A stretch of DNA of 32,000 nucleotides from Arcobacter sp. (lineage in GTDB: Bacteria > Campylobacterota > Campylobacteria > Campylobacterales > Sulfurimonadaceae), in contig JAGXFN010000010.1 of assembly GCA_024637195.1 (NCBI GenBank), positions 136,847-168,846 on the forward strand, read 5' to 3'. The position numbers were made by a program, and so were the translations under genes. The notes under the pieces are model-generated. The model worked only from the letters and a program-made list of their open reading frames with translations. It was not told the origin of the DNA and did not search any database. This document shows positions 1 to 32,000 of the stretch, in pieces; within the stretch, counting starts at the first letter, position 1, and the number at the start of each line of letters is the position of its first letter.

Positions 1-1
1 C

Positions 2-514
2 CTGGCTGAGTTGGGTTTTCAAAAAGAGGATGTTGATATTGTCTTCTGTTCCCATTTGCATTTCGATCATGCGGGGGGTCTTTGTGAGATGTGCCATGCG
101 GAGGTGCATGTGCATAAAAAAGAGCTTGAAGCGGCAAAGGCCTTGGCGGATGAAGCCTACTTTTCTCAAGATTTTGCGTGTCCGATCAACTGGCGTATCT
201 ACGAGAAGGAGTATGACCTTGCTCCGGGCGTGCGAGCCATAGAGACGCCCGGACATACGGCGGGTCATATGTCGATGCTGATAGAACTGCCAAAGGGCAG
301 ACCGATCCTGCTTGCGGGAGATGCGGCCGACTTGAGCGAAAACCTTGAAAAGGAGATCGCGCCGGGGCTTTGCTGGCAGGACAACGAGGCCATGGCAATC
401 GAGAGTATCCGAAAACTCAAAAGACTCTCTGCCGAGACAGGGGCAGAGATCTGGCCCAATCATGACATGCGGTATTTTGAGTCTAAGAACTGTTTTCCGA
501 AGTTTATTTTCTAA
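2..514 (+). CDS. MBL-fold hydrolase, AiiA-like N-acyl-homoserine lactonase family (5' end cut by window edge)
   Basis: The reading frame stays open back to base 2, so the TTG at 11 is probably not the true start. It has the zinc motif HLHFDHAGG (HxHxDH) and TPGHTAGH. The C-terminal pattern LLAGDA...ENLE...SIRKLKRL...PNHD...FP matches my memory of Bacillus AiiA. Confidence 0.65.
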   Translation: MAELGFQKEDVDIVFCSHLHFDHAGGLCEMCHAEVHVHKKELEAAKALADEAYFSQDFACPINWRIYEKEYDLAPGVRAIETPGHTAGHMSMLIELPKGRPILLAGDAADLSENLEKEIAPGLCWQDNEAMAIESIRKLKRLSAETGAEIWPNHDMRYFESKNCFPKFIF

Positions 515-541
515 GGCCTGCAGAGCCTATCTGTGCATTTT

Positions 542-583
542 ACAAGACGGCTTGTGAAACATTTTTGCACCCGGGACGGCCCG
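542..583 (+). promoter_or_regulatory. Candidate guanidine-II (mini-ykkC-type) riboswitch: two tandem ACGG-tetraloop hairpins in the carboxylase leader
   Basis: Hairpin 1 is ACAAG-ACGG-CTTGT (542-555). Hairpin 2 is CGGG-ACGG-CCCG (572-583). A 16-nt linker separates them. Both loops are ACGR closed by a G-C pair. The element sits 25 nt upstream of the ATG at 609, with SD AAGGA at 597-601. It was folded by eye only; no covariance model was run. Confidence 0.45.
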
Positions 584-608
584 TAAACTAAAACTCTAAG
601 GACATTAA

Positions 609-3600
609 ATGTTTAGCAAAATATTGATCGCCAACCGCGGGGAGATCGCCTGTCGTGTTATGCGTACGCTTAAAAAAATGGGCATTGCTTCAGTGGCTGT
701 CTACACCGCAGCCGACACCGATTCACGTCATGTCAGCATGGCTGACGAGGCCTACTATATCGGCCATGGCCTTGCAAGCGAAAGCTACCTTGATGCCCAG
801 AAGATCCTCTCTGTCGCCAAGGAGTGCGGTGCACAGGCGATCCATCCCGGCTACGGTTTTTTAAGTGAAAATGCGGCCTTTGCCGAGGCCTGCGAGCGTG
901 AGGGAATCGTCTTTATCGGACCGCGCACAGAGCACATGAAACAGTTCGGCCTCAAGCATACGGCTCGCGCTCTCGCCGAGAAGAACAGCGTGCCGCTGCT
1001 TCCGGGCTCTTCCATCCTGAACGACCTTGAAGAGGCGAAAGAGCAAGCCCTGCGTATTACCTATCCGGTGATGCTAAAAAGCACGGCGGGCGGCGGCGGT
1101 ATCGGGATGCAGCTGTGTTATGACGAAGAGGAGCTGTGCGAGGCTTATGTCTCGGTCAAGCGTCTTAGCGAAAACAACTTCTCCGACGGGGGTATGTTTT
1201 TAGAAAAGTATGTCGCCCTCGCGCGTCATATCGAAGTGCAGGTCTTTGGAGACGGTAAAGGCTTTGTCGCTACACTCGGTGACAGGGACTGTTCCGTTCA
1301 GCGTCGTAACCAAAAAGTGATCGAAGAGACTCCTGCTCCGGGCATAAGTGATGAGACTAGAGAAGCATTATACGCAGCAGCTGTCGCGCTCACATCATCT
1401 GTCTCTTACCTTTCTGCGGGAACGGTAGAGTTTGTCTATGACACGACGACAGACGCGTTTTATTTTCTTGAAGTAAATACACGTCTTCAGGTCGAACACG
1501 GCATCACAGAAGAGGTCACAGGTGTCGATCTTGTCGAGTGGATGATACGTCAGGCCTACGGAGAAAATCCGGCACTTTACGAGTATGTACATGCACCAAA
1601 AGGCCACTGCGTCGAGGTGCGTATCTATGCAGAAGATCCCTCTAAAAACTTTCAGCCGAGTTCGGGCGTACTTACGAATGTGAAGTTTGCCGAGGGTATC
1701 AGATGCGATACATTCATCGAGACGGGACTCACTGTTTCCGCATTTTATGATCCGATGATCGCAAAACTTATCATCAAAGCGGATGAGCGCAGTGAAGCGC
1801 TTGCAAAGATAGCCGATGCAGTCGACAACACCGAGATAGACGGGATAGAGACAAATCTTCGTTATCTGGGTGCGATCGTGAAATCAGAAGTGTTTAAAAA
1901 CGCACAGCAGACGACGAAGTATCTGAACAGTTTTGAGTTCAGTACAAGCAGCATAGATGTTCTTCGTCCGGGTACGCAGACAACGGTACAGGACTTTCCG
2001 GGACGTACCGGTTTTTGGGATATCGGCGTACCGCCTTCAGGGCCTTTTGATAACTTCAGTTTCCGCTATGCCAACCGTATCGTAGGCAATGATGAAGCAG
2101 CAGCAGGTCTGGAGATCGCTATTGCAGGACCGACATTGCGTTTTAATTCTGATACCGTTATTTCTCTGTGCGGTGCGAAGATCGATGCTTCTTTAGACGG
2201 TGAAGTGATACAGATGAATGAAGCCGTGAGTATCAAAGCAGGCAGTACACTCAAACTGAAAAAAGTGCACGCTCAAGGGTTTAGAACATACCTGGCAGTA
2301 CGCGGCGGTTTTGATGTGCCGCCTTATCTTGGAAGCCGTTCGACCTTTACCCTCGGACAGTTTGGCGGTCACGCGGGACGTACGCTTATCTCGGGCGATG
2401 TACTGCATATCGGTACACTCATAAAAGGTGAAGCGGTAGACAAGGCAGTGATCCCGCATCAGGATTTTGGAAATAAATGGCAGATAGGGGTACTTTACGG
2501 GCCTCACGGTGCTCCTGATTTTTTCACCGATAATGATATCAAGACATTTTTTGAGACGGAGTGGGAGATCCATTACAACTCAAACAGAACAGGTATCCGT
2601 CTGATAGGACCTAAGCCGCAGTGGGCAAGGACATCAGGTGGCGAGGCAGGACTTCACCCCTCAAATATCCATGACAACGCATACGCGATCGGTGCGGTGG
2701 ACTTTACCGGAGATATGCCGGTGATACTGGGCCCTGACGGTCCGAGTCTGGGCGGTTTTGTGTGTCCTGTGACGATCATCAATGCCGAACTCTGGAAGAT
2801 GGGTCAGCTTCGTGCAGGTGACAGAGTGAAGTTTGTCCCTGTTGAGCATGACACGGCAAAAGAGATGATCAAAGCACAAGATGATGCGATCGCAGAGCTA
2901 AAGAGCTATGATGAGACGGCTTTTCTTTCTTCTAAACCGATAGGTTCGCCTATCCTTTACAGGGATGAGGGGGAAAAAGATCTCCCATCCATTGTCATTC
3001 GCCAATCGGGTGACAGCAATCTTTTAGTCGAATACGGAGAGATGGAACTCGACATCAGTCTGCGCTTTCGTGTGCATGTACTTATGGAAGCATTGAAAGA
3101 GGCAAAAATCGAAGGTGTCACGGATATCACACCGGGTATCCGTTCTTTGCAGATCCATTTTGAACCAAGGGTATGCGACCGTGCGGCACTCATCCAAAGA
3201 TTAAAAGAGATAGAGTTGACACTTCCATCAGTCGATGACATCGAAGTCCCGGCGCGTATCGTGCATCTGCCGCTTTCATGGGATGATGAGTCAACCCGTA
3301 TAGCGATCGACAAATACATGAGAACCGTACGTCCGGACGCACCATGGTGTCCTAGTAACATCGAGTTTATCAGACGTATAAATGGCTTGGAGAGCATTGA
3401 AGAAGTCAAAAAGATCGTCTTTGGCGCGAACTATCTTGTCATGGGACTTGGTGACGTTTATCTCGGTGCTCCTGTGGCGACACCGCTTGATCCTCGTCAT
3501 CGTCTGGTAACGACAAAATACAATCCGGCACGCACATGGACACCGGAAAATGCCGTAGGTATCGGCGGAGCGTACATGTGTGTTTACGGCATGGAAGGTC

Positions 3601-4214
3601 CCGGCGGTTATCAGTTTGTCGGACGTACGGTGCAGATGTGGAACCGCTACCGTCAGACAAAAGATTTTATCCAAGACAAACCATGGCTTTTAAATTTCTT
3701 TGATCAGATCAAGTTCTATGAAGTCAGCTCAGATGAACTGCATCAGATGCGTGAAGATTTTCCAAGAGGGCGTTTCAATCTTAAGATCGAGGAGACGACC
3801 TTCAGTCTAAAAGCGTATAAAGAGTTTCTTGAGACAAACGAGGACTCGATCCAGACATTCAAAAAGACTCAGCAGGACGCTTTTGAAGAGGAGCGTCAGA
3901 TGTGGGAACGCACAGGTCTGGCCAACTTTACAACTGAAAGTGCGGATATACAAAAGCAAAATATGGAACGTATAGAGCTGGGCGAAAAGGGCGAGGCGGT
4001 CGAATCCCCCGTGCAGGGAACGCTCTGGAAAGTGCTGGCGAAGCCGGGCGATGTGGTAGAGGAGGGCGAGGTGCTTGCTATTGCCGAGTCGATGAAGATG
4101 GAGGTCGACATCGAAGCGCCTGAACATGGAAAGATCACCCATGTGCTCTGCCATGAAGGTGAAAACGTCCATGCCGGCAAGATGCTTTTTGTCATCGAAC
4201 CGACACAGAAGTAG
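609..4214 (+). CDS. uca: Urea carboxylase-type biotin-dependent carboxylase (urea or guanidine carboxylase)
   Basis: The ORF is 1201 aa. The N-terminus is a biotin carboxylase ATP-grasp ([21 protein letters not shown]). The middle is a KipA/KipI-like (allophanate hydrolase subunit 2/1-type) carboxyltransferase region. The C-terminus is a biotinyl domain with the AESMKME motif. An SD precedes the ATG. Confidence 0.9.
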
Positions 4215-4220
4215 GTCTTT

Positions 4221-5105
4221 ATGCGCAAACAACTTCCGGTCATTGTGCTAATGGGCGCGTCGGTGCTTTGGGGCCTCTCCTGGCTGCCGCTTAAGGGGAT
4301 AAACGCGATGGGAATAGAGGGAGTTACGCTGATATTTGCGGCCTACGCGATACTCTCGCTCGCGCTTACCCCCTGGCTGTTTCGCCAGATTCAGGTGTTG
4401 AAAACGCATAAAAAAGCGCTCTTTCTGATCGCTCTTCTGGGCGGCGGAGCCAGCCTCTCTTTTACCTATGCGCTGATCAACGGCGAGGTGATCCGCGTGA
4501 TGGTGCTTTTTTACCTGCTTCCTCTTTGGGGAGTGCTGGGCGGAAGGTTCTTCTTGAAAGAAGAGGTCGATCGCTGGCGCTGGCTCGGAGTCATTTTGGC
4601 GCTCTTGGGGGCTTTTTTGATTCTCGGCGGTTTTGAGGCACTTGGTGGAGCACCCTCGTGGATAGACCTGATCGCCTTGCTCTCAGGCCTTCTTTTTTCC
4701 CTGAACAACCTTGTTTTTCGTGCTGCGCAGGAGGTGAGTGTGACTTCAAAGATAGGGGTGATGTTCTACGGATGTTTCGCGCTCGCGGCGCTTTTGCTGG
4801 CCGGAGGTGTGGAAGAGTTTCCTCAAGACCTTTCAAGCAGCGCCTGGTCGGCACTGATACTCTACGCGCTGCTTTGGCTGCTTGTGGCCAATGCAGGCTC
4901 GCAGTGGAGCGTCACCCACATGGAAGCGGGGCGCTCCTCGATCATTATCATCTTGGAGCTGATAACGGCGGTGCTTTCAGCGACGCTGATCGCGGGAGAG
5001 AGTATGTCGGTGACGGAGTATGTTGGCGGCGCACTGATCGTGAGTGCCGCATTTATAGAAGCGCTGCGCACCAAAGATGAAAAGATACCAAACACAACAC
5101 TCTAA
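4221..5105 (+). CDS. EamA/DMT-family transporter
   Basis: The 294-aa protein is very hydrophobic, with about 10 predicted TM segments in a two-halves arrangement typical of EamA. It starts 7 nt after the carboxylase stop. Confidence 0.7.
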   Translation: MRKQLPVIVLMGASVLWGLSWLPLKGINAMGIEGVTLIFAAYAILSLALTPWLFRQIQVLKTHKKALFLIALLGGGASLSFTYALINGEVIRVMVLFYLLPLWGVLGGRFFLKEEVDRWRWLGVILALLGAFLILGGFEALGGAPSWIDLIALLSGLLFSLNNLVFRAAQEVSVTSKIGVMFYGCFALAALLLAGGVEEFPQDLSSSAWSALILYALLWLLVANAGSQWSVTHMEAGRSSIIIILELITAVLSATLIAGESMSVTEYVGGALIVSAAFIEALRTKDEKIPNTTL

Positions 5106-5115
5106 GGAAAAAAAC

Positions 5116-6450
5116 ATGACGATAACCCAACTTAAAAACAGCTACAGAAACAAAACACTTAGCCCTAGAACGCTGATGGAGCAGATCGCTGCGCGCATTG
5201 GCAAACACGCGGACAACCCGATCTGGATCTACCTGCTCAGCAGTGAAGAGCTAGAGCCCTATCTGGCCCGTCTTGAAGCTTCTGATCCGGCGGAACTTCC
5301 TCTGTACGGCATCCCTTTTGCGATCAAAGACAACATTGATCTGCAGGGTGTTCCGACGACAGCAGCCTGCCCCGACTACAGCTACACTCCCGAAGCATCC
5401 GCCTACGTGGTGCAGGTGCTGATCGAAGCAGGGGCCATTCCTATAGGAAAGACCAATCTTGACCAGTTCGCCACGGGCCTTGTCGGAACGCGCTCCCCCT
5501 ACGGCGCATGCAAAAACAGCATCAATCCCGACTATATCTCGGGCGGTTCAAGCTCGGGAAGCGCGGTGAGTGTGGCACTGGGAATGGCTGCCTTTTCTCT
5601 GGGAACGGACACAGCAGGCTCAGGAAGGGTCCCAGCCGCTTTTAACAATCTTGTCGGATTGAAACCCTCCAAAGGAGTATTGAGCACCTCAGGCGTCGTT
5701 CCTGCATGCAGAACGCTCGACTGTGTCTCTATCTTTGCACACAGCAGTGAAGATGTGCAGAGGGTATTTGACGTGGCGGCCTCTTTTGATGTGGAGGATC
5801 CCTATAGCAGGAAAATGCCGGCTCTGCACAAAAATGCACCCTCTTTCTTCAGCTTTGCCGTGCCCGCAAAAGAGCAGCTGAAATTCTTTGGAGACAAGGA
5901 GGCGGAAGCCCTTTATTATAAAGCGGTGGAAACCTTTGAACGGATGGGAGGGCGCGCGGTCGAGACCGACTTTACACCGCTTTTTGAAGCAGCAGATCTT
6001 CTGTATTTCGGACCGTGGGTGAGCGAACGCTATATCGCCGTTAAAGAGATGCTCGAAAACAAACCCGAAAGCTTTATCGACGTGACCCGGACCATCATTT
6101 CTTCGGGTAAATCAAAAAGCGCGGAAGAGTATTTTAATGCCGAGTACAAACTCAAAGCCTACAAACGTCAGTCTGAAAGAGTGATGCAGGGGGTGGATTT
6201 TGCGCTGACACCGACTACGGGAACGATCTACACTATCGATGAGGTCAATGCCGATCCGCTGCAGCTCAACACCAATCTGGGCTACTATACGAATTTTATG
6301 AACCTGCTTGACTTCTGCGCCTTCGCGGTTCCCGCAGGCTTCAGAGAAAACGGACTGCCTTTTGGCGTGACGCTCTTCGCCGAGGCTTTTGAAGAGAGCA
6401 AACTGCTGCAGCTTGGCGAGCGCTATGTGAAAATGGCTTCTAATGTCTGA
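5116..6450 (+). CDS. Allophanate hydrolase, amidase-signature domain only (C-terminal domain encoded separately)
   Basis: It carries the amidase signature GGSSSGSA and the GTDTAGSGRVPAA motif. I prefer the ATG at 5116 (MTITQLKN...) because it follows AAGGA; the upstream ATG at 5077 overlaps the transporter gene. The ORF ends where full-length homologues continue into a C-terminal domain. Confidence 0.85.
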   Translation: MTITQLKNSYRNKTLSPRTLMEQIAARIGKHADNPIWIYLLSSEELEPYLARLEASDPAELPLYGIPFAIKDNIDLQGVPTTAACPDYSYTPEASAYVVQVLIEAGAIPIGKTNLDQFATGLVGTRSPYGACKNSINPDYISGGSSSGSAVSVALGMAAFSLGTDTAGSGRVPAAFNNLVGLKPSKGVLSTSGVVPACRTLDCVSIFAHSSEDVQRVFDVAASFDVEDPYSRKMPALHKNAPSFFSFAVPAKEQLKFFGDKEAEALYYKAVETFERMGGRAVETDFTPLFEAADLLYFGPWVSERYIAVKEMLENKPESFIDVTRTIISSGKSKSAEEYFNAEYKLKAYKRQSERVMQGVDFALTPTTGTIYTIDEVNADPLQLNTNLGYYTNFMNLLDFCAFAVPAGFRENGLPFGVTLFAEAFEESKLLQLGERYVKMASNV

Positions 6451-6829
6451 AGTCATCGCGATTGCCGTCTGCGGGGCACACATGAGGGGCCTTCCTCTGA
6501 ACCACCAGCTCACCGAACTGGGTGCACGTTTTGAGAAGGAAAGCGCTACTGCCAAGGGCTACCGATTCTACAATGTTCCCGAAAAAATGCCTCCGCGTCC
6601 GGGCTTGCTTCGCGACAGTACAAGCGAGGATTCTATTTTACTCGAGGTATGGGTTATGCCGCTGGAAAACTTCGGTGCATTTATGATCCAGATCGCCTCG
6701 CCGCTGTGTATTGGAACTGTTTTTCTTGAAGACGGAAGCAGCGTTTACGGTTTCTTGTGCGAGAGCGAGGCACTGAAGGATGCCCAGGAGATCACAGCTT
6801 ACGGAGGATGGCGGGACTACCTGACATAG
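6443..6829 (+). CDS. Allophanate hydrolase C-terminal domain as a stand-alone 128-aa ORF
   Basis: AVCGAHMRGLPLNHQL...PPRPGLL...VYGFLCE...YGGWRDYL matches the remembered C-terminal domain of full-length allophanate hydrolases. Its ATG overlaps the previous stop by 8 nt, and the two ORFs are in adjacent reading frames. Confidence 0.7.
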   Translation: MSEVIAIAVCGAHMRGLPLNHQLTELGARFEKESATAKGYRFYNVPEKMPPRPGLLRDSTSEDSILLEVWVMPLENFGAFMIQIASPLCIGTVFLEDGSSVYGFLCESEALKDAQEITAYGGWRDYLT

Positions 6830-6857
6830 AGTGAAACGAGAAAGCAAAACCCCTCCT

Positions 6858-6947
6858 GTCATCCTCGGGCTTCGCGTTCCCTTGAGGGTAAACCCGGGAA
6901 CCCAAAGTGCGCAAGGGAGATTCCCAATCAAGTTGGAAATGACGAAG
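6858..6947. repeat. GC-rich palindromic repeat cluster between convergent genes
   Basis: The termini are inverted: GTCAT (6858-6862) and ATGAC (6939-6943). Internal hairpins include CCTCGGG...CCTTGAGG and GGGAA...TTCCC. The right unit GAGATTCCCAATCAAGTTGGAAATGACGAAG (6917-6947) has the same layout as units at 29907-29936 and 30215-30241. Confidence 0.5.
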
Positions 6948-6963
6948 GTTGCAAATCCTGTCG

Positions 6964-8193
6964 TTAAAACTCGTACCTGAATACCAAAAGCGCCAGGTCT
7001 ATCTTCCCTGTGTCTGTGCTTTGAACTTCTCTTGTGCCGTGGGAATACTCCAGACCGGCCAAGGCGTTTGCGAAAGGAGTCCAGAAGAGGTTGGCCTGAA
7101 GCGATGTGACGCTCTTGTTGGCTTTTTGCAGATCGCTGCGTATCTCATTGCTGTCTTCTGTTGCAGCGTAGGCGTAGGCGAGGGTGCTTCTTAGGGTCTG
7201 GCTCCAAAAGTGCCGGTATCCCAGATGCGCGCCGTAGCTTTTGCGAAGCCGGATCTTTCCGTCGTCATCTACAAAGCCCGCCGCAAAAGCATTGTAGGCC
7301 ATGTACCTTCCCATCCCCAGCCCGTACTGAAGATCAAAGCGGATGTCGTCTTGATTGTAGGTCTGTATCTTCGCGGAGAGATTCGCAGCGTAGCCAAAGG
7401 CGGAGTCTTTTGAACTGAGCTGAGTTGCGTCACTGAGCAGCGCCTTGTCTTGGGCTATGTGCCTAAAGAGCAGTGCAAAACTCGCTTCGCCCCAGGAAGG
7501 GTAGTACCTCACCCTCGTAACAAGGTCCGGCAGCAGGTCGTCCTGAGGTGTTATGATGCTTGCATTTTTGTCGATAAGGGTCGTCTCGGGCTGTTCAAAA
7601 GAGAAGTCGTAAGCCACCGAGCCCTTGTCTATAGTGTAACGCACAAGCGGCTGCCTGACGAAAACGTCGTTGATAACATAATCTATCGTATCCAGAGTGA
7701 CCAAAGAGTTGAAAGCGGAGTTGGTTTGGCCTACGGTAAAGCCGCCGAGCGTGACATAGGCATGGCGAAGGCGCGGATTGTGGGAGTTGGTGCTTTTTTC
7801 ATTTCCGCTGCTTCCCCAAAAATCCAGCTCTATCAGTGCTCTGGCCGGTCCATAGGCTGTCGGCGTTCTGCTCTTGATCCAAAACCTGCTGTCTCGCGCA
7901 CTCATCTTCAGCTGTGCGTTTTCGCCCTCAGAACTGAGCGGGATCTTCCCGGCGTAAAAACTCCCCTCCGGCCATCCCCAGATACTGCGCAGGTCTATCC
8001 TTCCGCCGACACTGATGATGCTCTGCTTGTCTGCGGATTCAAAACTCCCGTTCTCTTTTATCTGCTGTGCATCCACGCGTTTGGTGAGTTCTGCTAGCTT
8101 CTTCTCCAGCGCACGCAGCTCTTCATTCGCCCCAGAGAGACAAAAAAGAAGAGACAGCGCAAAAATGAGCCTAAAAAGCATTAGTGACACCAA
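6964..8193 (-). CDS. Outer-membrane porin with N-terminal coiled coil (DcaP-like architecture)
   Basis: It has a signal peptide (MLFRLIFALSLLFCLSGA) followed by a heptad-like segment (EELRALEKKLAELTKRVDAQQ). The rest is a Gly/Tyr/Asp-rich sequence of alternating beta-strand character ending in ...FRYEF (C-terminal Phe). The start may be the ATG at 8181 rather than 8193. Confidence 0.65.
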   Translation of the reverse strand: MVSLMLFRLIFALSLLFCLSGANEELRALEKKLAELTKRVDAQQIKENGSFESADKQSIISVGGRIDLRSIWGWPEGSFYAGKIPLSSEGENAQLKMSARDSRFWIKSRTPTAYGPARALIELDFWGSSGNEKSTNSHNPRLRHAYVTLGGFTVGQTNSAFNSLVTLDTIDYVINDVFVRQPLVRYTIDKGSVAYDFSFEQPETTLIDKNASIITPQDDLLPDLVTRVRYYPSWGEASFALLFRHIAQDKALLSDATQLSSKDSAFGYAANLSAKIQTYNQDDIRFDLQYGLGMGRYMAYNAFAAGFVDDDGKIRLRKSYGAHLGYRHFWSQTLRSTLAYAYAATEDSNEIRSDLQKANKSVTSLQANLFWTPFANALAGLEYSHGTREVQSTDTGKIDLALLVFRYEF

Positions 8194-8635
8194 AATTTGA
8201 GTGGCAGGAGAGACAGCTTCTTTTTAGCTTCTCTATAGCAAAGTCCAGCTTTTCTACCTCATAATTATTTGCGATCCTCTCTATCTCGTCAGCACTTTTG
8301 GAGAGGTTCTTTACATTGCGCGTATACACAAGCCGATCCTCTTGGCTCATCTCATCGCGCAAAGAGCCCTCCGCCATCTCGTTTAGTTTCAAGACCGTAA
8401 TTTTTAGGTCGTCTGACAAGCGCAAGGCCTTCCTGAGCCGCGCATCATCTTTTTCAAGCTCGCTTTTGTAGTTGTTTGCGACGGAGATGTTCAGCGTGCC
8501 CATAAGCAACTTCAGCTCTTTACTCTGAAACCGATGCACTTTTTTAGCAGAACTCTCCGCAGAAAGCTCACCCTGAAAAGAACAGGCGCTAAAGCCCGTC
8601 AGAAGCACAAAGAGAACAAGGGTTTTAAAAAGCAT
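8171..8635 (-). CDS. Cytochrome c'-like (class II c-type cytochrome) lipoprotein
   Basis: The 154-aa protein has a signal sequence with a lipobox-like FSAC. The body is predicted helical, with a single CLSCH (CxxCH) haem site about 10 residues from the C-terminus, as in class II cytochromes c. SD AAGGA precedes the ATG. Confidence 0.55.
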   Translation of the reverse strand: MLFKTLVLFVLLTGFSACSFQGELSAESSAKKVHRFQSKELKLLMGTLNISVANNYKSELEKDDARLRKALRLSDDLKITVLKLNEMAEGSLRDEMSQEDRLVYTRNVKNLSKSADEIERIANNYEVEKLDFAIEKLKRSCLSCHSNFGVTNAF

Positions 8636-8659
8636 GAGGAGTCCTTTTTTGTATGAAGG

Positions 8660-8668
8660 ATTATAGCA
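8660..8668 (-). promoter_or_regulatory. Candidate extended -10 promoter (TGCTATAAT) for the cytochrome/porin pair
   Basis: The reverse complement of 8660-8668 reads TGCTATAAT. It lies 24 nt upstream of the ATG at 8635. No convincing -35 element was found. Confidence 0.35.
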
Positions 8669-8748
8669 TTGTCTGGCCGGGAGTATTTTCCCTCGCTATT
8701 AGGAGGAGTGCAGCGAAACCACTCGTCATTGAGGGAAGAGAAGTATAC

Positions 8749-9726
8749 TTAATGTTCTTCTTTTCGAGAACTCTGGATAAACTCCAAAAAGAAAGCTAAA
8801 AATACCGATAGCATCAGTCCTGTCACAAAGGCAACGACGACGATGAGTTTTTTCTTTGGTTTTACCGGGTTGTCATTTGTAAGTATGGCGCCGACGATTT
8901 CGGTGTTTTTATAATTGTGCGGCTTTGTCAAGGTTCTCAGAGTGTTCAACTCTTCTTCCAGCTTTGGAAGATGAAGCACTTCAAACTCGCTCTTCTCACG
9001 CTCAAACTTCTCCAAAGCATCTTTTAGTGTGATCAGCATATCCGCCAGGTATCTCTGCTCGTTGATCTGGATCGTTGCGAGCGTAGGGTTGTTGCTCTTG
9101 ATCTCTTTTAGGTTCTCTTGAACGGCTATGAAGTTCTTTTCATAGATCTTGATGTCATCTGTATATCGGAGTATCTTTTCTTTAAGCGCAGGTATCGTTT
9201 TGCTTTTCAACAGTGAGATCTTTCCCTCGGCCTGTTTTATCTGGGCTTCTCGGAACTCTTTTACATCATCAAGCGTCTTTTGATGCTCTCTCTGCGTGTA
9301 GTCGACAACCTTGTTCAGCTCTGCTATAGCAGCTTCATTTGAAAGCCCCTGTGCTGAAATAACGAAATAATTGTTCACTTTTTTGGCCAGACCAACGTTC
9401 TCGATCCATGCTGTTTTATCTTTTTCGTTTTTTAGCGTATCTATGAACAAGATCTCAAGCTCTTTTACCAGTTCGGCGCTGTTCGCCAATATTACATTAG
9501 CATTAGCATTAGCATTAGCATTAGCATCGAGCTTATATTTGCCCACCTTAAGTGTGGCTTTAACTTCATAGATCGGCGTCGCCAACAGAGCATAGGAAAC
9601 TGCTGCTATAGTGACCGCGAGCGTTACTGCCACGATGAGCGTCTTTCGTTTTACCAGTGTCTTCCACAGCTCTCTCAAATCGATCTCATCTTCTTGAATA
9701 AATTGTTGACTGTTTTCTTGACTCAT
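8749..9726 (-). CDS. wzz: Polysaccharide chain-length determinant (Wzz / PCP-1 family)
   Basis: The N-terminus (DEIDLRELWKTLVKRK plus TM1) matches the Wzz motif. A long coiled-coil periplasmic region follows. The C-terminal TM2 comes after a Pro-rich KPKKK segment. Confidence 0.85.
   Translation of the reverse strand: MSQENSQQFIQEDEIDLRELWKTLVKRKTLIVAVTLAVTIAAVSYALLATPIYEVKATLKVGKYKLDANANANANANVILANSAELVKELEILFIDTLKNEKDKTAWIENVGLAKKVNNYFVISAQGLSNEAAIAELNKVVDYTQREHQKTLDDVKEFREAQIKQAEGKISLLKSKTIPALKEKILRYTDDIKIYEKNFIAVQENLKEIKSNNPTLATIQINEQRYLADMLITLKDALEKFEREKSEFEVLHLPKLEEELNTLRTLTKPHNYKNTEIVGAILTNDNPVKPKKKLIVVVAFVTGLMLSVFLAFFLEFIQSSRKEEH
9496..9525 (-). repeat. (GCTAAT)x5 perfect in-frame hexanucleotide tandem repeat inside wzz, encoding (Ala-Asn)5
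   Basis: The plus strand reads ATTAGC five times at 9496-9525. The translation is KLD-ANANANANAN-VIL, about 20 residues after TM1. Confidence 0.95.
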
Positions 9727-9795
9727 CTTTTTCCTTTTCTAAGTGAATTGAGCTATGCTCAAGAGAGGGGCCACCTGGGTGGTATACCTCCGTAA

Positions 9796-11115
9796 TTAGT
9801 GTGCCCCATTCCTAAACAGAACGACCTTGATCGTCTTGGCCAGGATCACGAAGTCCAGCCAGAGGTTCCAGTTACGCGTATACCAGACATCCATGTCTAC
9901 TCGGGAGTGGAAATCCACATCGCTTCTTCCGCTGACCTGCCACAGACCGGTGATGCCTGGTTTGACAGCCAGAACCATGTCGATCTTGTCGCTTATCTTT
10001 TCTTTTTCGTTGGGCATGTAAGGGCGGGGGCCGATGAGACTCATCTCGCCTTTGAGAACATTGATGATCTGCGGAAGCTCATCCAGTGATGTCTTGCGCA
10101 TGATATGGCCTATTTTGGTGATGCGAGGATCGTTTTTGTACTTATGGTAGGTCTCATAACAGACGATCTCATCCGGATGCTCTTTGAGATAAGCCTCCAA
10201 GATCGCATCACCGTCTTCGCGCATAGAGCGGAACTTGTAGCACAAAAACTCTTCGCCGTTACGCCCCATACGCATCTGCCTAAAAAAGATGCTTCCCCTC
10301 GGCTCCTCTTTTTTCATCAAAACGATGATGAGGCCAAAGAGCAGCAGCAACAGCGGAAAAAGCAAGATCGACAGGAAGAGGTCAGAAAACTTTTTAATCC
10401 AGATGTTAGATGTTTTCAACAGGGTATTTTCAACAACGACCAGGTTTTTGCGCGCGTTTGTAAGCTCTATGATATTGGCATTTGAGAGGTTGTACGACTG
10501 CAACAGAGGGATGAAGAGCACCTCCTTTCTCTCTCGCAGGTTCTCGTCCAGACTCTTTTGCAGCTCCTGCGCCGAGATGCCATCCGTGTCGATAAATACC
10601 GTCTGCGCGTCCGCACGGCTGGCGTGGACATAGCCCAGATAGGGATTGCCAAAGACCTCTTCTGTGATGTACGCATCCTTACCACAGACTTGTGCGTAGC
10701 GTTTCCACAGCCCAAGCCTGAAAAGAGCTTTTTTGGCTATGTTTTTAAAGACAGGAATAAGCAGCGCCATAAAAACAAAAGAGACAATGATCACAAAGCG
10801 CGAGTAGTTCCCGATGCTCTTCGTCAAAGCCAGGATGGAGAGCACGATGACCAGAGAGATCAGCAAGGCCCTAAAGATTAGGCGTGTCTCTTCCCAGAAG
10901 TCATAACGGCGCTTGTAGAGCTTCTCGCTGAGAAAAGTTACGAGGACTACCGCATAGACGATAAAATTGCCCGTATAGGCAAAGAGCTCTTTTTGCACCG
11001 CCGCGTTTATCCACCCCTCCAGACTGCCGCGCAAACCATACGCCAGCGCTATAGAGACAAATATGGCAAAAACGTCAACCCCAAAAAGAGCCACTCTCGA
11101 AACACTGTACTTCAC
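9796..11115 (-). CDS. Polyprenyl-phosphate glycosylphosphotransferase (WbaP/EPS initiating sugar transferase family)
   Basis: The 439-aa protein has N-terminal TM helices and a C-terminal bacterial sugar transferase domain ([51 protein letters not shown]). The start codon is GTG, preceded by GAGGGGGAG. Confidence 0.9.
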
Positions 11116-11150
11116 AACTCCCCCTCACTGCACGCTATAAAACTTAATAG

Positions 11151-11156
11151 ATTATA
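11151..11156 (-). promoter_or_regulatory. Candidate internal -10 box (TATAAT) upstream of the initiating transferase
   Basis: The reverse complement of 11151-11156 is TATAAT, 35 nt upstream of the GTG start, within the 218-nt gap after the GT26 gene. The call rests on sequence pattern only. Confidence 0.25.
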
Positions 11157-11333
11157 ATAAATGAATGCTATTTTACCCTCTTTAGGTAAAAGTTCCTAGA
11201 GAGTGGTTGATGTTTTGAATAAAGTTTCACTTCCGTCATTTGACCAAAGGGAATGCCTGTGGTGCCCGACTCGATCGGGAATCCCGCTCCTCCCCCATCT
11301 ACCATTCACTCATCGCCACCATCGGCAACCTTC

Positions 11334-12083
11334 CTACCTTACCACTTTTCCAAAAAACTTCTCTTTTAAAACCAGCCATAAAAACATGCTATTGGTATAG
11401 AGATAGCGTTTCCACATTCGCCCCGGTTCTTGTAAAAATCTGTAGAACCATTCCAGTCCATAGCGCTGCATCCACAGTGGCGCGCGCGTCACCTTGCCGG
11501 CAACCACATCAAAACTGCCGCCTACACCCATGATGAAAGGGGTATTGATGATATCCTTATAGGTATTTAAAAATATCTCTTTTGTAGGGCTGCTGATCGC
11601 TACAAACAAGATGTCGGCTCCGCTGTCTCCTATCTGTCTGGCGATACTCTCTTCTTCCTCTTTTTTGAAATAGCCATTGCGGTATCCGGCGATGATGCCA
11701 GAACTATACATCTGAGTGTATTTGTCGACAACACCTTTTACCACCTCCTCTTTTGCGCCAAAGAAAAACACCCGGTATCTTTTTTCACTCGCCAGCTTCA
11801 CAAGATTTTGCATCAGGTCTATCCCGGCTACTCTTTCAGGCAGCGATTGCGCTAAAATTTTACTGGCCCACACTACTGCTTGCCCGTCAGCGTTGATGAT
11901 ATCACTGCTTACTACTGAGTCATAAAGCTCTTTATCATTTTGCATATGCACCAATTTGGCTGCATTGACCACAACATGATGAAGATGTGTTTTGTTTTGT
12001 ATAGACTCGCCTATGAGCTTTACTGTTTCTTCCATAGTCAGCTTGTCTATGGGGCAATTTAGTATGTTTATTCTATTGTTCAT
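11334..12083 (-). CDS. GT26 glycosyltransferase (WecG/TagA/CpsF family), likely ManNAcA/ManNAc transferase
   Basis: The 249-aa protein aligns along its length with remembered E. coli WecG (ADG..VV, RVAG.DL, GAKEEV, GVGGSFDV.AG...RAP, GLEW.YR...P.R). Confidence 0.85.
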   Translation of the reverse strand: MNNRINILNCPIDKLTMEETVKLIGESIQNKTHLHHVVVNAAKLVHMQNDKELYDSVVSSDIINADGQAVVWASKILAQSLPERVAGIDLMQNLVKLASEKRYRVFFFGAKEEVVKGVVDKYTQMYSSGIIAGYRNGYFKKEEEESIARQIGDSGADILFVAISSPTKEIFLNTYKDIINTPFIMGVGGSFDVVAGKVTRAPLWMQRYGLEWFYRFLQEPGRMWKRYLYTNSMFLWLVLKEKFFGKVVR

Positions 12084-13944
12084 AATTTTCCATCCAGTAA
12101 TAAATTGATATCAAAGTAAAGAGTTGCTTTTCCATGTTGCGTTTACCACTCATATGCATATCAAAAATCTTTGCTACTTCGCTAGTATCAAAAAACTCAC
12201 TAAATTTACTACCGTTTGAAATCAGCATATTTTTATACATTAGCCCTTTTTCATCTCTGAACCATTTTTCTGTTGGTGATTTGAACCCTTTTTTCTTTCG
12301 GTAGATGATCTCTTTTGGCAGTACATTCTCTGCAAACTTTTTGTGAATATATTTACCCTCTTTACCATGTAACTTATATTCCAAAGGTAAAGACTCTATA
12401 AAATCCACCAAGTCATTGTCAAGCATCGGTACTCGTGCTTCTATGGAAAAATTCATAGAAATTTTATCTGTATAAAGAAGCAGATCATCACAAAGGTTCA
12501 TTCTCATATCGTTTGACATCATGGCATTTGTGCTGTCTTTGTTTTTTCCATCTAACAAATCATAAAAATACTTTATCAACTCACCACTTTTTGTTTCATC
12601 TACTTTTATAAGCTTTTTTATCTCTTTATCACTAAAAAGTGCATAGATGAGCTCCCATCTTTTTATGGTATCTTTTTCACCAAGAGAGTTTATAGCTCTA
12701 TATATAGATTCATTTTTAATAAGTCTGCTAAAAGGTTTTGCCAAGCCAAAAAAAGCACTAGGAACTTTGCCATACATCATCTCGCCACGATAACGGGTAT
12801 AGCCTCCAAGCGGCTCATCTGCTCCTTGGCCTGTCAACACTACTTTTATACCGTGACTTGCTACAAGTTCATTGAGATAATACATAGGTATAATAGAGGT
12901 CGTACCCAAAGGCTCTTCGACAATCTCTATACATTTGCGAAAAACACTCTCAAACTGTTCATCATTTATCTTAATCTCGTAATGTTCAGTTCCAAGTATC
13001 CGTGCCGTCTCTTTTGCATCAAGAGTTTCATCACTATCATCATCTTCGCTAAAGCCTATGGTAAAAGTCTTGATAGGTTTATCACTATACTTCTGAGCAT
13101 AGTAAGCCACCAAAGCAGAGTCAATACCACCGCTTAAAAGCACACCAACTTCTACATCTGCTATAAGTTGTCTCTGTATCGCTTGTTCAAAAAGCTCACC
13201 ATACTTTTGCAAAGCATCCTCAAAACAAGCGGAGCGCTCGGACGAATGTCTGATGTTTCCTTGAAAAGAGATATTTTTAGTCACCATCATAGGAGATATA
13301 AAAGATGACATATTTGAAGAGTGCGTTTGAATATCATATTCTAAAATATGCCCAGCTCTAAGCTTTTGGATATTACCATAGAGTGTAGTAGGTGCAGGAT
13401 TGTAGCGAAGCTTGAGAAGTGTGGCTAAGTTGGCTTTATCTACATTGGATTCTACAAGTTTCTTGATAGGTCGTATCTCTGAGCTGAAAACCAATTCATT
13501 GCTATTTTGATAAAAATAAATAGGCTTTACACCATATCTGTCTCTTGCTACATATAGCTTTTCATTTGCTATATCAAAGAGTGCAAAACCAAAGGTACCG
13601 TTAAAATCTTTGACCGACTCTATCCCAAATCTTGCCATGTAGTTTACGATAGTTTCTGTGTCGCTATGACCTCTCCACTCTATATCGCTCAACTTTTCTC
13701 TTAGTTCTAAGTGATTATATATCTCGCCATTGAAGATGATCACAAAGTTTCCACATGCCGAACTCATTGGCTGATGTCCAGCACTGCTAAGATCTTGTAT
13801 GGAGAGTCTCACATGCCCTAAATGTATTGCATTGTCATCAACTTTGAAACTCATCATATCACTATCATCTGGACCACGATGTGATAGAAGCTCTAAAAGA
13901 GATATATCAAATGGTTTATTTACTGTTCCTACTATTCCGCACAT
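12073..13944 (-). CDS. Asparagine synthase (glutamine-hydrolysing)-like amidotransferase
   Basis: It starts MCGIVG (N-terminal Cys nucleophile) and has the PP-loop SGGIDS. At 623 aa it has the AsnB-like size and layout. Confidence 0.85.
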   Translation of the reverse strand: MCGIVGTVNKPFDISLLELLSHRGPDDSDMMSFKVDDNAIHLGHVRLSIQDLSSAGHQPMSSACGNFVIIFNGEIYNHLELREKLSDIEWRGHSDTETIVNYMARFGIESVKDFNGTFGFALFDIANEKLYVARDRYGVKPIYFYQNSNELVFSSEIRPIKKLVESNVDKANLATLLKLRYNPAPTTLYGNIQKLRAGHILEYDIQTHSSNMSSFISPMMVTKNISFQGNIRHSSERSACFEDALQKYGELFEQAIQRQLIADVEVGVLLSGGIDSALVAYYAQKYSDKPIKTFTIGFSEDDDSDETLDAKETARILGTEHYEIKINDEQFESVFRKCIEIVEEPLGTTSIIPMYYLNELVASHGIKVVLTGQGADEPLGGYTRYRGEMMYGKVPSAFFGLAKPFSRLIKNESIYRAINSLGEKDTIKRWELIYALFSDKEIKKLIKVDETKSGELIKYFYDLLDGKNKDSTNAMMSNDMRMNLCDDLLLYTDKISMNFSIEARVPMLDNDLVDFIESLPLEYKLHGKEGKYIHKKFAENVLPKEIIYRKKKGFKSPTEKWFRDEKGLMYKNMLISNGSKFSEFFDTSEVAKIFDMHMSGKRNMEKQLFTLISIYYWMENYEQ

Positions 13945-15344
13945 TTTGAATTACCCTTTTTTTTCTTTTTATGTACAATTAACAATATAATTATCAAATA
14001 AGACCATATAATGGGTTCCATCCTTGGGACATATCCTAATTCTGGTAATTTATTTATGTTAAAGTAAAATTGGTATACTGTCCCGGTAAACACACCATAA
14101 TATGAAACAATTAAAATATATGATATAAATATTGATCTAGTGAAATAATCACCCTTTATTACAAAAATATAAACAAGATAATAAATTATAAAAATATTTA
14201 TAATAAATATAATAAAAAAATTATCTAAATATGAAATATTTACAATTCCACCAACTAGGGGCAACAATAACAATTGACTATTCCACTCTAAGTTAATGTA
14301 AGGATCCGCCCAATGAATCAGTGTCGAAATGTTATGCGCTAAGTTTAACCCGGTCGTTATCTGCATATCATCAATTTCAACAGATGTAGATATAGAATTC
14401 CCAGTTCCTAAAAATCTTTCAATCATAAGTCCAATTAACGGCAATGATAATATAGTACCCAGCAATAAATATTTAAATTGTATAAACATAAAAATCTTTT
14501 TTCTTAAAAAAACAAAGAACAAAACAGAAGAAATACATAACACTAAAATAGCACTTTTTCCAAGAGAAATAAACACAAGAACAAGTAAATATGACATAAA
14601 AAAAGTTTTGTATTTTCCCTCATATTTAAATATAAAATAAAAAACAAAGAAAGCAGCCATAATCCCCATTGTAACAGGTTCTCCAAATCCAGCAGTTAGA
14701 TCACCAGATGTCCCAGCATAAAAGCGTCGACCACCATGAAGTAAAAACAGCCAAGGTTTACCACTACTTCTTAAAAACAATTCTATAATAAAGATAAAAA
14801 AAGATGTTGTAAATATACCTAATATCATTTTTTTGAAAAATATTTCAAAATCATTTTTTAATAATACATACATACATATGATAATATTAAAAAATAATAG
14901 TGGTTCAATTGTTTCATTAATAAAGAACAATACATTATTTTGAGTATTAAAATAAAAAAGGATTATAAAAATAAACTTTGTAACTAAGAACAACCAAATA
15001 AAAAAAATATTTTTTTGTATCTCAAATTTTTTAACATTTTTTAATTTACCTATTAATGCAATATTGAAAAACAACAAAAGGATTAAAAAAGGATCTATTA
15101 ACAAAACATCTATATTAATAAAAAATACTGACTTATACCAACTAAAAAATGGAAACAATGATATAAAGTACAGCAGTGCTTTATATAAATTTTTAATGCT
15201 ATACACCATCAAAAACGATGTAAGAATATTACCTAATATATTTACGATTAAGTATTTGAATATTAGCAGACTTCCTGAATAATAATTAAATGAAATAAAC
15301 TGTAGAACCAAGTAAATCAATAAAAATATAAGTGTTATTCTCAT
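13932..15344 (-). CDS. Polytopic membrane protein, probable Wzy-type repeat-unit polymerase
   Basis: The 470-aa protein is extremely hydrophobic and Phe/Ile-rich with many TM segments. It occupies the position that wzyE holds in the ECA gene order (between wecF and wecG). No diagnostic motif was recognised. Confidence 0.45.
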   Translation of the reverse strand: MRITLIFLLIYLVLQFISFNYYSGSLLIFKYLIVNILGNILTSFLMVYSIKNLYKALLYFISLFPFFSWYKSVFFINIDVLLIDPFLILLLFFNIALIGKLKNVKKFEIQKNIFFIWLFLVTKFIFIILFYFNTQNNVLFFINETIEPLLFFNIIICMYVLLKNDFEIFFKKMILGIFTTSFFIFIIELFLRSSGKPWLFLLHGGRRFYAGTSGDLTAGFGEPVTMGIMAAFFVFYFIFKYEGKYKTFFMSYLLVLVFISLGKSAILVLCISSVLFFVFLRKKIFMFIQFKYLLLGTILSLPLIGLMIERFLGTGNSISTSVEIDDMQITTGLNLAHNISTLIHWADPYINLEWNSQLLLLPLVGGIVNISYLDNFFIIFIINIFIIYYLVYIFVIKGDYFTRSIFISYILIVSYYGVFTGTVYQFYFNINKLPELGYVPRMEPIIWSYLIIILLIVHKKKKKGNSKCAE

Positions 15345-16342
15345 AATTGGCTTTTGAATAGATAGTTTTTAATCATATTTATAAGAATGGAAATTACTAT
15401 AGAGAACATGAGTAAAACAGTTAATATAACAAAAGGATTTTGTAATGCATACAATTCACTTTCGAAAAAATATTTAAATAAAAAAGTATGAAATAAAAAT
15501 ATATTAAAACTATGTACACCGATAAATACAAAAACATTTTTTATGATTGAATCATTTCTAAATATAAGCCAGCTAACCATAATAATAAAAAAAGAAAATA
15601 AAAAATCGAGCCTATTGCCGCTCCCTGGTATTTCAAATAATTTAAGCATTGAAATTGTTAAAATAGCAATGATTGAAATTAATAACAAATAATTTTCATT
15701 ATATTCTAAAACTTTATCAAAAACTTTATACTCAGCAATATATATTCCTAGTGCAAATGAAGCAATCCAAGCTGATAAGACGGGTAAAGATAGAAAAGAG
15801 ATAAATATCATTATAAGCAAGCCCAATATTTTCATTTTCTTCAAAAAATTATACATAAAAGGATATAACAAATATAAAGTTATTATCAAAGTCATAAACC
15901 ACCATGTTGGATTATATCCATGCCCTACATAATTAGGAAAATATAATTGTACAGCAAAAAAATTTATTGCCATTTTAATAAGATATTCATCCCCATATAC
16001 TTCACTCGGCAATCTATTAAATACTAATATACTTATCACTATAAATATTGTAAAAATAACCCAATATGTTTCATAGAGTTTGGAGAGCCTTCTTAAATAA
16101 AACTTTTTTAATGTTGTTTTATTTTTTCTATATGATATTGTCAAGCCATATCCAGATACAAATAAAAACATACTAACACATACTTTAAATAATATAGCGA
16201 ATTGATATGCATATGGATATATTTCAGGCAATCTCCAAAACAAATGATGCCATAAAAGCATAATCAAAGCTATGCCTTTTATTAAGTTTGTATCATTTTC
16301 ACTAAAGGTATTATCGCTTACGCTATATTTTATGCCATTCAT
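15341..16342 (-). CDS. Acyltransferase family 3 membrane protein (probable glycan O-acetyltransferase)
   Basis: IKGIALIMLLWHHLF and MFLFVSGYG match acyltransferase_3 N-terminal motifs, and the protein has about 10 TM segments. I prefer the ATG at 16342 (MNGIKY...), which forms an ATGA overlap with the upstream ORF. Confidence 0.75.
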   Translation of the reverse strand: MNGIKYSVSDNTFSENDTNLIKGIALIMLLWHHLFWRLPEIYPYAYQFAILFKVCVSMFLFVSGYGLTISYRKNKTTLKKFYLRRLSKLYETYWVIFTIFIVISILVFNRLPSEVYGDEYLIKMAINFFAVQLYFPNYVGHGYNPTWWFMTLIITLYLLYPFMYNFLKKMKILGLLIMIFISFLSLPVLSAWIASFALGIYIAEYKVFDKVLEYNENYLLLISIIAILTISMLKLFEIPGSGNRLDFLFSFFIIMVSWLIFRNDSIIKNVFVFIGVHSFNIFLFHTFLFKYFFESELYALQNPFVILTVLLMFSIVISILINMIKNYLFKSQL

Positions 16343-16587
16343 ATATTTTTCCCCAACCATACATAATCTTTGTACAGAACATACAGTATAGATAGGAAAT
16401 ATCCAAAAAATATCAACATACTTAAAAATTCTATCATAACGCGGTAAGAGTTATAGCTTTCAAATTCTCCAACAAATATGTAATAGTCTATTTTTGTTAA
16501 AAAAAAATCATACATATCTAATATTTCATTGCAAATATTAGTATACAAGAAATAACAAATACTGTGTTTTAGATTGATAGTCTGCAT
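16339..16587 (-). other. 82-aa ORF, probably a remnant of a duplicated upstream gene rather than a functional gene
   Basis: Its C-terminus FGYFLSILYVLYKDYVWLGK nearly repeats the C-terminus of the 357-aa protein at 17633-18706 (FGYFLSMVYVLYKDYVWLGK). The rest has no recognisable similarity. Confidence 0.3.
16346..16408. repeat. Copy A of a duplicated gene junction (3' end of upstream ORF plus RBS of acyltransferase)
   Basis: A hand-made ungapped alignment to 17643-17705 gives 51 of 63 identical positions. The core is CCCAACCAyACATAATCTTTrTACArAACATA. Confidence 0.8.
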
Positions 16588-16590
16588 GAA

Positions 16591-17640
16591 TTATCCAATC
16601 TTAGGTACATATATTTTTTTACCAGTCATCGTATTATAAACAAAGACTTCAATATATTTATGGACAATATAAACTAACACACTAGTAAAAGTCACAGTCA
16701 ATAGAATAAATAGTATACTTAAAAACAAAATATTATCACAACAGCTTTGTACTTTTTGTGTTAATATCCTTGAAACTAGATAGCTATAAGGATGAGCTAA
16801 ATAAAAAGTATAGCTTACAGTTCCTAACGTCAGCCACAATTTACTATTAAAATATTTTGATAATAATTTTTCATTCTGGATAAATAAAAACATAAAAATA
16901 GAAAAAGAAAGATATAGCATCAGCAAATTATAGTTGTTAAATATATTATTTATGTCATATTTATAATCATAACTGAATGCTAAAAACAAAACTGATATTA
17001 ATGAGACTACTTGTACAGTATTCATAAAAAGATTATTCACAAATCTTTTAAAGTTGTATTTCTGTGACAAGAATGAAACCAAGATACCTAACAAATAAAA
17101 TACAGTAATGGGATAATAATAAGTAAATAAGACCCATCCAATCAAAGCTAAATATGAAACTATATAATTCTTTTGTATCACTATTGGTCTAATTAAAGCA
17201 TAGGTTAATAAATAATACCAAGCCTCATAAGTTATACTCCAGGCATTTGGAGATAAAGGAGGGGTACTAGCAAAAAGATTTAAAAAAAATAAATTCATTA
17301 TTAAAAAAAAAGGATCATTTTTATCTGGTTCTTTTCCTACAACCATATTTAATATAAAAAACAAAACTGTAAATAAAAATGGATATATCCTCCAAAAACG
17401 ATGAAAAAAAAAGTCTTTTATATTTGATTTTGTTGTGGCTATATAAATCACGTATCCACTTAAAAAGAAAAATATCTCAACTCCAAATGTACCTAAGTTT
17501 ATAAGTCCTTTTGTAAGCCAAGTAGAACTTCCATATATATGCTCTGTAAAGCCATCTATCATATGAGCAACAAACACCATTAAAGCAGCTAAACCTCTAA
17601 ATCCGTGCAAAGAAAAATTAAATTGATTGGCTTTACTCAT
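16591..17640 (-). CDS. Acyltransferase family 3 membrane protein (second paralogue)
   Basis: LHGFRGLAALMVFVAHM and EIFFFLSGYV are acyltransferase_3 motifs. I prefer the ATG at 17640 (MSKANQF...) because the upstream extension to 17730 overlaps the preceding gene. Confidence 0.8.
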   Translation of the reverse strand: MSKANQFNFSLHGFRGLAALMVFVAHMIDGFTEHIYGSSTWLTKGLINLGTFGVEIFFFLSGYVIYIATTKSNIKDFFFHRFWRIYPFLFTVLFFILNMVVGKEPDKNDPFFLIMNLFFLNLFASTPPLSPNAWSITYEAWYYLLTYALIRPIVIQKNYIVSYLALIGWVLFTYYYPITVFYLLGILVSFLSQKYNFKRFVNNLFMNTVQVVSLISVLFLAFSYDYKYDINNIFNNYNLLMLYLSFSIFMFLFIQNEKLLSKYFNSKLWLTLGTVSYTFYLAHPYSYLVSRILTQKVQSCCDNILFLSILFILLTVTFTSVLVYIVHKYIEVFVYNTMTGKKIYVPKIG

Positions 17641-18706
17641 GTAGTTTTCCCAACCACACATAATCTTTATACAAAACATATACCATTGATAAAAAATATC
17701 CAAAATACCCATCTGTAAAACTTTCTTCAAATGATTTTGAAACTTTTTTCAAATTCTTCAGACTTGGATATTCTTTACTTATTTTTTTTGATAATATCAT
17801 ATGAAGTTTATGATAATTTGGAGCTGCCAGTCTAAAATGATTTGATATATTACTAACTTTATCTAAAGAATAAAAACTCCAAACTCCATTAAAATCATAT
17901 TGTGAAACTATATTATCTAATGTAGTCAACATCTCATCTAGTAATCTTTCTGTCTCTTTACTTTTGGCAATTTTATTATATTCCATTAAACCTATCAAAG
18001 AGAACATATAACCATTTAATACATGAATTGAGTTGCTTTTTTTTGGGTATTCTTCAAAGAAATACCCATATTTTGTTTGTTGACATATACTTGAGTTACT
18101 ATCTTTGTAAAAGGCTTTTATCGCTTTGTTCATTGTTTCTATATATTTATTATCATCAGTAATACTGTAAGCTCTTGAGAGTATTGACAACCCTAAACCT
18201 TGCGCAAGAGCTGAACACCACCTACCTCTTGGTCCATTTTTTATTTGAAGATCTGTGCTCCAACAGTTGTTCTGATCTAAATTGTTTACAAACCAATCAC
18301 TATTTGCTAAAAATATTTTTTTACTTTCTTCATTTGCTGTAGTTTGATATTGCTTGTAGTATGCGAACGATATAAACGCCTGATTAATAGGATAATAAAC
18401 TTGACTGTCATTTGATATATTAGATTTGTATTTTGTATAGTTTGTATAAAAAATATTATTTTCATCTTTTTCCATAAACAGATGATCTATCTTTTTACAT
18501 TTTTGGTCAATGCAAAAACCCAAAGGGGTAAAAAACCCATTTATATCTATTTGTGTATCTTTTTCGAAAATATTTACTTGTTTTTTTAAATCGCTATAAT
18601 AATCAAATCCGCGATAAACAATACTTATAGCATATATTAAAACTATCATTAATAATGACTTCAGTATTTTATTTTTAATTAACATAAAATTCATTCTTCC
18701 AAACAC
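17633..18706 (-). CDS. Membrane-anchored D-glucuronyl C5-epimerase-like protein
   Basis: It has an N-terminal signal anchor (ILKSLLMIVLIYAISIVY). The motif WCSALAQGLGLSILSRAY resembles the remembered W-x-S-A-M-A-Q-G-x-x-I-S-x-L-x-R-A-Y signature of the C5-epimerase C-terminal domain family. The start is uncertain: GTG at 18706, or ATG at 18694 or 18685. Confidence 0.45.
   Translation of the reverse strand: MFGRMNFMLIKNKILKSLLMIVLIYAISIVYRGFDYYSDLKKQVNIFEKDTQIDINGFFTPLGFCIDQKCKKIDHLFMEKDENNIFYTNYTKYKSNISNDSQVYYPINQAFISFAYYKQYQTTANEESKKIFLANSDWFVNNLDQNNCWSTDLQIKNGPRGRWCSALAQGLGLSILSRAYSITDDNKYIETMNKAIKAFYKDSNSSICQQTKYGYFFEEYPKKSNSIHVLNGYMFSLIGLMEYNKIAKSKETERLLDEMLTTLDNIVSQYDFNGVWSFYSLDKVSNISNHFRLAAPNYHKLHMILSKKISKEYPSLKNLKKVSKSFEESFTDGYFGYFLSMVYVLYKDYVWLGKLHE
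17643..17705. repeat. Copy B of the duplicated gene junction
   Basis: See copy A. This copy lies at the junction of the C5-epimerase-like gene and the acyltransferase gene. Confidence 0.8.
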
Positions 18707-19703
18707 TACTCATTCCTTTGTTCGTTAGTTTTATCACATTATTATAGTTATTGAATATGTTAAAATTTTTAGATATAAATTTTTCATAATTCAACCTCTT
18801 GATATCTTCAAAGTCAAAAATCTCTATTTCCAACTCTCTTAATTCAAACGAAGTACTTGTACCTTTTTTTACAAAAACTTTTTTACCTAAAAGAATAGCA
18901 TTAACGAGTGTTCCTACACCCTCTTGTCTATCATTAGCATATAGGACAATATCCATTCTTCCCAAAAATTCTAAATATTGTTCCATACTCATAAAGTCTC
19001 TAATCAATATTATTTTTTTATCACCAAAAACTTTTTTTGCTTTTTTAATTATTTCATCATGTCTGTTCGTATAAGAACCATAAGAGAATGGGAAGTATAT
19101 CTTTATATTTTCTTCATTTTTATAAATACTTAAAACATCGATAGCCTCTTCAAAATTATTTGTTAACTCTGCAGAGTTTCCCAACAGAATATTTATAGTA
19201 GAATCTTCTTTTTTAATTTTATTAATTTCATCTATTTTATCCCAATTGATTGGTATAGGGTGAAAAAGCTGTTTGTATAAGGCTTTATCGTTAATATTTT
19301 TAAAATTCAAACAATCGTATTTAAATCCATAAACAAAGTCGATTTTTTTTGAAGCCTGCTTTTTTATGTAGTTATACACATTATGAAAAAATGACTCTTG
19401 TTTTGTAGGATACAGATCTCCGCCCCAGATAATCCATTTTATATTTTTTGTATTAACTAAACCCAAGTATAAGAATATCCACACAAATGGATTAAATTGA
19501 CCATGTAAAACAATAGTATTTTTATAAGATTTCAAAACGAATGCAATCGCAATTGCTAATCTACTATTATATAAATAACATCCATAACAATATTTTTCAT
19601 TAGACAAATATTGTATTTTAGAAGAATCAACACCAATTTTTTCTAGAAAATCAATCAATACTTTGTTATGATGTTTGATATTCGATGTAAAGAAATGCAT
19701 CAT
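18675..19703 (-). CDS. wecF: TDP-Fuc4NAc:lipid II 4-alpha-L-fucosaminyltransferase (GT56, WecF-like)
   Basis: It aligns with remembered E. coli WecF: HHN..(V)L.F, HGQFNP..W, W...IWG.DLY, ILLGNS, R(Q)EG(I/V)GTL. The start is within ATGATG at 19698-19703, overlapping the wzxE stop. Confidence 0.8.
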   Translation of the reverse strand: MMHFFTSNIKHHNKVLIDFLEKIGVDSSKIQYLSNEKYCYGCYLYNSRLAIAIAFVLKSYKNTIVLHGQFNPFVWIFLYLGLVNTKNIKWIIWGGDLYPTKQESFFHNVYNYIKKQASKKIDFVYGFKYDCLNFKNINDKALYKQLFHPIPINWDKIDEINKIKKEDSTINILLGNSAELTNNFEEAIDVLSIYKNEENIKIYFPFSYGSYTNRHDEIIKKAKKVFGDKKIILIRDFMSMEQYLEFLGRMDIVLYANDRQEGVGTLVNAILLGKKVFVKKGTSTSFELRELEIEIFDFEDIKRLNYEKFISKNFNIFNNYNNVIKLTNKGMSSVWKNEFYVN

Positions 19704-20965
19704 ATTCCAACCTTCCAATGCTTTTGAGATAGCAAAAATAAAACATAAGTTAAGACAAACAGTACAAAATAAGTTATAGCATATGAATAAGTAATTCCTA
19801 TAATATTAAACTTATCAATCATATAAATTGATAAAAAATAAAACAATATACCTTGTATGATTTCAACAACTATATAAATAACCATTAATGATTTTGCGAT
19901 TATTAAGTATCCAAATACAAATAGCAATACTTTAAAAAAATCACCAATAAATTGATATAGAAACAATTGTTCCATATATATAAACTCTTTTGAGAATAAT
20001 ATAATTATCAAATATTCTCTCATCAAATAAGCAAGACTCAACAATAAAAAGCTTAATATAGCCATTTGAAATAACGTTTTATGAATATTCTTTTTAATCT
20101 CATATGAAGAAATTTGCTTAGATAATGTTGGTAGCAGATATGCACTCAACAATATTGAAACAAACTGTCCGTATGTTTCAGAAACCTTTACAATTCCTTG
20201 CCAATAGCCAACATAATCCCAACCTAATCTTAGTGATATGTAGTTTCTAAGTAGTATTTGTACTATTTGAACGGCAAAAATAGTCACTAATGCCATTATT
20301 GTATACTTTAATAATTTCTTTATAATTTTAAAATTGATTTTAAGATTTTCCAAAATAGATTTATTTAGATACCCCTTTTTAAATATAAAATATGATGAAG
20401 GAAAAATTATAAAAGAATAAAATACACCCAGTCCTATAATTATGAGAGGAAATGTACCTACATATGCAAAACATACAAAAACAATCAACCCCGTAATGTA
20501 TGAAACAATCAGAACTAAAGCATTTGTTAAAATATCTTTATGCCCGTTTATGATTGATAAAAAAAAGTAACCAAATCCAATAAAATTTTGCAATATAGCC
20601 GTAACTATAATATAGTCACTATATTTATTGGTCAAAAATAAAAAATTAGATATTTGTACTGAAAAAACAATAAAAATAGCCATAATTATGAAAGAGGATA
20701 TAGATATCAATAGTATAGACATCTGTAAATATGCTTTTTGTACATCTAGATTATCAGCAAATTCAGCTGTATACTTAGTCACACCGCTTAATATTCCGCC
20801 AGCAGATATGACTGTGAAAATTGTCAATAAACTCATAAATTGACCGATTTTACCCAATCCTTCGGCACCAAGGTTTAGTGCAACTATTTTAATAACCAGT
20901 AGACCGGCTAAAATCTTCACAATTGTTGCAATACCTATGATCACAGAACTTTTGAAAAAATGCAT
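19700..20965 (-). CDS. wzxE: Lipid-linked repeat-unit flippase (WzxE-like)
   Basis: The N-terminus FKSSVIIGIATIVKILAGLLV...GAEGLG...GVTKYTAEF aligns residue for residue with E. coli WzxE (AKASLWTAASTLVKIGAGLLV...GPAGLG...GVTKYVAQY). The motifs YLLPTLS and GYLIIAKS are also conserved. I prefer the ATG at 20965, 1 nt after the wecE stop. Confidence 0.8.
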   Translation of the reverse strand: MHFFKSSVIIGIATIVKILAGLLVIKIVALNLGAEGLGKIGQFMSLLTIFTVISAGGILSGVTKYTAEFADNLDVQKAYLQMSILLISISSFIIMAIFIVFSVQISNFLFLTNKYSDYIIVTAILQNFIGFGYFFLSIINGHKDILTNALVLIVSYITGLIVFVCFAYVGTFPLIIIGLGVFYSFIIFPSSYFIFKKGYLNKSILENLKINFKIIKKLLKYTIMALVTIFAVQIVQILLRNYISLRLGWDYVGYWQGIVKVSETYGQFVSILLSAYLLPTLSKQISSYEIKKNIHKTLFQMAILSFLLLSLAYLMREYLIIILFSKEFIYMEQLFLYQFIGDFFKVLLFVFGYLIIAKSLMVIYIVVEIIQGILFYFLSIYMIDKFNIIGITYSYAITYFVLFVLTYVLFLLSQKHWKVGI

Positions 20966-20966
20966 C

Positions 20967-22097
20967 TTAATTAAAAAAGCCATTGATATTATAAGAGATA
21001 AGTTCTATGTCAGATTCTTTTAGCTCATAATACATCGGTAACCTAATCAGCCTCTCGCTCTCACATGTAGTAAATCTATCTTCGCCTTCAAATCTGCCAA
21101 ATGTAAAACCGGCAGGCGCAGAGTGAAGCGGGACATAGTGAAACACTGCCAAAATATCATTTTGTTTCAGATGCTCGAGAAGGGCTGTTCTCACATCTAA
21201 ATCTTTTACTTTCAGATAAAACATATGCGCATTTTGAACACATCCATCAGGAATAGTCGGCAACTCTATCAAGCCTTTTTCTTCAAGTTTTTTCAGAGCG
21301 TCATAATACTTTTGCCAAGTAGTTAGCCTGTATTGATTTATCTCATCGGCTTTTTCAAGATTTCCCCATAAATAAGCAGCACTAACATCATTCATAAGGT
21401 AACTGCTCCCTACATCTACCCAGGAGTATTTATCTACCATTCCACGGAAAAATAGACTTCTGTTTGTCCCTTTTTCTCTGATGATCTCGGCTCGTTGAAT
21501 AAACTTTTCATCATTGATGATAAGAAGTCCGCCTTCTCCTGCACTTGTGTAGTTTTTGGTCTCATGAAAACTAAATGCCCCAAGATGCCCAATGGTTCCT
21601 AGCGCTTTGCCTTTGTAGCTGCTCATCATCCCTTGAGCGGCATCTTCTACGACAAAAAGATTATGCCTGCCGGCGATATCCATAATAGCATCCATCTCAC
21701 ATGCCACGCCTGCATAGTGTACGGGAGCAATTGCTTTTGTCTTCTCTGTGATAGCTTGTTCTATCTTAGTTTCATCTATGTTTAGAGTGTCTGGGCGAAT
21801 ATCGACAAAGACTATCTTGGCGCCACGAAGGACAAAGGCATTTGCGGTACTTACAAATGTATAACTAGGCATGATGACCTCGTCACCTTCTTTTATGTCC
21901 AAAAGTATCGCTGCCATTTCAAGCGCATGGGTGCACGACGTAGTTAAAAGTGCTTTTTTACACTGCAACTTTTCTTCAAACCATTGATGGCAGCGTTTTG
22001 TAAACTCTCCATCACCTGAGATTTTATTGCTTCTTATTGATTCTAAAACATATTTTTCTTCATTGCCCGTAAATGGCGGTTTGTTAAATGATATCAT
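20967..22097 (-). CDS. wecE: dTDP-4-amino-4,6-dideoxygalactose transaminase (WecE/RffA)
   Basis: There are long identical runs with remembered E. coli WecE: GDEVIMPSYTFVSTANAFVLRGAKIVFVD.RPDT.NIDET, PVHYAGVACEMD.IM, NLFVVEDAAQG, FSFHETKNYT, IIREKGTNRS.FFRG.VDKY.W, VQNAHMFY. Confidence 0.92.
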   Translation of the reverse strand: MISFNKPPFTGNEEKYVLESIRSNKISGDGEFTKRCHQWFEEKLQCKKALLTTSCTHALEMAAILLDIKEGDEVIMPSYTFVSTANAFVLRGAKIVFVDIRPDTLNIDETKIEQAITEKTKAIAPVHYAGVACEMDAIMDIAGRHNLFVVEDAAQGMMSSYKGKALGTIGHLGAFSFHETKNYTSAGEGGLLIINDEKFIQRAEIIREKGTNRSLFFRGMVDKYSWVDVGSSYLMNDVSAAYLWGNLEKADEINQYRLTTWQKYYDALKKLEEKGLIELPTIPDGCVQNAHMFYLKVKDLDVRTALLEHLKQNDILAVFHYVPLHSAPAGFTFGRFEGEDRFTTCESERLIRLPMYYELKESDIELISYNINGFFN

Positions 22098-22194
22098 TTT
22101 TCACTTTTCTCACTTTATCTTTGATTTACATAACCAAGTTGTTTTAGTATTTCTGTATTCTCACCAAAAGCTTTCTACTTTTTTATTAAGATAA

Positions 22195-24135
22195 TTAATC
22201 ATACTGACTTTCTATATCAGCAATATCATAATAAAACTCACCATCTTTCCAGCCAAGAGTTCCTGCTTCTTGCCATGGTTTGTTCAATCCATTTTTTAAC
22301 AAATCTTTTTCCCATTCATCTGGAACTTCATTGTATTTGTATTTAACATTGAATTTAGCATTAGTTAAATTAATGTTATTTTTATAAGCCCAAAAATAAA
22401 TATATTTTTGTACTCCTTCAGCATATTGCTTGGCATCAAAGTTTTTATTACTAACCCTAAAACTATAATTTACCCATTGTCTACCAGTGCCATACCAAGA
22501 CGCTTGACCTTTTTCATTTATTATTGGTAAAAAAACTTCCTTGTTTTTGTCTTGATAGGTAATTGCTATAGTGTGGTTGTAATTCTTAAAATGATAATCC
22601 ATAAATACTGCGTGTTGAGATAGACCTGTAAACGGATAAAATATTATTTTGTACAAGCTTGCCCCCCCATTTACATACTTCAAAATACTCTCAGGGACAT
22701 TGACTTTTGTGTAAATATGATTCATCAAAAGTGAACTTTGGATCATGATAATTTGGGAGAACACCAACCAAAAAATAAATAAAGCAGTAGAAAATATTTT
22801 TACTGTTTTCAAATCCAAGTTTTGTAATATTTTAATTTCGGAATCATCTTGTTCCACATACATGCTTGAAACATTTGGCATTGCACAAGTCTCTTCTGTG
22901 CAACCATAAGTAATTCTATGTTTTGCTATATAACCATAGATCTTCGCACCAATCGATTTTATAAAAGGAATATAGAGTAAAAGACCAAGTGGTTTAAAGA
23001 TCCATACTTTATTTAATACTTTTACATAAGTATCTATCCCGCTGAATATATTTCCTTTAATGTCTACACTATATACATTATCTAAAAGTTCTTGCATGGG
23101 TATATTTTTAAGCAGTTCGTTTTTATGAGCTTCTTGTTGAACCGGTAGAAATAAAATATTTCTGCCATTGTCAAAATATTGAACTATGACTCTAAGTCTG
23201 TTGCATAAAGGGCAGTTTTGATCATAGTAAAATGTCAAAGATGGTTGTTTTTTACTCTTTAAGAACTTATTGTATATTTTCATATAAAATGCTGATGGGA
23301 TAATCCCTACATACAAAGCTACCATAGCCAAAGCAAACCAGGGGATTGGGAATGCTAAAGCAATTCCAATATGTAAACCAATCCCAACTAAAAGATAAAA
23401 TACTTTAGTTTTTTTGATCCATACAAAAAATATATATGTCAATTGAAAAAACAATGTCAAATAACCTAAAAATCTTATCAAGTACTCTTGATTTAAAATA
23501 AAACTCAAATCAAGCCATGTTGCCCATGGCAAGGAAGATGGAAGCCAAACGCCTAATCCATCCAACCACATTGGAGAATAAAGTTTATAGAAAATAGAAT
23601 CAAAATATATCAAACCCGCTGCAATTATCAAAACTATATAATTCAAACTTGAGACTGTTTTTTTTGGGCTATGCTCATACTTTGTGTTTGAGTATTTTAT
23701 TTTTTCAAGAAGATTATCAAAAGAGAGTCTTCTTGAAATAGGCATAAACATGAGTAAAAAAGCCACAGGAATAAGCTCTTTATCTACATGGTAGTCGAAA
23801 TCATTTCCTTGCCCGGTAAACTGAAAAGTGAATCCTAAAAAAAGAACTGTAAAAAGGTAGTTTATAATAGTTGCTTTTTTAGTAAACAAACCTATTGTTA
23901 TGAACACTATTGAAATCAACCAAATAATTAACATCGGATGTACCATAAAAGATGCTTCTTGAACATACGGTATTGGATCAAAAATCAAATGCCTAAAATA
24001 AAATATTTGCAATACTTCAGCAAAAACGACTATCCCGTAAACGATTCGGAATAAAGCAAGAGCCAAACCCGACTCTTCTTGTTCATACAGTTTTTTAATA
24101 AAGTTATAATACTTAGTTGGCCAACTCATCTTCAT
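22195..24135 (-). CDS. Fusion membrane protein: HTTM (vitamin-K-dependent gamma-carboxylase-like) domain + DCC/DUF393 thiol-disulfide oxidoreductase-like domain + TM + unknown about 180-aa C-terminal domain
   Basis: Residues about 20-285 are polytopic and open with LALALFRIVYGIVVFAE, like HTTM domains. Residues about 299-411 read TFYYDQNCPLCNRL...ILFLPVQ...IPFIKSIGAKIYGYIAKHRITYG, matching the DCC family pattern (CxxC, then P...Y..(I/V)A..R...G). One more TM segment (about residues 445-466) follows, then a Tyr/Trp/Lys-rich soluble domain. Confidence 0.6.
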   Translation of the reverse strand: MKMSWPTKYYNFIKKLYEQEESGLALALFRIVYGIVVFAEVLQIFYFRHLIFDPIPYVQEASFMVHPMLIIWLISIVFITIGLFTKKATIINYLFTVLFLGFTFQFTGQGNDFDYHVDKELIPVAFLLMFMPISRRLSFDNLLEKIKYSNTKYEHSPKKTVSSLNYIVLIIAAGLIYFDSIFYKLYSPMWLDGLGVWLPSSLPWATWLDLSFILNQEYLIRFLGYLTLFFQLTYIFFVWIKKTKVFYLLVGIGLHIGIALAFPIPWFALAMVALYVGIIPSAFYMKIYNKFLKSKKQPSLTFYYDQNCPLCNRLRVIVQYFDNGRNILFLPVQQEAHKNELLKNIPMQELLDNVYSVDIKGNIFSGIDTYVKVLNKVWIFKPLGLLLYIPFIKSIGAKIYGYIAKHRITYGCTEETCAMPNVSSMYVEQDDSEIKILQNLDLKTVKIFSTALFIFWLVFSQIIMIQSSLLMNHIYTKVNVPESILKYVNGGASLYKIIFYPFTGLSQHAVFMDYHFKNYNHTIAITYQDKNKEVFLPIINEKGQASWYGTGRQWVNYSFRVSNKNFDAKQYAEGVQKYIYFWAYKNNINLTNAKFNVKYKYNEVPDEWEKDLLKNGLNKPWQEAGTLGWKDGEFYYDIADIESQYD

Positions 24136-24794
24136 CCTTTTAATTGAATCCCATTATCTTGATGTGTAGATTTTACTTTTGCTGGTATCCCTGCATACAT
24201 AGTATATTTTTTGGAATCATTTGGCATTAATGTTCCTGCCGCTATTAATGTTTCATCTTCTATGACTAATTTTTGTAATATGGTAGATGAAAACCCTATA
24301 AAACAATTATTTTTAACTTTAGTAAACCCACCTATAAGACTATTTGCAGCAATAAAGCAATCATTAAAAATCTCTGCATGATGACATATAATACTATTTG
24401 TATTAATTATATTATTATTACCAACTTTTGCAAAAGGTTCTAGTACGGCATTATGCAATATCGCATTGTTATCACCTATAATATTGCTCTCATCTACATT
24501 GGCTTTTGGGCTTATAAAGCTAACAAACTTATAACCTTTTGCTTTAACTTTTTCATACAATAATTTTCTTGCTCTCATGTTTTTATAACCTACAGCAACA
24601 AAAAATTGATAATTATCTATGTCGTATAATTCTTTTATATCTTCAAACGCTATTAATGGTTTATTTAAAAATGTTTTGGAGTTAATATATTCTTTATCTA
24701 CACAAAAAGCAACTACTTCATATTTGCTATAAACCGTAAAATAATAATGCATTAATTCTGCGAAATCACTATTACCATAAATAATAATCTTCAT
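24132..24794 (-). CDS. NeuD/PglD-family hexapeptide-repeat sugar acyltransferase (probable amino-sugar N-acetyltransferase, functional analogue of WecD)
   Basis: The 220-aa protein has an N-terminal Rossmann-like KIIIYGNSDFAE and a C-terminal left-handed beta-helix with hexapeptide periodicity (IGDNNAI, VGNNNII, IAANSLIGG, IGFSSTI). Confidence 0.75.
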   Translation of the reverse strand: MKIIIYGNSDFAELMHYYFTVYSKYEVVAFCVDKEYINSKTFLNKPLIAFEDIKELYDIDNYQFFVAVGYKNMRARKLLYEKVKAKGYKFVSFISPKANVDESNIIGDNNAILHNAVLEPFAKVGNNNIINTNSIICHHAEIFNDCFIAANSLIGGFTKVKNNCFIGFSSTILQKLVIEDETLIAAGTLMPNDSKKYTMYAGIPAKVKSTHQDNGIQLKG

Positions 24795-25492
24795 ACATTC
24801 TGCTTGTAAATAACTTTTTTACAATCTTCTAAGTGCTTGATTTTCACTAATGAGTTTGCTGAAACGTATCTGTCATTTTCGTCAAGTAATATAGCATTGA
24901 TACCTATACTGTCGCAAGGTAAATAATCCAATAAATAACTATCCCCAATAAAGTAACTGTTTTTGGATTCAATATCATGTTTTTGCAAAGGCAACTTAAA
25001 AAACTCTCTATTTGGTTTTTCAAGCCCAACTTCTTGTGATACAAATATAGAGTCAAAGTTCTCTATAATGTCCATTTTCTCTAAAACGGCATAAAGTCTT
25101 GTATCAAAATTAGAAACCAAGCTTATTAAACAGCCCTCCGCTTTTAACTCCTCTAGCAAATTTTTAACCCCAGATTTAAGTATCCAATGCTGACCATGTT
25201 CTTTAAAGTAATCAAAAAGCTTTGATGTATCCATAAGATGTGCTAAGCCAAGCAAAGAGACAATATTTTGATTAAAATCATCATAAAAGTTTTTTTTGTC
25301 TTTTAAATCTTGGATTTTTACTGAACTGTAAAATACTAAGTTCGTTACATAATGATATGTTTCACTTATTTTTTCTAGCGAAATTTCTATATCCAATTCA
25401 CTTGAAATATAACTTTGCAACAACTCTTCTTTAGAAGGTGACAACTTCGCTATGGTATCAGCAAAATCAAACATTACTAACTTTTGATTCAT
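24791..25492 (-). CDS. HAD-superfamily hydrolase, subfamily IA (probable phosphatase)
   Basis: Four HAD motifs are present: motif I VMFDFADT, motif II LVSNF, motif III GLEKPNREFF, motif IV IGDSYLLDY. Confidence 0.7.
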   Translation of the reverse strand: MNQKLVMFDFADTIAKLSPSKEELLQSYISSELDIEISLEKISETYHYVTNLVFYSSVKIQDLKDKKNFYDDFNQNIVSLLGLAHLMDTSKLFDYFKEHGQHWILKSGVKNLLEELKAEGCLISLVSNFDTRLYAVLEKMDIIENFDSIFVSQEVGLEKPNREFFKLPLQKHDIESKNSYFIGDSYLLDYLPCDSIGINAILLDENDRYVSANSLVKIKHLEDCKKVIYKQNV

Positions 25493-26487
25493 ATGAGTGC
25501 ACTCCTCTTTTTTAAATCATATATATCCGATTCTGTATATACTACTTCTTCGTTATATCTTGTAAAAAACATTTTCATTGTATTCTCTGATGGTTTCAAA
25601 GGTTCTTGTAATACAACCTCTTTTATATAGGCTTCAGGAACATTAAAGACTTCTCTCATTGCCCCTGTTGTTCCCGAAAGCCTCCCATTAAATTCAAATG
25701 GCAATAATCTACCTTCTGCATAAACAGCTTGAATATTTAAATATTTCATGTTCATTTTCTTTGCAATAGTTATTAGTTTGGTTTCTAACTCTTTATCTAA
25801 AATTCTTTCTGCTTGGTACGTAGATCCACACTTTAGCGTTCTTTTAAGAATATATATACCTTTAATCTCTCCATCATTGCCTATATAAATACCACTTGTG
25901 ATTTCATTTGAGATATCTAAATATTCTTGTAATAACCATGACGAATTTCCTACAAAGGGTTTTAATTCTTCGAAAGATGTAACTTTAATGATGTTTTTCG
26001 CGCCATTGCCACTCTTGGTTTTCAGTATATATGGAAAAGGATTTTGTTGCAAAAACTTTTCCATATCATCGCTATCCATACTTATCGTTTGGGGAGCTGT
26101 AAAACTATTTTCAATTAAAAATTTATATGTCAGATACTTATCATCACATATTTTTACTTTTGAATATTCTTCTATAAAAACTTTTGTATTTGTATGTTTT
26201 TCTATTTCATCTTTAAACTTGGATATTTTTAAAAGAGATGAATCAACCGTTGGAAAATAAACGTCTATCTGATACTTATTTAAAAAATCAATTAAAAAAT
26301 CTATGAAAGATTTATCACTCACAAATGGAAAAATAAAAGAGTTCTTGATTTTATATAGCCAACTGCTTGAAGTGCTGATACAAGAAGCATAGAGTTCTAA
26401 GTTTAACTTAGAATCTAATAGAGATTTCAAAACCCCTTGTCCTACATCTCCTCCCGCGCCGTCTACAAGAACATTGATTTTTTTCAT
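25489..26487 (-). CDS. ATP-grasp enzyme (carboxylate-amine ligase type)
   Basis: The 332-aa protein has PYILKTKSGNGAKNI (Lys plus Gly-rich loop), LLQEYL (hinge) and FEFNGRLSG (E-x-N metal site), in the layout typical of ATP-grasp ligases. Confidence 0.7.
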   Translation of the reverse strand: MKKINVLVDGAGGDVGQGVLKSLLDSKLNLELYASCISTSSSWLYKIKNSFIFPFVSDKSFIDFLIDFLNKYQIDVYFPTVDSSLLKISKFKDEIEKHTNTKVFIEEYSKVKICDDKYLTYKFLIENSFTAPQTISMDSDDMEKFLQQNPFPYILKTKSGNGAKNIIKVTSFEELKPFVGNSSWLLQEYLDISNEITSGIYIGNDGEIKGIYILKRTLKCGSTYQAERILDKELETKLITIAKKMNMKYLNIQAVYAEGRLLPFEFNGRLSGTTGAMREVFNVPEAYIKEVVLQEPLKPSENTMKMFFTRYNEEVVYTESDIYDLKKRSALI

Positions 26488-27149
26488 ATATATCTTCCTG
26501 TAAGTTTATAAATGTCATCCGCTATTTTTTCTGGTTTATTTAATGCCCCAAAATTATTATCCAGTTGTTTGGACTCTATTAAGTTGCTTTGCATCTCTGT
26601 CTGCATTCTACCTGGATCAAAATTGTCTACGTAGAGAGCTTTTGGATTATTTTTTTCTTCTTCTTTTAGAATTTCTATAAATCTGTGCATGGAAGCCTTA
26701 GATGCACTATAGAGTGCTAGTTTAGTATTAGTCATAAATGCTGCTCCCGAAGTGATATTTATGATTACAAATTGTTTTTGACTTTTTAAAATATTTAATA
26801 TTATTTTTGATGGATTGATATAATTTGTATATATAGATTCTTCTATATCTTTTTCATTGATACAATCGATGTTCGATATAGGATCAATAGTGGAAGCATT
26901 AGATATAAAAATAATTTTGTTACACTTGTTAATTAAATCGCAAAATTTTTTTATGTCAATTTCTCTTGAAGACAAATCTAATGTAATCCCATTTTTTGTT
27001 TCATGTGTTCGATTTATTTCTAAAATATTAAAATTCTGAAATACTTTTTTTAAGCTTTTTCCTAAACCTTTTGTCGTTCCTGTTATAACAACTAAAGTTT
27101 TCTCCTTATTTATCAAATTATTAGATTTCACTAATTTAAAACCCCGCAA
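26484..27149 (-). CDS. Short-chain dehydrogenase/reductase (classical SDR)
   Basis: It has the cofactor motif VVITGTTKGLGKS (TGxxxGxG), ISNAS, and the catalytic YSASK (YxxxK). Its start overlaps the wecC stop by 19 nt. Confidence 0.8.
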   Translation of the reverse strand: MRGFKLVKSNNLINKEKTLVVITGTTKGLGKSLKKVFQNFNILEINRTHETKNGITLDLSSREIDIKKFCDLINKCNKIIFISNASTIDPISNIDCINEKDIEESIYTNYINPSKIILNILKSQKQFVIINITSGAAFMTNTKLALYSASKASMHRFIEILKEEEKNNPKALYVDNFDPGRMQTEMQSNLIESKQLDNNFGALNKPEKIADDIYKLTGRYI

Positions 27150-28351
27150 AAGTCCAAATCAGTCTGCATTCTCAACTTTTTAAACTCTTTGTGAGCTACT
27201 AAAAAAGTGACTATGTGTGCTTGTTCTAGTGCTTCTTTGTACTCAACTATCTCAAACTCTTTGTGAGACTCTATGTTTGGCTCTACTGCTAAGACATCTA
27301 TGCCATCGGCTTTGAGTCTTCTTGTGATGTAAAGTGCCGGCGACTCTCTAAGGTCGTCTATGTTAGGTTTGAATGCCAAGCCCATGCAGGCTACTTTTGC
27401 TTTTCTGCCATTTTCTTTTTCGTAAACTAAGACAGCGTTTTTTATCTTTTCTATCGCCCATTCAGTTTTGTAGTTGTTGACTTCTCTGGCTGTTCGTATC
27501 ATTTTTGCTGTTTCTCCGCCTGCATGTACGATGAACCATGGATCAACGGCTATACAGTGTCCACCTACGCCTGCACCTGGACTAAGGATGTTTACCCTCG
27601 GGTGTCTGTTTGCAAGGCGAATGAGCTCCCATACATTGATACCAAACTTATCACAAAGCATACTAAGTTCATTGGCAAATGCTATGTTCGTATCTCTAAA
27701 TGAGTTTTCAGTAAGTTTTGCCATTTCTGCTGTTTTTGCATCTGTTTCTAGCACTTCGCCAGCCACAAATTCTCGGTAAAATTCAGCAGTCAACCTTGTG
27801 GCTTCGTCTGTTGTACCGCCAACTATACGGTCATTTTCCACAAGCTCTCGCATGATATGGCCAGGGAGAACTCTCTCAGGACAATGTGCTACATGGATTT
27901 TAGACTGCCGTACTTCGCTCACAGTACCAAAAAGTTCAGGGCGAAGTTCTTGTAATGTTTCTTCTACTAAGTCTGTTGTGCCCACGGGTGAGGTTGACTC
28001 TAGTATGACAATATTTCCCTCTTTTACATAAGGAGCTATGGCTTTTGTGGCACTTACGACATAGTCTATATTTGGTACAAAGCCATCATGAAAAGGAGTG
28101 GGCACCGCTATGACAAAAATATCTGCCTCAGCTGGCTTTGTGTCTGCTTTGAGGTTACCACTGTTGACTGCTGCTTTTACAAAAGTATCTAGTTCTGGCT
28201 CGACTATGTGAATCTCACCACGGTTGATGATATCTACAGTACTTTGTACCACATCCACCCCGTGTACGTCATAGCCTCGATTTGCAAGTAGTGCTGAAGT
28301 AGGTAGACCGATATATCCAAGTCCTATTACACATATTTTTCTTTTTGTCAT
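27131..28351 (-). CDS. wecC: UDP-N-acetyl-D-mannosamine dehydrogenase
   Basis: It matches remembered E. coli WecC closely: VIGLGYIGLPT, INRGEIHIVEP, IAVPTPF, ILESTSPVG(T/S)T, CPERVLPG, TAEM.KLTENSFRD.NIAFANELS, INVWELIRLANRHPRVNIL.PG.GVGGHCIAVDPWFIV, GLAFKPNIDDLRESPA. Confidence 0.92.
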   Translation of the reverse strand: MTKRKICVIGLGYIGLPTSALLANRGYDVHGVDVVQSTVDIINRGEIHIVEPELDTFVKAAVNSGNLKADTKPAEADIFVIAVPTPFHDGFVPNIDYVVSATKAIAPYVKEGNIVILESTSPVGTTDLVEETLQELRPELFGTVSEVRQSKIHVAHCPERVLPGHIMRELVENDRIVGGTTDEATRLTAEFYREFVAGEVLETDAKTAEMAKLTENSFRDTNIAFANELSMLCDKFGINVWELIRLANRHPRVNILSPGAGVGGHCIAVDPWFIVHAGGETAKMIRTAREVNNYKTEWAIEKIKNAVLVYEKENGRKAKVACMGLAFKPNIDDLRESPALYITRRLKADGIDVLAVEPNIESHKEFEIVEYKEALEQAHIVTFLVAHKEFKKLRMQTDLDFCGVLN

Positions 28352-29493
28352 TATTTTTCTTCCTTCAGAAATTCAACAATTTTCTCACAAGCGTTACCAT
28401 CGCCATAGGGGTTATGAGCTTTAGACATTTTTTCATATTCATTTACATCATCAAGCAATTTTTGTGCTTCTTTGATGATCGTTTTCTTGTTTGTCCCTAC
28501 AAGCTTGACTGTCCCTGCTTCTAGTGCTTCCGGTCGCTCAGTCGTGTCTCTCATTACAAGTACTGGTTTGCCTAGGGAGGGTGCTTCTTCCTGTACTCCG
28601 CCACTGTCTGTGATGATAAAGTGAGACTTATTCATCAGATACAAAAATGTTTCATATTGGAGCGGTTCGATGAGGTGAACATTTGCTACATCTGAGAGTA
28701 AATCTTTGACTGGTTTTTGTACGTTTGGATTTAAGTGCACAGGGTAGACTATGTCTACTTCTGGATTGTTCAGCGCTATTTCTTTTAGTGCTTCACAGAT
28801 ATTGATAAAACCTTGGCCGAAGTTTTCTCTTCTGTGTCCTGTGACTAATATGATTTTTTTATTATCGTTTAGTTTATATTGAGAGTTTATGGATCGAATT
28901 ATTTTATTTTTTAATTCTTCTTTATTTTCGATTTTATCTAAAGCCAGAAAGAGTGCATCTATGACAGTATTGCCCGTTACTATGATGTTTTTTTCTTCTT
29001 TATTTTCTCTTAGTAGGTTGTCTTTGCTTGTTTGAGTAGGCGCGAAATGGTAACTTGCTAACACCCCCGTGATCTGTCTGTTTGCTTCTTCTGGCCATGG
29101 GCTGTAGATGTCATGCGTTCGTAGACCTGCTTCCACGTGTCCTACTTCTATCTTTTGGTAAAATGCAGCAAGTGATGTGGCGCTGGTAGTAGTAGTGTCA
29201 CCATGCACGAGGACAATATCTGGCTTAAAATCTGCCAAGACATCTTTCATCCCAAGCAATACATTCGTGGTGATATCGTACAAATCCTGGCCCGCTTTCA
29301 TAATGTTTAGATCATAATCAGGTCTGATCTCAAACATCTCCAGAACTTGATCTAGCATCTCTCTGTGCTGCGCTGTGACGCAGACTTTTGTTTCAAATGC
29401 ATCCGTGTGTTGTTGAAACGCTTTGACTAGCGGTGCCATCTTGATCGCTTCGGGACGTGTGCCGAATACTAATAGAACTTTTTTCAATGACAT
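28351..29493 (-). CDS. wecB: UDP-N-acetylglucosamine 2-epimerase (non-hydrolysing)
   Basis: The motifs [94 protein letters not shown] match WecB/MnaA. It overlaps the wecC start by 1 nt. Confidence 0.92.
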
Positions 29494-29804
29494 TTCCCAC
29501 TCTCAACTCTGTATCGCTCAAGCTCCAAAACCAGCAGATCATACTCCGCTTTTTTTCTCGCGATGAACTTCGTTGTCAGTTCTATCTTCTCTTTTAGACC
29601 TTGCTCTGTAAGTAGGTATCTGTATTGGTTTTTTTGTTTGTTTGCAAAGAAGTTTTCGGCTTTGATGAGGCTTTTGTCGATAAGTGCATTGAGTGCATAG
29701 TTGACCTTGCCGATGCTGATGCCGAGCTCAGTTGAGAGTATCTTCTGTGTTTTTAGTGACTCGATGTTTCGCAAAATAGACAGTGTCAACTCTTCGTTTT
29801 GCAA
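29484..29804 (-). CDS. EPS-associated MarR-family transcriptional regulator
   Basis: The 106-aa protein has [25 protein letters not shown]...NK..Y.YLLT..G..EK..LT..F..RK..EY..L..E, which matches the remembered small EPS-locus MarR subfamily. It is the first gene after a 233-nt gap. Confidence 0.75.
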
Positions 29805-29897
29805 GATGTGTTTCCTAATGCTTATATTTGTTAATTTTCAGAGTTTGAATAATAGTGCTTTTTGGCTTTGAGCTTCATTAATGGACTATAAGATAAC

Positions 29898-29973
29898 CAG
29901 ACTGCCGAGATTGCCTCATCGCTACGCTCGCAAGGACAAAGCCCTGTCACTGCGAGCGAAGCGTGGCAGTCTG
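29898..29973. repeat. Composite palindromic repeat (two inverted about 30-nt units) downstream of rfbB
   Basis: The outer stem is a perfect 9-bp pairing: CAGACTGCC (29898-29906) with GGCAGTCTG (29965-29973). The inner arms CGCTACGCTCGCAAGG (29920-29935) and CACTGCGAGCGAAGCG (29948-29963) are complementary at 13 of 16 positions. Confidence 0.75.
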
Positions 29974-30037
29974 TGTCTTGGATGGGTAACTGCCTCACGC
30001 TGTACCTCGGGAGAGGGGAAGCAGTGAAAATTATAAT

Positions 30038-31120
30038 CTATCTTATTTTATACTTATCCAGATACCACTCTATGGTCTTAACGATACCCGTGTCAAATGT
30101 TTCGTCTGCTTTCCAGCCCAATTTTGTTTCAAGTTTTGTTGCGTCTATAGCGTAGCGGCGGTCGTGTCCTGCGCGGTCTTGCACATAAGTTATAAGGTCT
30201 TTGTAGGAATTTATGGATTGCTTCGTTGCACTCGCAATGACGTTTTGTGGAGGGACTTTTTCATCCAGGATCGTGCATATGGTATCAACGATTTGAAGAT
30301 TGGTCCGCTCATTTCTCCCGCCGATATTATAAACATTGCCTTCTTTGCCTGTATGGTACACGATGTCTATGCCTTTGCAGTGGTCAAGTACGTAGAGCCA
30401 GTCGCGGATGTTTTTTCCATCGCCGTAGATCGGGATATTCTCGCCTGCCAATGCTTTTCGGATGATGGTCGGGATGAGTTTTTCATCATGCTGTTTCGGT
30501 CCGTAGTTGTTCGAACAGTTTGTGATGACGGTGTTGAGTCCATAGGTCTCTTGGTAGCTTCGTACTATCATGTCGCTTGATGCTTTTGAAGCCGAGTAGG
30601 GGGAGTTTGGAGCGTAAGGAGTCTCTTCTGTAAAAAGGTCTGTCTCGTTCAGTGTTCCGTAGACTTCATCGGTGGAGATGTGGTGGAAGCGCGGACGAGA
30701 GATTGCTGCGTTATTTTGCTTTTCGTTATAACGGGATTTGTAGTGAAATGGTTTGTCCATCCAGTGCTTGTACGCTACATCTATAAGGGTAAAAGTACCC
30801 GTAACATTGGTTTGTATAAACACTCCTGGATTTTTGATGGAGTTGTCTACATGCGATTCTGCCGCGAAGTGGATCACGCCCTGGATGTCATACTCTGTAA
30901 ATATAAACTCTACGAGTTCACGGTTGCAGATATCGCCCTTGATAAATCTATAGTTTTTATTGTCTTCGCACTCGCTGAGGTTTTCCAGATCACCCGCGTA
31001 AGTGAGCAAGTCAAGGTTTATAAGCGTGTAGTCCGGGTATTTTTCTAAAAAATATGGTACAAAGTTTGAGCCAATGAAGCCGGCCGTGCCTGTTAATAGT
31101 ATGTTTTTCTTGTTTTGCAT
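30038..31120 (-). CDS. rfbB: dTDP-glucose 4,6-dehydratase
   Basis: It has ILLTGTAGFIGSNF, HFAAESHVDNS, HISTDEVYG, PYSASKASSD and DRAGHDRRYAID. I prefer the ATG at 31120 (MQNKKNILLTG), which gives a TAATG overlap with the rfbD stop; the ORF track extends to 31150. Confidence 0.9.
   Translation of the reverse strand: MQNKKNILLTGTAGFIGSNFVPYFLEKYPDYTLINLDLLTYAGDLENLSECEDNKNYRFIKGDICNRELVEFIFTEYDIQGVIHFAAESHVDNSIKNPGVFIQTNVTGTFTLIDVAYKHWMDKPFHYKSRYNEKQNNAAISRPRFHHISTDEVYGTLNETDLFTEETPYAPNSPYSASKASSDMIVRSYQETYGLNTVITNCSNNYGPKQHDEKLIPTIIRKALAGENIPIYGDGKNIRDWLYVLDHCKGIDIVYHTGKEGNVYNIGGRNERTNLQIVDTICTILDEKVPPQNVIASATKQSINSYKDLITYVQDRAGHDRRYAIDATKLETKLGWKADETFDTGIVKTIEWYLDKYKIR
30215..30241. repeat. 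Palindromic repeat unit embedded in frame in rfbB (encodes NVIASATKQSI)
   Basis: The plus strand reads GGATTGCTTCGTTGCACTCGCAATGAC. The coding strand reads GTCATTGCGAGTGCAACGAAGCAATCC, which is very similar to the intergenic units GTCACTGCGAGCGAAGCGTGGCAGTCT and GTCCTTGCGAGCGTAGCGATGAGGCAATCTC (29907-29973). Confidence 0.6.
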
Positions 31121-32000
31121 TATCTTCTCTCTAAAATTTTTTGCAGACATTTACCCAGTGAGTCTTTCCAGTAAGGGATTATTATGCCGAAATCCTCTTT
31201 TATCTTTGATTTGTTGAGCAAAGAGTAGTGGGGACGCACGGCAGGGGTAGGGCACCCCACTTTGCCTTTAGGCGCGGGGGTATCGGCAATTTCACCCCCA
31301 GGGCATTTCTTCCCTTCGTTCAGGGCAAGTGCCAGATACTCTTTGGTTTCTATCGGATTGATCTGACACTTCAGTTTTGCCATTTGCATGATCTCTTTGG
31401 CAAAGTCGTACCAGCTAAGCACGCCTTCATTGGAATAATTATAAATCTCTACGCTGTCATTATTTATCTTTGGCACTATGTCTAAAATGCTTTTTGCCAG
31501 ATCTCTTGCATATGTAGGTGTTCCCACTTGGTCAAATATGACTCCCAGCTGCTCTTTTTCTTTGCCTAAACGCAGCATGGTCTTGACAAAGTTTGCTCCG
31601 AAATGGCTGTATACCCATGAGGTTCTTATGATGATGGAATTTTTAGGATTTATCTTTTGCATGGCTTTTTCGCCGTCGAGTTTTGTCTGGCCGTAGACAC
31701 TGTTTGGACTGGTTTTATCTGTCTCGGTGTAGGGCTTGAAGTGCATACCGTCAAACACATAGTCGGTCGAGATATGGACAAGTCTTATGTTTTTTTCTTT
31801 TGCGATCTGAGCCAGCTGTTTTACTGCTAGATGATTGATGCTGTTTGCTAGTTCTTGTTCTGTTTCAGCCTTGTCAACGGCTGTAAAAGCGGCGCAGTTG
31901 ATGATAATGTCTATAGGATGCATCTCTATGAAGTTTTTTACAGACGCTCCATTGCTAATGTCAAGGGTGTCTCTGTCGGTAAAGAAATAGTGATAGTCAT
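31120..32000 (-). CDS. rfbD: dTDP-4-dehydrorhamnose reductase (N-terminus beyond window edge)
   Basis: It has INCAAFTAVDKAE, STDYVFDG, SVYGQTKLDGE, RTSWVY, GTPTYA and PTPAVRPHYSLL. The frame stays open upstream of the ATG at 31923 (…FTDRDTLDISNGASVKNFIE-MHPID), matching the RmlD N-terminal region, so the gene continues past base 32000. Confidence 0.88.
   Translation of the reverse strand, partial: DYHYFFTDRDTLDISNGASVKNFIEMHPIDIIINCAAFTAVDKAETEQELANSINHLAVKQLAQIAKEKNIRLVHISTDYVFDGMHFKPYTETDKTSPNSVYGQTKLDGEKAMQKINPKNSIIIRTSWVYSHFGANFVKTMLRLGKEKEQLGVIFDQVGTPTYARDLAKSILDIVPKINNDSVEIYNYSNEGVLSWYDFAKEIMQMAKLKCQINPIETKEYLALALNEGKKCPGGEIADTPAPKGKVGCPTPAVRPHYSLLNKSKIKEDFGIIIPYWKDSLGKCLQKILERR
31252..31335. 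repeat. 84-nt GC-rich, hairpin-forming in-frame insertion in rfbD (28 extra residues LALALNEGKKCPGGEIADTPAPKGKVGC)
   Basis: It interrupts the conserved ...KEY|PTPAVRP... segment. It contains a perfect 6-bp stem, GGGGGT (31276-31281) with ACCCCC (31294-31299). Its ends are inverted-repeat-like (GGCAC...GTGCC). It is visibly more GC-rich than the flanking gene sequence. Confidence 0.6.

Follow-up and report, generated by a model that had tools for sequence, protein, structure and literature searches.

The stretch of DNA analysed here (32,000 nucleotides, in the following called the window) carries, at positions 538-583 of the forward strand, what is with a probability of roughly 90% a genuine guanidine-II (mini-ykkC) aptamer, placed in a guanidine-assimilation operon directly 5' of a predicted guanidine carboxylase gene and presumably working by the translational ON mechanism of its family. 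The identification draws on two tandem hairpins, on their conservation and covariation in orthologous leaders, on a near-threshold match to the family model and on the gene context. Guanidine binding, kissing of the two loops and the translational ON polarity would follow from family membership. The same architecture had been proposed in a sequence-only reading of this DNA, and it was corroborated by a full-model match to RF01068, by covarying orthologous leaders and by a gene context known from the literature. Earlier publications already cover this class of riboswitch and its ligand, the link with the carboxylase and the layout with two riboswitches.

The leader comprises the 94 nt (515-608) between the stop codon of a lactonase-like gene (514) and the ATG of the carboxylase gene (609). 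Reading of the sequence confirmed the coordinates of the two ACGG hairpins that had been described in this leader, namely ACAAG-ACGG-CTTGT at 542-555 and CGGG-ACGG-CCCG at 572-583. The first of them, P1, had been given as a 5-bp, A/U-rich stem. The core and its A/U-rich composition were correct, but the true stem extends to 9 bp (UUUUACAAG/CUUGUGAAA, with one G-U pair) and the hairpin spans 538-559; 547-550 form the ACGG tetraloop, G546-C551 its closing pair and A545-U552 the pair below. Similarly, the linker of 16 nt is right for the 5-bp core, but amounts to 12 nt (CAUUUUUGCACC, 560-571) with the 9-bp stem. The second hairpin, P2 (572-583), consists of the 4-bp stem CGGG/CCCG and the ACGG tetraloop 576-579, so that the distance from tetraloop to tetraloop is 29 nt. 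Immediately 3' of P2 stands UAAAC (584-588), reading GUAAAC together with G583. The Shine-Dalgarno sequence (SD) AAGGA is located at 598-602, 14 nt past P2 and 6 nt before the ATG, and AAGGA or GAGGA is found at the matching offset in the leaders of the relatives. All of these features lie on the forward strand.

Two small hairpins might be a product of chance, or they might be generic structure (part of a repeat element, a protein-binding site, a terminator or the like). The fold of 515-620 is indeed not stabler than that of shuffled sequence (z = -0.59), and the window has the hexamer GACGGC about as often as expected (7 times versus 5.4). An unremarkable stability of the whole leader is expected for two small hairpins, and as GACGGC alone is not enriched, the signal consists of the hairpins and their tandem pairing. 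Hairpins of at least 4 bp closed as G-ACGR-C occur 3 times on both strands of the window, against 0.6 expected, and 300 shuffles of the window with preserved dinucleotides yielded no tandem pair, in line with the earlier claim that such a pair is not expected by chance. A lone ACGR hairpin at 24456-24467 on the reverse strand was also considered and was rejected as chance level. Against a generic structure speak further the lack of a U-tract after either hairpin and the specific match to one Rfam family, and against both versions speaks the covarying conservation in orthologous leaders. For practical purposes, these comparative data already refute an origin by chance or as generic structure, to which we assign a negligible probability.

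In the family comparison, the whole length of RF01068 (Guanidine-II) is matched by 539-583, with 29.4 bits. The E-value is 1.5e-4 in a search of 161 nt (480-640) and 0.0067 in a 7-kb search. A default Rfam scan of the whole window reported no match, and the match is displayed only with an E-value threshold on the short stretch 480-640. The cmsearch that had been suggested as a check thus gave a divided answer: the full model matches, but the score falls 2.6 bits under the gathering score of 32 bits, while four orthologous elements pass. What lowers the score is the composition of P1, rich in A/U and with A-U as second closing pair, together with a P2 of 4 bp. At the residue level, 14 of 16 family-conserved nucleotides are matched (7 of the 8 pairs and loop positions). 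Both loops of the window are ACGG, and all 11 relatives have ACGA or ACGG. The second closing pair conforms to the consensus in P2 (GG/CC), whereas P1 has G-C and then A-U in place of the consensus G-C. The linker of 12 nt (16 nt with the 5-bp core) is inside the range of 7-40 nt given for guanidine-II RNAs (PMC5558903). Altogether, the bit score is the only point at which the element falls outside the family definition, and orthologous copies score above the same cut-off.

To compare leaders, loci encoding relatives of the carboxylase were collected from genomes and metagenomes (L001-L161). The nearest of these relatives, with 74-85% identity, belong to Campylobacterota (Sulfurovum, Sulfurimonas, Sulfurimonadaceae and Campylobacterales MAGs). 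Both hairpins were found at the equivalent place in 11 related Campylobacterota leaders. In the alignment of these leaders with the window (12 sequences), GACGRC and GGGACGRCCC are invariant, and compensatory changes are seen in 10 of the 16 stem pairs (8 of 11 in P1). Paired cells make up 87.5% of the alignment, compared with 31-56% when the 3' partners are slid, and the observed covariation score was reached by none of 500 shuffles. Stem variants in the clade include ACAAG/CUUGU, AUAAG/CUUAU, AUAGG/CCUAU and UUAGG/CCUUAA for P1, and CGGG/CCCG, UGGG/CCCA and UUGGG/CCCAA for P2. The three loop-proximal G-C pairs of P2 are invariant in 12 of 12 sequences; its outer pair covaries, being C-G in 7, U-A in 3 and U-G in 1. 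The RNAalifold consensus of nine clade members, calculated from P1 to +20, contains exactly P1 and P2. Covariation in both stems together with invariant ACGR loops, as the sequence-only reading had anticipated for orthologous leaders, was therefore observed, with ACGA or ACGG loops throughout.

The same leaders put the near-threshold score of the window into perspective. Among the orthologous elements, L084 (40.3 bits), L003 (35.6), L085 (33.1) and L088 (32.5) pass the RF01068 cut-off, and others with 31.5, 29.5, 28.8, 28.5 and 26.5 bits do not. The cut-off splits one orthologous series, which is a limit of model sensitivity and not a structural failure of the element. As the threshold misses about half of this A/U-rich series in low-GC Campylobacterota, guanidine-responsive regulation is under-counted in the phylum. 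Guanidine-II matches above the gathering score were also detected 20-35 nt before the ATG of the orthologous carboxylase gene in species of Variovorax, Vibrio, Uliginosibacterium and Gallionella.

One could still regard the element as a guanidine-II relic, decaying or without function, with regulation left to an upstream guanidine-I riboswitch alone. The A/U-rich P1, the 4-bp P2 and the score under the gathering cut-off would fit such a relic, and so would two of the related loci: the leader of L068 is without the element, and P1 is visibly disrupted in the metagenomic L083. In the latter (L083 298-346), P1 is reduced to two loop-adjacent G-C pairs and a distal 4-bp stem, P2 is intact, and the element may be a decaying copy. 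In the window, by contrast, the family-conserved loop and closing positions are intact except for the A-U pair of P1. Compensatory stem substitutions across the clade point to ongoing selection for pairing, and the spacing from loop to loop is kept at 27-29 nt in the clade. A relic is thus very improbable, and we keep to an intact aptamer.

In a broader sample, a simple structural scan found tandem ACGR hairpins in front of 85 of 156 orthologous carboxylase genes. Among these 85 elements, the P1 stem measures 3-13 bp (window 9 bp), the P2 stem 3-8 bp (window 4 bp), the linker 5-24 nt (window 12 nt) and the distance from the end of P2 to the ATG 10-45 nt (window 25 nt). Twelve of the 85 have a P2 of 3-4 bp. 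An A-U pair second from the loop is present in 12 of 85 P1 and 19 of 85 P2 hairpins, including the best-scoring L042 (44.1 bits); it is within natural variation. The caveats that had been attached to the hairpins at the outset, i.e. the A/U-rich P1, the 4-bp P2 and the SD 14 nt past P2, are consequently harmless, all of them being inside the range of the 85 elements. In 77 of the 85, the loop-to-loop spacing is 27-32 nt despite widely varying P1 and linker lengths. Stem and linker lengths seem to offset each other, presumably on account of the kissing geometry.

The source contig L081 shares 9524 nt of identical sequence with the window (window position 1 corresponds to L081 9393) and gave access to the region upstream. 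A Guanidine-I riboswitch (RF00442) is located at L081 4932-5033, about 4.4 kb upstream of the window, with 89.9 bits against a gathering score of 63. From there, the order on L081 is Guanidine-I, an NMT1-type ABC importer, two DUF1989 genes, the lactonase gene, the guanidine-II element, the carboxylase gene, an EamA gene and allophanate hydrolase. The two DUF1989 proteins are the carboxyguanidine deiminase subunits CgdA/B. A class I riboswitch at the head of the operon and a class II riboswitch directly before the carboxylase is a published layout (PMC5558903, PMC12186494, PMC12508155).

The last gene before the riboswitch encodes a lactonase-like protein with metallo-beta-lactamase fold; its 3' part occupies 1-514 (+) of the window, and the full-length product has 260 aa (L081 9124-9906). 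A lactonase-like gene separates cgdB from the riboswitch in the window, L001, L002 and L082; L003, L004, L061 and L083-L088 are without it. Other additional operon genes are a xylose-isomerase-like TIM-barrel gene in L001 and L002 and a gene for a membrane protein of the fatty-acid-desaturase family in L001 (L001 1107-2114, 6613-7467). MgdH/MgdL are known to feed methylguanidine into the pathway (PMC12508155). Like them, the lactonase and the desaturase-like and TIM-barrel proteins of the relatives might act on a substituted guanidine or a similar compound. That these proteins and EamA feed a further guanidino compound into the pathway is conceivable, but improbable.

The gene following the element (609-4214, +) encodes a biotin-dependent carboxylase of 1201 aa, labelled urea carboxylase by homology (TIGR02712, 1926 bits). 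According to published work, guanidine carboxylases are distinguished from urea carboxylases by an Asp at Kluyveromyces lactis position 1330, which is Asn in urea carboxylases, and by an Asp at 1584 (PMC11410670). In an alignment to the K. lactis urea carboxylase/amidolyase (3va7/5i8i; position 1330 is 3va7 index 737, the offset of 593 being taken from 5i8i), D698 of the window's enzyme aligns with N1330 and D949 with D1584. Thus, the product is predicted to be a guanidine carboxylase, the urea carboxylase label notwithstanding. The earlier view of an element preceding a urea-carboxylase-type gene agrees with the published guanidine-II context, but has to be revised with regard to the enzyme, for which D698 and D949 predict guanidine and not urea as the substrate.

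Next in the operon is a gene for an EamA-family (drug/metabolite transporter) membrane protein of 294 aa (4221-5105, +; PF00892). Its position between the carboxylase and allophanate hydrolase is kept across the clade (L001-L004, L061). Transporters commonly named for guanidine operons are of the ABC, APC and Gdx types, which do not include EamA proteins, members of the DMT superfamily. Allophanate hydrolase is encoded by two separate ORFs. The amidase part (NF006043/TIGR02713, PF01425) has 444 aa at 5116-6450 (+) with the start used in L081; the longest ORF begins at 5077, so that the length is 444-457 aa depending on the start. The C-terminal domain (PF21986 AH_C, 128 aa, 6443-6829, +) overlaps the preceding ORF by 8 nt. 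L003, L004 and L061 have allophanate hydrolase divided in the same way, indicating a conserved clade feature and not a frameshift or an assembly error. Converging on the end of the operon are a gene for a DcaP/porin-like outer-membrane protein (6964-8193, -) and a small ORF that weakly matches cytochrome c' (8171-8635, -).

The window and its contig therefore contain a complete guanidine-assimilation operon, with class I and class II riboswitches, in a relative of the sulfur-oxidising Sulfurovum/Sulfurimonas. The guanidine carboxylase pathway thereby gains in ecological range, although the significance beyond annotation is small.

As for the mechanism, homology with the characterised family suggests that two guanidinium ions would bind the ACGG loops of P1 and P2 and would stabilise the loop-loop (kissing) contact between the two hairpins. 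Kissing would then make the ribosome-binding site (SD 598-602, AUG 609) accessible. In the presence of guanidine, the carboxylase and probably also the EamA and allophanate hydrolase genes would be translated, while the guanidine-I riboswitch 4.4 kb upstream of the window, which heads the operon at the 5' end, would switch on the operon as a whole. Guanidine-II RNAs have been described as translational ON switches (PMC5558903, PMC12186494).

The sequence-only reading had noted neither a terminator nor an obvious helix sequestering the SD, and on both counts our calculations agree. No terminator was found on the forward strand in 300-800. In several relatives, a weak hairpin with UUUU after it can be made out by eye immediately before P1, but it did not qualify as a terminator. 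The RNAalifold consensus of nine clade members contained no conserved helix masking the SD or the AUG. Duplexes between the linker and the region from the end of P2 to +25 (RNAduplex) were compared with those of shuffled linkers, giving p = 0.07-0.9 per sequence; no single value is significant, and the sequences are not independent of each other. In addition, the energy for opening -14 to +5 was compared between the free RNA and a mimic of the bound state, in which P1 and P2 were forced and the loops and linker kept unpaired. The two states differed by 0.1 kcal/mol for the window and by 0.1-0.8 kcal/mol for most members above the cut-off; L040 and L045 gave aberrant opening energies, probably because the region overlaps P2. 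Since above-cut-off members are equally unresponsive, we regard this as a limit of the modelling and not as evidence against the window element.

A genuine aptamer might also act in another way than by simple unmasking of the SD, namely on mRNA stability, on Rho-dependent termination inside the long polycistronic mRNA or on translational coupling between the lactonase and carboxylase genes. The calculations above, in which a conserved SD-sequestering helix did not emerge, would leave room for such an output. The same holds for the location of the element inside the operon, with no sigma-70-like promoter detected in 300-800, and for the possible link between translational and mRNA-level control in riboswitches (PMC12508155). 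In favour of the translational switch, on the other hand, are the ON mechanism described for the family, the distance of 14-25 nt from P2 to SD and AUG, which is within the range of other members, and the lack of a terminator-like hairpin on the forward strand. On balance, we find an output of this other kind unlikely and prefer the translational ON switch.

Some complementarities around the start codon deserve mention. In 6 of 9 close relatives, P2 is directly followed by the motif GUAAAC, which is also present in several linkers and is complementary to the auGUUUAC with which the coding sequence begins. In the window, UAAAC can pair with GUUUA at 611-615, a stretch that runs from the last nucleotide of the AUG through codon 2 into codon 3. 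A helix between GUAAAC and the start is part of the minimum-energy folds of L082, L088, L061 and L083, but it shows no covariation and is absent from the RNAalifold consensus. GUAAAC after P2 is possibly an anti-start element, which we put forward as a hypothesis. Two further pairings are specific to the window, whose linker is 2 nt longer than those of all relatives and differs from them. In the minimum-energy folds, linker UUUUGC (563-568) can pair with GCAAAA (616-621) in codons 3-5. In both minimum-energy and centroid folds, linker UGCAC (565-569) can pair with GUGCA (533-537), 5' of P1; this would extend P1 and leave a linker of 2 nt, and should be incompatible with kissing of P1 and P2. 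Neither pairing is supported by covariation, and with such an A/U-rich composition chance complementarity is likely for pairings of the linker or the start. A Sulfurovum/Sulfurimonas-type subclade could in principle have a platform of its own, in which the OFF state masks the start codon and not the SD, and kissing releases it by stretching the short linker. We consider such a platform improbable.

In comparison with known riboswitches, the element shares its ligand and its gene set with guanidine-I RNAs (ykkC, RF00442), and guanidine-I takes the place of guanidine-II upstream of the Acinetobacter orthologue (L047). The window element itself is not a guanidine-I RNA. Guanidine-I has an unrelated fold of about 100 nt and is usually transcriptional.

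The closest parallels are carboxylase-associated guanidine-II RNAs such as those of Vreelandella boliviensis, Raoultella terrigena and Klebsiella michiganensis. They are alike in the tandem ACGR hairpins with G-C closing pairs (the linker being 12 nt in the window), in the place immediately 5' of the guanidine carboxylase start within an operon headed by guanidine-I, and in the operon content, with ABC importer, cgdAB and allophanate hydrolase. In the case of the window, however, the host is a low-GC member of the Campylobacterota (window GC 38.8%). The A/U-rich P1 is of considerable length, measuring 9-11 bp in the clade, and has A-U as its second closing pair; P2 has only 4 bp, and the SD is 14 nt past P2 instead of abutting it. 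The score stays 2.6 bits under the cut-off, and a lactonase-like gene stands between cgdB and the riboswitch.

The structurally characterised guanidine-II RNAs of gdx/sugE genes (Escherichia coli, Pseudomonas aeruginosa and Gloeobacter violaceus) have the same aptamer architecture and loop sequences as the window element, and the ligand site in the kissing loops and the translational ON logic are presumed to be the same. For P. aeruginosa, the linker together with the 5' strand of P1 has been named as anti-SD (PMC5558903), whereas no equivalent pairing is evident in the window. They also differ in function: the gdx/sugE riboswitches control a guanidine exporter and thereby detoxification, whereas the element described here would control an enzyme of guanidine assimilation.

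What the first reader, a model, noticed from the sequence alone, without database searches (positions are those of the whole stretch)
22195..24135. HTTM (gamma-carboxylase-like) + DCC thiol-disulfide oxidoreductase-like fusion protein encoded inside the glycan operon
This 646-aa ORF combines four parts:
- a polytopic HTTM-like domain (the family of vitamin-K-dependent gamma-glutamyl carboxylase, with largely unknown bacterial functions);
- a DCC/DUF393 domain with an intact CPLC motif (codons at 23203-23214);
- another TM helix;
- an about 180-aa Tyr/Trp-rich domain that I cannot assign.
Its start overlaps the stop of the NeuD-type acetyltransferase gene (ATGA), so it is an integral operon member, not a passenger. 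It sits directly between the tailoring module and wecE. A redox-capable, quinone-enzyme-like membrane protein has no role in standard Wzx/Wzy pathways. It is my best candidate for an undescribed activity here, for example a redox-coupled modification of the lipid-linked glycan or of a partner protein.
Basis: partly seen in the sequence, partly recalled or inferred. Interest (0 to 1): 0.7.

Follow-up and report, generated by a model that had tools for sequence, protein, structure and literature searches.

The report
Carboxylase-like membrane enzyme in glycan locus
This gene encodes a bacterial membrane protein built like the human vitamin-K-dependent carboxylase, and it travels across several phyla with the genes for one unusual amino sugar of surface polysaccharides, which suggests an undescribed chemical modification of a glycan.

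Summary
Window 22195-24135 (minus strand) is a 646-aa ORF. It has an HTTM membrane core, a DCC1-like domain with an intact DxxCPLC motif, one more TM helix and a 180-aa Tyr/Trp-rich domain that matches nothing known.

The predicted structure (pLDDT 86.8) significantly matches only human gamma-glutamyl carboxylase (GGCX) in the PDB. A weak profile alignment puts K184, W190 and H116 on GGCX K218, W223 and H160. K184 is invariant in every relative examined.

The protein belongs to an uncharacterised family of at least 460 clusters at 50% identity. In 65 Bacteroidota and Campylobacterota loci it usually sits beside a WecE-type transaminase (57) and a NeuD/VioB-type acyltransferase (56). This holds whichever route incorporates the sugar.

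The DCC domain is cytoplasmic and optional. Of 83 complete family representatives, 35 lack it and 23 lack its cysteines.

My best reading is a quinol/O2-driven, GGCX-type enzyme that modifies the N-acylated Fuc4N sugar at the periplasmic face. The chemistry, possibly carboxylation, is inferred and not shown. No paper in the searchable library links this family to glycans.

The parts
22195..24135 (-). Whole ORF, 646 aa from Met1 (644 aa if Met3 at 24129 is the start); stop codon at 22195-22197
   Evidence: an identical 644-aa protein, P0001, is in the public collection
23266..24078 (-). HTTM membrane core, aa 20-290. Eight TM helices, N-terminus in the cytoplasm.
   Evidence: Pfam HTTM E 5e-6. 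Hydropathy and positive-inside loop charges. DSSP of the model. Foldseek hits only GGCX.
23584..23586 (-). K184 codon, aligned to the GGCX catalytic base K218. W190 (23566-23568) aligns to W223.
   Evidence: hhalign. K184 is invariant in 88/88 and 83/83 relatives. Same Lys/Trp/Phe triad as described for a Firmicute HTTM-DCC protein.
23788..23790 (-). H116 codon, aligned to GGCX H160, the substrate-carboxylate pocket
   Evidence: hhalign. PSSM top window is GGCX 155, p 0.023. Conserved in 79/83 representatives, but Gly in the Methylococcaceae clade.
22906..23238 (-). DCC1-like (DUF393) thioredoxin-like domain, aa 300-410. Predicted cytoplasmic, inserted between TM8 and TM9.
   Evidence: Pfam PF04134 E 5.9e-16. 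Lys-rich flanking linkers. Absent from about 500-aa family members.
23203..23214 (-). C308-P-L-C311, the CxxC of the DxxCxxC motif
   Evidence: Intact in only 25 of 48 insert-bearing representatives.
22885..22902 (-). Second cysteine pair, C412-T-E-E-T-C417, in the low-confidence linker after the DCC domain
   Evidence: Invariant in alignment A1. pLDDT 55-74 in this stretch. Lost together with the DCC domain.
22741..22812 (-). TM9, aa 442-465, with invariant Q461. Carries the chain from cytoplasm to periplasm.
   Evidence: The best-scoring GGCX window is 361, which is GGCX TM9, but p is only 0.10.
22573..22632 (-). Post-TM9 motif FTGLSQHAVFMDYHFKNYNH (aa 502-521) with near-invariant H508 and H515
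   Evidence: The best-scoring GGCX window is 391-410, the membrane-embedded TMD-PBD linker that lines the GGCX active site. Right place, but the score alone is not significant, p 0.24. Conservation.
22198..22728 (-). Family-specific periplasmic C-terminal domain, aa 470-646, mixed alpha/beta, Tyr/Trp-rich
   Evidence: No Pfam hit. No PDB fold hit, best E 0.26. No profile match to the GGCX lumenal domain. 460 representative clusters carry it.
24132..24794 (-). NeuD/PglB/VioB-type hexapeptide N-acyltransferase, the conserved cassette partner
   Evidence: Beside the target in 56 of 84 loci.
20967..22097 (-). WecE, dTDP-4-amino-4,6-dideoxygalactose transaminase, the conserved cassette partner
   Evidence: NCBIfam 647-672 bits, above the cut-offs. 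Beside the target in 57 of 84 loci at 53-86% identity.
24791..27149 (-). HAD hydrolase (24791-25492), PylC-like ATP-grasp ligase (25489-26487) and SDR (26484-27149): one of three alternative ligase modules of the cassette
   Evidence: Found in 20-21 of 84 loci. Replaced by a Ddl-like ATP-grasp_4 (19 loci) or by WbqC (12 loci).
18675..20983 (-). WecF-like GT56 (18675-19718) and Wzx flippase (19700-20983): the route that incorporates the sugar in this locus
   Evidence: GT56 is present in 19 of 65 loci.

Best explanation
SHOWN. [quoted passage not shown] It has nine TM helices with the N-terminus in the cytoplasm. The residues aligned to the GGCX catalytic lysine (K184), quinone-ring tryptophan (W190) and substrate-pocket histidine (H116) lie at the periplasmic side and are near-invariant across the family. 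A family-specific 180-aa periplasmic domain follows TM9, in the position of the GGCX lumenal substrate-recognition domain. A DCC thioredoxin-like domain is inserted in the cytoplasmic TM8-TM9 loop.

The gene is the signature membrane component of a horizontally mobile cassette. The cassette consists of a WecE transaminase, a NeuD/VioB-type N-acyltransferase and one of three ligase modules (SDR + PylC-like ATP-grasp + HAD, a Ddl-like ATP-grasp, or WbqC). It builds an N-acylated, probably aminoacylated, 4-amino-4,6-dideoxygalactose for O-antigen, capsule or ECA-like glycans.

INFERRED. Like GGCX, the enzyme binds a membrane quinol. K184 deprotonates the quinol, which then reacts with O2 to form a strong base at the periplasmic face. 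That base abstracts a weakly acidic C-H from the N-acyl or aminoacyl substituent of the Fuc4N residue, after the sugar has crossed the membrane on its lipid carrier or as polymer. The carbanion most likely captures CO2 (carboxylation). Simple C-H activation such as epimerisation or oxygenation is not excluded. The periplasmic domain selects the glycan substrate. The DCC domain is an accessory cytoplasmic redox module, for example for recycling the oxidised quinone or for regulation. It is not part of the catalytic core.
For: Fold:
- The full-length AF2 model is confident (pLDDT 86.8, pTM 0.87).
- In the PDB it significantly matches only human GGCX: 15 entries at E 1e-6 to 1.5e-4, prob 1.0 (a 16th GGCX entry at E 0.029). 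The next non-GGCX hit is at E 0.44.

Active site:
- hhalign places LAxFR on GGCX 62-68, H116 on H160, Y177/F178 on Y211/F212, K184 on K218 and W190 on W223.
- K218 is the catalytic base. H160 and W223 line the glutamate and vitamin K pockets.
- Conservation among 83 complete representatives: K184 83/83, F267 83/83, W190 82/83, H255 82/83. The same holds across three clades.
- The same Lys/Trp/Phe triad was placed beside a co-folded menaquinol in a Firmicute HTTM-DCC plus DUF5819 complex.

Topology:
- Loop charges follow the positive-inside rule.
- The best GGCX windows for TM9 and for the post-TM9 motif fall at GGCX TM9 and at its active-site linker.

Coupling to the sugar:
- Among 84 loci, WecE is adjacent in 57 and the LbH acyltransferase in 56, on the same strand and within 6 kb. 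This spans Campylobacterota and Bacteroidota.
- The transaminases pass the WecE equivalog cut-off.
- The incorporation route varies: GT56 in 19 loci, an ArnC-like GT2 in 14, never both, neither in 32, with Wzx or Wzm/Wzt. The target stays constant.
- The ligase modules resemble amino-acid ligases such as Ddl, BacD, PylC and dapdiamide synthase. Amide-linked N-acetyl amino acids on O-antigen sugars are known.

DCC is accessory:
- It is absent in 35 and Cys-less in 23 of 83 representatives.
- A DCC-less member sits in the same cassette.
Against: - No experiment or structure shows quinol binding, O2 use or any activity for this family.
- Sequence similarity to GGCX is remote. hhalign probability is only 7% against a single-sequence template. 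A family profile finds no GGCX chain in the PDB by sequence. The TM6-TM8 register, and with it the equivalence of F267 to the CO2-stacking F299, was not recovered.
- The C-terminal domain shows no detectable similarity to the GGCX lumenal domain or to DUF5819.
- A Methylococcaceae clade (31-33% identity) lies in a different context, KdoO - nitroreductase - target - LpxK - KdsB, and has Gly at the H116 position. The substrate therefore cannot be the same everywhere. On my own knowledge, these organisms use ubiquinone-type rather than naphthoquinone cofactors.
- The SDR + ATP-grasp + HAD module occurs without the target in other bacteria.
- I know of no glycan structure with a carboxylated acyl group assigned to such a locus.
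Confidence: 0.4

Rival explanations
1. The protein is the periplasmic sugar transferase of a three-component glycan-modification system, playing the role of a GT-C enzyme such as ArnT. An ArnC-like GT2 loads the cassette sugar onto undecaprenyl phosphate. A small EamA or GtrA protein flips it. The target then transfers it to LPS or the glycan. The HTTM tunnel would bind the polyprenyl tail instead of a quinone tail.
For: Fourteen of 65 loci carry a membrane-anchored ArnC/PgfS-like GT2 inside the cassette. L085 reads EamA(120 aa) - target - WbqC - GT2 - LbH - DegT, with no recognisable GT-C. In Gallionellaceae-type loci the same SDR/ATP-grasp/HAD/GT2/GtrA set lacks the target. There, unannotated polytopic proteins of 538-621 aa stand in its place.
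Against: Nineteen loci, including this window, use a cytoplasmic WecF-like GT56 and have no ArnC-like GT2. Another 32 loci have neither. The fold matches GGCX and not GT-C; PglB scores only E 0.57, prob 0.09. The invariant residues are those of the GGCX quinol site. The 621-aa protein of L087 is unrelated to the family.
Confidence: 0.15
2. The protein is a quinone-coupled thiol-disulfide oxidoreductase analogous to DsbB/DsbA or VKOR-Trx. The DCC CxxC, helped by the C412/C417 pair, exchanges electrons with a membrane quinone held by the HTTM domain. It thereby oxidises or reduces a partner protein of the glycan pathway.
For: A strong DCC1-like hit with an intact DxxCxxC. A second invariant Cys pair among close relatives. 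Two Cys pairs plus a quinone site recall the VKOR logic (my own knowledge).
Against: The DCC domain is predicted to be cytoplasmic, across the membrane from the conserved K184/W190 site. Of 83 complete family representatives, 35 lack the domain and 23 lack the cysteines, while the HTTM and C-domain residues stay invariant. A DCC-less member occupies the same cassette position.
Confidence: 0.1
3. The protein is a non-enzymatic membrane component: a flippase, exporter or scaffold for the lipid-linked amino sugar. It would use a GGCX-like fold that has lost its chemistry.
For: It is a polytopic membrane protein with no demonstrated activity. The Pfam HTTM score is below the cut-off. Small flippase genes are found in only a few loci.
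Against: The polar residues aligned to the GGCX active site (K184, H116, H255) and the C-domain histidines are retained strictly over large evolutionary distances. That pattern is typical of catalysis. Many loci already encode Wzx or Wzm/Wzt.
Confidence: 0.1
4. The gene is a passenger unrelated to the polysaccharide, inserted by chance into a low-GC, horizontally acquired locus.
For: The locus is compositionally foreign, 24-34% G+C against about 50% in the flanks.
Against: The gene has the same composition as its neighbours. Its start overlaps the upstream gene by 4 nt or lies 2 nt after it. It keeps the same neighbours in about 57 of 65 loci across different phyla.
Confidence: 0.03

Closest known systems
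[quoted passage not shown]
   Same: It is the only significant fold match. Both have nine TM helices followed by an extracytoplasmic domain. The LAxFR motif, H160/H116, YF211-212/YF177-178, K218/K184 and W223/W190 align. TM9 and the post-TM9 linker map to the corresponding GGCX segments.
   Different: There is no detectable similarity in the lumenal propeptide-binding and Arch domains. A DCC domain is inserted in the TM8-TM9 cytoplasmic loop. The genomic context points to a glycan and not to a Glu-rich protein. Sequence similarity is too low for HMMER to link the two directly.
Firmicute two-gene system: HTTM-DCC1-like protein (447 aa) plus a TM-anchored DUF5819 protein (bioRxiv 10.64898/2026.08.19.745780)
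   Same: Same order of parts: HTTM, then DCC, then a TM helix, then an extracytoplasmic domain. Same conserved Lys/Trp/Phe triad near a modelled menaquinol. That system was also proposed, without experiment, to be GGCX-like.
   Different: Here all parts are fused in one chain. The C-terminal domain does not match the DUF5819 model. The context here is a polysaccharide locus, which the preprint does not describe.
MloH, the vitamin-K-dependent carboxylase orthologue of malonomycin biosynthesis (Law et al. 2018, as cited)
   Same: It is a bacterial HTTM enzyme fused to a C-terminal extracytoplasmic region. It acts on a non-protein, small-molecule-type substrate (an aspartyl residue), so the chemistry is not restricted to Gla proteins.
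   Different: MloH belongs to a PKS-NRPS cluster and has no DCC domain. I had no MloH sequence and could not compare it here.
DCC/DUF393 family (Pfam PF04134; B. subtilis YuxK, plant DCC1)
   Same: A clear Pfam hit and an intact DxxCxxC motif.
   Different: Those are stand-alone soluble proteins. Here the domain is an insertion in a membrane enzyme, is followed by a second Cys pair, and is dispensable in much of the family.
Enterobacterial common antigen (ECA) locus, wec genes
   Same: The window encodes WecB, WecC, WecE, WecF-like GT56, WecG, Wzx, Wzz, RmlB and RmlD. This predicts a ManNAcA- and Fuc4N-containing repeat unit.
   Different: A Bac_transf initiating transferase replaces WecA. An LbH acyltransferase replaces the GNAT WecD. 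The locus adds the SDR/ATP-grasp/HAD module, two AT3 acyltransferases, an AsnB-like amidotransferase, a C5-epimerase-like protein and the GGCX-like protein.

Membership tests
HTTM / GGCX-like (Pfam PF05090) | Match to the HTTM profile at or above the gathering score | tested here: inconclusive
   26.7 bits against a cut-off of 27.7, E 5e-6, covering profile positions 8-254 of 259. Family members pass, for example P0136 at 34.8 and P0154 at 29.4 bits, and many have precomputed hits.
HTTM / GGCX-like | Fold of the GGCX transmembrane domain | tested here: met
   Foldseek against the PDB gives 15 GGCX entries at E 1e-6 to 1.5e-4, prob 1.0, TM 0.32-0.40 over the whole chain. Nothing else scores below E 0.4.
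Vitamin-K-dependent carboxylase (functional class) | Catalytic lysine equivalent to GGCX K218, with the neighbouring quinone-ring Trp (W223) | tested here: met
   hhalign aligns K184 to K218 and W190 to W223. K184 is invariant in 88/88 and 83/83 relatives. The alignment itself has low probability (7%).
Vitamin-K-dependent carboxylase (functional class) | Substrate-pocket His equivalent to H160 | tested here: met
   H116 aligns to H160. PSSM top window is GGCX 155, p 0.023. Conserved in 79/83 representatives, but Gly in the Methylococcaceae clade.
Vitamin-K-dependent carboxylase (functional class) | CO2-trapping Phe (F299) and the Met401/Met402 linker | tested here: inconclusive
   F267 is invariant (83/83) and M512 lies in the post-TM9 motif. 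However, the TM7-8 register was not recovered by hhalign or by the PSSM scan. The linker match is in the right place but is not significant (p 0.24).
Vitamin-K-dependent carboxylase (functional class) | Lumenal propeptide-binding domain | tested here: not met
   No profile similarity (hhalign prob 0.08%). The isolated C-domain model has no GGCX hit.
Vitamin-K-dependent carboxylase (functional class) | Quinol-, O2- and CO2-dependent carboxylation with epoxide formation | not testable with these tools
   Requires biochemistry.
DCC / DUF393 thiol-disulfide oxidoreductase (PF04134) | Profile match above cut-off and a DxxCxxC motif | tested here: met
   60.1 bits against 27.8. D305-x-x-C308-P-L-C311.
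DCC / DUF393 thiol-disulfide oxidoreductase (PF04134) | Thiol-disulfide exchange activity | not testable with these tools
   No solved DCC structure was found by sequence. Activity has not been assayed.
DUF5819 (partner of HTTM-DCC proteins) | Match of the C-terminal domain to the DUF5819 profile | tested here: not met
   None of 19 family C-domains hits DUF5819 at E<=10. Only the topology is equivalent (a TM helix plus an extracytoplasmic domain).
GT-C glycosyltransferases (ArnT/PglB type) | GT-C fold | tested here: not met
   The best GT-C hit, PglB 5ogl, scores E 0.57, prob 0.09.

The most novel reading that the evidence does not exclude
This family is the first glycan-directed member of the vitamin-K-dependent carboxylase superfamily. 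At the periplasmic face it uses membrane quinol, O2 and CO2 to carboxylate the N-acyl or N-acetyl-aminoacyl group on a Fuc4N residue of a lipid-linked or nascent polysaccharide. The product would be a malonyl- or Gla-like dicarboxylate on the cell surface. The DCC domain would act as a built-in cytoplasmic reductant that recycles the oxidised quinone, the role VKOR plays in animals.
Probability: 0.2. Interest if true: 0.9.

Novelty: new variant of a known kind. Interest (0 to 1): 0.7.

Why it matters
Vitamin-K-dependent carboxylation is known for animal Gla proteins and for one antibiotic pathway. Bacterial HTTM proteins are numerous and almost entirely uncharacterised.

This family has a sharply defined and testable substrate candidate: one amino sugar made by a three- to six-gene cassette. 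It also comes with natural variants with and without the DCC domain, and with conserved residues to mutate.

If the chemistry is confirmed, three things follow:
- Quinol-driven C-H activation would extend to surface polysaccharides.
- A widespread orphan gene in O-antigen and capsule loci of Bacteroidota, Campylobacterota and methanotrophs would be explained.
- A new surface modification relevant to serotyping, phage receptors and cation binding would be revealed.

Even if the chemistry differs, the family is a conserved, unannotated step in glycan biosynthesis.

Tried and rejected
- Sequence search of the PDB with the full-length and the HTTM-only family profiles found no GGCX chain, only chance ArnA or thioredoxin fragments.
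- The C-terminal domain was tested against Pfam with 19 members at E<=10, against the PDB by Foldseek with a separate model (pLDDT 83), and against the GGCX lumenal region by hhalign. All were negative, so I dropped the idea that it is a recognisable DUF5819 or GGCX lumenal homologue.
- An ungapped register H255=H287, F262=F294, F267=F299 looked attractive. Neither hhalign nor a PSSM scan supported it, so I keep it only as a possibility.
- I considered that the 621-aa unannotated membrane protein of L087 might be a diverged family member. hhalign says it is not.
- The idea that the family is restricted to menaquinone-using phyla was dropped after finding a Methylococcaceae/Methyloversatilis clade.
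- Literature searches for HTTM or DUF393 with polysaccharide or O-antigen, and for WbqC, gave nothing relevant.
- The source organism could not be named. The identical proteins come from unnamed assemblies.
Full report
1. THE OBSERVATION

The ORF lies at window 22195-24135 on the minus strand and is 646 aa long. Pfam gives two hits:
- DCC1-like (PF04134) at aa 303-409, E 5.9e-16, 60.1 bits against a cut-off of 27.8.
- HTTM (PF05090) at aa 25-275, covering nearly the whole profile (8-254 of 259), E 5e-6. Its 26.7 bits are 1 bit below the gathering score of 27.7.

Relatives of the protein do pass the HTTM threshold. A further TM helix spans aa 442-465. It is followed by a 177-aa domain with 10% Tyr, 3.4% Trp and 5.7% Phe that matches no Pfam family.

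One detail needs correcting. The ATGA overlap assumes Met1 is the start. Met3 has a better-placed AAAGGA, and gene callers give 644 aa. The start then lies 2 nt after the upstream stop codon. The two genes are tightly coupled in either case.

2. THE SURROUNDINGS

The gene sits in a 20-kb, all-minus-strand locus with 24-34% G+C, between flanks of about 50% G+C. The locus encodes, in order:
- RmlD, RmlB, WecB, WecC
- an SDR, a PylC-like ATP-grasp ligase, a HAD hydrolase
- a NeuD/VioB-type hexapeptide acyltransferase
- the target
- WecE (NCBIfam 647-672 bits, above the cut-offs), Wzx, a WecF-like GT56
- a C5-epimerase-like protein, two AT3 acyltransferases
- a 470-aa polytopic protein with no family match (probably Wzy)
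- an AsnB-like amidotransferase, WecG, a Bac_transf initiating transferase, Wzz

This is an ECA-like gene set with extra tailoring genes.

3. THE FAMILY

The whole 4-part protein is conserved end to end.
- It is 63-81% identical to proteins of Arcobacter, Aliarcobacter and Sulfuricurvum.
- It is 35-44% identical over 98% of its length to proteins of many Bacteroidota.
- It is 29-33% identical to proteins of Methylococcaceae and Methyloversatilis.

All are annotated only as 'DCC1-like thiol-disulfide oxidoreductase family protein'. A pattern-limited scan found relatives in 129 of 185,579 species genomes. An exhaustive profile search with the C-terminal domain found 460 clusters at 50% identity, 236 of them below 1e-30.

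4. STRUCTURE AND RELATION TO GGCX

The AF2 model of the full protein is confident (pLDDT 86.8, pTM 0.87). Foldseek against the PDB returns only human GGCX cryo-EM structures as significant matches: 15 entries at E 1e-6 to 1.5e-4, prob 1.0. The next unrelated hit is at E 0.44.

GGCX has nine TM helices followed by lumenal domains. Its vitamin K site lies between TM5 and TM8. K218 is the catalytic base, H160, N159 and Y395 form the glutamate pocket, and W223, F286, F294, F299 and M401 surround the quinone ring and CO2.

HMMER could not link the family to GGCX directly, so I used the human GGCX sequence from memory. It is 758 aa long, and all 37 residues named in the papers fall at the right positions.

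hhalign of the family HTTM profile against GGCX gives a 162-column alignment (E 0.0049). The probability is only 7%, because the template is a single sequence. The alignment places:
- LAxFR on GGCX 62-68
- H116 on H160
- Y177/F178 on Y211/F212
- K184 on K218
- W190 on W223

An independent ungapped PSSM scan agrees in part. The best GGCX window for the LAxFR block is 62 (p<0.004). For the H116-D140 block it is 155 (p 0.023). For TM9 it is 361, which is GGCX TM9 (p 0.10). For the post-TM9 motif FTGLSQHAVFMDYHFKNYNH it is 391-410, the membrane-embedded TMD-PBD linker of the GGCX active site (p 0.24). The last two fall in the expected places, but their scores are not significant on their own. The TM6-8 register was not recovered.

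A 2026 preprint modelled a Firmicute HTTM-DCC protein (447 aa) in complex with a TM-anchored DUF5819 protein. It found the complex GGCX-like, with Lys189, Trp195 and Phe273 beside a co-folded menaquinol. The spacing of these three residues matches K184, W190 and F267 here.

5. TOPOLOGY

Lys/Arg-rich loops alternate with acidic or neutral loops. The N-terminus, aa 82-87, aa 140-159, aa 241-245 and the linker after TM8 are basic. The loops at aa 53-62, 107-120 and 183-219 are not. This gives an N-terminus in the cytoplasm and eight TM helices. The K184/W190 loop faces the periplasm, the DCC domain is in the cytoplasm, TM9 crosses outward, and the C-terminal domain is periplasmic. This matches the GGCX arrangement, with the DCC domain as an insertion in the TM8-TM9 cytoplasmic loop.

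6. WHAT IS CORE AND WHAT IS OPTIONAL

I examined 83 complete representatives of the family.

| Feature | Count out of 83 |
|---|---|
| K184 conserved | 83 |
| F267 conserved | 83 |
| W190 conserved | 82 |
| H255 conserved | 82 |
| H508 conserved | 81 |
| H515 conserved | 80 |
| H116 conserved | 79 |
| DCC domain absent | 35 |
| Insert of similar length, CxxC cysteines lost | 23 |
| DCC with intact CxxC | 25 |

The members that lack DCC are about 500 aa long and have HTTM, a linker, TM9 and the C-domain. A DCC-less member (P0143) sits in the same cassette. The HTTM site plus the periplasmic domain is therefore the functional core. The DCC redox motif is an accessory.

7. THE C-TERMINAL DOMAIN

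A separate model of this domain (pLDDT 83) has no significant PDB match; the best hit is E 0.26 to MHC-like platforms. There is no profile similarity to the GGCX lumenal domain and no DUF5819 hit. It is a family-specific domain that occupies the position of the GGCX substrate-recognition domain.

8. GENOMIC COUPLING

I analysed 84 loci by tblastn, by clustering all ORFs within 7 kb, and by Pfam/NCBIfam scans of cluster representatives.

| Neighbour of the target | Loci (of 84) |
|---|---|
| WecE-type transaminase (53-86% identical to the window's, passes the WecE equivalog cut-off) | 57 |
| NeuD/VioB-type LbH acyltransferase | 56 |
| Epimerase/SDR | 40 |
| AT3 acyltransferase | 28 |
| HAD | 21 |
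| PylC-like ATP-grasp | 20 |
| Ddl/BacD-like ATP-grasp_4 | 19 |
| WbqC | 12 |

The recurrent order is: target - [SDR + ATP-grasp + HAD, or ATP-grasp_4, or WbqC] - LbH - (AT3) - WecE.

The route that incorporates the sugar varies among the 65 non-Methylococcaceae loci. Nineteen have a WecF-like GT56. Fourteen have a membrane-anchored ArnC/PgfS-like GT2. None has both, and 32 have neither. Wzx or Wzm/Wzt accompany the cassette. The target therefore follows the sugar, not the assembly pathway.

The Methylococcaceae clade sits in a different but still LPS-related context: KdoO - nitroreductase - target - LpxK - KdsB. It has Gly at the H116 position, which suggests a different substrate. The SDR + ATP-grasp + HAD module also occurs without the target, in Gallionellaceae-type loci with GT2, GtrA and unannotated polytopic proteins.

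9. MECHANISM

Shown:
- a GGCX-like fold
- retained residues aligned to the quinol site, on the periplasmic side
- a variable cytoplasmic DCC insertion
- tight coupling to the Fuc4N-acyl cassette across phyla

Inferred:
- The enzyme uses quinol and O2, as GGCX does, to generate a strong base.
- That base acts on the acyl or aminoacyl substituent of the Fuc4N residue after export.
- Carboxylation is the most likely outcome.
- The DCC domain assists redox recycling or regulation from the cytoplasm.

The ligase modules resemble amino-acid ligases. Amide-linked N-acetyl amino acids on O-antigen sugars are documented. This gives a chemically plausible C-H acid comparable to the Glu or Asp substrates of GGCX and MloH.

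10. RIVAL EXPLANATIONS

- A GT-C-like periplasmic transferase in a three-component system. This fits the 14 loci with an ArnC-like GT2, but not this window or the other 51 loci.
- A DCC-centred, quinone-coupled disulfide oxidoreductase. This is contradicted by the topology and by DCC loss across the family.
- A non-catalytic flippase or scaffold. This is hard to reconcile with the invariant polar residues.
- A passenger gene. This is contradicted by the synteny.

11. NOVELTY

The HTTM-DCC architecture is known in databases. One 2026 preprint proposes a GGCX-like role for the two-gene Firmicute version. The searchable literature does not link HTTM or DUF393 proteins to polysaccharide loci.

New here are the single-chain family, the optional nature of its DCC insertion, its unique periplasmic domain and its conserved coupling to a Fuc4N-type sugar cassette. 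I class it as a new variant of a known kind. There is a 20% chance that it represents glycan-directed vitamin-K-type carboxylation, which would be a new category of glycan modification.

Noticed in passing
window 12000-28000 versus 1-8000 and 28000-32000: The polysaccharide locus has 24-34% G+C, while the flanks (urea carboxylase, allophanate hydrolase, DcaP-like porin) have about 50%. The cassette proteins are 55-86% identical to those of Arcobacter and Sulfuricurvum. The locus, or at least the cassette, looks horizontally acquired by a host of higher G+C.
   Followed up: partly
window 13932-15344 (-): A 470-aa ORF with no Pfam or NCBIfam match and more than 10 hydrophobic segments. It is probably the Wzy-type polymerase of the locus.
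   Followed up: partly
window 17633-18706 (-): A 357-aa protein with a D-glucuronyl C5-epimerase C-terminal domain (E 5e-36). This is an animal heparan-sulfate-type epimerase domain in a bacterial O-antigen-like locus. Its listed GTG start overlaps the next ORF (16591-17730) by about 100 nt, so one of the two starts is probably miscalled.
   Followed up: no
window 12073-13944 (-): An AsnB-like glutamine amidotransferase lies directly upstream of WecG. It could amidate the ManNAcA carboxyl group made by WecB/WecC.
   Followed up: no
L057, L062, L066, L068, L072, L073, L078 (Methylococcaceae loci): A diverged clade of the same family (31-33% identity, Gly instead of H116) lies in a conserved block: Kdo hydroxylase (KdoO) - nitroreductase-family protein - target - LpxK - KdsB, or ExbB/ExbD in some loci. 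The nitroreductase could be a quinone reductase that supplies quinol. The substrate there may be in the LPS core.
   Followed up: partly
L087 946-2562 and 4346-6211; L088 14196-15815: In Gallionellaceae-type loci the SDR/ATP-grasp/HAD/DegT module occurs with an ArnC-like GT2 and GtrA, plus polytopic proteins of 538-621 aa. These have no Pfam match and no relation to the target family. They may be unrecognised periplasmic transferases.
   Followed up: partly
window 22885-22902 (-), aa 412-417: A second Cys pair (C-T-E-E-T-C) follows the DCC domain in a low-confidence linker. It is invariant among DCC-bearing close relatives. Together with the CxxC it could form a relay or a metal site. Its role is unknown.
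   Followed up: no
L041 and L045: Two ORFs belonging to the target-family cluster lie next to each other in these Bacteroidota MAG loci. This may be a tandem duplication or a gene split by a frameshift.
   Followed up: no
window 24127-24135 (-): The start codon is ambiguous. Met1 gives the 4-nt ATGA overlap. Met3 has the better Shine-Dalgarno spacing and is the start used by public gene calls, giving 644 aa.
   Followed up: yes
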